Source of the DNA: an uncultured bacterium
Lineage (GTDB): Bacteria > Krumholzibacteriota > Krumholzibacteriia > JACNKJ01
Length of the DNA stretch: 64,000 bases
Direction of reading: 5' to 3'
Assembly (NCBI GenBank): GCA_963695095.1
Contig: CAVOFT010000001.1
Location: forward strand, 128,001-192,000
Part shown: positions 1 through 64,000 of the stretch, one piece after another
How the letters are laid out: every line of letters starts with the position of its first letter
How positions within the stretch are numbered: position 1 is the stretch's first letter
Notes under the pieces: model-generated
What the model saw: the letters and a program-made list of their open reading frames with translations, nothing else
The model's database searches: none
Told to the model about the DNA's origin: nothing
Program-made: the position numbers and the translations under genes

Positions 1-307
1 GCAATCGACCACCTAAAGTGTGCCTCAACTGAAAAAAAAAAGTCAAGAGATCGAGCTCCGAAATCTCGAACCACACCTCGGTAGTGCTAATCTCGTCACG
101 TTCGCCTGACGGCGCGTGCCGCTCGAGTTCTCCGGCTCCCCGGGATTTCGCGCGGATTGAGATTGGGGTGGGTAGCTTGCTGGGATTTGCGTGCTTGCCG
201 TGAAGCAGGTGCTTTGCGCTGCCTCGAATGGCGATGAAGCGTCTGGCTGCCAAGGGAAAGCCGCATCCGAGACAACCTAGTCGGAACGTCAGATCGTCGA
301 GATGCGC

Positions 308-2926
308 TCAGACTTCACGGCTGAGCTCCGTGGCCGGGGTGCGGCTCGCGCGCAGGGCGGGGTAGACGCTCGCGACGGCGGCCGCGACGAGAATGAGCGC
401 CAGCTCGCGCAGGATCTCCGGCCCCGGCCAGGCGGCGCGAATCGTCCAGCCGAAGTAGGCGCGGTTGATGAGGAAGATGAGGATGGCGGCCAGTCCGACG
501 CCCCCCGCCAGGCCGAGCAAGGCGCCGAAGACCCCGAGCCCGATGCCCTCGCCGAGGAAGAGGCCGAAGAGCTGCCGCCGCTGGGCGCCGAGACAGCGGT
601 AGAGCGCCAGCTCGGCCACGCGCTCGCGGGCCAGGATGATCAGCGTCAGCGAGATGCCGCAGACGGCGATGAGCAGGGCGAGCGCTTGCAGCAGCCGCGT
701 GATCGCGAAGGTCTGATCGAAGATGTCGAGGATCTCGGCGCGGAGCTGGCGATCGCTGCGGATGGCCAGCGGCGCGCCGGCGAAGGCGGCCTTCATGGCG
801 TCGATCGTGGGCTCGACCTGGGCGCCGGGCGCGAGGTAAAGCGCCACATTGCTCGGCTCCTGGGGCCCGAAGAGCCGCGCCAGGGTTGTCGGATGCAGCA
901 TGGCCCGGCCGCCCTCGCTGCTGTAGTCGTAGGTGACGGCCACCACGGCCAGCCTTGCCAGGCCCGCCGGCGTGTAGAGCGCCAGCGTGTCGCCGATGCC
1001 GAGCTTCTCCTTGCGCGCCAGGGGCTCGGTGATGCTGATCCCTCCGGCCGCAAGCCCCGCGACCATGGCCGCGGGCGTGCCGCGATAGAGCGGAATCACG
1101 CCGCCGCGCGCCGCAAGATCGGGCGCCAGGCCCACGAGGCCGATGCGCCGCCTGCTGGGATGGAGCGTGCCCGGCAGGTTGATCACGCGTTCGGCGGCAT
1201 CCACACCGGGAAAACGCGTGAGGCCCTCGATCACCGCCGGGGCGAGTACGGCCTCCCCGCCCGCGCGCGCCCAGGACTGGCTGGTCACGTAGATGTCCGC
1301 GCGCACGGTTTCTGTGATCCAGGTCTCGAGCGTGCGGCGGAAGCTGCCGATCAGCAACGTGACGGCGATGAGCATGCTCACAGCCACGGCGAGCGCCGCC
1401 AGGGCGAAGGCGCTGGTGCCCAGGCGCAGCGCCAGGTTGCGGAGGCTGTAGGCGAAGCCGAAGCCGGCTACCGGCACGCGGGCACAGGCGCTGCGCAGGA
1501 AGAGCGGCGTGAGGAGCGGCAGCACGACGAGTAGCGCCGCGCCGAGCACGAAGCCGCTCCAGCGCTCCGCGCGCCCGCCGGCCAGCCACCAGCCGAGGGT
1601 CAGCAGGGCCAGGGCCAGGGCCGCCAGGGCCAGATGCGGCGCCAGGCGACTCGTGCGCTCGTGCAGGGTGAAGGGCGCCAGCAGGGCCCGCGCGTTGCGG
1701 CGGCTCATGTCCAGGGCCGGCAGCAGCGCGCCCGCCAGCGCGCCGCCCACGCCGATGGCCGCCGCCATCCACCAGAGCGAGGCCGGCAGCGCAAGGCGCT
1801 CGATCTCGCTGAGCAGGTAGATGTTCGTGAGCGTGGCGCTCACGGTGGCCACGCCGCGCTGGGCCACCCACCAGCCCAAGGGCAGGCCCAGCGCCGTGCC
1901 GAGCGCGCCGAGCAGCGCCGCCTCGGCGAGGATGATCGCCAGGACCTGAGGCGCCGTGGCGCCAAGCGCGCGCAGGAGGCCGAACTCCGCCCGCCGCCTG
2001 ACCAGCGCCGCCTGCACGCTGCTATAGATGAGGAAGAGCCCCACCACGAGGCTGATCAGGCTCAGCGCCGTCAGGTTCAGGCGAAAGGCGGCGAGCAGGC
2101 CTGCGGCTTCACGGCGGCGAGCGCCGGGATCCTGCAGCTCGACCCCTGGCCCCAGGCGCGCGGCGAGGGCCGCGCTCACCGTGGCCGGATCCGCGCCCGC
2201 GGCGAGCCGGATGCCGATTTCGTCCACTCGCCCCGCGCCGCCGAAGAGAGTCTGCACCTGGGCGATGTCCATGAAGGCCAGCTTGCGCGTGGCCGTGGGG
2301 ACGTAGCGCTGGTAGTCCACCAGCGCGCCCACCGTGAGGCGCAGGCGGCTGCTGCCGCTGGTCACGCTCAGGGTGTCGCCGACCTGCCAGCCCATCTCGG
2401 CGGCGAAGGCGGGGCTCAGCGCCACCCAGCCGGGGGTGGCCAGCGGGCCGGCCAGGTCGCGCTCCGCTTCTGGTGCGCGCTCCGCCGCCGGCGCGGGCCG
2501 CACCCCCTGGGCGCCCTCGGCTTCACCTTCCGCGCTGCTCGCCACGCCCAGGGGCAGGCCCAGGGGCGCGAAGAAGTCCAGGCCGACGATCTCCAGGAAG
2601 ACCTCGGGCCGCGCCGCGAGGCTCACGTCCAGGCGCGTGAGCGGCCAGGCCGCGGCCACGCCCGGCGTGCCGAGCACGCGCGGGTAGAGCGTCTCCGGCA
2701 GGTCGGGCGTCAGGCTGCGCACGCTGAGGTCCGCGCGGTCGCTCACCGCTTCCACGCCGCCCACGAAGGCGGACAGGGCGTTGCGATTGAGGATCTGGAT
2801 GCCGATCACCGCCGCCACGCCGAGGGCGACGCCGGCCACCGTGAGCAGGAAGAGGGTCTTGCCGCCGCGCAGCTGGGCCTGGAGCCCCTTGCGGAAGTAG
2901 GGGCCCAGGCCGAGGCGCGACTTCAC
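308..2926 (-). CDS. ABC transporter permease, FtsX/MacB-like (two periplasmic plus two FtsX domains)
   Basis: 872 aa ORF with N-terminal TM '[17 protein letters not shown]' and two '[13 protein letters not shown] / [13 protein letters not shown]' FtsX motifs; overlaps the upstream ATPase stop by 4 nt. Confidence 0.9.
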
Positions 2927-3612
2927 GGTCCCTCCAGCCGGCCGCCCTGCAGGCGCCGCACTTCGCCGGCCAGGCGCGCCAGCTCGAGGCTGTGCGTGGC
3001 GACGATCAGCGTGCTCCCCTCCTCCTCGGCGAGCGCGAGGAGCAGGGCCATCACCAGGCGGCCGTTTTCCTCGTCGAGGCTGCCGGTGGGTTCGTCCGCG
3101 AGCAGCAGCGCCGGGCGCGCGAGCAGCGCGCGGCAGATGGCCACGCGCTGCATCTCGCCGCCGCTGAGCTTTTGCACGGGATCGCCCGCGCGGTCGGCGA
3201 GGCCCACGCGCGCGAGCAGCTCGCCGATGCGCCCGCGCACGGCGGCCGTGCCGGCGCCCGCGATCCAGGCGGGCAGGGCCACGTTGTCGGCGACGCTCAG
3301 GTGCGGCAGCAGGTGGTAGAACTGGAAGACGAAGCCGATCTTCGCGCGCCGCAGCAGCGAGCGCCGGCGGTCGCTGAGGGCCGCGAGGTCTTCGCCCGCG
3401 ACGAGCACGCGGCCTGCCGTGGGCAGGTCGATGCCGCCGGCCAGGTTCAGCAGCGTGGACTTGCCGCTGCCGCTCCTGCCCACCACCGCCAGCGTCGCCC
3501 CCCGCGGCACGCTGAAGCTGAGCGCCGTGAGCACTCCCCGCGGCGCGCCGCCGCCGGGGTCGTAGATCTTGCTGACACTCTGGAATTCGAGGGCGATGGG
3601 CGCGCTGCTCAT
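2923..3612 (-). CDS. ABC transporter ATP-binding protein (LolD-like)
   Basis: Walker [10 protein letters not shown], signature [11 protein letters not shown], Walker [11 protein letters not shown]-loop ATHS. Confidence 0.95.
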
Positions 3613-3645
3613 GCCGGCACTATAGCACGCGACGGTGGCCGGGGT

Positions 3646-4209
3646 TCAGGCCCGACGCAGGCTCGCCGCCTCTTCCGCGCGCTGCCAGGCCAGCCAGCGC
3701 CGCGCCATGCGCAGGAGCAGCCAGGCGCCGGCCGCGGTGTAGACGAGAAGCAGGCCCGCGGTGAGATAGCTGTCCAGGCCCAGCGTGTCCGTGTGGCCGT
3801 AGGCGAGCTGGGTGAGACGAAACTCGAGATGGATGAGCCAGGCCATCAGCGCGCTGCGCACGAAGAAGAGGTAGCGCCGCATCAGCCGCCTCACCTGCTC
3901 GGCCGCGCGGCCTTCGAGCAGATGGCCGTCCACGACCGGGTGCCGGATGGCGAGGACTTCCAGAACGCCGAGCACGAGGAAGGCGGCCGTGCCCAGCACG
4001 GGCAGCGTGAAGTAGGCCGGGTACTTCGGCGCCCAGGCCAGGGGCTCGCCGCGGAAGCTGAAGCGGGCGGGTATGGAGTTCGGCAGGCGCCGGTGCTGGC
4101 CGAGCACCATCGCCCAGAGCAGGCCCAGCAGGCCAAAGGGGAAGAGGCCGCTGCCGGGAGGCGCGAGCAGGGTCCAGAGGCGGCGGCGCTTGGGCGCAGG
4201 CGTGGCCAT
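3646..4209 (-). CDS. membrane protein, DUF1648-like
   Basis: About 4 hydrophobic segments; 'LPNSIPARFSFRGEPLAWAPK' resembles the DUF1648 LPxxIPxHF..G motif; start taken at ATG 4209. Confidence 0.55.
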   Translation of the reverse strand: MATPAPKRRRLWTLLAPPGSGLFPFGLLGLLWAMVLGQHRRLPNSIPARFSFRGEPLAWAPKYPAYFTLPVLGTAAFLVLGVLEVLAIRHPVVDGHLLEGRAAEQVRRLMRRYLFFVRSALMAWLIHLEFRLTQLAYGHTDTLGLDSYLTAGLLLVYTAAGAWLLLRMARRWLAWQRAEEAASLRRA

Positions 4210-4246
4210 GGCGTTCCCATCGCGGTCGAGCGAGCCCCGGCCTGCC

Positions 4247-4525
4247 TCAGAAGGGCAGATCCTCTCCCGAGCCGGCCGCGGCCGGGGTCTCCCCCTTGGC
4301 ATCGGTCGCCGCCGGCAACTCCTTCAGGACCTTTTCCACCTCCAGCTCCGCCCCGTGGATCTTCTCGCGGCAGTGCTTGACCAGCTCGCTGGCCCGCTTG
4401 ATGCGGTCGGCGAGGCGGTCCAGGTCCGTCTCCTCGGCTTCCAGCTCGGCGAGGATGGCCTCCAGGTCGGCCATCGCCTCCTCGTAGCCGAGCTTGTCGA
4501 CCGGGCTCTCCTTCTTCGCCGTCAT
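4247..4525 (-). CDS. xseB: exodeoxyribonuclease VII small subunit
   Basis: 'YEEAMADLEAILAELE...LDRL...ASELVKHCREKI..AELEV' XseB pattern; ATGA overlap with the xseA stop. Confidence 0.9.
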   Translation of the reverse strand: MTAKKESPVDKLGYEEAMADLEAILAELEAEETDLDRLADRIKRASELVKHCREKIHGAELEVEKVLKELPAATDAKGETPAAAGSGEDLPF

Positions 4526-5949
4526 GGGCGCTCTCCTTCGTCGCCGCCGGGCTGCAGGGCGCGCACTTCGCTTTCCAGCGTGCCGGCGGCGAGGGTGGTG
4601 GTGATGCGGTCGCCCGCGGCGAGACCGCCAGTATCGCGCAGCAGGCGCCCCGCGGCGTCGCGCGTGAGGCTGAAGCCGCGCTCGAGCACGCGGCGGGGGT
4701 CGAGCAGGCGCAGGCGATCCTCGACATGGGCCAGCGCGCGGCGCCTCTCGTTCAGGCGAGCATGGACCGCGGGGGTCAGGCGCTGCTCGCTCTGCGCGAG
4801 ACGCAGGCGCGCGAGGCGCAGCCCCTGGCGGACGAGCAGGGGCAGGGTGGCGGCGCGGTCGCTCCAGGCGCTCCCGCCGCCGGGAGAGCAGGCGCTGGAC
4901 CACCTCCCCCAGGGCGCGCGCCCGGCGCTCCAGGCGCCGGTTCTCGGCGACTAGCCGCTTCTCGCCCGCGCGCTGCACCGCCTTCGGCGCGCTGCTCCAG
5001 GCGCGCCAGCCAGTCCTCCACGCGCTGCACGAGGAACTGCGCCACGGCCGTGGGCGTCTTGAAGGCGCGCTGGGCCACCTCGTCGGCCACGGAGCGATCG
5101 ATCTCGTGGCCGATGCCCGTGAGCACGGGCAGTGGGCACAGGCCGCGATGGCGCGCGCCAGCGGCTCGCCGTCGAAGCCGGCCAGATCGCTGCGGCTGCC
5201 CCCGCCGCGGATGAGGACGACGGCGTCGAAGTGCGCCGCGCGCTTGGCCAGCCAGGCGAAGGCGGCCAGCAGCGAGGCCTCCTGCTCGCTCCCTTGCACG
5301 CGGGCGTCCAGGCAGCTGAGCCGAAAGCCGATGCCCGCCAGGCCCAGCTCCTTCGTGAAATCGTGATAGGCCGCACTCTCCACGCTGGTCACGAGCGCCA
5401 GGCGCAGCGGCACGGCGGCCAGGGGCAGCTTGGCGTTGCGCTCCAGCAGGCCCTCGGCCGCGAGCAGGCGCAGCAGGCGCTCGCGGTCCAGCTTGCGGGC
5501 GCCAAGGCTGGCCTCGAGGTCCACGTCCTCCACGATCAGCGAGAGGCGCCCGCGCGGCGTGTAGTAGTTGAGCGTGACCTCGAAGGTGACCTGCTGGTCG
5601 TCGAGCGCGACTGCCGGGCCCGCCGAGCTGGGCGAGCTGGGCCTGCAGGCGCCCGCGCGTGCCGCGCCAGATCACCATCGAGATCTGCGAGACGGCGCTG
5701 CTCGGGTCGGCGGGATCCTTCTCGACGAGCTCGAAGTAGACGTGCCCGCCCCGCGCCCACTGGCGATCGAAGCCGCTCACGAAGCCCTGGATGCGGAAGC
5801 GGCCGGGGAAGAGTCCGGCCAGGAAGCCGGCGACGCGCTCGTTGAAGAGGCTGACGCTGAGCGCGGGCGCGGGCTCCGGCGCTGCCACCGCCGCGCGGCG
5901 CGGGCGGCGGCGTCTCGAAGAGGCCGCGCTGATGCTCGTCGCTGGACAT
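4522..5949 (-). CDS. xseA: exodeoxyribonuclease VII large subunit (several apparent frameshifts)
   Basis: Pieces in different frames: OB-fold 'GHVYFELVEK', 'LALVTSVESAAYHDF', 'IRGGGSRSDLAGFD', 'PVLTGIGHEID...FKTPTAVA', 'LDPRRVLERGFSL'. Confidence 0.9.
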
Positions 5950-6052
5950 GGCGGCAGGCTAGGCCATCGCGCAGCACTCGCGCAAGTCGGGCGCGGCCTT
6001 GCCAGCGGGGGAGCCGCAGCCTATCATCGCCGCCTCACGAAAGGACCCCGCC

Positions 6053-7616
6053 ATGAGCCAGCTCGCCCACCCCGCCACCCTGCTCATCCTCGACGGCTGG
6101 AACCTCGGCGAGCCCTCGCCCACCAACGCCTCCTACCTGGCGCGCACGCCCAATCTCGACGCGCTGCTCGAGCGCTACCCGCACACGATGATCAAGACCA
6201 GCGGCCTGGATGTGGGCCTGCCCCGCCGGCCAGATGGGCAACTCCGAAGTGGGGCACCTGAACCTGGGCGCGGGCCGCGTGGTCGATCAGGAGAGCACGC
6301 GCATCGACAAGGTGGTGGCGGCCGGCGAGCTGCTCGCGCAGCCCGCGCTGGCCGAGCTCGTCGCGGCGGCCAAGGCCGCGGGCAAGACCCTGCACCTGGT
6401 CGGGCTCGTCTCCGACGGCGGCGTGCACAGCGGCCTCGGGCATCTCGAGGCCCTGATCGCCGAGGGCGCCGCGGCGGGACTGCGCCTGCGCCTGCACGCC
6501 CTGCTCGACGGCCGCGACACGCCCCCCCGCTCGGGCGCCGGCTTCATTCGCCGCGTGGAGGGCTGGCTGGCGGCGGCGCGCGCCAAGGGCGCCGACTGCG
6601 CGCATCGCCAGCGTGGGCGGCCGCTACTGGGGCATGGACCGGGACAAGCGCTGGGACCGCGTGCGCCGGCACTGGGAGGTGATCGTCCTCGGCGAGGGGC
6701 CCAGCGACGTCGATCCGGTGAGCGCCGTGGAGAGCTCCTACGCGCGCGACATCACGGACGAGTTCATGGAGCCGGTGGTGATCGTCGACGCGGACGGCAG
6801 GCCGCTCGCGGCGCCGTGGCCGAGGGCGACGCGCTCTTCTTCTTCAACTTCCGCGCCGATCGCGCCCGCCAGCTCACGCGCGCCCTCACCGAAACGGATT
6901 TCGAGGGCTTCCCCCGCGCCGGCTTTCCGCGCATCCGCTTCGCCTCGATGACCGAGTACGACGCCACCTTCGCCCTGCCCCAGGCCTTCCCCCCGCTCAC
7001 GCTCGATGGCCTCTTCGCCGACGTCTTCGCCGGCGCCGGCCTCAAGAACCTGCGCCTGGCCGAGACCGAGAAGTACGCCCACGTCACCTTCTTCTTCAAC
7101 GGCGGCCGCGAGACGCCCTTCCCGGGCGAGGAGCGCATCCTCGTGCCCAGTCCGAAGGTGGCCACCTACGACCTGCAGCCGGAGATGAGCCTGCCCGAGG
7201 TCACCGCGCGCTATCTCGAGCAGATCGAGAAGGGCCGCTTCGACGCCCACATCGTGAACTTCGCCAACTGCGACATGGTCGGCCACAGCGGCATCATCAA
7301 GGCCGCCGTGGCCGCAGTGGAGGCGGTGGATCTCGCCGTGGGCAAGGTTGTCGAGGCCACGCTCGACAAAGGCGGCTTCCTGCTCATCACCGCTGATCAC
7401 GGCAACGTCGAGAAGATGTGGGATCCGGAGACGAATGGCCCCTACACGGCGCACACCACTGAACCCGTGCCGCTGATCCTCGTCGATCCCCGCTATCGCG
7501 GCGCCCTCGCGCCGGGTCGCCTGGCGGATGTGATCCCGAGCCTGCTGGCGCAGGCCGGGCTCGCTCCTTCCGCGCAAATGACGGGCAGGGATCTGCGCCG
7601 ACCGGGCGGCGCCTGA
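6053..7616 (+). CDS. gpmI: 2,3-bisphosphoglycerate-independent phosphoglycerate mutase (apparent frameshifts near 6222, 6600 and 6810)
   Basis: 'LLILDGW', 'GQMGNSEVGHLNLGAGR', 'GRYWGMDRDKRW', 'AETEKYAHVTFFFNGG', 'NFANCDMVGH', 'TADHGN'. Confidence 0.95.
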
Positions 7617-7779
7617 TCGGGCAGCTTATCTTGGCGGCAATCCGAAATCCCGCTGGGAGTTATTGGAAACCTGCCGTGCCCGGGGGCGAATCAGCCATGC
7701 AAATGAGTATTGCATCCGTCACGAAATTGAGTAAGATTTGCCCTGACGTGGCCATGGCGCCCCACAAAGGATGGAAAGC

Positions 7780-8187
7780 ATGAACGCCAAAGAACTCGGC
7801 AAGTCCCTGGAGCAGATGATCGAGGAAATCGTCGTCAAGACCGCGAAGGCCGTCGCCAAGGAGCTGCCTTCCGAGGAGCAGCTGAAAACCCTCGAAGAGC
7901 GGACCAAGAGCATCGAGGTAACGCTCAACCACATCCTCAAGAAGTCCGGCGGCAATCCCCTGCGGAAGTCGAATCGCGGCCGCAAGCCGGGAGCCCAGCG
8001 CATCTGCGGCGAGCAGAATTGCAACCGTCCGGTTGTCGCCCGCGGGCTCTGCAGCATGCACTACCAGCGCTGGCGGGCCGAGCAGGTCAAGACCAACCAG
8101 GAAGCGCGGCATCCCGCCCGTGCCGGCGCTCAGGGGCGCAAGGCCAAGGGTGCCTCGAAGAAGGAACTGGTCAAGGAAGTCGCCTAG
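7780..8187 (+). CDS. small basic hypothetical protein with a C-x4-C...C-x2-H putative zinc site
   Basis: Coding-like codon usage, AAGGA RBS, helical N-terminus, 'CGEQNCNRPVVARGLCSMHYQRWR' and a Lys/Arg-rich tail. Confidence 0.7.
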   Translation: MNAKELGKSLEQMIEEIVVKTAKAVAKELPSEEQLKTLEERTKSIEVTLNHILKKSGGNPLRKSNRGRKPGAQRICGEQNCNRPVVARGLCSMHYQRWRAEQVKTNQEARHPARAGAQGRKAKGASKKELVKEVA

Positions 8188-8346
8188 TTTCCGCTTTCCC
8201 TTAAGGTGGCACCTGCAGAAAAAACAGGGCCTCCGGGACTTGTTCACCCTTGAGGGCAGCCTTAACTTGACCCGGTAAATCCACCGGCGATTTCTGCCTT
8301 CGGCATCACCGAAGCTGTGCACCGGGAACCACCCAGGAGTCTTCGC

Positions 8347-8538
8347 ATGGCAATCACGAAAGTCTGGATCGAAGAGGGCTGCACGGTCTGCAATCTCTGC
8401 GAGGACACGGCGCCCGAGGTCTTCGAGGTCACTGACGATTCTTGCATCGTTCGCGAGGGCGTGGACTTCTCCGCCTTCGAGGAGGAGATCGTTCAGGCCG
8501 CCGAGGAGTGCCCCGTCGAGATCATCAAGTACGAGTAG
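8347..8538 (+). CDS. ferredoxin (single 4Fe-4S/3Fe-4S cluster)
   Basis: 63 aa, acidic, CTVCNLC...CPVEII; AGGAG RBS upstream. Confidence 0.9.
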   Translation: MAITKVWIEEGCTVCNLCEDTAPEVFEVTDDSCIVREGVDFSAFEEEIVQAAEECPVEIIKYE

Positions 8539-8566
8539 CGCTCGGCCCGGACCGCAGCCCCTTCTC

Positions 8567-8599
8567 CGCCCGGAGTCCGCGACTCCGGGCGTCCCTTTT
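8567..8599 (+). terminator. probable intrinsic terminator
   Basis: Perfect 11-bp stem CGCCCGGAGTC-cgc-GACTCCGGGCG followed by TCCCTTTT, just after the ferredoxin. Confidence 0.55.
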
Positions 8600-8719
8600 G
8601 GGGTGAGTCCCGACCCGCATTGTGGCTGGATGCCCGCCGGTCCCCCGCCTATACTGGCGCAGCCGGAGCCGGCGCCGTCCCGGTGTCCAGATCGCCATCT
8701 CCAGCAATCCAGGGTTCTC

Positions 8720-9791
8720 GTGGCCACCGATCCCCAAGCGAAGCTCCGCCGCCTGCTGACCGGCTCCATTCCCTATCCGGAGACGGGCCGCGTCTGGCTC
8801 GTCGACACGGGGCTGGACTTCCTCGCCCGCGAGGCCGCGGCCGCGCTCGGCAGCGGGCGCCTGGGCATCGTCGAGCGCGATCTCGTCAGCGCCCGGCGAC
8901 TGAGCGCCGCGCTGCCTGAGCTGTCCATCGTCCATGCCCCGCGCGCGCCGGCCGAGGCCGGTGACTTCGCCGTCCTGCCCATGGACAAGGATCGCCGCGC
9001 GCTCTTCGGCGCCCTGGCCGATCTGGCCGCCCGCATCGGCCCCGCGGGCGGCCTGGCCGTCTACGGCGCTCGCCGCGAAGGCATCGAGCCCGCCTTGAAC
9101 TACCTCGCAGACTTCTGCACGCTGGCGCCGCCGCTGGCGCGAGCGGGCCTGCGCCTGGCCCTGGCCCGGCCCCAGGCCGGGCGCGCCCCGACGCCGCCGG
9201 ACCTGCCCGCGAGCTATCTCGCCGAGGCCCGCGGCTGCCGCGTGCCCGTGGCCTGCCGCCCCGGCGTCTTCAGCTGGCGCGGCCTGGATGCCGCCACGGC
9301 CCTGATGCTGGAGCGCTCGTGCGCCCCGGGCCGGCGATCGCCTGCTCGATCTCGGCTGCGGCGCCGGCGTCGTGGCCGCCCTGCTCCTCGCCGAAGGCCG
9401 CGTCACCCAGGCGACCCTGGTGGACAGCGACGCGCTCGCCCTGGAGGCCGCCGCGGCGACGCTCGCGCTCAACGGGCTGTCGGCGCCGGCGGCAGTGCTG
9501 CAGGCCGGGGACGCGGGCGCCGAGCTGGAGCGCTCCAGCTTCGATCTCATCCTCTGCAATCCGCCCCTCCACCGGGGCTTTGCCGCCGAATGGGACGCGC
9601 CGGCCCGCATGATCGACGAGAGCATGCGCCTGCTCGCGCCGCGCGGGCGCCTGCTCATCGTCGGGCCGCCGGCCCTGCGTCTGGGGCCGCGCCTGGCCGT
9701 GCGTTTCCAGGAGAGCGAGCGCCTGAGCGCAGACATCGCCCTGGAGCTCTGGCGCGCTGCGCGGCCGCGCCGGCCGTCTCCGAGGTGCTGA
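8720..9791 (+). CDS. class I SAM methyltransferase, RsmC/MTS-like (frameshift near 9320)
   Basis: 'PGVFSWRGLDAAT', then in a shifted frame 'LLDLGCGAG' and 'ILCNPPLH'; GTG start inferred. Confidence 0.75.
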
Positions 9792-10967
9792 TGCTCGACC
9801 GCGACCTGCTGAGCGCCGAGTTCCCCCTCACGCGCGACTGGTGCTACCTGGCCTCGGCCAGCAACGGCATCCTGCCCGAGCGCAGCCGGCGCTACCTGGA
9901 GCGCTACTTCGCCGAGCACCACTACCTCGAACTGGGCCGGCACTACCGCATGTTCGACGACCTGGGCGCCATCCGCGAGCGCGCGGCCCGGCTCTTCGGC
10001 GGCCAGGCCGCCAACTGGGCGCTGCTGCCCAACACCAGCTACGGGCTGAACAGCGTGGCCGCGGCCATCGACTGGCGCGCGGGCGACAACGTGGTGCTCG
10101 CCGACTGCGAGTTCCCCGCCAACGTGGCGCCCTGGCAGAACCTCGCCCGCCGCGGCGTCGCCATCCAGTGGGTGGCGGCCCGCGGCCTGCGCGCGCAGGC
10201 CGACTCCCTGATCGCCGCCTGCAATGGCCGCACCCGCGCGCTGGCGGTCAGCGGCGTGCAGTTCCACAACGGCTACGCCCCCGATCTCGCGCGGCTGGCC
10301 GCCTTCTGCCGGGAGCAGCGGATCTGGCTCTGCGTCGACGGCATCCAGGGCCTGGGCAATCGCCACTGGCAACTGCCCGAGCTCGGCGTCGATTTCCTCG
10401 CCGCCGGCGGCCAGAAGTGGCTCTGCGCGCCGCGGGGCACGGGTCTGCTCTACCTGTCGGATCGCGCGCTGGGCGCGCTGCGGCGGGCGAGCGTCGAAGC
10501 AGGCCCATCTCGGCTGGCTGAATACCGAGGAGTGGAAGTTCACGGACCTGCTCAACTACACGCGGCCGCTCAGCCAGGACGCCCGGCGCCTGGAGGTGGG
10601 CACCTACGCCTTCCACGACCTCATCTGCCTGGGGCACTCGCTGGAGCTGCTCGAATCGCTGGGGCTCGCCGCCGTGGCCGCGCATGGCGACGCCCTGCGC
10701 GAACGCCTGCTGGACGGCCTCGTCGCCGCGGACTTGCTGGCGCCGGCGGGTCCCTACAGCGCCTGCTGCATCGATGACGTCGTGGCGCGGCGCAGCCAGA
10801 TCCTCGCCCTCGGCTGCCCGGATCCCATCGGCGCCTGGCGCCTGCTCGCGGCGCGGCGGATCGCGGTGAATCCCCGCGAAGGCGGCATCCGCATCGCCTT
10901 CCATCACTACAATCGCGAAGAGGACGTGGATCGCCTGCTGGAGGCGCTGGCCGCGATCGCGGCCTAG
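9791..10967 (+). CDS. aminotransferase class V PLP-dependent enzyme (frameshift near 10495)
   Basis: 'EFP...YLASAS', 'PNTSYGL', 'EFPANV', 'VDGIQGLG', 'GGQKWLCAPRGTG' (PLP lysine), C-terminal 'IRIAFHHYNREEDV'. Confidence 0.85.
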
Positions 10968-11272
10968 TGGCTGGCGCGCAGGCGTTCGAGAAGCACGCCG
11001 TGGAGCCGCCGCTGGAACTCCTCGGGGATGTCCTCGAAGCGGATCTCCTGGGTGAGCGCCTGCGTCTGCAGGTAGGTCTCCGCGCAGTGCTGGCAATCGG
11101 GGCAGGCCATCAGGTGCAGGTCGATGCTGCGCCGCTCGGCCGCCGTCAGCTCGCCTTCGATGTAGTCGATGAGCAGCTGAGCCACCTCGCGGCAGGGCTG
11201 CATGCGAATGCCGAAGGGGCGGCCCAGCATCAGGCCGAGCATGGCGAACAGGCGACGCGGGCTAGCCATCAC
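10964..11272 (-). CDS. zinc-binding anti-sigma factor (zf-HC2/ZAS)
   Basis: 'CREVAQLLIDYIEGEL...HLMACPDC' HxxxCxxC motif directly downstream of an ECF sigma. Confidence 0.85.
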   Translation of the reverse strand: MMASPRRLFAMLGLMLGRPFGIRMQPCREVAQLLIDYIEGELTAAERRSIDLHLMACPDCQHCAETYLQTQALTQEIRFEDIPEEFQRRLHGVLLERLRASH

Positions 11273-11922
11273 TCCTCGAACTCCTTGGCCAGATGGGCCC
11301 GCAGCATGAGGCGGGCGCGATGGAGGCGGCTCTTCACGGCGGGCACCGACAGCTCGAGCAGCTCGCCGATCTCCTGGCGGCTGCGACCTTCCATGTCCGC
11401 CAGCACGAGAACGCTCTGGTAGTCGTCGGGCATTTCGGCGATGGCCTGGCGCACCATGCGGCGGGTCTGCTCGCGCTCGGTATCGAGGACGGCCCCGCGC
11501 CAGCGCCCGACAGGATTGATGTGGTGGCCCTGGGCGTCGAAGCCGAGCAGGGGGTCGGCCCAGGCCTGCTCCGGCCGCCGCCCCAGGGAGCGCCGGCGCA
11601 TCAGCGAGAGATTCAGCCCCAGCTTGTAGACCCAGGTGCCCAGGCTCGAGCGCCCCTCGAACTGGGCGATGCTGTCCAAGAGCCGGATGAAGGTGTCCTG
11701 GGTGACCTCTTCGGCGTCCTCGACGCTGCCGGTGATCTTGAGGGCGAGCTGGTAGATGCGCTGCTGGTGCTCGCTGAGCACGCTGCGCAGGGCGGCCTCG
11801 TCGCGGGCGGCCAGGCGGTCCAGGAGCTTGCGCTCCGCCTCGCTGAGGCGCGCCTCGATGCTGGGGCTGGGCCCCTTGGCCGAGCCCTCCCCTGCCTGCG
11901 TCCAGCTTATGAAAAGCAGCAT
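11269..11922 (-). CDS. ECF RNA polymerase sigma factor
   Basis: Region 2 'DAEEVTQDTFIR...FEGRSSLGTWVY'; region 4 'EIGELLELSVPAVKSRLHRAR'; start codon uncertain. Confidence 0.9.
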   Translation of the reverse strand: MLLFISWTQAGEGSAKGPSPSIEARLSEAERKLLDRLAARDEAALRSVLSEHQQRIYQLALKITGSVEDAEEVTQDTFIRLLDSIAQFEGRSSLGTWVYKLGLNLSLMRRRSLGRRPEQAWADPLLGFDAQGHHINPVGRWRGAVLDTEREQTRRMVRQAIAEMPDDYQSVLVLADMEGRSRQEIGELLELSVPAVKSRLHRARLMLRAHLAKEFEE

Positions 11923-12054
11923 GCGGCCATTGAATGCGCTCGCGGCGTCCATCTCAAGCACTTTCATCGAGATCGCGGGAAGAGGGCCTCTCTATCCTGT
12001 CCGCATCGGATGCTCGGCGGGGCGGCGGAGATTCCGGCTCTCTCCGCCAGGAAG

Positions 12055-13212
12055 CTAGGTTAGCAGGGGCTGGATGACCGCCACGAGCAGGGTCACGGCC
12101 TGATCGATCTCCGCCGGCTTGCTCATGCGGCCGAGGCTGAGGCGCAGGGTGCCCCGCGCCCAGGCCGGCTCCAGGCCCATCGCGGCCAGCACGGCCGAGA
12201 GCTTGCCGCCCTCGGCGTTGCAGGCGGCGCCAGGGCTGGCCGCGAGCTTGTCGCCCAGTTGGGCCAGGAGCTCACCGGCTTCGAGACCATGGAAGGAGAC
12301 GCTGAGCGTGCCCGGCAGACAGGCGCGGGGGCGGCTTTCCGCAAGGCCGTTGACCCGCATCCACCGCTCGTCGAAGTGCTGGCGCAGGCCGGCCAGCAGC
12401 CGGCCCCGCAGCTCGCGGCAGCGGGCCATCTCCTCCTCGAGCTGGCCGGCCGCCAGGCGCGCGGCCTCGCCGAGGCCGACGATGCCCGGCACGTTCTCGG
12501 TGCCCGCCCGGCGCCCGTCCTCCTGGCTCGCGCCCAGATGGAGGGCCGGCAGCGTCCGGCCTCGCCGCTGGTAGAGCGCGCCCACGCCCTTGGGGGCATA
12601 GAACTTGTGCCCGGCCAGGCTCAGGTAGTCCACGTCCAGGTGCGTCACGTCCACGGGGATCTTGCCGACCGCCTGGGCCGCATCGCAGTGCATGGGCACC
12701 CCGCGGGCCCGGCAGCGGGCGGCCAGCTCGGCGATCGGCTGCAGGGTGCCCACTTCGTTGTTGGCGAGCATCACCGAGACCAGGGCCGTCTCCTCGTCGA
12801 GGGCGGCCTCCAGATCGCCGACGTGGACGGCGCCCCCCGCATCCACGGGCAGCAGGCTGAGCCGCCATCCCTGCGCCGCCAGGCGGCGCGCGGGCTCCAT
12901 CACGGCGGGGTGCTCGACCGCGCTCACGATGAGGTGCCGCCGCTCGGGCGGGGCGGCGGCGGCCAGGCCGAAGATCGCCGTGTTGTTGGCCTCGGTGCCG
13001 CCGCTCGTGAAGAGGATCTCTTCGGGCGCGGCGCCCAGCAGCGCCGCGACTTCGCCGCGCGCCCGCTCGACAGCTGCGCGGGCCCGCCGACCCAGCGCAT
13101 GCGCGCTGGACGGATTGGCGTAGTTTTCCTGGAGGGTGTCCAGCAAGGCTGCCGCCACCCGCGGATCCACGGGCGTCGTGGCATTATAGTCCAGATACAG
13201 GAATTCCCGCAT
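12055..13212 (-). CDS. cysteine desulfurase, IscS/NifS family
   Basis: 'YLDYNATTP', 'NPSS.H', 'FTSGGTEANN', 'ANNEVGTLQP', 'AGHKFYAPKGVG', 'RAGTENV', catalytic loop 'SPGAAC'. Confidence 0.92.
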   Translation of the reverse strand: MREFLYLDYNATTPVDPRVAAALLDTLQENYANPSSAHALGRRARAAVERARGEVAALLGAAPEEILFTSGGTEANNTAIFGLAAAAPPERRHLIVSAVEHPAVMEPARRLAAQGWRLSLLPVDAGGAVHVGDLEAALDEETALVSVMLANNEVGTLQPIAELAARCRARGVPMHCDAAQAVGKIPVDVTHLDVDYLSLAGHKFYAPKGVGALYQRRGRTLPALHLGASQEDGRRAGTENVPGIVGLGEAARLAAGQLEEEMARCRELRGRLLAGLRQHFDERWMRVNGLAESRPRACLPGTLSVSFHGLEAGELLAQLGDKLAASPGAACNAEGGKLSAVLAAMGLEPAWARGTLRLSLGRMSKPAEIDQAVTLLVAVIQPLLT

Positions 13213-13415
13213 TTGCCGTTCCCCCCGGTCAGGCGGCGCTAGATTAGGACTTGCCGGCGTCGCTGCCTACGAAAATTCGTAACCCCCCGTCCGGAAGGGC
13301 GGCCAGCCTCTCGCTTGACGCCTTGCGGGCCATCTAATCCGCGATGATGTTAGGACTTGCGGAATTGCCCGCCAAGCTGCAGCCTGGAGGGGCGCCCAGC
13401 TCCCGGAGGTTCCCG

Positions 13416-13721
13416 ATGGCCCACATCGTCACCGGCAACTGCGAAAACTGCCGCTTCACCGACTGCGTCACCGTCTGCCCGGTGGACTGCTTCCACGGCG
13501 ACGAGAAGATGCTCTACATCGACCCCGAGGAGTGCATCGACTGCGCGGCCTGCGTGGAGGAGTGCCCGGTCCAGGCGATCTACGCCGAGGACGACGTGCC
13601 CGCCGGTGAGCAGCAGTGGATCGCCATCAACGCCGAGCGGGCGCCCGGCCTGCCCGTGGTCAACGAAAAGCAGGATCCCCTGCCCGGCGCCGATGCGCGC
13701 AAGAAGGACCTCGGGCTCTAG
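13416..13721 (+). CDS. 7Fe (FdxA-type) ferredoxin
   Basis: 'CENCRFTDCVTVCPVDCF...YIDPEECIDCAACVEECPVQAI'; GGAGG RBS. Confidence 0.92.
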   Translation: MAHIVTGNCENCRFTDCVTVCPVDCFHGDEKMLYIDPEECIDCAACVEECPVQAIYAEDDVPAGEQQWIAINAERAPGLPVVNEKQDPLPGADARKKDLGL

Positions 13722-15091
13722 TCGATCTCCTGGATCAGGAAGCGGTGCTTGCCGATGCGCGTCTTCTCGATGCGCTCGACATGCTCCACGCTGAGCTTGA
13801 CCCCCGGCCCGCAGTGCTTCTCCAGCGCCGCCAGGATGCGCCGCTCCTCGCTCTCGTCGTAGCGCGGGCCGGGCACCACCTTGAGCAGCGCTTCGCCGGC
13901 CAGCTTCTGGTGGAACTGGAACTGGTCCACGGCCACGAAGAGATCGTCGTGGCGGTTGATGCTCGTCATCGAGATGCGGCGGCCGTCGGCGGCCACGAGC
14001 AGCTCTTGCAGACGGCCGTCCGGGCGCCCGATCAGCGGGAAGGGCAGGCCGCAGGAGCAGCGCCGCGCCGTGTAGACCGCGCGGTCGCCGGTGCGATAGC
14101 GGATGAGCGGGAAGTAGTCGTGGAGCAGCGTCGTGCCCACGACCTCGCCGACGGCGCCCTCCTCGGTGACCGGCCGGCCGGCCTCGTCGATCAGCTCCAG
14201 CACGCCGTACTCGCTGAAGACGTGATAGCCCTCCCCCGCGGGGCACTGCGCGGCGGCCACGACGCGCTCGCTGTGGCCGTAGAGGTCCAGCACCGGCGCC
14301 GCGAAGGCCTGCTCGACGCGGGCGCGCTGGGCGTCGTAGAGGGTTTCGCTGCTGGTGATCACCGCGCGCACGGGCAGCCGCTCGCCGGCCTCCAGGAGCA
14401 AGGCGGCGAAGGCGCTCACGGCCGAGGGATAGCCGCGGAAGATCTCGGGGCGGAAGCTCCTCGCGAGCGGCAACATCCACTGGAAGTTCTCGCGCGTGAG
14501 GTCGTCGCTGCTCAGCGCCAGCGTGTTGCGGCGCCGGTCCTGGCTCCAGAGCGCGCGCTGGCCGTCCTTCTGGCCCGCGCTGCCTGCGCACATCACCTCG
14601 CGGCTGGTGTCGCTGAGGCCCGCCCAGCTGCGGAAGCGCACGACGAAGGCGAACTCCGTCGGGTAGGTGCGCGTCTTGTGCCGGTAGAAGCCGACGGGGA
14701 TGCCGCTGGAACCGCCGGTGCTCGCGTACTGGAGGACCGCGCGATCCTGGCCCTCGGGCACCATGGCCTCCGTGTTGTCCCGCAGCTCCTCCCGGCCGAT
14801 GAAGGGCAGGCGCTCCAGGTCCTCGCGCCGCTTGAAGTCCTCCGGCGCCATGCCGAGCGCGGCGAAGCGCGCCCGCCAGTAGGGCGTGCGCCGCGCGGCG
14901 TCGCGGACCCTCTCCACCAGCTTCGCCTCCTGCCACTCGGCCAGCCGTTCCGGACTCCAGTGCTGGCTGCGCGAGATGAGCCGCCAGGTCTCGGCGAAGG
15001 CGCCGCGGTGCCGCCAGGAGGGCGGCAGCTTCCAGTAGAGGCGGTGACTGAGGCGGTCCGCGGCGAGCGCGGGCACCGGCGGCGCGACCAT
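13718..15091 (-). CDS. phenylacetate-CoA ligase/CapK-family adenylating enzyme
   Basis: 'STGGSSGIP' P-loop, 'FRGYPS', 'DLYGHSE', 'PLIRYRTGD', 'GR...LL..DGR'. Confidence 0.85.
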   Translation of the reverse strand: MVAPPVPALAADRLSHRLYWKLPPSWRHRGAFAETWRLISRSQHWSPERLAEWQEAKLVERVRDAARRTPYWRARFAALGMAPEDFKRREDLERLPFIGREELRDNTEAMVPEGQDRAVLQYASTGGSSGIPVGFYRHKTRTYPTEFAFVVRFRSWAGLSDTSREVMCAGSAGQKDGQRALWSQDRRRNTLALSSDDLTRENFQWMLPLARSFRPEIFRGYPSAVSAFAALLLEAGERLPVRAVITSSETLYDAQRARVEQAFAAPVLDLYGHSERVVAAAQCPAGEGYHVFSEYGVLELIDEAGRPVTEEGAVGEVVGTTLLHDYFPLIRYRTGDRAVYTARRCSCGLPFPLIGRPDGRLQELLVAADGRRISMTSINRHDDLFVAVDQFQFHQKLAGEALLKVVPGPRYDESEERRILAALEKHCGPGVKLSVEHVERIEKTRIGKHRFLIQEID

Positions 15092-15093
15092 GG

Positions 15094-16443
15094 CTAGCGA
15101 CCTCCCCGTGGAATCAGCAGCCTCATCAGGCGGAAGGGCAGGGCCAGCAGGCCGAAGAGGCCGCGGCGCAGCCCGAGCAGCCAGGCCGGCGCCTCGCGCG
15201 CGAAGAGCTGGCCCCAGTGCAGGCGAAAGGTCTCCTCCCGGAACCACCAGCGCAGGGCGCTGGCCAGGTAGCCGGGGCGGCGCTTCAGGTGCATCCAGAT
15301 GCTCGGGTACTGGATGGCCAGGTAGGGCCCGCCCGTGACCCAGAACTTGCTGCAGGGCCGCTCGTGATTCAGCGGATGGCTGCACCAGTCGAGGTTGTCC
15401 AGGGTGAGCGCGGCCTCGGCGGGCGTCTCCAGGCGCACGCGCCAGTCCTCGGTCTGGCGCACGGGCGTGACCCCCAGGCCCGCCACGCCCCGCTCGTCGA
15501 GCTCGATGCGGAACACTGCGTTGTTGCGCTGACTGCGCCGGAAGAGCGCCAGCTCGGCCTGCGAGAGGAAGGGCTCGTAGTCCACGAGCAAGCTGCCCAG
15601 GCTGTAGAAGATGGCCGCCTGGCGCCCGTCCGGGCGCCGCCGCCACTCGATGCCCTGCAGGAAGTGCGGGTGGTGGCCGAGGATCACATCCGCGCCGGCG
15701 TCCACGATGGCGCGGCAGTCGGCCTGGTGCTCCGGCGCCGGAAAGTCCACGAACTCGCGGCCCTTGTGCACGGAGACGAGGATGAGATCCGCCTTCTGGC
15801 GAGCGCGGAGGACATCCTCGATGACGAGCCGGCGGCGCCAGGGGGCGTTGCCGGGGCTCGCCTCGCCGGCGTTGCTGTTCGGATCGTCGGTGGCGTAGGA
15901 GAGCAGGGCGACGGTCATGCCCTTCACCTGCAGCAGGGCCGGCTGGCGCGCGGCGGCCAGGTGGGCGCCGCTGCCGCTGGTCGCGATGCCCGCCTCGGCC
16001 AGGCGCGCCCGCGTGAACTCGATGGGCGCGAGCCCATGGTCCATGGTGTGGTTGCTGGCCAGACAGGCCAGGTTGAAGCCCCCGGCGACGAAGTGCGGGA
16101 TCAGCGCGGGGTCCGTGAGGTAGCTGATGCGCTTGTCCGGCTCCCACATCGTCGCGCCCTCGCGCGGCCCGAAGACCGTCTCGAGCTGGGCGAAGACGAG
16201 GTCGGCGTCCGCCCAGAGCCGTCGCAGCTCGGCGAAGGGATACTCCGGCGCCTGCTCGAGCAGGTGGGCCATGAGGTCCCGCTCCCAGATGATATCGCCC
16301 GAGGCGTAGAGCACGAGGCGCTCGGCGCCGGCCGGGCCGCTGCGGTCCGGCGGCGCGATGCGGCCGCTCGTGCGGTCGAGCCGAAAGCGGGTGGAGCAGT
16401 CCTCGGCGCGAAACCAGCGGGGGACCTTGGCGCTCGCAGGCAA
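15094..16443 (-). CDS. CapA/PgsA-family (poly-gamma-glutamate-associated) metallophosphatase-fold protein
   Basis: 'ASGDII', 'QLET', 'LASNHTMDHG', 'SVHKGRE', 'GADVILGHHPHFLQGIE', 'FYSLG'; start uncertain. Confidence 0.85.
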   Translation of the reverse strand: MPASAKVPRWFRAEDCSTRFRLDRTSGRIAPPDRSGPAGAERLVLYASGDIIWERDLMAHLLEQAPEYPFAELRRLWADADLVFAQLETVFGPREGATMWEPDKRISYLTDPALIPHFVAGGFNLACLASNHTMDHGLAPIEFTRARLAEAGIATSGSGAHLAAARQPALLQVKGMTVALLSYATDDPNSNAGEASPGNAPWRRRLVIEDVLRARQKADLILVSVHKGREFVDFPAPEHQADCRAIVDAGADVILGHHPHFLQGIEWRRRPDGRQAAIFYSLGSLLVDYEPFLSQAELALFRRSQRNNAVFRIELDERGVAGLGVTPVRQTEDWRVRLETPAEAALTLDNLDWCSHPLNHERPCSKFWVTGGPYLAIQYPSIWMHLKRRPGYLASALRWWFREETFRLHWGQLFAREAPAWLLGLRRGLFGLLALPFRLMRLLIPRGGR

Positions 16444-16611
16444 GGCTGGGGGCCTCCGGAATGGGGGGGTAATTGCGCGATCCGCTGTCGGACCGTCGCG
16501 ATGGGCCGCACTCTAGCGCGGCGCGCCCGCCGGGTCACGCGAATCGTGCGCCGCATGGAGGCGGCGGGGCCCCGCGCCGGCAGTACCGGGCAGGCGGCCC
16601 CGGCCCCCTGC

Positions 16612-17203
16612 TCAGGGCCTCGCCAGGCCGATCACCCCGCAGGCGATGCGCGCTCCGGAGTTGCCGGTGGGCTGGGTGCTGAGATCGTCCTCCTCGGCAT
16701 GCACGACCACCGAACGGCCAAGGATGCCGGCGGGGCCATTCAGGCTGAAGTGCGGGCTGAGCCACTCCAGATGCGCCTTGCCGGCGGCATCCGCCACGAG
16801 GTTGCCGAGATCGCCGCGATGGCTCTTGCCCTCGCCGGGCGCGCCGTGGGCCTCGCCGGGGGCCATGTAGTGCGGCCCGGCCGACGTGAAGTCCGCCGCG
16901 CTCAGATCGCCGAACTCGTGGATGTGGAAGCCGTGCTTGCCCGGCGCGAGCCCACCGATGTTCGGCCACGATCTTCACGCCGCCGGGCGTCTGCTCGAAG
17001 GTGACCGTGCCGCGGACCGCAGCGCCGGCCGCCGGCATGAGCACGGCGATGGCCTTGCCGGCCGCCATCGGCGCGGGCGGCGCGCCCTGCGTTCCTCGCT
17101 TGTGCCCGTCCTGGGGCGGCGCCGGCTGGGCGCCGGCCGTGGCGAGGCTCGCGACGAGCAGGCAGGCCGCGAGGCTGAAGGCAAGGGGGAAACGCTCTTT
17201 CAT
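16612..17203 (-). CDS. sodC: Cu/Zn superoxide dismutase, exported (frameshift near 16960)
   Basis: Signal peptide, 'HGFHIHEFGD', 'HRGDLGNL', 'GRSVVVHAEEDD...GNSGARIACGVI'. Confidence 0.92.
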
Positions 17204-17317
17204 GGTTCGAGCTCGCTTTCGGTGAGGGTGCGAAGGCAGAAGCTGGCGGCCAGGCCCCGGGGGACGAGGGGGTCCGCCCGGGGGCAGTCTAGCAGATCGC
17301 TCCGGCGGGCGGCAGGC

Positions 17318-18802
17318 CTAGCGAGCTCGGCGCCCGCGGCTCAGGCGCTCCAGCACGGCGCGCAGCATGCCGCGCGCCGGGGGATCCAGGCCCACGGCCA
17401 GCGCGCCATAGACGGCAATGCCCACCGGCACCCGCAGGGCCAGGGTGAGCGCATGGTTCTCGCTGGCCGGCACGGCGCGCACGGCGAGGTACATGGCCGC
17501 GCCGGCGAGGGTGTAGACGGCGAAGCTGCGCAGCGGGAAGCGCAGGCGCAGGAAGCGCTGGCTGAAGAGGCCGCCGCCGAAGACGTAGACTGCATAGGCG
17601 ATCAAGGTCGTGATCGCGGCGCCGACCATGCCCATCGCGGGGATCATCACCCAGTTCAGGCCCAGGTTGAGCAAGGCGGCCACCGCGAGGAAGAGGGCCA
17701 GCCAGCCCGTGCGCTTGGTGAGGAAGAGGCCGGCGAGGAAGGGATAGTAGGCGCCCTGGATCACCTTCGCCCCCAGCACCCAGGGAATCACCTCGGCGGC
17801 GGGCAGGTACTTGGCGCTGGCCAGCAGCCCGATCAGCTCCTCGGCCACGGCGCTGACGCCGAAGAGCACGGGCAGCGCGACGAGGCTGTAGTAGCGCAGG
17901 AAGCTCTCCAGGCTGGCGCGGGCGCTGTCGGGGCCCTCTTCGTTCCAGACGTTCATCGTCACGGGAATGAGGGCGCTGTTGAGGGCCGAGACGAGAAACA
18001 TCGTCACGTAGTTGGCCATGTTGTAGCCGGCCGTGTAGAGCCCCAGCTCTGCCTCGCTGCGGAAATAGCTGAGCAGGTAGCGGTCGCCCCAGTCGGTGAC
18101 GAAGCCCGAGACGTTGAGTCCCAGCAGCGGCAGGCCGTAGAGCATGGACTCCCTGACCACGGGCAGGTTCAGGACGCGCCAGCGCCAGTCCAGGCGCCGC
18201 AGCGCATAGACCAGGCAATAGAGGAAGATCAGCCCTTCGGCCAGGAGCGTGCCCGTGAAGAAGCCGGTCAGGCCCCAGCCGAAGACGGCGGCGAAGAGCA
18301 GGGGCACGCCCATGGCCAGGTAGCGCTCGGCCAGGATGATGCCCGAGCGCAAGACGGCGCGCTCCTGGCTCTGCACGATGCTGAGCACCATCTGCGTGAG
18401 GTTGCGAAAGAGGATGAGCCCCGCGCAGAGGGCGATGAGCCGCCGCGCCTCGCTGGTCAGCAGGCCTTCGGGGATGAAGACCACCAGCAGGAAGAGCAGG
18501 CTGATCGCCGTGCCGATGAGGACGCTGGCGCTGAGCATCGACGAGGCGAGAGCGCCGGTGCCGCCCGGGCGCTTGCCGGCCTTGTACTCGCCCCAGAGCC
18601 GGACCACCGCCGGCCGCAGGCCCATGCCGCTCAAGGTGCTGGCGAACTTGAAGGTGCTGTCGACCAGGCCGAGGACGCCGTACTGGGCCTGGCTGAAGAT
18701 GCGCGTGAAAATCGGGAAGGAGATGAAGCCCGTCAGGGATGAGAGCGTCTCCGCCACGACATAGAAAGAGGCCTGGCGGCCCACGCGCTTGAGGACGGAC
18801 AC
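17318..18802 (-). CDS. Wzx-like oligosaccharide flippase
   Basis: About 14 TM segments; 'PIFTRIFSQAQYG', 'GDRYLLSYF...ELGLYTAGY', 'GMVGAAITT'; GTG start with GGAG RBS. Confidence 0.85.
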   Translation of the reverse strand: MSVLKRVGRQASFYVVAETLSSLTGFISFPIFTRIFSQAQYGVLGLVDSTFKFASTLSGMGLRPAVVRLWGEYKAGKRPGGTGALASSMLSASVLIGTAISLLFLLVVFIPEGLLTSEARRLIALCAGLILFRNLTQMVLSIVQSQERAVLRSGIILAERYLAMGVPLLFAAVFGWGLTGFFTGTLLAEGLIFLYCLVYALRRLDWRWRVLNLPVVRESMLYGLPLLGLNVSGFVTDWGDRYLLSYFRSEAELGLYTAGYNMANYVTMFLVSALNSALIPVTMNVWNEEGPDSARASLESFLRYYSLVALPVLFGVSAVAEELIGLLASAKYLPAAEVIPWVLGAKVIQGAYYPFLAGLFLTKRTGWLALFLAVAALLNLGLNWVMIPAMGMVGAAITTLIAYAVYVFGGGLFSQRFLRLRFPLRSFAVYTLAGAAMYLAVRAVPASENHALTLALRVPVGIAVYGALAVGLDPPARGMLRAVLERLSRGRRAR

Positions 18803-18916
18803 GGCGGCTCCGGGACTGGGGACTGGGGGCGCGCGAGGTCGAGGCAGCCTAGGAGTGCCGACTGCCGCCGTCAATGCCTGCTTTGGCGCCGCGGCTCCGC
18901 GGCCGCGCCGCTCCCG

Positions 18917-19852
18917 CTAGGCCTTCGCCTCCTCGGCCTCCAGCAGGCGCTCGGCCTCGATGGCCGCCATGCAGCCGCTGCCCGCGGCGGTGACGGCCTG
19001 GCGGTAGACCTTGTCCTGCACGTCGCCGCAGGCGAACACCCCGGGCCGGTTCGTGCGCGTGTGATCGGCCTTGAGGTAGCCGGCCTCGTCCATGTCGAGC
19101 TGGCCCTTGAAGATCTCGGTGTTGGGCTTGTGGCCGATGGCAATGAAGACGCCGTCGCAGGTGAGCTCGCTGATCTCGCCAGTCTTCGTGTCCTTGAGGC
19201 GGATGCCGGTGACGGCGCCGCCGTCCCCGGCGAGGATGTCCTCGACCGCCTTGTTCCAGACGAACTCGATCTTCGGATTGTTCAGGGCGCGATCCTGCAT
19301 GATCTTGCTCGCGCGCAGCTGATCGCGACGGTGCACGACGCGCACGCGCTTGCCGAAGCGGGTGAGGAAGGTGGCCTCCTCCATCGCCGTGTCGCCGCCG
19401 CCCACGACGACGATCTCCTTGTCCTTGTAGAAGAAGCCGTCGCAGGTGGCGCAGGCGCTAACCCCGCGGCCCATGAGCCGCGACTCGCTGGGGAGGCCGA
19501 GCAGCCGCGCCGAGGCGCCCGTGGCGATGATCAGCGTCTTCGCGCTCAGCTCGCGGCTGCCCACCCAGAGGCGGTAGGGGCGGCTGGACAGGTCGATGCG
19601 GTCCACGTCGCCGGCGACGAACTCGGTGCCGAAGCGCGCGGCCTGCTTGCGGAAGTTGTCCATCATCTCGGGGCCGAGGATGCCGTCGGGGAAACCGGGG
19701 TAGTTCTCCACGTCCGTGGTGATCGTCAACTGGCCGCCGGCCTGCAGGCCTTCGATGACCAGGGGGGCAAGTTCCGCCCGGGCGGCATAGATGGCGGCCG
19801 TGAGTCCGGCCGGGCCGGTACCGATGATGATCACATTCCGCGGATTGTCCAT
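18917..19852 (-). CDS. trxB: thioredoxin-disulfide reductase
   Basis: '[14 protein letters not shown]', 'VSACATCDG', '[10 protein letters not shown]', '[11 protein letters not shown]'. Confidence 0.97.
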
Positions 19853-20030
19853 GCTCTCGATTCCTCCCGGTCCCAGGGGCTAGTTTTTCGGGTCTCGCAG
19901 CCCGCAAACTACCTGCTGCGCTGCCCTGGCGCAAGGGCGGCGCTCGGCCCGCGCGCCAGCCTAGTGGCTCGGAACCCGCGGCCCCACCAGATCTTGGGTA
20001 GGGGAGCTAAGCGACGCAGAGGCAAGGACC

Positions 20031-20128
20031 TGTGGACAAGCCAACTTTATCGCCATGAGGTCCTGAATCTAAGCGATTGATTTGGAATTGGCTGCGGAGA
20101 TATCCACGGATCGTGGGAGTTTTCCACA
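20031..20128. promoter_or_regulatory. non-oriC DnaA-box cluster with an IHF consensus site
   Basis: TGTGGACAA 20031-39 (rc TTGTCCACA), TAAGCGATTGATT 20070-82 (exact YAANNNNTTGATW), ATATCCACG 20100-08, TTTTCCACA 20120-28. Confidence 0.6.
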
Positions 20129-20228
20129 GGGTGGCCGCCCCGTCAGAGCGCTGGACCCGAGGCTGGAAGGAAAGCGGGCCGGTCAGCCCGGCCCGCTTCC
20201 ATGTCTCCGCGCCTCGCCCGCGAGGGGG

Positions 20229-20678
20229 CTAGCGATTGACCAGTTCTTGATCGGGCTTCTTCTCGGCCATCGGCACCCCGGAGGCGGGCTTCGCCGTCGG
20301 CGCGCCCACGGGCTTCTCGCCCATCTTGCAGTTGCCCTCGAAGAAGACGCCTTCGTCGATGACCAGGCGCTTCGTGATGATATCTCCCTCGAGGTGGCTG
20401 CCCGACTGCAGCTCGATCCGGGAGCTGGCGTTGATGTTGCCGAAGACTTTCCCGGCGATCACGGCATCCCGCACCTTGAGGTTGGCGCGCACCATGCCGG
20501 TGCGGCCGACTTCCAGGGTTTCCTGGCACTCGACTTCCCCGTCGAATTCCCCTTCGACCCGCAGGGTCCCCTTGACCCTGATGGTGCCCTTGAAGTGGCT
20601 GCCGGCACCGAGGATGGAAGCATTGCCGCCGCCCGAGGCGGGGCGGCCAGGCACGTTTTCCTCGTCGCGTCCGAACAT
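20229..20678 (-). CDS. bactofilin (polymer-forming cytoskeletal protein, DUF583)
   Basis: 'SILGAGSHFKGTI...LRVEGEFDGEV...IAGKVFGNI...LEGDIITKRLVIDEGVFFEGNCKM'; AAGGAGG RBS before ATG 20678. Confidence 0.92.
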   Translation of the reverse strand: MFGRDEENVPGRPASGGGNASILGAGSHFKGTIRVKGTLRVEGEFDGEVECQETLEVGRTGMVRANLKVRDAVIAGKVFGNINASSRIELQSGSHLEGDIITKRLVIDEGVFFEGNCKMGEKPVGAPTAKPASGVPMAEKKPDQELVNR

Positions 20679-20736
20679 GCTGTCCTCCTTGTTGCCCATT
20701 GGAGAGGCCTTTCCTGAAGCTAGTCGTTCCGTGGAT

Positions 20737-21561
20737 TCAGTCCAACAAGAAACTGCGCGGATCCTCCGGGATCCCGTTCCGGCGCACCTCGAAGTGGAGG
20801 TGGGGGCCGGTACTGCGCCCCGTGTTGCCGAGATAGGCGATGGGATCGCCCGCGCGCACCCGATCCTCTTTGCGCACCGATAGCGAGCTGTTGTGTCCGT
20901 AGAGGCTCGTCAGGCCAAACCCATGCTCGAGCAACACGAAGTTTCCGTACTCCTCGTTCCACCCCGCGACGAGCACGATGCCGTCGCCGGCCGCTCGTAT
21001 CGGATGACCGTGGGGCGCAGCAATATCGATGCCCGGATGGTATTCGTCGCCGCGCTTGCCATTGAATTCGCGAGTCACCCAGCCCCGCACGGGCCAGGTA
21101 CTCGGCGAGGCGTGGAGAAACTGCGCCCCATCGCCCATCAGGCTGCTCTCCAGCAAGGCCAGCGATTCCCCGCTGTGTGCAGCCCGCGTCACGCGCCCCT
21201 GGAGGAAGGAGTCCGGCAGCGCCTCGCGCACGCCAAGCATTTCCTGCACCTTGAGCAGGACCAGGGTCGTCTCCTCGAGCTGGGTCTCGAGGCTGTGGAC
21301 GCGAGCAACGCGCGTGGTCATGGCGTCGAGGCGGCGTTCGAGGATGCTCCGCTGCTGCCGCTCGAGGACAAGAGAGCCCGAGGAGAAGATCAGGAAGAGC
21401 AGGGCCAGGATGCCCACCACGATGAAGGCGGCCAGGAGGCGGAAGTACAGGAAAGGAATGTCCCAGTCGATGGACTCCTGGCCCGAGTCCGGGACGAGAT
21501 GGACGCGCACTCGGCGCGGGGCGCGTCGGCGAGTCTCCAGCAGCCACTTCCAGGCGGACAG
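20737..21561 (-). CDS. membrane-anchored M23 family peptidase
   Basis: TM segment, coiled coil, 'HPGIDIAA', 'YGHNS', 'GNTGRSTGPHLHFEV'; start either CTG 21561 (behind GGGAGG) or GTG 21510. Confidence 0.9.
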   Translation of the reverse strand: MSAWKWLLETRRRAPRRVRVHLVPDSGQESIDWDIPFLYFRLLAAFIVVGILALLFLIFSSGSLVLERQQRSILERRLDAMTTRVARVHSLETQLEETTLVLLKVQEMLGVREALPDSFLQGRVTRAAHSGESLALLESSLMGDGAQFLHASPSTWPVRGWVTREFNGKRGDEYHPGIDIAAPHGHPIRAAGDGIVLVAGWNEEYGNFVLLEHGFGLTSLYGHNSSLSVRKEDRVRAGDPIAYLGNTGRSTGPHLHFEVRRNGIPEDPRSFLLD

Positions 21562-21593
21562 TTCGGCCTCCCTGCGTCGACGATCGAGAAACC

Positions 21594-22505
21594 CTAGTGC
21601 ATCCCATCCAGGGAAACACCAAGAACTTGCATGATGCGTTCCAGCTCCCGATCGCTGGCGAAGCTCACCAGGAGCTTCCCGCGGCCGGCCTTGTAGCTGA
21701 GCTGCACCGGCAGGCCGATGCGCGCCTCCAGCCCCGCCTGGATGCTGCGCAGGAGGGGATCGCTGGCGCCGCCGCCGGGGCGGGGCTGCTCGGGCTTGCG
21801 CACCTTGGCCAGGCGCTCCACCTGCCGCACGGAGAGATTGCGGCGCTCGACGAGGCGAGCCAGTTCCAGGCAGGCCGTGCGCTCGAGCTTGATCAGGGCC
21901 CGCACATGCCCGGCGCTCAGCGTGCCCCGCGCGACCATCGCCTGCACCTCGTCGGGCAAGTTCAAGAGGCGTAGCGTATTGGAGATGGTGCTGCGGTCCT
22001 TGCCGAGGTGGGCGCCCAGCTCTTCTTGCGTCCAGGCAAACTCGTTGACCATGACGCGGTAGGCCTGCGCCTCCTCGATGGGGTTGAGGTCGTCGCGCTG
22101 GAGATTCTCCACGAGGGCCAGCTTGAGGCTCTCGCGCTCATCGACCTCCGTGAGAATGGCGGGGATGCTGGTTCGCCCCGCGATCTGGCTGGCCCGATAC
22201 CGGCGCTCGCCGGCGACGATCTCATAGCGCTCGCCGCGCCTGGTGACGAGGATGGGCTGGATGACCCCCTCCTGGGCGATCGAGTTGGCAAGCTCGGTCA
22301 GCTTGTCATCATCGAAGTGTCGTCGCGGTTGGCGGGGATTGGCGGCGACCGAGTCCAGCGGCAGCTCCATCACTAATCTCTCCAGTGGGTTCTGTGGGAA
22401 GCGCTCCCGCTGCAGGGCGACCGCCCGCCCGGACTCCGCCTGGGCCACCGGACGCTCATCAGACAGGATGGCATCAAGCCCCTTGCCCAATACCTTTTTC
22501 TGCAT
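21594..22505 (-). CDS. parB: chromosome partitioning protein ParB/Spo0J
   Basis: 'LGKGLDAIL', 'NPRQPRRHF', 'AGERRYRA', 'ENLQRDDLNPIEEA', HTH 'TQEELGAHLGKDRSTISN'. Confidence 0.97.
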   Translation of the reverse strand: MQKKVLGKGLDAILSDERPVAQAESGRAVALQRERFPQNPLERLVMELPLDSVAANPRQPRRHFDDDKLTELANSIAQEGVIQPILVTRRGERYEIVAGERRYRASQIAGRTSIPAILTEVDERESLKLALVENLQRDDLNPIEEAQAYRVMVNEFAWTQEELGAHLGKDRSTISNTLRLLNLPDEVQAMVARGTLSAGHVRALIKLERTACLELARLVERRNLSVRQVERLAKVRKPEQPRPGGGASDPLLRSIQAGLEARIGLPVQLSYKAGRGKLLVSFASDRELERIMQVLGVSLDGMH

Positions 22506-23253
22506 GGATGACCTCCTGGGCGAGACGGATATAGCTCTGGGCGCCGACGGACTCGACATCGTAGAGGATCACGGGCTTGCCGAAGGAGGGCGACTCCGAG
22601 AGCTTCACATTGCGGGGAATGACGCTGGCGTAGACCCGATCGCCGAAGTACTCGATGGCCTCCTGGGCGACCTGCCGGGAGAGGTTGAGCCTCCGGTCGT
22701 ACATGGTGAGCAGGATCCCCTCGATGAAGAGGCTCGGGTTGAGTCCCTGCTGGATGCGGGTGATCACGCTGAGGAGCTGGCCAAGTCCTTCCAGCGCATA
22801 GTATTCGCACTGTATGGGGATCAGCACCGAGTGGGCGGCGGAGAGCACGTTCACGGTGAGCAGCCCCAGGCTCGGCGGGCAGTCGATGATCATGAAGGCG
22901 CAGTCCGCCGCCGGGGCCAGGGCCTTGCGCAGGAAGTAGGCCCGCTCGGGCTGATCGACGAGCTCGACCTCCAGGCCGCTCAGCTGGTGCGTCGCTGGCA
23001 GGAGCCGGAGCCCGGGCAGCTGGGTGTCCAGCGTGGCCTCGGCGAGCGTCGCCTGACCGATGAGCAGCTCGTAGATGGACCGCTCGACACTCTGGACAGA
23101 CACGCCAACTCCGCTAGTAGCATTGGCTTGCGGGTCCATATCCACTAGCAGCACGCTGTGTCCCGCCGCCGCGATGCTGGCGCTCAGGTTGACCGCGGTC
23201 GTGGTCTTCCCGACGCCACCCTTCTGGTTGGCGATGGCGATGATTCGTGGCAT
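22474..23253 (-). CDS. parA: chromosome partitioning ATPase ParA/Soj
   Basis: 'NQKGGVGKTTT', 'DMDPQANAT', 'IDCPPSLG', 'QCEYYALEG', 'IPRNVKLSESPSFG'. Confidence 0.97.
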   Translation of the reverse strand: MPRIIAIANQKGGVGKTTTAVNLSASIAAAGHSVLLVDMDPQANATSGVGVSVQSVERSIYELLIGQATLAEATLDTQLPGLRLLPATHQLSGLEVELVDQPERAYFLRKALAPAADCAFMIIDCPPSLGLLTVNVLSAAHSVLIPIQCEYYALEGLGQLLSVITRIQQGLNPSLFIEGILLTMYDRRLNLSRQVAQEAIEYFGDRVYASVIPRNVKLSESPSFGKPVILYDVESVGAQSYIRLAQEVIHAEKGIGQGA

Positions 23254-23326
23254 GGGGAGTCCCTTTCACTGGACGGGGGATGGGCGCTGCCTGTTGTAGC
23301 GCGCTTTCCACTCGAAGTCAACGAGA

Positions 23327-23342
23327 CGTTTCACGTGGAACA
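23327..23342. promoter_or_regulatory. parS site (rsmG-parA intergenic)
   Basis: CGTTTCACGTGGAACA (rc TGTTCCACGTGAAACG) matches the conserved parS TGTTNCACGTGAAACA at 15/16. Confidence 0.9.
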
Positions 23343-23352
23343 TCTGCTGCCA

Positions 23353-24189
23353 TCAGCGCCAGGATCCCCACAGGAAGCAGAGCGGTCGCTCGCTGCCCAG
23401 AAAGAGCAGTTGGGATGGAAAGGTCCAGCCGGCCCGCGACCACCTGCGGCCGTCCTCGGTCCACTCCTTGGTCAGGCCGGGAATCCCCTTGAGCATCAGG
23501 GCCTCGCTCAGCCATTCCTCGGCCTGGAGTTCCTTGCACCAGCCGAGAGTGTCGACCACGGAGCCGAGGGCGCGGGCAATCAGGCAGCCCGGGCCGGGCC
23601 AGCCCTCCTCTTCCAGCCAGGGCGGCAGGGAGGGGTCCTCCAGGCGGCCGCCCCAGATGCCGACGCGGTCGAGTTGCAGGTCCTCGAGGGTCTGCTCCAG
23701 GAAGTCCGCCTTCTGCCCCCGGGATTCGACGAGCAGCAGGCCCGGCGGGACCGCACCGAGATCGCCCTGGACGAGATGAACCGGGAGGCCGGGCACGCCT
23801 GAGCCGCTGCCTGCATCGAGCAGAAACCGATAGGGCTCCGCCTCGGGGTCCGTTTCACGTGAAACGAGGCTCAGCGCAAGGGCAAAGGGCAGAGAATCCA
23901 GCAGGTTGACGAGTATCTGCTGCTCCGGATCCCGCCGGGAGACGAGATTCAGGCGCTCGTTGGCCTCGAGAACCCGCTGGGCGTAGAGTTCCAGACGCTC
24001 GAGGCAGGCGGCGGAGGGCAGCGGCCGGCCTTCGCCCAGGTCCAGGGGGCGGATGCGAGGCGCCTGCTTCAGCGCCGGGTTCAGGGCGGCCTCGGGAATC
24101 GGGGCACCCTTCGCCAGCCACTGCTCGTGGGCATTCAACTCGCGCTCCCAGGCCTCCCCGATGGCCTGGGCGCTGAGCCTGCTGCTCAT
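23353..24189 (-). CDS. rsmG: 16S rRNA m7G527 methyltransferase (GidB)
   Basis: 'NERLNLVSR', 'LLDSL', '[11 protein letters not shown]', '[12 protein letters not shown]', 'ARAL'; canonical position between mnmG and parA. Confidence 0.85.
23851..23866. promoter_or_regulatory. parS site inside rsmG
   Basis: Perfect palindrome CGTTTCACGTGAAACG, read as VSRET in RsmG. Confidence 0.9.
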
Positions 24190-26047
24190 CGGCTGCCCTC
24201 CATGCGTCGCTGCGCGCGCGAGCGGCTCTCGAGGTGGACCATCAGCACCGAGAGATCGCTGCGCCTTACCCCCGGTACGCGCCCGGCCTGGCCGAGACTG
24301 GCCGGACGCGCGAGCCCCCAGCGCTCACGGGCCTCGTTGCTGAGGCCGGCGATCCCGGTATAGTCCGTATCCTCTGGTATAACAAGAGCTTCTAGCCGCC
24401 GGTGCTTCTCGACCGCCCGCCGCTCCCGATCGATATAGCCCTCGTACTTCACGCGTGTCTCGAGGCGAGCGCGCTCCCTGCCGTTCATGGGCTCGAGATC
24501 CGGGAGCGAGGCCTCGAGGTCGTCGATCCCCACTCCGGGGCGCTTGAGCAGCTGGAGGGCCGTGGACACCGAGTCGCTCGCGCCGGGCTCCGGCGCACCC
24601 GATCGAAGCTGTAACTTATCTATATACATGTAGTTACTTTCTGTTCGCCGCTCGGATTCCCGCTGCCGGGCAAAGGCCTCGTCATCGATGAGGCCCAGCG
24701 CATGGCCCTGGCCCATGAGCCGCTCCTCGGCGTTGTCGCAGCGCAGGAGGAGCCGGAACTCGGCTCGCGAGGTGAACATGCGGTAGGGCTCGTCGGCGCC
24801 CAGGGTGACCAGATCGTCCACCATGACCCCCAGATAGGCTTCCGCTCGATCCGGAACCCAGGCCGAACGGCCCTCCGCCGCGAGGCTGGCATTGATGCCG
24901 GCCAGCAGACCCTGCGCCGCGGCCTCTTCGTAGCCGCTGGTCCCGTTGATCTGCCCTGCCAGGAAGACCCCGGGCAGCGCGCGCAGCTCCAGGCTGGGCC
25001 GCAGCTGGCGCGGGTCGACGGCGTCGTACTCCACGGCATAGCCCGGCCTGAGCATCTCCGCGGCTTCGAGCCCGGGAATCTCGTGGAGCATGGCAAGCTG
25101 GATCTCGGCGGGCAGGCTGGTCGAGAGCCCGTTCACGTAGATCGAGTCCGTCTGCAGGCCCTCGGGCTCCAGGAAGAGCTGGTGCCGCTCGCGGTCGGCG
25201 AAGCGCATGACCTTGTCCTCGATGGAAGGACAGTAGCGCGGCCCGATCCCGCTGATGCGGCCATTGTAGAGGGGGCTCGCGGCGAGATTGTCCGCGATGA
25301 GGCGGTGGACCGCCGGCGTCGTGGCCGTGATGAAGCAGTCCACCTGGGGCCGGTTGATCGCTGCCGTCCGGAAGGAGAAGGGCTGCGGCGGCTCGTCGCC
25401 CGGCTGCCGAGCGCAGCGCTCGAAGTCGATGCTCCCGCGGCGGAGCCGTGGCGGCGTGCCGGTCTTCAGGCGCTGCAAGCGCAAGCCCAGGCCGCGCAGG
25501 GCTTCGCTGAGGCCTTCCGCGGCCGCTTCGCCGCGGCGCCCCCCGGCTCTTGATGCGCGCCGGTGTGCATCAGTCCGCGGAGGAAGGTCCCCGTGGTCAG
25601 CACGAGGGCGCGAGCGCCGAGCCTGGCGCCGTTCGCGAGCAGGAGTCCGGCGAAGCGGCCCCCATCGCTGAGGAGGCCCGTCACCTCGCCCTCCAGCAGG
25701 CTCAGCCCGGACTGCGCGCGCAGCTTCGCCAGCATGCCCTGGGCATAGGCCTCCTTGTCGGCCTGGGCGCGCGGGGCCCGCACCGCCGGGCCCTTGCGCG
25801 TGTTGAGCATGCGGAACTGGATGCCGTGGGCGTCGATGTGCCGGGCCATCTCGCCGCCCAGGGCATCGATTTCGCGGACGAGCTGGCCCTTGCCCAGACC
25901 GCCGATCGCCGGGTTGCAGCTCATGCGCGCGACGCTCTCGAGCGAGAGCGTGACCAGGCCCGTCGCAAAGCCGCGCCGCGCGCAGACCAGCGCGGCCTCC
26001 ACGCCGGCGTGACCGCCGCCCACGACCAGGATGTCGTAACTGCTCAC
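24186..26047 (-). CDS. mnmG: tRNA uridine-5-carboxymethylaminomethyl modification enzyme GidA (frameshift at the C-run near 25540)
   Basis: '[11 protein letters not shown]', 'MSCNPAIGG', 'LKTGTPPRL', '[11 protein letters not shown]', '[17 protein letters not shown]', '[11 protein letters not shown]'. Confidence 0.95.
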
Positions 26048-26054
26048 GGCTCGC

Positions 26055-27437
26055 TCACTTCCCCACGCAGAAGCTGGCGAAGATCTCGCTCAGGACCTCT
26101 TCGCCGAGTTGACGGCCACTCAGCTCGTCCAGGGCCATCAGGGCTTCCCGCAGGTCCCGCGCGAGCAGTTCGCTCTCGAGCGCGGCCACGGTCGGCGCGT
26201 CCAGCGCCTCGAGCGCGGCGGCCGCCGCTTGCAGGCGCGCCTGCTGGCGACGGTTGAGGGCGAAGTCCAGCTCGAGCAACTCCTGCTGGCGCCCGCCCGT
26301 GGCGAGCGCCAGGAGCCGGTCCTTCAAGGCCGCCAACCCCTGCCCCGTAAGCGCCGACACCAGCAGGCAGGGCTGGCCTTCCGGCAGCAGCGCCGCATAG
26401 GGACCGGCATCGCAGCCCGGCAGGTCGGCCTTGTTGACGAGCAGCAGGTCCCTGCCCCTGCGCAGGCCGCGCAGGCGCTGCGCCTCGTCGGCCGTGGGCG
26501 GGCGGCTCCCGTCGCAGATCCAGAGGCTGAGGCGGGCGGCAGCTTCGGCGGCCGTCCCGCGCGCCACGCCCTGGCGCTCGGCCTCCGCGTGTGCATCGCG
26601 GAGACCGGCGGTGTCCACGAGGTGGAAGAGCAGGCCGGCCTGCTGGTAGGTTTCGCGCAGGAGATCGCGGGTGGTCCCCGGCTCGGCGGTGACGATCGCG
26701 CGCTCCTCGCCGAGCAGAGCGTTGAAGAGGGAGCTCTTGCCCACATTCGGCGCCCCCATCAGGGCGACCGTGATGCCCTCGCGCAGGATCAGGCCATCGG
26801 CCGCCCCCGCCAGCAGTTCAGCCATCTCGGCGCGCAAGCGATCGAGGTTCGTGGCCACGGCCTCCCGGCTGACGAACTCGATGTCCTCTTCCGCGAAGTC
26901 GATGGCCGCCTCGAGGTCGCGCAGCTGCTCGAGAAGGCGCCGCCTGAGCGGCGCGATGCGCCGGCTCAGGCTGCCGCCGAGCTGCTGCAGCGCCAAACGC
27001 CGGGCGGCTTCGCTCCGACTGTGGATGAGCTCGGCCACCGCTTCGGCCTGGATGAGGTCGAGGCGCCCGTTCAGGAAAGCGCGATAGGTGAACTCGCCCG
27101 CGTGGGCGGCCTTCAGCCCCAGGCCGTAGAGCGTCTCCAGGATGGCGCGCACCGTGGCCGGCCCGCCGTGCGTGGAGATCTCGACCAGGTCCTCGCCGGT
27201 GAAGCTGCGCGGGCCGGGCATCCAGGCGGCGAGGACTTCATCCAGCGCTCGCCCCTGCGCATCCACCAGTTCGAGATGATGCAGATAGCGCGCCTTCAAG
27301 GCGAGCGGGGCGCTTCCCGGCTTGATCATCGCCTCGAGCGCTCCGCGCGCGCGGGGACCACTGAGGCGCAGCACGGCCAGGGCGCCTTCGCCCGGCGCCG
27401 TGGCCAGGGCGGCAATGGTCTCCTCAGGCGGGTGCAT
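26055..27437 (-). CDS. mnmE: tRNA modification GTPase TrmE
   Basis: 'ETIAALAT', '[16 protein letters not shown]', '[10 protein letters not shown]', 'PGTTRD', 'DTAG', 'NKAD', terminal 'FCVGK'. Confidence 0.97.
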
Positions 27438-27490
27438 GGCCTCGCGGAACCGGCTGCCGGCCCTTCGCAGCGGGCCGGCTGGACAGGGGG

Positions 27491-28912
27491 CTAACGGCGG
27501 CGACGCCGGCGAGCCGACGCACTGCTACTCTCACCATCCATCTTGAGGACGCGGCGCGCCAGCTCGCTCGGAAAGGCCTTCTCGCCCGAGTCGTCGCCGA
27601 CCGCACGCGAGGGGCTGAGGTCATCCTTGCTCCTGGCTGCCGGACCGCTGGCCTCTTCGGCCCCTCCGCCCGGACTCCAGGAATCCTCGCGGCGACGGTC
27701 ATCGCGGTCGCGGGGCTCCCGCTCGCGGCGCCGATCATCGCGCTCGCCGCGCCCGCGCTCACCGCGCCCGCGACCGGAGCTGCGCTCGCCGCCCCGCTCT
27801 GCACTGCCTTCGCTGCCGCGCTCGCTGCGGTGCTCGCTGCGCTGCTCGCTGCGCTGCTCAGCGCTGCGCTCGGGTCGATCCCCCGCCTCGCGGGCACGGT
27901 CGTCCGGAACGGGCGTGTCCCGTGGCGCCGACTCGGCGACCGGAGCCGGCGCGCCTGCTTCGCTGCGCCCGCGGGGTCCGCGATCGCGGCCTTCGCGGCC
28001 GCGTCCCTCGCCACGCGAGCGGCCGCCGCGCCGTCGCCCTGAGCGCTCCCTCGGCGCTCCGGCCTCCTGGACCGGCTCGGCGGGCGCTGCGGGGCCTTCA
28101 CTGCGGGGCTGGCGCTGCCCGCTCTGGCTGGCTCTGCCGGCCCCCCGCAAGCGCTCGCGTTCTTCTTCGCGCCGCCACTGCGCCTCGGCGGCCACCATGG
28201 CCTCATCTTCGTCCTCGCCGTCCTCGGAGGGAAGGCGCTGGGATTTGAATCCGGGATCGGGCACGCGATCATAGGCGGTCTCGTCGTCACGGGCGCCGGC
28301 GGGCGAGATCACGACGCGGCGGCGCGAACCGCGGCCCACCGTGTAGGTGCTCACGTCCTCCCGCTCGGCCAGGGCGACGTGCACGATGCGCCGGTCCTGG
28401 GCGCTCATGGGATCCAGGGTCAGGCTGCGGCCCTCGGCCAGGGCCTGGTTGGCGGCCTCCACGGCCGTCTCGGCGAGGCCCGCCTCGCGGCGCGCCCGGT
28501 AGTCGCCCACGTCGATGTTCACCACGGCGTTGCGCCCCTTGCGAGCGGCGACGATGCGCTGCGACAGATGGCGCAGGGCGTCCAGGGTCTGGCCGCGGCG
28601 GCCGATGAGCAGGCCGTCGTCCTCGGGGGCATCGATGCGGATGTCCGTCTCGTCACCGCGCGTGTCCACGGAGAGGGCGAACTTCACGTCCATCAATTCC
28701 AGCAGGGTGCGCACCACCTCGGCCGGATCCCCGGCGCCGGCGGCCACGGGCTGTAGGCGCAGGCGCACAGGCTTGCCGCCCAGGCCGAGGAAGCCGCGGC
28801 CGCCCTCCTCGAGAACCTGCACGCGTACTTCGGCGGGGCTCAGGCCCAGGCTGGCCAGGCCCTTGGCCAGGGCCTCGTCCTTGGTCTTGCCTTCGACTTC
28901 GATGCTTTTCAT
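27491..28912 (-). CDS. jag: Jag/EloR/KhpB RNA-binding protein with a long disordered C-terminal tail
   Basis: Jag_N 'EVEGKTKDEAL', KH 'LLIGRRGQTLDAL', R3H 'PMSAQDRRIVHVAL'; about 270 aa Arg/Glu/Gly/Ser-rich extension. Confidence 0.9.
   Translation of the reverse strand: MKSIEVEGKTKDEALAKGLASLGLSPAEVRVQVLEEGGRGFLGLGGKPVRLRLQPVAAGAGDPAEVVRTLLELMDVKFALSVDTRGDETDIRIDAPEDDGLLIGRRGQTLDALRHLSQRIVAARKGRNAVVNIDVGDYRARREAGLAETAVEAANQALAEGRSLTLDPMSAQDRRIVHVALAEREDVSTYTVGRGSRRRVVISPAGARDDETAYDRVPDPGFKSQRLPSEDGEDEDEAMVAAEAQWRREEERERLRGAGRASQSGQRQPRSEGPAAPAEPVQEAGAPRERSGRRRGGRSRGEGRGREGRDRGPRGRSEAGAPAPVAESAPRDTPVPDDRAREAGDRPERSAEQRSEQRSEHRSERGSEGSAERGGERSSGRGRGERGRGERDDRRREREPRDRDDRRREDSWSPGGGAEEASGPAARSKDDLSPSRAVGDDSGEKAFPSELARRVLKMDGESSSASARRRRRR
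27818..27870. repeat. imperfect 12-bp tandem repeat in the jag tail
   Basis: GCTCGCTGCG(C/G)T units encoding SAEQRSEQRSEHRSER. Confidence 0.6.
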
Positions 28913-28924
28913 TGCGCTCACTCC

Positions 28925-30679
28925 TTAAGCCCCCGCGCTGATGACTTGGGGCTTATCCAGGCCTTTGTGGATGTAGTACTGCTGGGCGACCTGGAGGATG
29001 TTGTTCACCAGCCAGTAGAGGACGAGTCCCGAGGGCATGCGGTAGAAGATGAAGGTCATGAAGACGGGCATGATCTTGTTCATCATGGCCATCTGCCCCG
29101 CCTGGGGGCTGTCCGTGCCCATGCCCATGCCCGAACCGCCCAGCTTCTGCTGCGCCCACATGGACAGGCCCATGAGGATGGGCAGCACGCTGATCGAGTT
29201 CTCGATGAAGTTGCCCAGGAGCGGGATCGCAAAGGGCAGCTGGTAGATGACGTCCATGTTGGACAGGTCGTCCATCCACAGCATGAAGCCGGCGCCCCGC
29301 AGCTCCACCGCCCCGCGCAGCACGCGGTAGAGGGCAAAGAAGACGGGCATCTGGAGCAGCAGGGGCAGGCAGCCGCTCAGCGGGTTGACGCCTGCTCGCT
29401 TGTAGAGCTCCAGGGTCTCGCGGTTCAGGCGCTCGCGGTCGCCCTTGAACTTGGTCTGCAGGGCCTTCAGCTCGGGCTGAATGGCCTGCATCTCCTTCAT
29501 CGACTTGAGGCTCTTGTGTGTCAGCCGATAGAAGAGGACCTTCGTGAACACGGACAGGATGATGATGACGAGGCCGTAGTTGGGGATGAAGCGGCTCAGG
29601 AAGTCCATGAGCCACTTGGTGGCCAGGCTGATCGGGCGGATCAGCTTGCCCATGTCCACCAGGTGCTCGAGACCGCGGCCGTGCGCTTTCAGCTCATCGA
29701 AGGCCAGCGGGCCCGCATAGACCTCGAAGTCCTCGGCATAGCGCAGGCGGCTGCCCCCGAGCAGGAAGCGCGCGCGCCAGCCCAGGGTCTCCGCATCGTG
29801 ATTGCCGACGAGCTGGGCGCTGCCGTTTTGCAGGTTGGACGGCACGAGCGCAGCCAGGAAGTACTTGGTCTTGGTGCCCACCCACTGGATCGTCCCCTCC
29901 TCGGAGCTCACCACCGTGGCGGGGTCCTTGAAGTTGCGCAGGCTCTTCTTTTCCTCCTGCTCGCCGACCCGCTGGACGTTCTGGAAGGAGCTGAGGTCGT
30001 CCTTGCGGTTCTTCTCGGTAACCTCGAGCCCCGCGCCCCAGTCCACCGTGAGCGCCTGGGCCTGGGCGAAGCCGCCCTGCAGATCCGCCTCCACGGCTAG
30101 CCCGATGTCATAGCTGTCGCCCCTCAGCGTGAATCGCTTCACGAGGGCGCCGCCGGCGGCATCCTGCAGCCGGAACTCGATCTTGCCTTCCTGCCCGCCG
30201 CGCAAGCGCAGGGCGCCTCCGGCCGGCGGGTTCAGCAGCGTAAAGGGCGCTTCGCCGCTCACGAAGACGCCGGCCGGCAGGTCGATGTCGATGCCCAGCA
30301 CGCCGCTCGTGTCGCCGCGGGCAACGGCGCCCAGCAGCTCGACGTGCTCGCTGCCGACGCCGGCAAAGCCCAGCAGCTCGACGCGCCGCAGCAGGGCGCC
30401 GCGAGAATCGAAGAGGTAGCGCGCCAGGTCCGTCTCGACGACGACCTGCTCGCGCCGAGCCTCCGCAGGCATGAGCTGGGGGGATTGGGCCGGCGTGGCC
30501 GCCGCCGGCGCGGGTGCTGCTGCCGGCGCGGCCGGGCTGGCAACAGGGGCCTGCTGGGACACCGTGCTGTCCGCCGGGGCCGTGGCGCGCGGCGCAGCCT
30601 GGAAGCGGGACATCCAGAGAGACCAGATGACCAAGAGCAAGAAGATCAGGCCGAAGCCGATACGCGTAGTGCGGTCCAT
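28925..30679 (-). CDS. yidC: membrane protein insertase YidC
   Basis: N-terminal TM plus periplasmic domain, 'NYGLVIIIL', 'GCLPLLLQMPVF', 'PSGLVLYWLVNN'. Confidence 0.97.
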   Translation of the reverse strand: MDRTTRIGFGLIFLLLVIWSLWMSRFQAAPRATAPADSTVSQQAPVASPAAPAAAPAPAAATPAQSPQLMPAEARREQVVVETDLARYLFDSRGALLRRVELLGFAGVGSEHVELLGAVARGDTSGVLGIDIDLPAGVFVSGEAPFTLLNPPAGGALRLRGGQEGKIEFRLQDAAGGALVKRFTLRGDSYDIGLAVEADLQGGFAQAQALTVDWGAGLEVTEKNRKDDLSSFQNVQRVGEQEEKKSLRNFKDPATVVSSEEGTIQWVGTKTKYFLAALVPSNLQNGSAQLVGNHDAETLGWRARFLLGGSRLRYAEDFEVYAGPLAFDELKAHGRGLEHLVDMGKLIRPISLATKWLMDFLSRFIPNYGLVIIILSVFTKVLFYRLTHKSLKSMKEMQAIQPELKALQTKFKGDRERLNRETLELYKRAGVNPLSGCLPLLLQMPVFFALYRVLRGAVELRGAGFMLWMDDLSNMDVIYQLPFAIPLLGNFIENSISVLPILMGLSMWAQQKLGGSGMGMGTDSPQAGQMAMMNKIMPVFMTFIFYRMPSGLVLYWLVNNILQVAQQYYIHKGLDKPQVISAGA

Positions 30680-30713
30680 GCGACCTCTCGCAGAGATCTG
30701 CCGATCCGGTCCC

Positions 30714-30929
30714 CTACTCAGGCACCGGGTCGTGGCCGCCCGGACTCAGGGGGTGGCAGCGGCCCAAGCGGCGCAGGGCCAGCGCGCCCCCCTTGAGGGT
30801 TCCGTGCCGCTTCAGGGCCTGCTCGGCATAGCAGGAGCAGGAGGGGAAGAAGCGGCATGCATCGGGAAGGACGGGCGAGATGAGTTTGCGGTAGGCGCGG
30901 AGGAGGTAGAGGAGCGGCCTATCGAGCAT
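30714..30929 (-). CDS. yidD: membrane protein insertion efficiency factor
   Basis: 'ISP...CRFFPSCS.Y...RLGRCHP..PGG.DPVP'. Confidence 0.95.
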
Positions 30930-31299
30930 CGTCGTCCTTGCTCATCGATTCCGATACGAGATCCAACCGGGTCAGCAGTTTCTCGAGTTCGCCGGCAATC
31001 TCCTGGCACTTGCAGCCTTCGATGCCGGCACGGGCGATCAGGATGTAGGCCCCCCGCGGGCGGAGCCTGCCCAATTGGGTACGAAACGCTTCCCTGAGGA
31101 GCCGCTTGGCGCGATTGCGGCAGACCGCCCCACCGACCTTGCGGCTGGCGACGACGGCGACAGCAAGGCGCCCTTCTGGCTCACCGTAGAAGAGGATCAG
31201 CCGCCGACCGACGGCTTTGCGGCCCCTGGCGTAGATTGCCTGGAAGCGCCCCGCCGGGATCTTCTCCGGGCGGGGGCGGCCGATCGACGCCGAGGCCAT
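30919..31299 (-). CDS. rnpA: ribonuclease P protein component
   Basis: RNR motif '[17 protein letters not shown]'; position after rpmH. Confidence 0.93.
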
Positions 31300-31316
31300 A
31301 CCGGTAGCCCGGCGGG

Positions 31317-31451
31317 CTAGACGGTCAAGCGCCGACGGCCCTTAGCGCGGCGGGCGCTCAGTACGGCGCGCCCCGCTTTGGTGCTCATGCGCTTGCGAAA
31401 GCCATGCGTGCGCTTGCGCTTGAGGTTGCTCGGCTGGAAGGTCCTTTTCAA
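31317..31451 (-). CDS. rpmH: 50S ribosomal protein L34
   Basis: Not in the ORF track; hand translation from TTG (AGGAGG RBS): [44 protein letters not shown]. Confidence 0.97.
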
Positions 31452-31574
31452 GGCCATCCTCCTTCTACAAAGTGGCAAGAATTAGAGGGTTGCAGCCAGG
31501 AAGTCAAGAGCAAAAGGCCGCCCCGGGGGGTCGGGGGAAGGCGTGGCCGCGCCGCGAAGCGTCACCCACTGCGT

Positions 31575-31840
31575 AGCTATTTGAAAAATATCGGCTTAGA
31601 ACTTTTTCCACAGGTGGGGGCTTTTTCCATTGAATCGCCCTGCCGGCCTTGCTAGTTTGCGCACTGCCCACACATCCAGGGCAGATAGAGCCTATCTTTT
31701 CCACTGTTTCCCACTCCTCATGAAGTGCCGTGAGCAAAATACCCCCTCCGGGCTGTGGATAACTATGCCCTGGCCTGTGTATATCAATCACAACCCGTTG
31801 TTGTTGAATTGGTTGTGTTGTTTTCCACGGAGTGGATAGC
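31575..31840. other. oriC part 1: DnaA-box cluster upstream of dnaA
   Basis: AT-rich; TTTTCCACA 31604-12, TTTTCCACT 31697-705, TGTGGATAA 31754-62, TGTGTATAT 31776-84, TTTTCCACG 31821-29, AGTGGATAG 31831-39; gene orientation switches here. Confidence 0.85.
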
Positions 31841-31851
31841 GGAGGTCGCGC

Positions 31852-33234
31852 TTGAGAACGACTCACGAACTCGAGGTTGATGCCCTCTGGGGCCAGATCC
31901 TCGAGAGCGTCCGCGGTCAGGTGAACAACCAGTGCTTCCGCACCTGGTTCCTCCCCACTCGGCTCGCGCGGATGGCCGAGCAGACCCTCCACGTCGAGGG
32001 CCCCAACCAGTTCTTCATGGACTGGCTCTCCGAACACCATCGCAGCACGCTCGAGTCCGCGGCCACGGATATCCTCGGCTGGCGCCCGTCGATCGAGTTC
32101 GTGGCGGCCGAAGGCGCCCCGGCGCCCCAGAAGCGAGAGGAACAAGAGGACCGCCGCAACCGCGGCAGCTTCTTCAGGCGCTACTCGCCCCCGGTCGTCA
32201 AGAGCGTCGGTCTACAACTCAATGCGAACTACAGCTTTGAGGAATTCGTGGTGGGCGACAACAACCGGATGGCCCAGGCGGCCAGCTTGGCCATTGCCGA
32301 AAAGCCCGGGCGCGTCTACAACCCGCTGTTCATCTACGGCGGGGTCGGCCTGGGCAAGACGCACCTGGCGCAAGCTATTGCCCATTTCGTCCTCGCCGAG
32401 CACCGCAAGGCCAAGGTCTACTACACCTCGAGCGAGCGCTTCATGACCGAGCTCATCCTGGCGATCCGCCAGGGCAAGACGCTTGAGTTCAAGAACCGCT
32501 ACCGCAGCGTGGACCTGCTCATCATCGACGACATCCAGTTTCTCGCCGGGAAAGAGAGCACCCAGGAGGAGTTCTTCCACACCTTCAACGCTCTCCACGA
32601 TTCCGAGAAGCAGATCGTCGTGACGAGCGATCGGCCGCCCAAGGACATCCGCGAGCTGGAAGAGCGCCTGGTCAGCCGCTTCGAATGGGGGCTGATCACC
32701 GACATCCAGCCGCCCGACCTCGAGACGCGGATGGCGATCCTGCGCAAGAAGACCGAGAAGGACAACATTCCCATCCCGGATGACGTTCTCTTTCTCATTG
32801 CCGAGAGCGTGCGCAACAACATCCGCGAGCTGGAGGGCAGCCTGATTCGCCTGCTCGCCTTTGCCGGCCTCACGAACAACCCCATCGACATCGATCTGGC
32901 GCGAGAGGTTCTCAAGGACTTCATCAAGCGTCAGCCGCGGACGCCGACCATCCAGGACATCCAGAAGCTCGTCGCCGAGTATTTCCACCTCACCCTCGAC
33001 CAACTGAAGTCCGAGAAGCGCAGCAGCCAGATCGTCCTGCCCAGGCAGGTGGCGATCTATCTTTGCCGCGAACTGACGGGCAAGAGCCTGAGCGAGATCG
33101 GCCGTGCCCACGGCGGCCGCGATCACACCACGGTCCTCCACGCCTGCCGCAAGATCGAGCGCCTGGTGCGCGATCCCGGCGAATTGCGCAGCAACGTACT
33201 CGAACTGCAGCAGCGCTTCACACCCATCCCTTGA
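31852..33234 (+). CDS. dnaA: chromosomal replication initiator DnaA
   Basis: 'YNPLFIYGGVGLGKTHL', 'IDDIQFLAGKESTQEEFFHTFN', 'NIRELEG', 'GGRDHTTVLHA'; TTG start with GGAGG. Confidence 0.98.
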   Translation: MRTTHELEVDALWGQILESVRGQVNNQCFRTWFLPTRLARMAEQTLHVEGPNQFFMDWLSEHHRSTLESAATDILGWRPSIEFVAAEGAPAPQKREEQEDRRNRGSFFRRYSPPVVKSVGLQLNANYSFEEFVVGDNNRMAQAASLAIAEKPGRVYNPLFIYGGVGLGKTHLAQAIAHFVLAEHRKAKVYYTSSERFMTELILAIRQGKTLEFKNRYRSVDLLIIDDIQFLAGKESTQEEFFHTFNALHDSEKQIVVTSDRPPKDIRELEERLVSRFEWGLITDIQPPDLETRMAILRKKTEKDNIPIPDDVLFLIAESVRNNIRELEGSLIRLLAFAGLTNNPIDIDLAREVLKDFIKRQPRTPTIQDIQKLVAEYFHLTLDQLKSEKRSSQIVLPRQVAIYLCRELTGKSLSEIGRAHGGRDHTTVLHACRKIERLVRDPGELRSNVLELQQRFTPIP

Positions 33235-33249
33235 GTTGTACAGAGGTGT

Positions 33250-33455
33250 TGTGGATGACCTGTGCACGAAGCAAGCAGCGACCCCGGAGCCCGGATTCCG
33301 GGGGATATCTCCCGCGGCTTTCCACGCTCTGGCTCGCGCTTGGGGATAAGCGAAACGCAGCGACGGCCCGCAAAATAGGGGATTGCCAAGACAGCGCGGT
33401 GGTTTTACACATTACGCACAGCCTCTACTGCAGCAACTACCTTCTTGCTAAAGAA
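33250..33455. other. oriC part 2: DnaA boxes plus DnaA-trio unwinding element
   Basis: TGTGGATGA 33250-58, TGGGGATAA 33341-49, tandem TTTTACACA 33403-11 / TTACGCACA 33412-20, GCC spacer, then CTACTGCAGCAACTAC trio-like run. Confidence 0.85.
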
Positions 33456-33533
33456 TGAAGAAGGGGAACCGATCCGCGCCGAAGGCCCGCGCCCTTGCGC
33501 TGTGCTCCGGTGTCGCGATCAGGAGGTGATGGA

Positions 33534-34646
33534 GTGAAGTTCTCCCTCTCGCAGCCCGAACTGAGCCGCCTCGCCGCACTGGCGGGCAACGTGGTTCCCG
33601 GCAAGTCCACGCTGCCGATTCTCTCGACGCTGCTCATCCGAGCTGAGAAGGACGGCATCACCATAGCGGCCACGGACCTGGACATTTCCATCCAGCTCAA
33701 GGCAGAGGCCGCAGTGGACAAGCCGGGAGCGGTGGCCGTGCCGGCCAGGCGCTTTGCGGAGATCGTACGCAAGCTCGAGGCTGTGGACGTGAAGCTGGAG
33801 ACGGCTGATGGCGCCCTCGGCATCCGCTGCGGGCGCGCGAGCTTCCGCATTCCCACGATGCCGGTGGAGGACTACCCGAAGCTCCCGGAAACCAAGGACA
33901 TCGAGACCTTCGCGGCACCGGCGGGCATTCTCAAGAACATGATCCGGCGCACGCGCTTCGCCGTCTCGACGGACCTGGCCCGGCCTTCCATGAACGGCAT
34001 CTACATGGAGATGGAGACGAAGCGCCTCTCCATGGTGGCCACGGATGGGCACCGCCTCGCCTTCTGCCAGCGGGATCAGGAGCTGCCCGTCAGCGCGAGC
34101 AAGGGCGTGATCCTGCCCGCCAAGGCACTGGATCAGCTCCTGCGCCTGTTGCCGGACGACGGAGACCTGGAGATGGGCATCGGCGAGAGCCAGGCCTTCT
34201 TCCGCACGGGCGGCGTCGCCTTCTTCACGCGACTCATCGAGGGGCCCTTCCCCAACTACCAGCAGGTCATCCCCAAGGGCAACGAACGCCAGATGACCCT
34301 GAACACGGCGAGCTTGCTGGAGGCTACGGATCGGGTTTCGACGCTGGCGGCCAGCCTGGCGACCAAGCAGATCAAGCTGGTGCTGGACAGCGACCAGCTC
34401 GTGCTGGAAGTGGCCAGCGCGGAGATCGGCCAGGCCCGCGAGGAACTCGAGGCCAGTTACGATGGCCAGGGCATGAGCATCGGCTACAACGCCACCTATC
34501 TGCTCGATGTCCTCAAGCACCTTGGCAGCGAGGAGGTGCGCTTCCGCCTGGACCGCCCCGACAACGCGGGCATCATCGAGCCCGGCGAGCAGAGTGCGGG
34601 CGAGCACTACTTCAGCTTGCTGATGCCGCTCAAGCTCAGCGACTGA
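33534..34646 (+). CDS. dnaN: DNA polymerase III beta sliding clamp
   Basis: 'ATDLDI', 'VATDGHRLA', 'RLIEGPFPNYQQVIP', 'YNATYLLD', 'LLMP'; GTG start after AGGAGG. Confidence 0.97.
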   Translation: MKFSLSQPELSRLAALAGNVVPGKSTLPILSTLLIRAEKDGITIAATDLDISIQLKAEAAVDKPGAVAVPARRFAEIVRKLEAVDVKLETADGALGIRCGRASFRIPTMPVEDYPKLPETKDIETFAAPAGILKNMIRRTRFAVSTDLARPSMNGIYMEMETKRLSMVATDGHRLAFCQRDQELPVSASKGVILPAKALDQLLRLLPDDGDLEMGIGESQAFFRTGGVAFFTRLIEGPFPNYQQVIPKGNERQMTLNTASLLEATDRVSTLAASLATKQIKLVLDSDQLVLEVASAEIGQAREELEASYDGQGMSIGYNATYLLDVLKHLGSEEVRFRLDRPDNAGIIEPGEQSAGEHYFSLLMPLKLSD

Positions 34647-34652
34647 GCGGCG

Positions 34653-35750
34653 GTGCGCTACCTCGAACTGCGTGCGGAGGGCTTCCGCAATCTCGCCGTC
34701 TGCCGCCTCGAGTTCCACCCGGCCGTGAACTTCATCCATGGCGCCAACGGCCAGGGAAAGACGAACCTCATCGAGGCGCTGCTGTACCCGATCAGCGGGC
34801 GCAGCCATCGGCTGGCCCGCGACGAGGAGCTCATCGCCTTTGGCGGCGAGCACTTTCATCTGGCCGCCACGCTGGCGGATGACGGCGGCGGCCAGCGCCG
34901 CTTCTCGGCCGCCTACGGGCGCGGCGCTGTCAAGAAATTGACCATCGACGGCGAGGAGCTGGGGCGGCTGGCCGACCTCATCGGCCTCACCGGCACGGTC
35001 GTCTTCGGCCCCGGGGATGTGGAGCTCGTTGACGGAGAGCCCGAACTCCGTCGCCGCTTTCTCGACTACACCTTCGCCAAGACGGACCCCGCCTACCTGC
35101 GCCAGCTGCTCGAGTACCGGCGTATCCTCAAGCAGCGCAACGCTCTGCTGAAGACGGGTCGCGGCCGCGGCGAGCTCGGGCTCTGGAGCCGCCGCCTCGC
35201 GGCGGCGGGCGCGTCGATTGCCATGACCAGGCGCCGAAGCCTGGTCGATCTGGCCGCCGGGGCCGGCCGCTACTATGGTCAGATCGGGCCCGCCGAGGAG
35301 CTGCTCACGCTCGCCTACCAGGGCCGTCAGCAGGGGGAGGACGAGGCTGCGCTGGAGGCCGCGCTGGCGGCCGCGCTGGCGGCCGCCGAAAACGCTGAGT
35401 GGTTGAAAAAACGAACCTTAGCTGGCCCCCACCTGGACGATATGAGCATTGACATCGGAGGCCGTAATGCCAGAAAATTCGCCTCGCAGGGTCAGAAGCG
35501 CTCTGCCGCCGTGGCCCTGAAGCTGGCCCAGGCGGAGTATCTGGCCAGGGTCCGGCGGGACCGCCCCATCGTCTTCTTGGACGATGTATTCAGCGAACTT
35601 GACGGCAGTCGCCGTGAGAAGCTCTGCCACCTCGTCGGGCAGAATTACCAGACCTTCATCGCCGCACCTCAGGTCGAGGACCTGCGCCGTGAGCTCTTCG
35701 TGGAGTTGAGGCGCTTCGGCCTGGACGGCGGTCGGATTGCGGTGGCCTAG
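34653..35750 (+). CDS. recF: DNA replication/repair protein RecF
   Basis: 'GFRNL', 'GANGQGKTNLIEA', 'GPHLDD', 'ASQGQKR', 'LDDVFSELD'. Confidence 0.95.
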   Translation: MRYLELRAEGFRNLAVCRLEFHPAVNFIHGANGQGKTNLIEALLYPISGRSHRLARDEELIAFGGEHFHLAATLADDGGGQRRFSAAYGRGAVKKLTIDGEELGRLADLIGLTGTVVFGPGDVELVDGEPELRRRFLDYTFAKTDPAYLRQLLEYRRILKQRNALLKTGRGRGELGLWSRRLAAAGASIAMTRRRSLVDLAAGAGRYYGQIGPAEELLTLAYQGRQQGEDEAALEAALAAALAAAENAEWLKKRTLAGPHLDDMSIDIGGRNARKFASQGQKRSAAVALKLAQAEYLARVRRDRPIVFLDDVFSELDGSRREKLCHLVGQNYQTFIAAPQVEDLRRELFVELRRFGLDGGRIAVA

Positions 35751-35776
35751 ACGCCCGAGCGGGCAGGAGCGATGGC

Positions 35777-38045
<2,269 letters not shown>

Positions 38046-38057
38046 AAGGGAAGCGCG

Positions 38058-40697
<2,640 letters not shown>

Positions 40698-40698
40698 C

Positions 40699-41370
40699 GT
40701 GCGCAGTGAGAGCAGCGGCAGCATGCATCGCGGCGCGGGCATCAGCGAGGCCACGGTGCGACGCCTGTCGAACTACTATCGCATTCTCGAGGAACTGGAG
40801 CGCGAGGGCGTGGAGACGGTGGCGAGCGAGGGCCTGGCCGAACGCTACGGCACGACGAGCGCCCAGGTGCGCAAGGACTTCTCCAGCTTCGGCAGCTTCG
40901 GCCGGCGGGGGCTGGGCTATCCCGTGAAGGGCCTGCGCACGGAGATCGGCCACATTCTCGGCATCGACATGGCCTGGCGCCTGGTGCTCGTCGGCGCGGG
41001 CAACCTGGGCCACGCGCTCTTCCACTACGAGGAGTTCCGCCGCCAGAACTTCGGCATCGTGGCCATCTTCGACGCCAATGCCGAGAAGATCGGCAGCCAC
41101 TGGGAGGGCGTGCCGATTCTGCCGCTGGCCCAGCTGCCACGCGTCGTGGCCGAGCGCGACGCCCGCATCGGCGTGATCGCGGTGCCCGCAGCCGCGGGGC
41201 AGGAGGTGGCCGACCAGCTCGTGGCCGCCGGCGTCGAGGGCATCCTCAACTTCGCGCCCGTCAAGCTGCGCGGGGTGGAGAACGTCTTCGTGCGCAACGT
41301 GAACCTCTCGATCGCTCTCGAGAGTCTCAGCTACTCCGTCACCGCCCACCGCAAGCTGGGGCCGCTGTAG
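40699..41370 (+). CDS. rex: redox-sensing transcriptional repressor Rex
   Basis: 'EATVRRLSNYYR', 'QVRKDFSSFGSFGRRGLGY', Rossmann 'VGAGNLG', 'ILNFAP'; GTG start 1 nt after the gyrA stop. Confidence 0.95.
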   Translation: MRSESSGSMHRGAGISEATVRRLSNYYRILEELEREGVETVASEGLAERYGTTSAQVRKDFSSFGSFGRRGLGYPVKGLRTEIGHILGIDMAWRLVLVGAGNLGHALFHYEEFRRQNFGIVAIFDANAEKIGSHWEGVPILPLAQLPRVVAERDARIGVIAVPAAAGQEVADQLVAAGVEGILNFAPVKLRGVENVFVRNVNLSIALESLSYSVTAHRKLGPL

Positions 41371-41377
41371 CCGCAGC

Positions 41378-41866
41378 CTAGTTCGCGATCGGGTAGTTGA
41401 CGCCCTGCGTAACGGGATGCCCCAGCAGGCGGCACATCGCCGCCACCTGCCCCATGTGGTGGTAGATGTGCGTCACCGTGCGCAGGACCACATGGGCCGG
41501 CGCGAGCGGGTGCTCCTTGCCGTCCCAGGTGGTCATCGGTCGCGCGGTGTTCAGCTCCGCGGCCGTGGCGCCCGCCAGGTAACCATCCGTGAACGCGAAC
41601 ACCTCCGCGCGCAGGGCCTCCAGGCTGGGCACGTCCGGGTACTTCTCCGCGTCGTTGTCGGCGTCCATCCGCCCGTGGATCACGCCCACCCAGTAGCGCT
41701 CGGCGGTGAGGGCGTGGTGTAGCTGCAGGCGCAGGGTGCCGTCGCCGAAGCCGTCCATGACGCGGTTCAGCGCTTCGAGATCGAGTTCTCCGCAGTGCGC
41801 GATCAGCTCGGCGAGCTTGCGGTGGGTGCGCTCGTGCAGGTCGCGCAGGCCTTCGGGCGTGTGCAT
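41378..41866 (-). CDS. DinB-family protein
   Basis: 'LHHALTAERYW' and 'HIYHHMGQV' metal-binding His motifs. Confidence 0.85.
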   Translation of the reverse strand: MHTPEGLRDLHERTHRKLAELIAHCGELDLEALNRVMDGFGDGTLRLQLHHALTAERYWVGVIHGRMDADNDAEKYPDVPSLEALRAEVFAFTDGYLAGATAAELNTARPMTTWDGKEHPLAPAHVVLRTVTHIYHHMGQVAAMCRLLGHPVTQGVNYPIAN

Positions 41867-42002
41867 GGCGGCTCCAGGGTCGGTGAGGAGACCGCCAGCA
41901 TAGCGGCCCCGCCCGGGTGCGGCAAGCCGTCCCCTTGTGGCCCTCCGGTCGCTTCCTTCATACTGCCAGCCTCGCTGAGCAACCCCTCACGAAAGGCAAA
42001 CC

Positions 42003-42368
42003 ATGGCGAACAACCCCGTCGTCCACTTCGAGATCGCGGGCAAGGACGGCCCGGCCTTGCGCGACTTCTACAGCAAGCTCTTCGGCTGGCAGTTCAAGCT
42101 CTGGGAGGGCGGCCCCGACTACGGCATGATCGGAGCCGGCGCCGAGAAGAACGCCATCGGCGGCGGCGTGGGCGCCACGCCGCCCGGCATGAAGCCCTAT
42201 GTCACCTTCTACATCGAGGTGGCGGACCTGCAGGCCAGCCTCGACATGGCCACGAAGCTGGGCGGCAAGGTCGTCCAGCCGCCGACGCCCATTCCCGACA
42301 TGGGCGCCAGCGCCATGTTCACGGATCCGGACGGCAACCTGATCGGCCTCTACAAGGGCAACAAGTAG
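42003..42368 (+). CDS. VOC/glyoxalase-family protein
   Basis: 'PVVHFEIAG', 'FYSKLFGW', 'FYIEVADL', 'FTDPDGNLIGL'. Confidence 0.9.
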   Translation: MANNPVVHFEIAGKDGPALRDFYSKLFGWQFKLWEGGPDYGMIGAGAEKNAIGGGVGATPPGMKPYVTFYIEVADLQASLDMATKLGGKVVQPPTPIPDMGASAMFTDPDGNLIGLYKGNK

Positions 42369-42452
42369 GCGAAGGGCGGGGGCCCCGCCCGAGGCCCTCG
42401 CCGCGCCCGCAACGGACCGGCGCTCCGGGCGCCGCTGCCGACAGGAGCGTCG

Positions 42453-43223
42453 ATGTCCCAGCACTTCCTCGTCCGGCTCGATGGCACCCGTCCCGGCTGG
42501 CCGGAGGGCATGACCGAGACCGAGGCGCGCGCGATGAGCGCGCACTTCGTCACCCTGCGCAGGCTGACCTGGGCGGGCAAGTGCCTGCTGGCGGGACCGG
42601 TCTTCGGGGACGGCGGCTTCGGCCTCGTGGTGCTGGAGGTGGAGGACGAGATCGAGGCCCGGGCCATCATGGACGCCGAGCCCTCGGTGGTGGCCGGCGT
42701 GCACACCTACTCGCTGCAGCCCATGGTGGCCTCCCTGCTCGCGGGGCGGCAGCGCTTCCCGGCGGCGCCGATCGCGCGGGCCATCGTGTGCGACGCCGAG
42801 GTGCCGATTTCGCGCGCCGAGGCCTGGCGGGCCTGGACCACGCCGGAGGGGCTCCGGCGCTTCTTTGCCCCGGGGGTGCGGGTGGAACTGCGCCCGGGCG
42901 GGCCCTTCGAGATCCTCTTTCGCGAGGACGGCCCCGAGGGCGAACGCGGCGCCGAAGGTTGCACCGTGCTCGCCTTCGAGCCCGAGCGAATGCTGGCCCT
43001 GAGCTGGAACGCGCCCCCCGAATTCCCCCAGGTGCGTCGCCAGCGCACGCAGGTGATCCTGCACTTCGAGGACGCCGGCCCCGGCCGCACGCGCGTGCGC
43101 CTCGTGAATCACGGCTACGGCGAGGGCGAGGAGTGGGACCGGGCCTTCGCCTACTTCGAGCGCGCCTGGGAGCAGGTCATGGCCAGCTTCGCCAGGGCCC
43201 TCTCCAGAACGGAGGCGCAATGA
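42453..43223 (+). CDS. YciI-like plus SRPBCC (Aha1-like) fusion protein
   Basis: N-terminal 'MSAHF...LLAGPV...GFGLVVLE'; C-terminal 'AWRAWTTPEGL..FF...LSWNAPP...TRVRLVNHG'. Confidence 0.75.
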   Translation: MSQHFLVRLDGTRPGWPEGMTETEARAMSAHFVTLRRLTWAGKCLLAGPVFGDGGFGLVVLEVEDEIEARAIMDAEPSVVAGVHTYSLQPMVASLLAGRQRFPAAPIARAIVCDAEVPISRAEAWRAWTTPEGLRRFFAPGVRVELRPGGPFEILFREDGPEGERGAEGCTVLAFEPERMLALSWNAPPEFPQVRRQRTQVILHFEDAGPGRTRVRLVNHGYGEGEEWDRAFAYFERAWEQVMASFARALSRTEAQ

Positions 43224-45715
43224 GCACAGAGCGCCCTGATGAGCAGCCCACCCGCCATCTCGACCCCGCATCCTCGGGCGACGAGGAGACCCTCGTCCAG
43301 GCCGCCGCCGCGGCCGCCCCGGCGGGCCGGCGGCTGCCGAGCAGCATCGGCGAGTACCGCGTCGTCGGCATCCTCGGCGAGGGCGGCATGGGCATCGTCT
43401 ACGAGGCCGAGCAGCCCTCGCCGAGGCGGCTGGTCGCCCTCAAGGTCGTGCGCGGTGCCGAGCTGGTCGACGAGCTGCGCCTCAAGCTCTTCGAGCGCGA
43501 AGCGACCACGCTGGCCCGCCTGGATCACCCCAACATCGGCAAGATCTATCAGTCCGGGCGCACGGACGAGGGCCGCCACTTCTTCGCGATGGAGCTGGTG
43601 CGGGGCCCCGACCTGGCGGCCTGGCTCGCCGCGCGGCCCGCGCGGCCCGATCGCGCGGAGATCGAGCTGCGCCTGCGGCTCTTCCGGCAGATCTGCGACG
43701 CCGTGCAGTACGCCCACCAGCGCGGGGTCATCCACCGGGACCTGAAGCCCTCGAACCTCATCGTCACCGAGGCGGTCGCTTCCGGCACCGGCTCCGAGGT
43801 GCTGCCGCCCCTGATGGTCAAGATCCTCGACTTCGGCCTGGCCCGGATCACGGAGGAGGACGTCGCGGCGACGCAGGTCACCGAGGTGGGGGTCATCAAG
43901 GGCACCCTGCCCTACATGGCCCCCGAGCAGGCCCGCGGCGAGGTCGGCGCCATCGACGTGCGCACGGACGTCTACGCGCTCGGCGTCATTCTGTACGAGC
44001 TGCTGACCGGCCGCCGCCCCTACGCGATCGATGCGGGCTCCCTGCTCACGGCGGTGCGGGTGATCTGCGAGCAGGCGCCGCGGCCGCTGGCCGCCGAGTG
44101 GCGGGCCTCGCTGCGCCTGGATCCCGACCTGGCCACGATCGCGGCGACGGCGCTGGAGAAGGACCCCGACCGCCGCTACGCCAGCGCGGCCGCCTTCAGC
44201 GAGGACGTCGGGCGCTTCCTCGGCTCGCAGCCGATTCTCGCCCGGCCGCCGAGCACCATGTACCAGATCAGGAAGCTGGTGGCCCGGCGCAAGCCGCTCT
44301 TCGCGACGGCCGCCGCCGCGCTGCTGCTCCTGATCGTGGCCGCGATCGGCCTGAGCGTCCTCTACCTGCGCTCGGAGGCCAACCTGTCGCGCGCCCTCGA
44401 GGCCGAGCGGCTGGCGCGGCGCGAAGAGGCCACCGCCGAGCGCAGCTCCAGCTTCCTCGTCGAGCTCTTCGAGCAGGCCAATCCGGAGCGCACGCGCGGC
44501 GAGACGGTGACGGCGCGCGCCGTCCTCGACGAGGGCGCGCGGCGCGTCAGCGAGGAGCTGGCCGGCGAGCCCGAGATGAAGGCCCGCCTGATGTTCACCC
44601 TCGCCCAGGTCTATCTCAGCCTCGGCATCGACACGGAGGCGCGGCGCCTCGCGGAGGCTGCGCTCGACCTGCGCCGCACCCGGCTGACCGCGGGAGATCT
44701 CGACATCGCCGCCAGCGTCCACCAGCTGGCGCGCGTGCTCGAGGCGCAGGGCAAGCCGGGCGAGGCCAAGGCCGGCTTCCAGGAGGCGATCGGGCTCTAC
44801 GAAGCGGCGGGCGAGCGCGGGCGCGAGGGCCTCATCGACGCGCTGGGCAATTACGGCTGGATGCTCGGCCAGTACGGCGAGCTCGGCGAGGCCGGCGCGG
44901 CCATCGACCGGGCCCTGGCCCTCGTGGAAGGCGAGCAGCCGGTCGACGAGGAGCGCCTGCTCAGCCTGCTCAACAACCAGGCCAGCATCAAGACGGACGG
45001 AAACGAGCCGGAGGCCGCGCTGGCGATCCTCGACCGGGCCCTCGCGCTGAGCCGGCGCCTCCATGGCGAGACCCACCACGAGACCGCCAACGTGCTCACG
45101 AACCTCCACGTGGCCAACTCGATCGCCGGCCGCCGCGAGGAAGCCGGCAAGCAGGCCGTCGCGGCCCTGGCCATCTACAAGGCGATCTACGGGGACGTGC
45201 ACCCCATGGTGGCCCGCGGCCTGGGCAACGTCGGCATCGGCCTCGCGCAGCAGGGCCGGCGGGACGAGGCCAGGCCCTACTTCGAGGCCGTCCTGGAGAC
45301 CCAGATCAAGCTCCAGGGCCCCGAGCACCCAGCAGTCGGCCAGAGCCTGATGAACCTGGGCCTGCTCAAGCTGGAGTCGGGGGATGCTCGGGCGGCGATC
45401 GTGGACCTCGAGCAGGCGGTGCGCATCCACGAGAAGGTCGCCCCCGAGGGCAGCCCCTCGCTCTCGATGTCGCTCTATCACCTGGGGATCGCGCGCCATC
45501 AGCGCGGCGAGGCGGCGGAGGCTCGCCGGCTCCTGCGGCGAACCCTGGCCATGGACGAGAAGATGTACGGCCCGGACTCGCCGGACGTGGCCGACGATCT
45601 CGAGGCGCTGGTGAGCATCGAACGCGACCTGGGCGCCACCGCCGAGGCCGCGCGGCTCGAAGCGCGAATGCTGGCGATCCGGGCGCAGGCTGCGGCCGCG
45701 GTACCCGAGGGTTGA
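43220..45715 (+). CDS. membrane Ser/Thr protein kinase with TPR repeats
   Basis: 'LGEGGMGIVY', 'VALK', 'HRDLKPSN', 'DFG', 'GTLPYMAPEQ', one TM, then kinesin-light-chain-like TPRs. Confidence 0.95.
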   Translation: MSTERPDEQPTRHLDPASSGDEETLVQAAAAAAPAGRRLPSSIGEYRVVGILGEGGMGIVYEAEQPSPRRLVALKVVRGAELVDELRLKLFEREATTLARLDHPNIGKIYQSGRTDEGRHFFAMELVRGPDLAAWLAARPARPDRAEIELRLRLFRQICDAVQYAHQRGVIHRDLKPSNLIVTEAVASGTGSEVLPPLMVKILDFGLARITEEDVAATQVTEVGVIKGTLPYMAPEQARGEVGAIDVRTDVYALGVILYELLTGRRPYAIDAGSLLTAVRVICEQAPRPLAAEWRASLRLDPDLATIAATALEKDPDRRYASAAAFSEDVGRFLGSQPILARPPSTMYQIRKLVARRKPLFATAAAALLLLIVAAIGLSVLYLRSEANLSRALEAERLARREEATAERSSSFLVELFEQANPERTRGETVTARAVLDEGARRVSEELAGEPEMKARLMFTLAQVYLSLGIDTEARRLAEAALDLRRTRLTAGDLDIAASVHQLARVLEAQGKPGEAKAGFQEAIGLYEAAGERGREGLIDALGNYGWMLGQYGELGEAGAAIDRALALVEGEQPVDEERLLSLLNNQASIKTDGNEPEAALAILDRALALSRRLHGETHHETANVLTNLHVANSIAGRREEAGKQAVAALAIYKAIYGDVHPMVARGLGNVGIGLAQQGRRDEARPYFEAVLETQIKLQGPEHPAVGQSLMNLGLLKLESGDARAAIVDLEQAVRIHEKVAPEGSPSLSMSLYHLGIARHQRGEAAEARRLLRRTLAMDEKMYGPDSPDVADDLEALVSIERDLGATAEAARLEARMLAIRAQAAAAVPEG

Positions 45716-45947
45716 GGCCTGGGCCCGTTCTACCGGGAGCCGTCCTCGAGGGTGATCAGCCCGCGGCGTCAACTCGGGGCCGGGCTCCGTCTCCGTCTCG
45801 CCTCGGACGCGCCGTACGAGACGCGGCACCTGGACAACGTTCACGATGCGAACTTCGCCACGGCACTCGAGCTGGGCAGGCGGCTGGACCTGCGCTACCG
45901 GCGGACGAAGCGATCTTCGCCGAGATCAGCCGACTGCTCGCCGGCGC

Positions 45948-47051
45948 CTAGTCGCCGAAGCAGACGCCGGTCTCGCGGCCCAGCTTGACGAGGTCGTGGT
46001 CCGGCGGCACGAGGCGTTGCCGATTGGCGATCTTGGCGATGGGCACGCTGGAGATCTGATTCTGATAGAGGCGCACCATCTGCCCGGACTCGCCGCGGGC
46101 GAGCAGGTGCACGGCCTGGGAGCCGAGGCGCGAGGCGAGCACGCGATCGTAGGCCGTGGGCGTGCCGCCGCGCAGGAGGTGGCCGAGCACGGTGACCCGC
46201 GTCTCGAGCTTGGTGCGCTCCTCGATCTGCCGGGCAACCACGTTGCCGATGCCGCCCAGCCGCACGGGGTCCGGGCTTTCGGCGACCATGCGCGCCACCA
46301 CCTTGTCGCTGCCCTCCTGGCGCGCGCCCTCGGCGACGACGATGATGCTGAAACGCCGGCCGCTGCGGTTGCGCTCGAGGATCTGCTCGCAGATCGAGTC
46401 CAGGCGATAGGGGATCTCCGGCAGCAGGATGATGTCGCCGCCCGAGGCGATGCCCGCGTGCAGGGCCAGCCAGCCGGCATTGCGGCCCATCACCTCGACG
46501 ATCATCGCCCGGTGGTGGCTCTGGGCCGTGGTGTGGATGCGGTCGATGGCCTCCACCGCGATCGAGACGGCCGTGTCGAAGCCGAAGGTTTGGTCCGTCT
46601 CCTCGATGTCGTTGTCGATGGTCTTGGGGATGCCCACCACGGGCACGCCGAGCTGGCGCAGGCCGTCGGCGATGGACAGCGTGCCGTCGCCGCCGATGCA
46701 GGCGAGGGCGTCCAGGCCGAGGGAGCGGATCACGTCCAGGGTCTCCTGGCCGCGGTCCACCGTGGTGCGCTTCGCGCCCTCGCCGATGTGCCAGGCGAAG
46801 GGGTTGGCCGTGTTGCTGGTGCCCAGGATGGTGCCGCCCTGCATCAGCAGGCCGGAGACGTCGTCGCTCGTCAGCTTGCGATACTGCCGCGTGACCAGGC
46901 CGGCATAGCCGTCCTGGAAGCCGATCACGTCCCAGCCGTAGTGGCGGGTGGCCGTGCGCACCACGGCGCGGATGACGGCGTTGAGGCCGGGGGCGTCGCC
47001 GCCGCCCGTGAGCAGTCCGATCGCATGGATGCCGTTGCCCAAAGCCGCCAC
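45948..47051 (-). CDS. pfkA: 6-phosphofructokinase
   Basis: 'LTGGGDAPGLN', 'GGTILGT', 'IGGDGT', 'PKTIDND', 'EVMGR'; start uncertain (47042-47102). Confidence 0.93.
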   Translation of the reverse strand: MAALGNGIHAIGLLTGGGDAPGLNAVIRAVVRTATRHYGWDVIGFQDGYAGLVTRQYRKLTSDDVSGLLMQGGTILGTSNTANPFAWHIGEGAKRTTVDRGQETLDVIRSLGLDALACIGGDGTLSIADGLRQLGVPVVGIPKTIDNDIEETDQTFGFDTAVSIAVEAIDRIHTTAQSHHRAMIVEVMGRNAGWLALHAGIASGGDIILLPEIPYRLDSICEQILERNRSGRRFSIIVVAEGARQEGSDKVVARMVAESPDPVRLGGIGNVVARQIEERTKLETRVTVLGHLLRGGTPTAYDRVLASRLGSQAVHLLARGESGQMVRLYQNQISSVPIAKIANRQRLVPPDHDLVKLGRETGVCFGD

Positions 47052-47170
47052 CTTTCGCCGGGAGACTTCCTGCTGAGTAGCAGATATCGGCAAGTCCGGC
47101 AATGAGCTTGAGCCGCCACCCCCTTGGCCGGACGCTCCCTCGACGCTACCTTGTGGTCCGGAGGTGGCCG

Positions 47171-48073
47171 ATGCGGACGAGAGCCCGCTGCCGGGTGCTG
47201 GCCGTCGACCTGGACGGCACCCTGATCAGCAACGTCGAGGATCCCGCGCGCCCGGTGAGCGCGGCCAACCTGGAGGCCCTGCGCGAGCTGCGGGCGGCCG
47301 GGGCGCGCATCGTCATCGTCACCGGGCGCAACGAGGGCTCGGCGCGGAGCCTGCTGGCGCGCTGCGGCGACGGCGAGCTGGCGGCCAGCGATCTCATCCT
47401 CCACAACGGCGCCCTGATCGTGGACGGCGCGAGCGGCGCCACCCTGCGCGAGCTCGCCCTGCCCAGGGCGGAAGCCCTCGCCTACCTCGGCGTCTACCGC
47501 GCGCAGGGCTTGACTCCCCTGCTCTTCACGGACCGACGGCGGGGCGGCGCCTGCCTCGTGGAGGGCGAGCCGGGCCCCGAGAACACCCGCCTGGCCCGCT
47601 ACCTCGCCGTCCGCGAGCGGGAGGGCGAGGGCGAGCTGCGCCGGGTCCCCGACCTGAGCGCGGCGCTGGACGAGGACCCGCTGGCCCTGGCCACCATCGA
47701 CAGCCCGGCGCGCGTGGCGCCGGCCCGGACGGCCATGGCCGCCCTCGAGCTGCCCGGCAGCCGGGTCGCCGTGCAGGGGCTGGTGGGCCGGGGCGGCCAC
47801 GGGCCGGCTCAGTTCCTGGAGGTCTTCCACCGCGAGGCAGCCAAGGAGAAGGCCTTTGCGGCCTGGTGCGAACTGCGCAGCCTGCCCCTGGCCGAAACGG
47901 CGGCCATCGGCGACGGTCGCAACGACCTGGAGCTGCTCAAGGCCGTCGGACTGGGCATCGCCATGGGCAACGGCTCGGCGGAGCTGCAGGCAGCCGCCGA
48001 CCACGTGGCCCCGTGGCACGATCAGGATGGCCTGGCCGTGGCCATCCGGGCCCACCTGCTGATCTCGCCTTGA
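47171..48073 (+). CDS. Cof-type HAD-IIB hydrolase
   Basis: 'AVDLDGTL', 'VTGR', 'HNGA', 'AIGDGRNDLELL...IAMGN'. Confidence 0.9.
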   Translation: MRTRARCRVLAVDLDGTLISNVEDPARPVSAANLEALRELRAAGARIVIVTGRNEGSARSLLARCGDGELAASDLILHNGALIVDGASGATLRELALPRAEALAYLGVYRAQGLTPLLFTDRRRGGACLVEGEPGPENTRLARYLAVREREGEGELRRVPDLSAALDEDPLALATIDSPARVAPARTAMAALELPGSRVAVQGLVGRGGHGPAQFLEVFHREAAKEKAFAAWCELRSLPLAETAAIGDGRNDLELLKAVGLGIAMGNGSAELQAAADHVAPWHDQDGLAVAIRAHLLISP

Positions 48074-48117
48074 CTTTCTCATCGCGTTGAGTAAAATTAC
48101 TCAGTACATTGAGTAAA
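48070..48117 (+). promoter_or_regulatory. sigma70-like promoter with an overlapping palindromic operator
   Basis: TTGACT-N16-TAAAAT; palindrome TGAGTAA-AA-TTACTCA 48088-103; second TTGAGTAAA at 48109-17. Confidence 0.6.
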
Positions 48118-48141
48118 TCCATAACCACCTGTAACGGCAAT

Positions 48142-49335
48142 ATGTACAGACGAGAACAGGTCCTCAGGCTGGCCCAGCGCTTCGCTGAACCGCGGCGATT
48201 CATGCAGGCCCTGGTCGGTCCGCGGCAGGTCGGCAAGACCACGGCGGCTCGACAGCTGGCGGCAGAGCTGGAGCTCCCTGTGCAGTTCGCCAGCGCGGAT
48301 GAACCGGTCGCCAAGGACGGGCACTGGATCGAGCAGCAGTGGGAGGCGGGCCGCGCGCGCTGCCGCGCCCAGGCCGGGCCGCGTCCTGCCTTGCTCATCA
48401 TCGATGAGATCCAGAAGCTCCCGGCCTGGTCCGAGACGGTCAAGCGGCTCTGGGACGAGGACGGCGCCGGGGCCCTGCCGCTGCACGTCCTCATTCTCGG
48501 CTCCAGCACGCTACTCGTGCAGCGTGGCCTCAGCGAAAGCCTGGCCGGGCGCTTCGAACTCACGCCGATGACCCACTGGTCCTTCGCGGAGATGAGCGCC
48601 GCCTTCGGCTTCGATCTCGAGCGCTACCTCCTCTACGGCGGCTATCCGGGATCCGCACCGATCAGCGAAGAGCCGCAGCGCTGGGCGAGCTACATCCGCG
48701 ATGCGCTGATCGAGCCCACGCTCGCTCGCGACCTGCTCATGATGACGCGGGTGGACAAGCCGGCCCTGCTTCGCCGCCTGTTCGAACTGGCCTGCGTGCA
48801 TTCAGGGCAGATCCTGGCCTACCAGAAGATGCTCGGCCAGTTGCAGGACGCCGGCAACACGACGACGCTGGCGCACTATCTCGATCTGCTCGCGGCGGCG
48901 GGACTCGTAGCCGGCCTGCAGAAGCACGCGGGCGGCCACTCGCGGCGGCGCGGCTCGAGCCCCAAGTTGATCGCCCTCAACACGGCGCTGATGACAGCGT
49001 CAGCGGGGCTGGCCGCTTTCACGGGGCCCGAGCGGGCCGAAGCCCGTGGCCGCCTGGTGGAAACGGCGATCGGGGCGTGGCTCCTGAACGCGGGCGCGGC
49101 CGAGGGGATCGAGACCCGTTACTGGTCCAGCGGCAACCGGGAAGTCGACTTCGTGCTGAGCCGCGGCGGGGAGGTCGTGGCCATCGAGGTCAAGAGCGGC
49201 CCCCGCGCCGGTCGGCTGTCCGGGCTGGCGGCCTTCGCCGCCGAGCAAGCCGTGAAGCGCAAACTCCTCGTCGGCGCCGATGGCATCCCCATCGAAGACT
49301 TCCTGCAGACGCCTCCCGGGTTCTGGTTCGCCTGA
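48142..49335 (+). CDS. AAA_14 ATPase with C-terminal DUF4143 (PD-(D/E)XK-like)
   Basis: 'GPRQVGKTT', 'IIDEIQ', 'LGSS', 'ESLAGR', 'YGGYP', 'EVDFV...AIEVKSG'. Confidence 0.9.
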   Translation: MYRREQVLRLAQRFAEPRRFMQALVGPRQVGKTTAARQLAAELELPVQFASADEPVAKDGHWIEQQWEAGRARCRAQAGPRPALLIIDEIQKLPAWSETVKRLWDEDGAGALPLHVLILGSSTLLVQRGLSESLAGRFELTPMTHWSFAEMSAAFGFDLERYLLYGGYPGSAPISEEPQRWASYIRDALIEPTLARDLLMMTRVDKPALLRRLFELACVHSGQILAYQKMLGQLQDAGNTTTLAHYLDLLAAAGLVAGLQKHAGGHSRRRGSSPKLIALNTALMTASAGLAAFTGPERAEARGRLVETAIGAWLLNAGAAEGIETRYWSSGNREVDFVLSRGGEVVAIEVKSGPRAGRLSGLAAFAAEQAVKRKLLVGADGIPIEDFLQTPPGFWFA

Positions 49336-49382
49336 CCAGGGAACCCTTGCCCGCCAGCGCCTCCGCGCGCTAGCTTGAGGAC

Positions 49383-49706
49383 ATGTACCGCACCCTCCTC
49401 GCCATTCTGCTCGCCCTCGCCGCCGGCCTCCTCGCCGGCTGCGGCGACTGCGTCCGCTGCGACAAGGAGCAGGACCGCGTGCTCACCGAGATGGGCACGC
49501 CGGAAGAGACCGAGAGCCGCCGCGACGGCCACCTCATCACGGAGACCTGGTTCTACTGGGAGGAAAACCGCTCGGTGGTCTTCCTCTGGGACGAGCGCGA
49601 CTGCTCCTGCAGCGTCGACCACTACGACTTCGCGGAGGGCGGCGCGGCGGCGCTGCACTTCGAGACGAGGGGCGGCGCTCCCTACCGGCAACTGGCCCCC
49701 GAGTAA
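49383..49706 (+). CDS. small lipoprotein
   Basis: Lipobox 'LLAGC'; 'MGTPEE...ETWFY' resembles SmpA/BamE-like small domains; extra Cys pairs. Confidence 0.65.
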   Translation: MYRTLLAILLALAAGLLAGCGDCVRCDKEQDRVLTEMGTPEETESRRDGHLITETWFYWEENRSVVFLWDERDCSCSVDHYDFAEGGAAALHFETRGGAPYRQLAPE

Positions 49707-49710
49707 ACCC

Positions 49711-50940
49711 ATGCAGCGAAGCCCGCGCGGCATCGCCCTTCCCGCGGCGCTCGCCTTGCTGGCCCTGGCCGGGCCCGCCGGGGCGGCACAGCTGCGCGTT
49801 CCCGAGGACTACCCGAGCGTCGCGGCCGGCCTGGCGGCAGCGGCCTACGGCGACACGGTGAGCCTGGCCCCCGGCAGCTACGGGGAAGCCGGACTCGTCT
49901 GGCCGCGGGGCCGGGCCATCCTTGGCCGCTCCGGCGATCCCGAGGACACGGTCATCGACGCCGGATTCAAGGGACGGGTGCTGGGCGGCAGCGATCTCGA
50001 CGGCGCCAATGAGCTCGGCTACCTCACCTTGCGCAACGGGCAGGGGCCGGGCCCCTACGGCAGCGGGCTCATGGTCGTCGGCGATCCCCATCTCCACGAC
50101 CTGATCATCGAGTACTGCACGGCCAATGGCCCGCTCTACGGCATCGGCCTCTACGCGCGCGGCAGCGCGCGCATCGTCGACTGCCTGCTGCGCCACAATC
50201 GCTCCAGCGCGACCGGCACCGAAGGCGGGGGCGCCTGGCTGATGGGAACGCCGGCGGCCGGCGGCCACACCGTGCAGAATCTCGAGGTGCACGACAACGA
50301 GGCCTTCCACGCCAGCGGCATTCACTTCAACAACCTCTACGGGTTCTTCACGGGACTCTACTGCCACGACAACGTCGGCGACGGCATGGTGGTCTACAAC
50401 GGCAGCATCAACGGCACGGGCCCCACGGTCGAGTACTCGCTCTTCGCCGGCAACACGGGCTCCGGTCTCGCCTACGACGCCGATCTGATCCTCAGCAGCT
50501 GCACCTTCGTGGGCAACGGTAGCAGCGGGGCCGCCCCGGCGGCGATCGACGGCGGCTCCTCCTGGGACTTCACGCTCGAGCCGCACATCACGCAGTGCAT
50601 CGTGGCCTACAACAGGGGTCCCGGCATGCGGGGCCTGCCGCAGACGCCCTACACGATCGATTGCAACGACGTGTTCGGCAACGCCGGGGGCAACTACGCC
50701 GCTCTGCCCGACCTCGACGGCATCGACGGCAACATCTCCCTGGATCCGCAGTTCTGCGGCCAGGGCGATCGCCCCTACGGCCTCGAGGAGGACTCGCCCT
50801 GCGCCGAGGAGAACAACGACTGCGGCCTGCTGCTCGGCGCCTACGCGGTGAACTGCCCCGATGCCGGCTTCACACGCACGAGCTGGGGCGCCCTGAAGGT
50901 GCTCTACTCGGGCGAGCCCAAGGCTGAGCCGGAGCGCTAG
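49711..50940 (+). CDS. secreted right-handed beta-helix (pectin-lyase-fold) protein with a C-terminal SWGxxK motif
   Basis: Signal peptide, 'LRVPEDYPSV', Asn/Gly-rich repeats, 'GNISLDPQFC...SPC...GAY', 'TRTSWGALKVLY'. Confidence 0.8.
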   Translation: MQRSPRGIALPAALALLALAGPAGAAQLRVPEDYPSVAAGLAAAAYGDTVSLAPGSYGEAGLVWPRGRAILGRSGDPEDTVIDAGFKGRVLGGSDLDGANELGYLTLRNGQGPGPYGSGLMVVGDPHLHDLIIEYCTANGPLYGIGLYARGSARIVDCLLRHNRSSATGTEGGGAWLMGTPAAGGHTVQNLEVHDNEAFHASGIHFNNLYGFFTGLYCHDNVGDGMVVYNGSINGTGPTVEYSLFAGNTGSGLAYDADLILSSCTFVGNGSSGAAPAAIDGGSSWDFTLEPHITQCIVAYNRGPGMRGLPQTPYTIDCNDVFGNAGGNYAALPDLDGIDGNISLDPQFCGQGDRPYGLEEDSPCAEENNDCGLLLGAYAVNCPDAGFTRTSWGALKVLYSGEPKAEPER

Positions 50941-51965
50941 GGCACGAGGACGATCTTCCCGAACTGCGAGCGCTCGGCCAGGCGCCGGTGGGCCTCGGCC
51001 ACATCGGCCAGCGGCAGCACGCTGTCGATCACCGCCTTGAACGTGCCGTCGGCGACGAGCCGGTAGATGCGCGGCAGCGTGCCGCGACTGCCCATCGTGC
51101 TGCCCACGATCGCCAGGTTCTTGAAGAAGATGGGGCGCAGATCGGCGCTGAACTCCGGGCCGCTGCTCGCGCCGCAGCAGAGGATCCTGCCGCCCGCGGC
51201 CAGGGCGCGCAGGCTGCCGGCGAAGGTGGCCGCGCCCACGTGGTCCACGATGAGGTCGCAGCCGCGCTTCTCCGTGAGCGCGCGCACGGCCTGCGGCCAG
51301 GCGGGGTCGCTGTAGTTGAGCGTCTCCTGGGCGCCCAGCGCGCGCGCCCGGGCGAGCTTCTCGTCGCTGGAGGCGGTGGCGATCACCCGCGCCCCCGCGT
51401 AGCGGGCGATCTGGATGGCCGCGCTGCTCACGCCGCTGCCGGCCGCGTGCACGAGCACCGTGTCGGCCCCCGTCACGCGGCCCTTGACCATCAGCATCTC
51501 CCAGGCCGTGAGAAAGACCAGCGAGACGGCCGCCGCCGCCTCGACGCTGAGACCAGGAGGCAAGGGCAGGACGCTCGCCGCGGCCACGGCGATGAATTCG
51601 CAGTCGGTGCCGTCCGCGCTCTCGCCGTAGATGCCGTAATGGCGGCAGTAGTGGTCGCGGCCCGAGAGGCAGGCCTCGCAGCGCCCGCAGGAGTAGCCGG
51701 GCGCGATGGCCACGCGCTCGCCCACGGCGAGCCCCTCGACGCCGGGGCCCAGCGCCCGGATCACGCCGGCTCCATCGGCGCCCGGCGTGATGGGCAGGGG
51801 GAAGTGGTGCCCGGGCACGCCCCGCCGCACCCAGGTGTCGAGATGGTTGACGCCGGCAGCCTGGATCTCGACGAGCACCTGACCCGGGCCGGCGCTGGGT
51901 TCGGGCCGCTCCTCGAACTTGAGCACCTCCGGGCCCCCGTGCTCGTGGATGCGCAGCGCTCTCAT
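50937..51965 (-). CDS. zinc-binding alcohol dehydrogenase/quinone oxidoreductase
   Basis: 'HGGPEVL', 'CGRCEACLSG...C' structural zinc site, 'AAGSGVS', terminal 'FGKIVL'. Confidence 0.9.
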   Translation of the reverse strand: MRALRIHEHGGPEVLKFEERPEPSAGPGQVLVEIQAAGVNHLDTWVRRGVPGHHFPLPITPGADGAGVIRALGPGVEGLAVGERVAIAPGYSCGRCEACLSGRDHYCRHYGIYGESADGTDCEFIAVAAASVLPLPPGLSVEAAAAVSLVFLTAWEMLMVKGRVTGADTVLVHAAGSGVSSAAIQIARYAGARVIATASSDEKLARARALGAQETLNYSDPAWPQAVRALTEKRGCDLIVDHVGAATFAGSLRALAAGGRILCCGASSGPEFSADLRPIFFKNLAIVGSTMGSRGTLPRIYRLVADGTFKAVIDSVLPLADVAEAHRRLAERSQFGKIVLVP

Positions 51966-52011
51966 GTCGGTCTCCTTGCTGCCGGATTGAAGGCGCGCGC
52001 CGCGGGCGGGC

Positions 52012-52788
52012 CTACTCGCAGAAACAGGACCAGCTGCCCAGGAGGTCGTCCTCCTCGTCGCGCAGTTCGAGGAGCCAGGCGCCCGTCTGGCCCGGAAAGA
52101 AGGTCTTGTAGGACCAGGTCGCCCAGCGCTCCGCTTTCAGCGTCAGCGCGATCTCCTGCATCTCGCGCCCGCGAAAGATCCAGATGTGCCGCAGCACCTG
52201 CCCCACGCGCGCGCCGTCGACCTCCATCCAGAAGTAGACCCGGTCGTTCACGCCGAAGACCGTCCCCCGCCCCAGCAAGAGGCGGTTCTCCACGCTGTGG
52301 CCGAAGCCGGCGTCGAGCAGGCGCAGGGAACCCTTGCCGGCGGCCGCGGGCGCTGCCGGCGAGGGGGAGCTCCCGGGCGCGGTGGCGACGGGGTCAGCCG
52401 GCTCCGCCGGCGAAGCCGGGGCGCCATCGGCGGGGAAGCGCAGGAGCAGGATCAGGCTGCGGCGCTCGTCGCGGCGCTGGTCGGGCGCGGGCAGAAAGCG
52501 GCTCTGGCGCGCCGCCCGCAGGGCCTCGACCGTGAAGAGCTCCGGCAAACTGCTGCGCAGCAGCTCGGCCGCCGCCACGCGGCCCTCTGCGTCCACCTGC
52601 ACGCGCACCAGGGTAGTGCCGGTCAGGCGCGGTCGCTCGGCGGCCAGGGCCGGCGGGTAGCGCAAGGGCGGAATGTAGGTGCACACGGGGTGGCCCTTGC
52701 CCGGACCGGTGGCGCCGGCCGGCTCGCGCGCGAGGGCGGGAGCGCCGGCCGCGAGCAGACCGAGCAGGAGCAGCGCGCCGCGCCTCAT
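52012..52788 (-). CDS. exported TonB C-terminal plus DUF2914-like protein
   Basis: Signal peptide, 'YPP...GTTLVRVQVDAEGRV...LRSS...F.PA', Pro/Ala linker, 'VYFWMEV...HIW...WATWSYK...GAWLLE'. Confidence 0.7.
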   Translation of the reverse strand: MRRGALLLLGLLAAGAPALAREPAGATGPGKGHPVCTYIPPLRYPPALAAERPRLTGTTLVRVQVDAEGRVAAAELLRSSLPELFTVEALRAARQSRFLPAPDQRRDERRSLILLLRFPADGAPASPAEPADPVATAPGSSPSPAAPAAAGKGSLRLLDAGFGHSVENRLLLGRGTVFGVNDRVYFWMEVDGARVGQVLRHIWIFRGREMQEIALTLKAERWATWSYKTFFPGQTGAWLLELRDEEDDLLGSWSCFCE

Positions 52789-53987
52789 CGCCGCCCCTCC
52801 GCCGCGCTGGCGGGCCGGCCGCGGCCGGCATCCAGCGAGCCGTAGATGCCCTCGACGGCCTGGGCCATCCGCTCGATGCCGTACTGGCCGAGCGCGCGCT
52901 CACGGGCGGCGAGGGCCATGCGCCGGCCCTCCTCTGGCGCGCCGAGGGCGGCCAGGAGCTGCTGGGCCAGGGCTTCCGGATCGCCCCGCGGCACCGAGCG
53001 GCCGCTCACTCCGGTCTCCAGGAGCTCGGCCAGGCCGCCGGCGTCGCTGGCCAGCACGGGCACACCCGCGGCGAAGGCCTCCAGCACGACGCTGCCCAGA
53101 CCCTCCTCGCGGCTGGGCATGCAGAAGAGGTCGAGCGCCGCGAACAGGCGCGGCAGATCGTAGCGGCGGCCGAGCAGGCGGAAATGCTCGCCCATGCCCA
53201 GTAGCCGTGCCTCATCGTCGAGGCGCTGATGCTCCGGGCCCTCGCCGGCCACCACCACATGGAGCTGAGGCGCCTGGACGCAGGCGATGCTCGCCGCGCA
53301 CAGCAGGATGTCGAAGCCCTTGCTGCGGTCCAGGGCCCCGGCCGCGCCCACGAGGAAGGCGCCCGCCGGTAGCCCGAGCGCGTCGCGCTGGGCCCGGCGC
53401 AGCTCGGGATCGTAGCCGGCGGGCAGCGGAGCGGCCTCGCCGAGCTGGGCGCGCGCCGCGCCCACCAGCGGCGCGGGATCCACGGCACTCGGCACCAGGT
53501 GGATGCGGCTCCTGCCGACCCCCCGCGCCACGAGGCCCGCGGCCACGGCCTCGCTGATGGCGATGTAGCACTGGATGCGCCGGTCGCCGTACTTGAGCCG
53601 ATGCCCCAGGCCACCCTGACGAGCGAAAGCCGTGCGCCGGGTGACGAGCAAGCGGCGGCGGGCCAGGGGCGCCCAGCCCAGGCCCAGGCTCGCGATGGCC
53701 TGGGCCCGCGCCGTGTGGGCATGCCAGAGCTCGAGCCCCTGCCGGGCGGCGACGCGGCTCAGGCGCCAGGCCGCCAGGAGATCGAGATCGCCGCGGGGGG
53801 CGAAGGCGAAGCCTGCAAAACCCTCGGCACGGGCGGACTCGGCCAGGGCCGAGCCCGGCGGCGCGGCCAGCACGTTCGTCCAGCCTCGCTCGCGCAGGGC
53901 GCACATGAGCATCAACACCTGGCGCTGGCCACCTCGGAGCAGGCGACCGGTGTCCAGGTGCAGGACCGCGCGGGGCCCGTCCTGCAT
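52785..53987 (-). CDS. glycosyltransferase family 4
   Basis: 'LHLDTG..RGGQRQ', 'AISEAV', 'KGFD.LL', 'PSREEGLGSVVLEAFAAGVP'. Confidence 0.92.
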   Translation of the reverse strand: MQDGPRAVLHLDTGRLLRGGQRQVLMLMCALRERGWTNVLAAPPGSALAESARAEGFAGFAFAPRGDLDLLAAWRLSRVAARQGLELWHAHTARAQAIASLGLGWAPLARRRLLVTRRTAFARQGGLGHRLKYGDRRIQCYIAISEAVAAGLVARGVGRSRIHLVPSAVDPAPLVGAARAQLGEAAPLPAGYDPELRRAQRDALGLPAGAFLVGAAGALDRSKGFDILLCAASIACVQAPQLHVVVAGEGPEHQRLDDEARLLGMGEHFRLLGRRYDLPRLFAALDLFCMPSREEGLGSVVLEAFAAGVPVLASDAGGLAELLETGVSGRSVPRGDPEALAQQLLAALGAPEEGRRMALAARERALGQYGIERMAQAVEGIYGSLDAGRGRPASAAEGRR

Positions 53988-54264
53988 GCTTCCCCCTCGC
54001 CTGGATGCAGATGCGGGCAGGCTAGCACGGGATCGGGCGGCCAACAAGCGCAGCCAGGGCTGGAGGCAGCCCCGCTGGCCGGATCCTGTCACGCGAGCGT
54101 GACGAAAGCCGGTATTACGATCTGCGATTGTCCGATGCGTCTGCAGGCAGGGCTCAAGCTGGGAGCCCGGGTGGCCGAAAACGGAAAGAGCATTCCGACT
54201 GCCCTCCTCGGCCACTGTAGCCTGGGGCCCGGGGGCGGCGGTTCAAGGCATCTGGAGAAGCGCC

Positions 54265-54703
54265 ATGCTGCGATGCTTCCCTCCTCTGCTGCGCGCCGGG
54301 GTTTCGGCCATGGCCTGGGCCTTGGCTCTGGCCGCCATCTCGGCAGTGCCTGCGGCGGCAGAGGGGGGGGCCGGCGAGGCCGTTGCGCCGGTCCAGGTCG
54401 AGCTGGCCGGCTGGATCGCCGACCTGGATGCGGCGAGCGCCGCCCGCCGGCGCGCCGGCCTTCCCGCAGGCGGCCGCCTGGTTGGCCGCCCCCGGGGGCG
54501 GGACGGAGCTGGAGCTCGCCCGCGCGCTCTGCCGCCCGCGCTATGCCAGCCTGGCCGGACTGGCCGCGCTGTGGGCGGCCCGCCGGGAGGCCGGGGACAG
54601 CGCGGGGGCGGCGGCCCTGCTCCGCGACCGCATCCTGCCCACCTGCTTCGAGATCGCCGTCTGCCTGCGCGCGGCGGCCGCTGCCGAGGGGGATCGGCGA
54701 TGA
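54265..54703 (+). CDS. hypothetical exported protein (probable frameshift near 54455)
   Basis: Signal-peptide-like start after GGAG; the second half, in another frame, ends in an ATGA overlap with the response regulator. Confidence 0.4.
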
Positions 54704-55329
54704 AGATTCTCTGCGTCGACGACGACCGCGGCAGCCTGCTCCTCACCTGCCGTGTGCTGGAGCAAGCCTTTCCGGATGACGATCACTTCGCGGCCGGCTC
54801 CGGCGAGGAGGCGGTGCGGCTCCTGGGCAGCAAGGCCATCGACCTGGTGATCACGGACCTCGTGATGCCCGGCCTGTCGGGCATCGACGTGCTCGAGGAG
54901 GCCAAGCGGGAGCGCCGCGAAACGGAGGTGATCATGGTCACCGCGCACTCCTCGGTGGCCTCAGCCGTGCTGGCCATGCAGAAGGGGGCGCGCGACTACC
55001 TGGCCAAGCCCATCCATGGCGAGCTGCTCGTGGAGAAGGTGAGCCACCTGCGCGAGCTGCTGCACTCGCGGCGCGAGCTGGAGGACTATCGCTACGCGAT
55101 GGCCGTGCTCGAAAAGGACGCGACCTATGCGGCCGTCGGCAGCGAGCGCCGCCTCGATCAGCTTCAGCAGCGCGTCACGGCGGCACTGGCCGTGCTCGAG
55201 CAGCGCGAAGCGCCTGCCGATCAGCGACTCGAGCGCGTCCGGGCCCTGCTGGCCGCCGTCGAGATGGCGGCGATCCCGGCCGGCGTCCTCGGCGGGACGG
55301 CGGTGGCGCTCACCGCACTGGAGAAGTGA
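54700..55329 (+). CDS. response regulator (receiver domain plus coiled coil)
   Basis: 'ILCVDDD', 'VITDLVMPGLSG', 'MVTA', 'DYLAKP'. Confidence 0.9.
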   Translation: MKILCVDDDRGSLLLTCRVLEQAFPDDDHFAAGSGEEAVRLLGSKAIDLVITDLVMPGLSGIDVLEEAKRERRETEVIMVTAHSSVASAVLAMQKGARDYLAKPIHGELLVEKVSHLRELLHSRRELEDYRYAMAVLEKDATYAAVGSERRLDQLQQRVTAALAVLEQREAPADQRLERVRALLAAVEMAAIPAGVLGGTAVALTALEK

Positions 55330-56364
55330 TGGCAAGGATCCTGATCGCGGAAGACGACGGCACGAGCGCCCTCCTGCTCGAGCGCACCCTGCTCAAGGCG
55401 GGCCATGACGTGCTCAGGGCCGCCAACGGGGTCGAGGCCCTCGATCTGGCCCTGCGCGAACGCGTCGACGCCCTGCTCACCGACTGGATGATGCCCGGCA
55501 AGGACGGCCTCCAGCTCATCCGCGAACTGAGGCGGCAGCTGCCGCGCATGCCGCTGACCATGGTCATCACGGCGCTCTCCTCGCCCGAGGCGCAGCAGCA
55601 GGCGCTCGAGGCCGGCGCGGACGACTACCTCGCCAAGCCCTATCGACCCATCGACGTGATCGAACACCTGGACGCGCTCTTCGCCCGCCAGAACCAGAGC
55701 GCCGATGAGCCCGAGGCGCCGCCGCTGGTGGCGATGCCCGCCCGCCGCGGCATGACCCCGGAGCACCTCGCCGTCTGCGTAGCGGCAAGCAGCGGCGGCC
55801 CCAGCGCCCTGCGCACGCTGTTCAAGCAGCTCCCTGCCCAGACCCAGGTCGCCTATTTCGTCGTCCTGCACGGCCCGGAGCTGGGTGATCCAGAGCCTCG
55901 CCGACAGCCTGCAGCCCGAGGCGACGATGCCGGTGCGCCTGGGCGAAGACCACATGGTCATCGAGCCCGGGCACATCTACGTCGCTCCCGGCAGCCGGCA
56001 CATGTACATCGACCCCAGGGAGCACGACCTGCGGCTGAGCGAGGCGCCGCCGATCAACTACGTCAAGCCCGCCGCCGACCCGCTCTTCCAGAGCGTGGCG
56101 CTGGTCTACCGCGAATGCAGCCTGGGCGTGATTCTGACCGGGCTGGGTCGGGACGGCACGCGGGGAATCCAGCAGATCAACCGCTACGGAGGCCGCGTCC
56201 TGCTGCAGGACCCCGGGGCGGCCACGGGGTCCGCGATGCCGGACTCCGCCATCGAGAGCGGCGTCGCCGATGCCGTGCTCGCCCTGCCCGAGCTGCCGGG
56301 CGCCATCGAGGCCGAGATCCTCCGGCTTCTGCCGCGACTGCCCGCCGCGCAGGCGGTCAGCTGA
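55329..56364 (+). CDS. receiver domain plus CheB-type methylesterase (frameshift near 55878)
   Basis: 'ILIAEDD', 'TDWMMPG', then 'AASSGGP', 'VLHG', 'KPAADPLF.S', 'ILTGLGRDG', 'MPDSAI'; Ser/His/Asp triad present. Confidence 0.85.
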
Positions 56365-56403
56365 ATCCTCGCCCCTCCGGACGGGGGCCCCGGACGCCAG
56401 TCC

Positions 56404-57498
56404 CTAGATCAACTGGATGAAGCGGTTCTTGGAGCGACGCTTGAGCGCGCCGAAGGCCATGGCCAGCGGGAACATGACGGCCAGCAGCCCGAGCCAGCCC
56501 AGGAAGCTCTCCAGCACCGCCCCCTCGCGGTAGAAGAAGCCCAGCCGCCGCGTGAAGATGGCGAGCAGGGGAATGTGCACCGCGTAGAAGAAGAGCGGCA
56601 CGCGGCCGATGACGCCCAGGGGCTTGAGCAGGCCCGAGTGCATGCTGATGCGGCAGAAGAGCCCGACCATGAAGATCACGGCACCGGCGAACCAGAGCAG
56701 GTGCACGGCGTTGGGCGGGTACTTCTGCTCGAGGAAGAAGGACCAGCTGCCCAGCTCCGACCAGGGCGTCAGGTTGCCGTAGCCGCGGCCCGACCTCAGC
56801 AACACGGCCAGAACAACCAGCCCGAAACCGATCAGCATGCTCTTCGTCGAGCGCTCGGCGTGGGTCTTCCAGCCCTCGAACCAGAAGTGGGCCATCACCG
56901 AACCCACCAGCGCCATGCCGAACCAGGGCAGGGCGGGGTAGAGGTTGAAGGTGCCCGAATCGATGAACATCTGCATGGGCACGTGCACCCAGCCCTTGGC
57001 GCTGTAGGGAATCTGCAGCAGGAAGTGCTGGCCGAAGATGAGCAGCGCGCCCAGGGCGAGGCGCAGCTGCCAGCGCCAGGTGATGACCAGGGTGAGCAGG
57101 ATCATCGCCGTGCCGATGCAGGCGATGATGCTCCAGTGCAGAGGCCGCCAGGAATTGAAGCCGCTCCAGGCGGAGTTCACCCAGGTCATCTGGACGAGGA
57201 TCAGGAAGAGCCCGCGCTGGATGAAGTGCCAGCGCGAGGCCCAGTCGCCGGCGCCGCCCCGCCGCCGCCGCCAGTAGGCCCAGTAGACCATCGCCCCGTT
57301 CATGATCAGGAAGCCGGGCGCGCAGAGGTAGCCCATGTAGCGCAGGCCGAACTGGGCGCCGCTGCCGAAGAAGGGGTCCTGGAATTCGAAGGCGTACCAG
57401 ATGTGGTTGAAGTACTCGTTGCTGTGACCCAGGGCCATCATGATGCCGATCAGGCCGCGGAACTGATCGATGAAGTGAAAGCGTTCCTTGACGGCCAT
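56404..57498 (-). CDS. DUF1624/HGSNAT-like multi-pass membrane protein (putative acyltransferase)
   Basis: 'RFHFIDQFRGLIGIMMALGH', 'LCAPGF..NG', 'RGLFLI', 'YPALPW', 'KYPP', 'GRVPLFFYAVH'. Confidence 0.8.
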   Translation of the reverse strand: MAVKERFHFIDQFRGLIGIMMALGHSNEYFNHIWYAFEFQDPFFGSGAQFGLRYMGYLCAPGFLIMNGAMVYWAYWRRRRGGAGDWASRWHFIQRGLFLILVQMTWVNSAWSGFNSWRPLHWSIIACIGTAMILLTLVITWRWQLRLALGALLIFGQHFLLQIPYSAKGWVHVPMQMFIDSGTFNLYPALPWFGMALVGSVMAHFWFEGWKTHAERSTKSMLIGFGLVVLAVLLRSGRGYGNLTPWSELGSWSFFLEQKYPPNAVHLLWFAGAVIFMVGLFCRISMHSGLLKPLGVIGRVPLFFYAVHIPLLAIFTRRLGFFYREGAVLESFLGWLGLLAVMFPLAMAFGALKRRSKNRFIQLI

Positions 57499-57548
57499 GG
57501 GCAGCCCACCCTCCCGGCGCGGGGCCGCAGCCCCGGCGCAGCTGGTCG

Positions 57549-59957
57549 CTAGTTGCCGAAGTCGCTGCGCACCACGCGCAGGCCGACGAAGTCCAGACGG
57601 GAATCGGGCGGCGCCGTCTCGCGCGCGGCCGAACGGCAGGCCTTGGCCTGGCTGAACCAGCTGCCGCCGCGCAGCACCTTGAGAAAGCCACCGGCGGGGC
57701 CCGCGGCGTCGAGGCCGATCTGGCTCGGGTAGCCGGCATACCAGTCCCAGCACCACTCCATGGCGTTGCCGTGCACATCGGCGAGGCCGAAGGCGTTGGC
57801 GGCGAGGCCGCCCACCGCCTGGGGCGCGTCCCCGGAGTTGCCGCAGTACCAGCCGATCAGATCCAGTCGGGGATCCTCGCAGCCCTGGTCGCTGATGGCG
57901 CCGTTCGTGAAGGCGGTCGCGCTGCCGGCGCGGCAGAGCCACTCCCACTCGGCCTCGGTGGGCAGGCGCCAGCCGTCGGCCTCGCGGTCCCACTCGACGT
58001 CGGTGCCGTCCACGGCATAGGCCGGCGTCCGGCCCTCGAAGATCGAGAGGGCGTTGCAGTAGGCCACGGCCTCGTACCAGGTGAGCCCCAGCACGGGCAA
58101 GCTGCCGCCGAGGAAGCTGGAGTCCGGCAGGGCGGGCCCCATGCGGTCCTGCCACCGGGCCTGGGTGACCTCCTGCGTGGCAGCGATGGGCAGGCGGGTG
58201 AGCAAGGCGGGGTGCTGCGTCTCATCCGGCTCGCGACCGAGCTCGCTGAGCGGGCTGCCCATGGTGAAGACCACGTCGCCGACCAGGGGGCCGGACAGCG
58301 TGGCCGTCGTCGGCGTGTGGCCGTCGCCGTCGTCGAAGGCGGCGAGGAAGCTGTGCGCGCCGGGGGCGAGGGTCGTCTGCAGGCGGTAGAGCGCGTTCGT
58401 GGCGTGATCGCCGGAGACGAAGCCCATCGCCGTCGGCGCGCCGTCGATGACGAGATCGTGGGTGACGGGCACGTCGCCTTCGGGGTCCGAGTAGCTCACC
58501 GTGAAGGTGAAGAGCTGTTCATCGTCGCCGTAGGCCGGCGTGACGGCGAGGCCGAAGAGGAAGGTGCCGTCGGGGAAGGTCGTGGCGCTGGCGCCGACGC
58601 CGAGGCCGGACATCTGGCCGGCGTCGTCGGTGGCGCGCAGGGCGAAGTGGTACTGGGTCTCGGGCGTCAGGCCGCCCACGGAGAATTCCTGGGCCGTGCC
58701 GACCACGGCGGGCAGGGGCAGGCCGGTGACGGCGGTCGCCGCCGCCCAGGCGGTTTCGTTGTTGATCGGCGTCGCGGCATAGCGCAGGGCGTAGTGCTCC
58801 GCCTCGCCGATGTAGCGATCGTCGCCGGGCGCCTTCCAGCTCAGGCGGACGGCGGTGGCGCCCAGGGTCTCGGCGCTGAGCGTGTAGATGCCGCCGGGCG
58901 CTGTGCGATCCGCGAAGGGCGCGCCGGCCAGGATGAGCAGGCCCTCGTCCTCGTCGGTGACGAGCACCAGCCCGTCGTCGGTGAGTGCGACGCCGGTGGC
59001 GTTGCTGCTGCGGACGTTGCCCGCGTAACGCGGGTGGGCGGGGTCGCGCACGTCAACGACGTGCAGGCCGGCGTCGTTGCCCGCCACGAAGGCGAGGCCG
59101 TCGCGCACGGCGATGTCCACGCACCAGCCATCCAGGGGCATCCGCGACACGGGCACCGGCGCCTCGGCGCCATTGATGCGAAAGACGCTCATCCCCTGCC
59201 GCTTGTCGGCAACGAAGGCGTAGTCGCCCCAGATGTCCACGGCGAGCGCGTTGCCCGGCGTGTCCGTCCAGGAAACGAGCACCACCGAGTCGAGCACCAG
59301 TACGCGGGCATCGAGCACGGCCAGGCCCATCTGGTCGTCGGCCACGTAGGCGTAGCCGCCCTTCACCGCCAGGTCCATCGCGTAGCCGTTCGTGTCGGCG
59401 AAAACGCCGCCGTAGGCGAGCAGGCCCGGATACAGGGGGCTGGATTCGAAGACGCGCACGCCCTTCCAGCTCTCGGCCACGAAGAGGATGAAGGGCTGCT
59501 CGGGATTCTCCCGCTCGACGGCATGCATGCCGTTGCCGTCCACCGCCGTCGTGCCCTGGTTGAAGGAGACGGCGTTCGGCGGGTCGGTGATGTCGTAGGT
59601 GGTCACGCCTTCAGTGCCTTCGACGATCATCGCGATGTCGCGGATGACGCCCCCGGCAAAGCTGCGCAGCACCTTGATATTCTCGGCGTACTTCGTGGTG
59701 GGCACGGTCTTGACGAGCAGGGGTGCCGCGGGATTGCTGATGTCCACCACATGCAGGCCCGCCTGACCGCCGGCGACGAAGGCGTAGTCGCCGATGACGT
59801 CCACACTCTCGTTGATGCTGGGCAAGGGCAGGCGGCCGACCAGCGGGTAGGGCGAGTCGGGGATCTCGTAGAGATCCTCCTTCCCGCAACTGCCGGCGAG
59901 CGCGATCAGGGCGAGCGCCAGGGCGATGGCCGCGAGGCGGGTGGACTGCATGCTCAT
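57549..59957 (-). CDS. lipoprotein with LVIVD repeats, FN3 domain and FGE-sulfatase domain
   Basis: Lipobox 'LAGSC'; repeats 'YAFVA...GLHVVDISNP'; FN3 'LSWKAPGDD...GLTPETQYHF'; FGE 'RLPTEAEWE', 'NAFGL.D.HGN..EW', 'RGGSW'. Confidence 0.85.
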   Translation of the reverse strand: MSMQSTRLAAIALALALIALAGSCGKEDLYEIPDSPYPLVGRLPLPSINESVDVIGDYAFVAGGQAGLHVVDISNPAAPLLVKTVPTTKYAENIKVLRSFAGGVIRDIAMIVEGTEGVTTYDITDPPNAVSFNQGTTAVDGNGMHAVERENPEQPFILFVAESWKGVRVFESSPLYPGLLAYGGVFADTNGYAMDLAVKGGYAYVADDQMGLAVLDARVLVLDSVVLVSWTDTPGNALAVDIWGDYAFVADKRQGMSVFRINGAEAPVPVSRMPLDGWCVDIAVRDGLAFVAGNDAGLHVVDVRDPAHPRYAGNVRSSNATGVALTDDGLVLVTDEDEGLLILAGAPFADRTAPGGIYTLSAETLGATAVRLSWKAPGDDRYIGEAEHYALRYAATPINNETAWAAATAVTGLPLPAVVGTAQEFSVGGLTPETQYHFALRATDDAGQMSGLGVGASATTFPDGTFLFGLAVTPAYGDDEQLFTFTVSYSDPEGDVPVTHDLVIDGAPTAMGFVSGDHATNALYRLQTTLAPGAHSFLAAFDDGDGHTPTTATLSGPLVGDVVFTMGSPLSELGREPDETQHPALLTRLPIAATQEVTQARWQDRMGPALPDSSFLGGSLPVLGLTWYEAVAYCNALSIFEGRTPAYAVDGTDVEWDREADGWRLPTEAEWEWLCRAGSATAFTNGAISDQGCEDPRLDLIGWYCGNSGDAPQAVGGLAANAFGLADVHGNAMEWCWDWYAGYPSQIGLDAAGPAGGFLKVLRGGSWFSQAKACRSAARETAPPDSRLDFVGLRVVRSDFGN

Positions 59958-59987
59958 CCTCCGTCTGCGAAGGCCGCGCGTGCGCGG

Positions 59988-61619
59988 CTAGAACAAGGTG
60001 CTGCTGAAGCCGATCCAGTAGGTGCGGCTGATGTAGTTCTTGTCTTCCTTGATATCGCCCCACCAGGGTGAATCCACGTCGCGCTCGGCGTAGCCGAAGC
60101 CGAAGTCCATGTCCACCGCTTTGGGCAGGCCGAAGCTGGCGAAGACGGCCGGCAGGTCGCGGCTGCCCTTGAGCTGGTAGGTGTAGCTGTTGTCCTGCCG
60201 TCCGACGTGATAGGTGTCGTCCGAGATCGTCTGCGTGCCCTTCGCCGAGTAGTAGTCGACGCTGTACTGGGCGCGCACGCGCAGGTCGCTGACCAGGCGC
60301 TTGAGCGCGGCCTGGCGCGGCACCCAGCGCAGCTCGGCGTTGTAGGTGTTCCCTTTGTAGGTGCCGTCCGAGGCGGGGCTGGTATCCAGCGCCTCCCCCT
60401 CGACGTCGATGGCACGCGCGGCGGCGTTCTCGAAGCCGTAGCTGAGCGTGAGCCGCCAGGGACGGGCGATCGTCCAGTAGGCCGTGATGTCGATGCCGAG
60501 GGTGTTGAGATCGTTCTCCAGGTGCGGCTTGTTGTAGTAGTAGAGCTTCTTGGTCAGGGCGACGTTGGCGCTGAGGTCCTTGCGCAGCCGATGGCGCCAG
60601 GTGCTGACGATGCGATTGCGCTCCAGGCGGAACTGCTCGCTCACGACGGGCGTGGTCCCCGCGACGAGCGGCGGGCGGTCGTTGAGCTGCCGCAAGTACT
60701 TCGAGGGGCTGTAGGCGTAGTAGACCTCGAGGCTGTTGCGGCCGAAGAACTGCCGCGCGACGACGCGGAACTCGTGGTTGTCGAGCACGGTGTTCGTCGC
60801 GTACTGCTCGCGCGAGTAGCGGAAGCTGAAACGCGTCGCGCCCTGGGCGAGGAACTTGCGCTGCCCGGTGAGATCCAGGGAGGGCGAGAGGATGAGATCA
60901 TCCAGGCGCTCGATCTTCTGGAAACGCTCCTCGTTCCAGTACAGCCGCGTCAGGTACTCCTGCCGGAAGGCCTCGGACATCTGGAAGACATTGTCCTCGT
61001 AGGTGAAGCCGAGGCTGGCATCCAGTCCCCAGGTGAGGCCGAAGCGTTCGTTGGCGGCCCGGGGCCTGGGCGGCTTGGGGACCTGCAGCGGCTCCGTGTC
61101 CCACTGCGGCGGGCCCTCGTAGAAGAGGGCGACGTAGAGCGGGCCGCCGCCATCGAGGCTGCCGGTGAGCCGCAATTCGTGGCGGCCGGCAGGGATGGCG
61201 AGATCGAGCCAGGTGCCGCGGCTGGGGCTGCCCGCGCGGCCGTCGGCGTAGCCGCCCAGGCGGGAGGCGGCGAGCTCGAGGGGCAGTTCGGCGGGCAGGC
61301 CGGGCACGCCGGCCAGGCGCAGCAGGCCGCTGCGCGTGGTGCTGTCGCCTTCGGCGACGTGGGTCTTCACGAAACCGCTCAGGGTGCCCGGCCCCTCGAG
61401 GCGGTAGGTCAAGCCGGCCGCCGGCATCACGCAGTAAACCGCGGCGGCTTCGGCGCGGCCGAGCAGTAGCGTGGCCGGCTTGCCCTGCGGCCACAGCTCC
61501 ATGTCGGCAAGCGCGGGGCCGGCCAGAAGGAGCGCGCCGACCAGGGCGGCGAGGGCGGCCAGGGAGCACCAGGAATGGCGGGGCCTACGCTGCATGGAAT
61601 GGCAGATCCAGCGAATCAC
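59988..61619 (-). CDS. putative outer-membrane beta-barrel protein with an N-terminal beta-sandwich domain
   Basis: Signal peptide, aromatic-rich alternating strands, C-terminal 'YWIGFSSTLF' (terminal Phe, BAM-type signal); start may be ATG 61595. Confidence 0.65.
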   Translation of the reverse strand: MIRWICHSMQRRPRHSWCSLAALAALVGALLLAGPALADMELWPQGKPATLLLGRAEAAAVYCVMPAAGLTYRLEGPGTLSGFVKTHVAEGDSTTRSGLLRLAGVPGLPAELPLELAASRLGGYADGRAGSPSRGTWLDLAIPAGRHELRLTGSLDGGGPLYVALFYEGPPQWDTEPLQVPKPPRPRAANERFGLTWGLDASLGFTYEDNVFQMSEAFRQEYLTRLYWNEERFQKIERLDDLILSPSLDLTGQRKFLAQGATRFSFRYSREQYATNTVLDNHEFRVVARQFFGRNSLEVYYAYSPSKYLRQLNDRPPLVAGTTPVVSEQFRLERNRIVSTWRHRLRKDLSANVALTKKLYYYNKPHLENDLNTLGIDITAYWTIARPWRLTLSYGFENAAARAIDVEGEALDTSPASDGTYKGNTYNAELRWVPRQAALKRLVSDLRVRAQYSVDYYSAKGTQTISDDTYHVGRQDNSYTYQLKGSRDLPAVFASFGLPKAVDMDFGFGYAERDVDSPWWGDIKEDKNYISRTYWIGFSSTLF

Positions 61620-61625
61620 CGGGGC

Positions 61626-62528
61626 TCACCTCGTGCTCACGTCGGCTTCGGGGATGAGGATCTGGGCGGCGATGCCGCAGGCCTCGGGCCGCACGCAGCG
61701 CAGCTCGAAGCGGTGGCGGCCGCGGGGGACGGGCACGCGCAGCAGCTTGCGGTCGCCGGGCAGCACCTGAGGCTTGCCCACGTAAGCCGCGCTGTCCAGC
61801 TTGTCGGCCTGGTAGTGGTAGGTGTTCACGCTGACGCCGTCGCGCAGCAGCTCCAGCGCGTAGGGCTGGGCGCCGCTCATCTGATGATCGAAGTCCAGGC
61901 GGGTGTAGACCTTGAGCGTGGTCGGTCCGGTCACCGTGAAGCCGAGCGGGGAGTCGGCATGGAAGTGGTAGTAGGCCGAGGTGCTGCCGCTGGCGAACTG
62001 CAGCCTGGCCACGGAGTCGTACTGCTCGGGCGCGAAGGCCACCTCCTTGGTCTTCACCCGCTTGACTTCGCGGTAGAAGCGCGCTGCCGCCCGGCCCTCG
62101 CCCTCGACTTCGGCGTAGACCTGGATCTGATGCTTGCCGGTCGGCACGCGCACGGTGGTGCTGCGCAGGGCGGCCGCCTCGCCGCCACCGCTGCAGCGCG
62201 CCGCGCCGGCCAGGACATCGCTGCGGTAGCTGCGGCGCAGCACTTCCTCGCCGTCCAGGAGCACGCGCAGCGTGTAGACGCCCGTCGTCGCGTCGCCGGG
62301 CCCGAAGAGGTAGCGGCTGACGATCTTGAGCTTGCGCGGTCCGCGCAGCTCGATCACCGCCGGCTTGGCGGGATCCAGGAGCGTGTAGTCGAAGGACTGG
62401 CCCTTCACGGCGAGACAGACGTCGCCGGGGCTGTCCGCCGCCTTGAGGCTGCGCCAGGCGGCCGCAGCCTCCCGGGGCAGCAGAGCCAGCGCGCCGATGA
62501 AGAGCAGAGCGAGCCAAGGCCGTTTCAT
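61626..62528 (-). CDS. secreted hypothetical protein with two internal repeats
   Basis: Signal peptide; two similar domains of about 130 aa; ATGA overlap with the pgsW stop. Confidence 0.7.
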   Translation of the reverse strand: MKRPWLALLFIGALALLPREAAAAWRSLKAADSPGDVCLAVKGQSFDYTLLDPAKPAVIELRGPRKLKIVSRYLFGPGDATTGVYTLRVLLDGEEVLRRSYRSDVLAGAARCSGGGEAAALRSTTVRVPTGKHQIQVYAEVEGEGRAAARFYREVKRVKTKEVAFAPEQYDSVARLQFASGSTSAYYHFHADSPLGFTVTGPTTLKVYTRLDFDHQMSGAQPYALELLRDGVSVNTYHYQADKLDSAAYVGKPQVLPGDRKLLRVPVPRGRHRFELRCVRPEACGIAAQILIPEADVSTR

Positions 62529-63649
62529 ACCGAGTCACCATCCATTCGGCCGCTCCAGCGATCGAAGAGACCGCGGCGCAGCTCAGGAGCCAGGACCAGG
62601 ACACAAATGGCGCAGTATAGCACGAGCAAGGGAGCCGCCAGGGCCAGGCGATAGCTCTCGCGCACGAAGATGTCCCCCTCGCCCGGCTGGGGATGGTAAT
62701 CGGGCGCCACCGGCAGCCCCACCTCTCGCGCCAGATCCTCCATGTTGAGCAGGTGGATCACGGGGATGCCGCGCTCGGCCATCAGTACCATCGTGCCCTT
62801 GCGCGGGTAGTTGTGGGTGCCCAGGTCGAAGTTGAGGCCCTCGGGCAGCAGCACCTTGTTGCGGCTGGTGCCCAGGCTGGCCACGCCGCCGCCCACGTTG
62901 ATGAAGGCCTTCGCCCGGCGGCCGCGCAGGGCCTCGACGTAGAAGGTCATGCGCTGGGTGATGGCCTCCTCGATGTTCTCCGAGTCGAGCCGGCGCACCC
63001 CGTTGCGCTCGATCGCCACGCGCAGGCGCTCGCGACCCTCCGGGCTGAGGCCCTGGCCCATGTCGTCGCCGCCGCCATAGCTGGCGGCCGCCGAGCGGAT
63101 GTGGAAGATGTTCTCCTCCGCGAAGAGGCGCTCCATGTCCAGCCAGGTGAAGTCCGGATCGTTGGCGCCCCACATCGAAGCGCCCACGGAGGTGATCACG
63201 ACCGGCGCGAGCTCGAGCGTTTCCAGGGCCGCGAAAACGCTGATGTTGAGGCCGGGGAAGGAGCCCGAGAGCGCGACCGCCACGGGATCCCCCGGCTTGA
63301 GGCCGCAGCGGCGCAGGTAGCCGACGATGACCCCGGCCCAGTTGGGATTGAGCGTGGTGAGCTTGGAGCCGAGCACGCCCTGGGCGTTGGTGATCAGGCT
63401 GAACTCGGGGCCGATCAGGCCCGTGCCGGCCGGGTCGTTGACGAGGTCGAGGACGGCACCCTCCATGAGCCGGTGCCGGCGCACGGCGCCGAAGGCGAGC
63501 TCGGCCCGCCGTGCCGCCTCCAGCTTCAGGTCGTAGTCGCGCTGGCGCACGGGCTTGCGCGTCAACTCGAGCGAGGCCTGGAAGGCGAGAGCGAGCAGCG
63601 CGAGCCCCAGCAGGATGAGCTGGCGGCGCCTATCGGATCGCGAACTCAA
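62525..63649 (-). CDS. pgsW: poly-gamma-glutamate system protein
   Basis: 'NDPAGTGLIGPEFSLIT...KLTTLNPNWA', 'SGSFPGLN', 'SVGASMWGANDP..TWLDME', 'FINVGG', 'PVIHLLN'; directly after pgsC. Confidence 0.85.
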   Translation of the reverse strand: MSSRSDRRRQLILLGLALLALAFQASLELTRKPVRQRDYDLKLEAARRAELAFGAVRRHRLMEGAVLDLVNDPAGTGLIGPEFSLITNAQGVLGSKLTTLNPNWAGVIVGYLRRCGLKPGDPVAVALSGSFPGLNISVFAALETLELAPVVITSVGASMWGANDPDFTWLDMERLFAEENIFHIRSAAASYGGGDDMGQGLSPEGRERLRVAIERNGVRRLDSENIEEAITQRMTFYVEALRGRRAKAFINVGGGVASLGTSRNKVLLPEGLNFDLGTHNYPRKGTMVLMAERGIPVIHLLNMEDLAREVGLPVAPDYHPQPGEGDIFVRESYRLALAAPLLVLYCAICVLVLAPELRRGLFDRWSGRMDGDSV

Positions 63650-64000
63650 TGAGCCCCCCTCCCTGCGCCACCACCAGCGCCAGGCGCACGATGAAGGCCG
63701 CCATCAGCATGGTGCAAAGCGTCTCGAAGATGCCCTGCCGCAGCATCCAGTAGGCGATGAGCCCGGGGATGATGTAGCCGATGGACTGGACGATCGTGAA
63801 GTCGACGCCCAGGCCCATCCAGTCGCCCGCGATGAGCAGGAAGCGCGTGGCGTAGCCGAAGATGAAGCCGGCCAGCACGCAGAAGACCAGCGTCCGCCGC
63901 CCGTAGAGCAGGATGTGGCGGCTGAGCAGGCGCAGGCTGAGGTAGGTGATCAGCGCGGCGACGATGGTGCCCAGGATGCGCAGGGGCTGGTCCAGATAGA
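63630..64000 (-). CDS. pgsC: poly-gamma-glutamate biosynthesis protein PgsC/CapC (5' end outside the window)
   Basis: Hand translation '...YLDQPLRILGT...LLYGRR...IGYIIPGLIAYWM.RQG..ETL' matches PgsC motifs. Confidence 0.88.
   Translation of the reverse strand, partial: YLDQPLRILGTIVAALITYLSLRLLSRHILLYGRRTLVFCVLAGFIFGYATRFLLIAGDWMGLGVDFTIVQSIGYIIPGLIAYWMLRQGIFETLCTMLMAAFIVRLALVVAQGGGLIEFAIR

Follow-up and report, generated by a model that had tools for sequence, protein, structure and literature searches.

A poly-γ-glutamate synthesis operon of an uncultured two-membrane lineage carries a conserved module that is a candidate route across the outer membrane

The segment at 56404-64000 of the window, which is the whole 64,000-nucleotide stretch of DNA that was analyzed, covers the 3′ two-thirds of a pgs operon, conserved among relatives, from an uncultured two-membrane lineage, and the cluster is a new lineage-specific extension of the pgs system for poly-γ-glutamate (PGA). 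It encodes two uncurated protein families, a secreted protein (Rep) and a predicted outer-membrane barrel protein, which, judged from their sequences, are physically linked to PgsW by natural fusions. We put the chances at about even that the pgs operon is joined here to a Rep-barrel relay that exports PGA across the outer membrane. The genes, in order of transcription, are:

63630..64000 (ORF 63630-63998), minus strand: pgsC (CapC family), 3′ part only (PF14102)
62525..63649, minus strand: pgsW, poly-γ-glutamate system protein, 374 amino acids (TIGR04332)
61626..62528, minus strand: Rep, secreted, 300 amino acids, two predicted tandem β-jelly-roll domains (AF2 model, Foldseek)
59988..61619, minus strand: predicted outer-membrane barrel protein, 535-543 amino acids (AF2 model, Foldseek, terminal Phe)
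57549..59957, minus strand: lipoprotein, 802 amino acids, with LVIVD β-propeller, FN3, linker domain and C-terminal FGE-like domain (Pfam)
56404..57498, minus strand: DUF1624/HGSNAT_cat polytopic membrane protein (acyltransferase-3 superfamily), 364 amino acids, last gene of the operon (PF07786)

All six genes are co-oriented and tightly packed, as the initial annotation had described them, with every junction an overlap or a gap of 50 nt or less. The pgsC and pgsW genes overlap by 20 nt and pgsW and Rep by the 4 nt of an ATGA; the gap between Rep and the barrel gene is 6 nt (GTG start) or 30 nt (ATG start), that between the barrel and lipoprotein genes 30 nt, and that between the lipoprotein and DUF1624 genes 50 nt. 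A terminator scan of the cluster found no minus-strand terminator-like site inside it; it gave two sites in all, both on the plus strand, where chance alone would give 2.2. The cluster is bounded by a convergent CheB-like gene at 56364-56420. GC3 is 0.91-0.96 in the first five ORFs, and since homologs in the same order are found elsewhere for all six, the ORFs are genuine genes rather than open frames that arose by chance in DNA of 70% GC. Signs of a two-membrane host in the window are a YidC with a periplasmic domain and a TonB C-terminal domain. A Pfam scan of 56404-64000 detected no PgsA/CapA (PGA_cap) gene, and the 31 related loci described below gave 0 matches to a PgsA/CapA homolog. Elsewhere in the window, a PGA_cap protein is encoded at 15094-16443, about 40 kb from the cluster.

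The names pgsC and pgsW, the LVIVD/FN3/FGE lipoprotein and the DUF1624 protein, all proposed earlier from the open reading frames, agree with the Pfam and NCBIfam matches. PgsC matches PF14102 at 1.5e-20 (74 bits against a cutoff of 27), and its product has hydrophobic segments by hydropathy. Its TIGR04011 score of 70 bits is below the 96-bit cutoff because the gene is cut at the window end, with about 29 N-terminal residues lying beyond 64000; the full-length PgsC ortholog in the related locus L001 scores 120 bits. The adjoining pgsW matches TIGR04332 at 312 bits against a cutoff of 100, and hydropathy places hydrophobic segments at 9-30 and 332-359 on either side of a soluble domain of about 300 amino acids. 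The homologs of PgsW form 2314 clusters, with PgsW-family clusters listed from Spirochaetota, Aminicenantota and Bipolaricaulota. A profile search gave 0 PgsW relatives in the PDB and, among the matches listed, no paper on the gene was found under "PgsW", although pgsW is the RefSeq symbol for the Cetobacterium homolog. From these family assignments, PgsB, PgsC and PgsW are the predicted inner-membrane PGA machinery, with PGA as the predicted product.

To place the cluster among its relatives, 31 species-level related loci were collected with Rep as bait, and synteny was counted among loci with room on the contig. Rep identity across these loci is only 42-63%, and the order pgsB-pgsC-pgsW-Rep-barrel-lipoprotein-DUF1624 is kept. 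PgsW and the barrel flank Rep at every locus (31/31 each). The pgsB that the initial annotation expected would lie past 64000, since the window stops within pgsC; in relatives pgsB lies directly upstream of pgsC at all 27 loci with room, and PgsC (28/28) and DUF1624 (27/27) are likewise always present. The lipoprotein gene follows the barrel gene at 28 of 29 loci by a strict criterion, to which L025 is added. The PgsB of L001 matches TIGR04012 with 389 bits (cutoff 223). The organism labels of the 31 loci are inconsistent: 11 are assigned to Fibrobacterota, 4 to Krumholzibacteriota, 1 each to Latescibacterota and Gemmatimonadota, and 14 carry none. The expectation that Rep and barrel genes would be conserved near pgsW is thus borne out at 31/31 loci; as Rep was the bait, this marks Rep and the barrel as dedicated components of pgs clusters and does not mean that each pgsW is accompanied by them. 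Indeed, at the single locus inspected from a different two-membrane phylum, the pgsBCW locus of Cetobacterium (Fusobacteriota), no homolog of Rep, barrel, lipoprotein or DUF1624 protein was found within 9 kb, so the module is not a general requirement.

The six genes that had been proposed as the operon hold together, and in relatives the operon is larger. There it opens with a β-helix protein and a C25 peptidase, both with T9SS-type C-terminal domains, upstream of pgsB. A supposed tenth co-oriented upstream gene, U1, proved to be a shadow frame (GC1 0.92-0.98, GC3 0.65); the real gene lies opposite and is a divergently transcribed C25 peptidase gene with a propeptide. With U1 withdrawn, the co-oriented conserved cluster in relatives comprises nine genes.

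Rep matches no Pfam or NCBIfam model and thus belongs to no curated family. It was first described as a secreted repeat protein, and this holds in the sense that its N-terminus carries a hydrophobic segment (6-24, by hydropathy) and that the AF2 model (pLDDT 92) predicts two β-sandwiches in tandem, whose best Foldseek matches are tandem CBM22 and CBM51 domains. A profile search of the PDB returned nothing but one match at E 1.7. Rep is basic, as are most of its homologs, with a pI above 8 in 29 of 37, and 17 alignment columns are at least 90% K/R/H. Rep is found only beside pgsW (31/31 loci), and we propose that it serves as a periplasmic adaptor and polymer guide. The predicted complex of mature barrel and mature Rep scored 0.01 against a mark of 0.32, a value that counts neither for nor against binding.

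The barrel ORF runs over 59988-61619 from a GTG or 59988-61595 from an ATG, the latter form corresponding to the 535 amino acids of entry P0001. The initial annotation held that the product of 59988-61619 would fold as a membrane barrel, and the prediction agrees at moderate confidence (pLDDT 71, pTM 0.52): the AF2 model combines a β-sandwich with 14 long strands, and Foldseek matches it to OccD2/OprD, maltoporin and OmpG (probability 1.0, TM up to 0.5 on the target). Along the chain, a hydrophobic segment at 15-40, taken from hydropathy as a signal peptide, is followed by a predicted jelly-roll at about 39-170 and about 14 predicted transmembrane β-strands at 195-540. Hydrophobicity alternates in most of the predicted strands, and the protein ends in STLF, with L542 and F543 invariant in 20/20 sequences. 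Signal peptide, alternating strands and terminal aromatic residue are all present, as in an outer-membrane β-barrel, and we assign the product to that class on the strength of the model. The window protein has no Pfam match and its profile has 0 matches in the PDB, while members of the wider family of 103 match OMP_b-brl (15), Porin_4 (7) and BBP2_2 (4).

A positively charged pore would be expected of a channel for a polyanion, as in AlgE, which has an electropositive pore for its anionic polymer. By a crude assignment of strand faces from sequence, the lumen of the window barrel has 17 K/R against 17 D/E, a balance that makes the count uninformative, and the expected positive pore is not seen; the same crude assignment gives 16-23 K/R against 11-17 D/E in homologs. 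The N-domain of the barrel protein has a pI of 5.6 and is not basic, and it is undetectable in 10/31 loci.

Rep and the barrel protein appear to be related. The barrel N-domain aligns with Rep domain 1 in hhalign at 96.7% (E 3.6e-10), and the barrel profile matches the Rep ORF in 20/31 loci; by these profiles, one Rep-type jelly-roll is also the predicted periplasmic N-terminus of the barrel protein. Fusion of PgsW to Rep is seen at 2/31 loci and, among the 120 best PgsW matches, in four, one of them partial; such fusions include L020, L029, P0330, P0333 and P0344. Among the 150 best barrel-family representatives, 8 carry two or three Rep-like domains N-terminal to the barrel, and one family member, P0121, carries TPR repeats N-terminal to the barrel that match TPR_Slam weakly. 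The natural PgsW-Rep and Rep-barrel fusions link an inner-membrane protein to the barrel.

The lipoprotein has a lipobox (LAGS-C) at its N-terminus and matches LVIVD (102 bits, three stretches), fn3 (29.5 bits) and FGE-sulfatase PF03781 (111 bits against a cutoff of 23). The fold of the FGE-like domain is the C-type-lectin fold, and a sequence search of the PDB places TvpA (2y3c, 2e-28) closest to it, followed by PvdO, FGE and PorK (PorK at 1.5e-10). True FGEs match the domain at about 1e-12, against 2e-28 for the non-enzyme TvpA, and GldK TIGR03525 matches at 1.3e-13, all NCBIfam scores here being far below equivalog cutoffs. In the alignment to chain 2aft_X, the lipoprotein has Ser and Cys at the two positions that we take to be the catalytic Cys pair of FGE, so that one Cys is kept. 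From these alignments the domain looks non-catalytic, which makes a formylglycine enzyme an unlikely identity for the lipoprotein. The DUF1624 protein, for which ATG 57498 (MAVKERF...) is a better start than one further upstream, matches PF07786 at 50 bits against a cutoff of 22 and PF01757 weakly. With several hydrophobic segments by hydropathy and thus a polytopic topology, it is by family membership a predicted AT3/HGSNAT-type membrane acyltransferase.

A surface anchor and a polymer-modifying enzyme had been assigned to these last two genes. Both genes are present, whereas the assigned roles fit less well: the lipoprotein is acidic (pI 4.3), which makes anchoring of a polyanion awkward, and PGA has few acceptor groups for an AT3/HGSNAT-type acyltransferase. 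The wider proposal of a Gram-negative PGA secretion system is in the same way supported in part, by the synteny, the barrel model, the Rep-barrel homology and the fusions, whereas its anchor and enzyme roles are weak.

If the cluster does export PGA, the nascent polyanion would exit PgsBC, and PgsW would receive it through its large extracytoplasmic domain. Basic jelly-roll domains, Rep first and the barrel N-domain next, would pass it on, and it would leave through the barrel of about 14 strands, in a manner analogous to synthase-dependent exopolysaccharide secretion with its BcsB/BcsC or PgaA counterparts. The lipoprotein, with its propeller, FN3 and lectin-fold domain, would probably be an outer-membrane-attached scaffold or surface component, and the DUF1624 protein may transfer acyl groups across the inner membrane to the amino end of the polymer or some other acceptor in the envelope; of the roles proposed, these two are the least certain. 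A bolder version, which is possible although we would not call it probable, is that this is the first trans-envelope polyamide secretion machine, running from PgsBC-PgsW through a homologous basic jelly-roll relay to a new family of 14-stranded barrels, with the β-helix protein and the C25 sortase-like peptidase trimming or attaching PGA at the surface. In Bacillus, CapD carries out a comparable trimming and attachment of PGA at the surface.

The barrel could instead be a Slam-like translocon that flips the adjacent lipoprotein to the surface, Rep and the N-domain acting as receptors in the periplasm; there would then be a different way for PGA across the outer membrane, or the lipoprotein on display would handle it. 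At 28 of 29 loci, with L025 in addition, the barrel gene is indeed followed directly by the lipoprotein gene, the 14 predicted strands equal the number in Slam, and P0121 has its TPR repeats and weak TPR_Slam match ahead of the barrel. Among the look-alikes given by a language-model atlas, a SlipAM (PF04575) cluster also takes rank 14, with 174 features in common and a score of 0.95, although that score was taken on a partial protein and the tool gives no calibration for parts. We nevertheless consider a Slam-like role unlikely: no SlipAM match was found in the window barrel or in any of the 20 A1 members (E up to 10), nor in the 17 distant members scanned, the 25 families that the 103 barrel-family members match most frequently do not include SlipAM, and the PgsW-Rep fusions would be left unexplained.

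It is improbable, in our judgement, that the role of the four downstream genes is to keep PGA inside the envelope or to remodel it there, whether in the periplasm or on the inner side of the outer membrane. The polymer might then form a hydrated layer, there would be no export channel, and the barrel would do no more than anchor the jelly-roll. Against this, the barrel has a fold that matches open porins, and since 10/31 loci keep a barrel with no detectable N-domain, the barrel itself would be the conserved part. What speaks for retention is that the lumen charge is not positive, that the C-terminal domain of the lipoprotein is less like an enzyme than like TvpA, a binding protein, and PorK, a ring lipoprotein, and that the direction of transport cannot be read from synteny alone. 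Slightly more improbable still is that the accessory genes share an operon with pgsBCW and serve some other envelope function, such as uptake, or surface-protein display tied to the upstream T9SS-type cargo genes, or that something other than PGA is made. Loci whose Rep proteins share only 42-63% identity keep the same gene order and close spacing, Rep was found only beside pgsW (31/31 loci), and covalent PgsW-Rep fusions exist, whereas a merely positional association would fit the two proteins with T9SS-type C-terminal domains that open the operon of relatives, the Cetobacterium pgsBCW genes that have no module, and the few acceptor groups that PGA offers an AT3-type acyltransferase.

Export of PGA across the outer membrane, our preferred reading, would address a gap in what is described. 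To our knowledge, what is understood of PGA capsules and slimes comes only from systems of the Bacillus type, with a single membrane. The absence of a defined outer-membrane route for PGA, asserted at the outset, agrees with the literature searched, in which no such route was found. In the portions available to us, a citation names Fusobacterium nucleatum as the first Gram-negative producer of PGA (PMC3815933), pgs genes are reported across many phyla (PMC5542703), and a 2026 review of the envelope treats PGA only for Bacillus (PMC13721041).

With the Bacillus PgsBCA(E)/CapBCADE systems the cluster shares PgsC and a tight operon, together with PgsB, present in relatives at equivalog-level scores, and a peptidase gene beside the synthase genes, also in relatives. 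The Bacillus peptidase genes found beside PGA synthase genes are pgdS and capD. It differs in having PgsW in place of PgsA/CapA and in four extra envelope genes, including that for the predicted outer-membrane barrel, in a two-membraned host. The Cetobacterium somerae plasmid NZ_CP143320.1 has the same core in the same order (pgsB, pgsC and pgsW in RefSeq), with a γ-glutamyltransferase gene upstream and the module absent within 9 kb. Like TvpA (2y3c), PorK and GldK, the lipoprotein has the lectin-fold domain, and it shares with PorK its nature as a lipoprotein, whereas the LVIVD propeller and FN3 are additions here. Unlike for TvpA, there is no template repeat for diversification in the window, where a repeat search found none involving 57549-58000. 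With Slam (SlipAM/DUF560) the barrel protein has in common a similar predicted barrel size, a periplasmic N-terminal module and a lipoprotein gene, the putative substrate, 30 nt downstream, whereas it has no PF04575 match, its N-terminal module is a jelly-roll rather than TPR, and its family is tied to pgs genes and, by way of Rep, to PgsW through fusions.

A parallel in design is with the synthase-dependent exopolysaccharide systems. The BcsA/B/C, PgaABCD, AlgK/AlgE and PelB/C systems follow the same logic of one operon for an inner-membrane polymerase, β-sandwich domains that bind polymer in the periplasm and a dedicated outer-membrane barrel, and a membrane acyltransferase is common to both. 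Foldseek lists BcsB-BcsC at rank 29 for Rep and PelBC at rank 36 for the barrel, and the TPR-barrel layout of P0121 is the architecture of PgaA and BcsC-type exporters. No sequence or profile relation to PgaA, BcsC, AlgE or PelB was found with Pfam or the PDB profile search, relatives showing generic barrel families only. The periplasmic module here is jelly-roll rather than TPR, and the barrel has about 14 predicted strands, against 16-18 in PgaA, BcsC and AlgE. The polymer would also differ, being a polyamide made by an ATP-dependent ligase. The locus is a concrete candidate for a PGA route across the outer membrane; if this is true, the principle of synthase-dependent secretion would extend from polysaccharides to a polypeptide-like polymer, and the cluster would supply parts for PGA secretion in Gram-negative production hosts.

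The extension of the poly-gamma-glutamate (PGA) operon is real, strongly conserved and specific to one lineage, and it contains two new protein families. The window has a GC content of ~70% and numerous spurious long ORFs, so every gene was checked by homology and codon-position GC. Six genes fill positions 56404-64000:

pgsC, running off the window end (partial), minus strand: PGA synthase gene, PF14102 74 bits
pgsW, 62525-63649, minus strand: between pgsC and Rep, TIGR04332 312 bits (cutoff 100)
Rep, 61626-62528, minus strand: secreted two-domain protein, 300 aa, no family match
barrel protein, 59988-61619, minus strand: 535-543 aa, C-terminus ...STLF, no family match
lipoprotein, 57549-59957, minus strand: 802 aa, domains LVIVD, fn3 and FGE-sulfatase
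DUF1624/HGSNAT_cat membrane protein, start read as ATG 57498, minus strand: Pfam match and start-codon check

Neighboring genes overlap by up to 20 nt or lie up to 50 nt apart, no terminator-like sites were found on the coding strand within the cluster, and GC3 is 0.91-0.96 for the first five ORFs. The initial annotation's description of six co-oriented, packed genes was borne out, with two start codons slightly corrected. A convergent CheB-like gene (55326-56420, plus strand) closes the cluster. It lies in two frames, the receiver domain and first 36 methylesterase positions in one and the remainder from 55885 in the other; the orthologue in L001, a related genome locus, is a single intact ORF of 383 aa, and the split in the window is a frameshift or sequencing error.

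The window also covers the replication-origin region (20737-41370), where parB, parA, rsmG, mnmG, mnmE, jag and yidC on the minus strand are followed by dnaA (31852-33234), dnaN, recF, gyrB and gyrA on the plus strand. YidC with a periplasmic domain and a protein with a TonB C-terminal domain are consistent with a two-membrane cell. A 1306-aa ORF (41795-45715, plus strand) with a Ser/Thr protein kinase domain and TPR repeats is unrelated to the pgs cluster. The closest named relatives of the cluster proteins are labeled Candidatus Krumholzibacteria; the organism labels of the related genome loci disagree with each other.

Scanning species-representative genomes with a Rep alignment gave 31 related loci, 42-63% identical to Rep; the source genome is outside this set, its own Rep variant having been missed by the search pattern. 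All ORFs of these loci were searched with local profiles, with loci whose contig has room as denominators. Wherever the contig was long enough, gene order on one strand was constant. PgsB was found in 27/27 loci (in L001 with TIGR04012 at 389 bits), PgsC in 28/28, PgsW and the barrel each in 31/31, the lipoprotein in 28 of 29 under a strict distance criterion, with L025 (stray alignment) in addition, and the DUF1624 protein in 27/27. The predicted conservation of Rep and barrel near pgsW in other genomes thus held in all 31 Rep-selected loci. Since Rep was the bait, what follows from these counts is that the accessory genes, Rep and the barrel among them, are dedicated to pgsBCW, not the converse. 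Word searches returned 21 homolog clusters for the barrel, 73 for Rep and 2314 for PgsW. Genes split between frames in L023 (DUF1624), L025 (pgsW) and L027 (C25 peptidase), which are long-read "tig" or older assemblies, are probably assembly frameshifts.

Two further co-oriented genes lie 5' of pgsB in the relatives, encoding a beta-helix protein (25/25 loci with room) and a gingipain/PorU-like C25 peptidase of ~1290 aa (25/26, plus a truncated match in L027), both ending in T9SS-type or FlgD-Ig C-terminal domains. This pair, at L001:1493-7023 and in the same position in 25-26 loci, is expected just past window position 64000. A second C25 peptidase, with propeptide, is divergently transcribed farther upstream; an additional upstream "gene" counted at first was rejected as its shadow frame.

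Rep is modeled as two tandem beta-jelly-rolls (pLDDT 92), and its closest structural matches are the tandem modules of CBM22 and CBM51; BcsB-BcsC ranks 29th. It is basic in 29/37 homologs, and 17 alignment columns are at least 90% K/R/H. The N-domain of the barrel protein is homologous to Rep domain 1 (hhalign 96.7%, E 3.6e-10), and the barrel profile matched the Rep ORF in 20/31 loci. PgsW and Rep form one ORF in L020 and L029, and among the 120 best PgsW matches, P0330, P0333, P0344 and, partially, P0315 are such fusions. They retain the Rep hydrophobic leader after the PgsW C-terminal membrane segment, which fits a location of Rep outside the cytoplasm. Two or three Rep-like domains precede the barrel in 8 of the 150 best barrel-family representatives, and TPR repeats take their place in one wider-family representative. 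These natural fusions are the strongest argument that PgsW, Rep and the barrel act together across the envelope.

The initial annotation's proposal that the 59988-61619 product folds as a membrane barrel gains moderate support from an AlphaFold2 model (20-sequence alignment, pLDDT 71, pTM 0.52) and its Foldseek porin matches. The model comprises an N-terminal beta-sandwich (~70-168) and 14 long antiparallel strands in 195-540, and matches OccD2/OprD, maltoporin and OmpG in the PDB (probability 1.0; TM on target up to ~0.5 for 14-stranded OmpG); PelBC ranks 36, and CBM6 matches the N-domain. Hydrophobicity alternates in most strands, the C-terminal Leu-Phe is invariant (20/20 sequences), and the lumen-charge count is neutral. 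The window barrel has no Pfam match. An exhaustive profile search placed 370 representatives in the wider family at E ≤ 1e-3, 130 of them at ≤ 1e-10, many being barrel-only proteins of 350-390 aa; a Pfam scan of 103 members matched OMP_b-brl (15), Porin_4 (7), DUF2490 (6) and BBP2_2 (4). The jelly-roll N-domain was undetected in 10/31 loci (L015-L019, L021-L023, L025, L027), where matches start at profile position 156-179; in L017, ~175 N-terminal residues are without a match.

Export of PGA via the barrel is the best-supported reading, to which we would give even chances. The barrel could instead be a Slam-type exporter of the neighboring lipoprotein, as Slam-type barrels export lipoproteins encoded next door: the lipoprotein gene is directly 3' of the barrel gene, and an atlas search with the barrel part, which also returned unnamed clusters (~380 aa) from Acidobacteriota, Ignavibacteriota and Bacteroidota, found a Slam-family cluster at rank 14. 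However, PF04575 matched neither the barrel nor its relatives in any scan (for 103 family members, judged by the 25 families matched most often), and a Slam exporter leaves the PgsW-Rep fusions unexplained.

The lipoprotein C-terminal domain is closest to TvpA, an FGE-fold binding protein (2e-28), followed by PvdO, true FGEs (~1e-12) and PorK (1.5e-10). Aligned to an FGE chain, it has Cys at only one of two positions that we take to be catalytic cysteines, and its mature form has an acidic pI of 4.3. We regard the lipoprotein as a scaffold or a component of the surface rather than a modifying enzyme. The DUF1624 protein is polytopic and acyltransferase-3-type; PGA offers little besides its amino terminus as an acceptor for acylation.

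No relevant paper for the gene name "PgsW" was among the matches listed, and titles-level listings of literature on PGA genes of Gram-negative bacteria contained no description of an outer-membrane route. In excerpts from three sources, the capsule model is a CapBC core with accessory CapA and CapE, found in many phyla (PMC5542703), Fusobacterium nucleatum is listed as a Gram-negative producer (PMC3815933), and PGA is treated only for Bacillus (PMC13721041). PGA_cap (PgsA/CapA) homologs are absent from the window's pgs cluster and from all 31 related loci. A 449-aa PGA_cap protein (PF09587, 185 bits) is encoded ~40 kb away at 15094-16443 (minus strand), near a Wzx/HfsF-like polysaccharide flippase gene (17318-18874). 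Searching plasmid records by tblastn for pgsW identified one, in Cetobacterium somerae (Fusobacteriota), annotated in RefSeq as pgsB-pgsC-pgsW with a gamma-glutamyltransferase gene 5'. Within 9 kb of this locus there was no match to Rep, the narrow or broad barrel profile, the lipoprotein or DUF1624, and the module of Rep, barrel, lipoprotein and DUF1624 protein is therefore a lineage-specific addition to pgsBCW.
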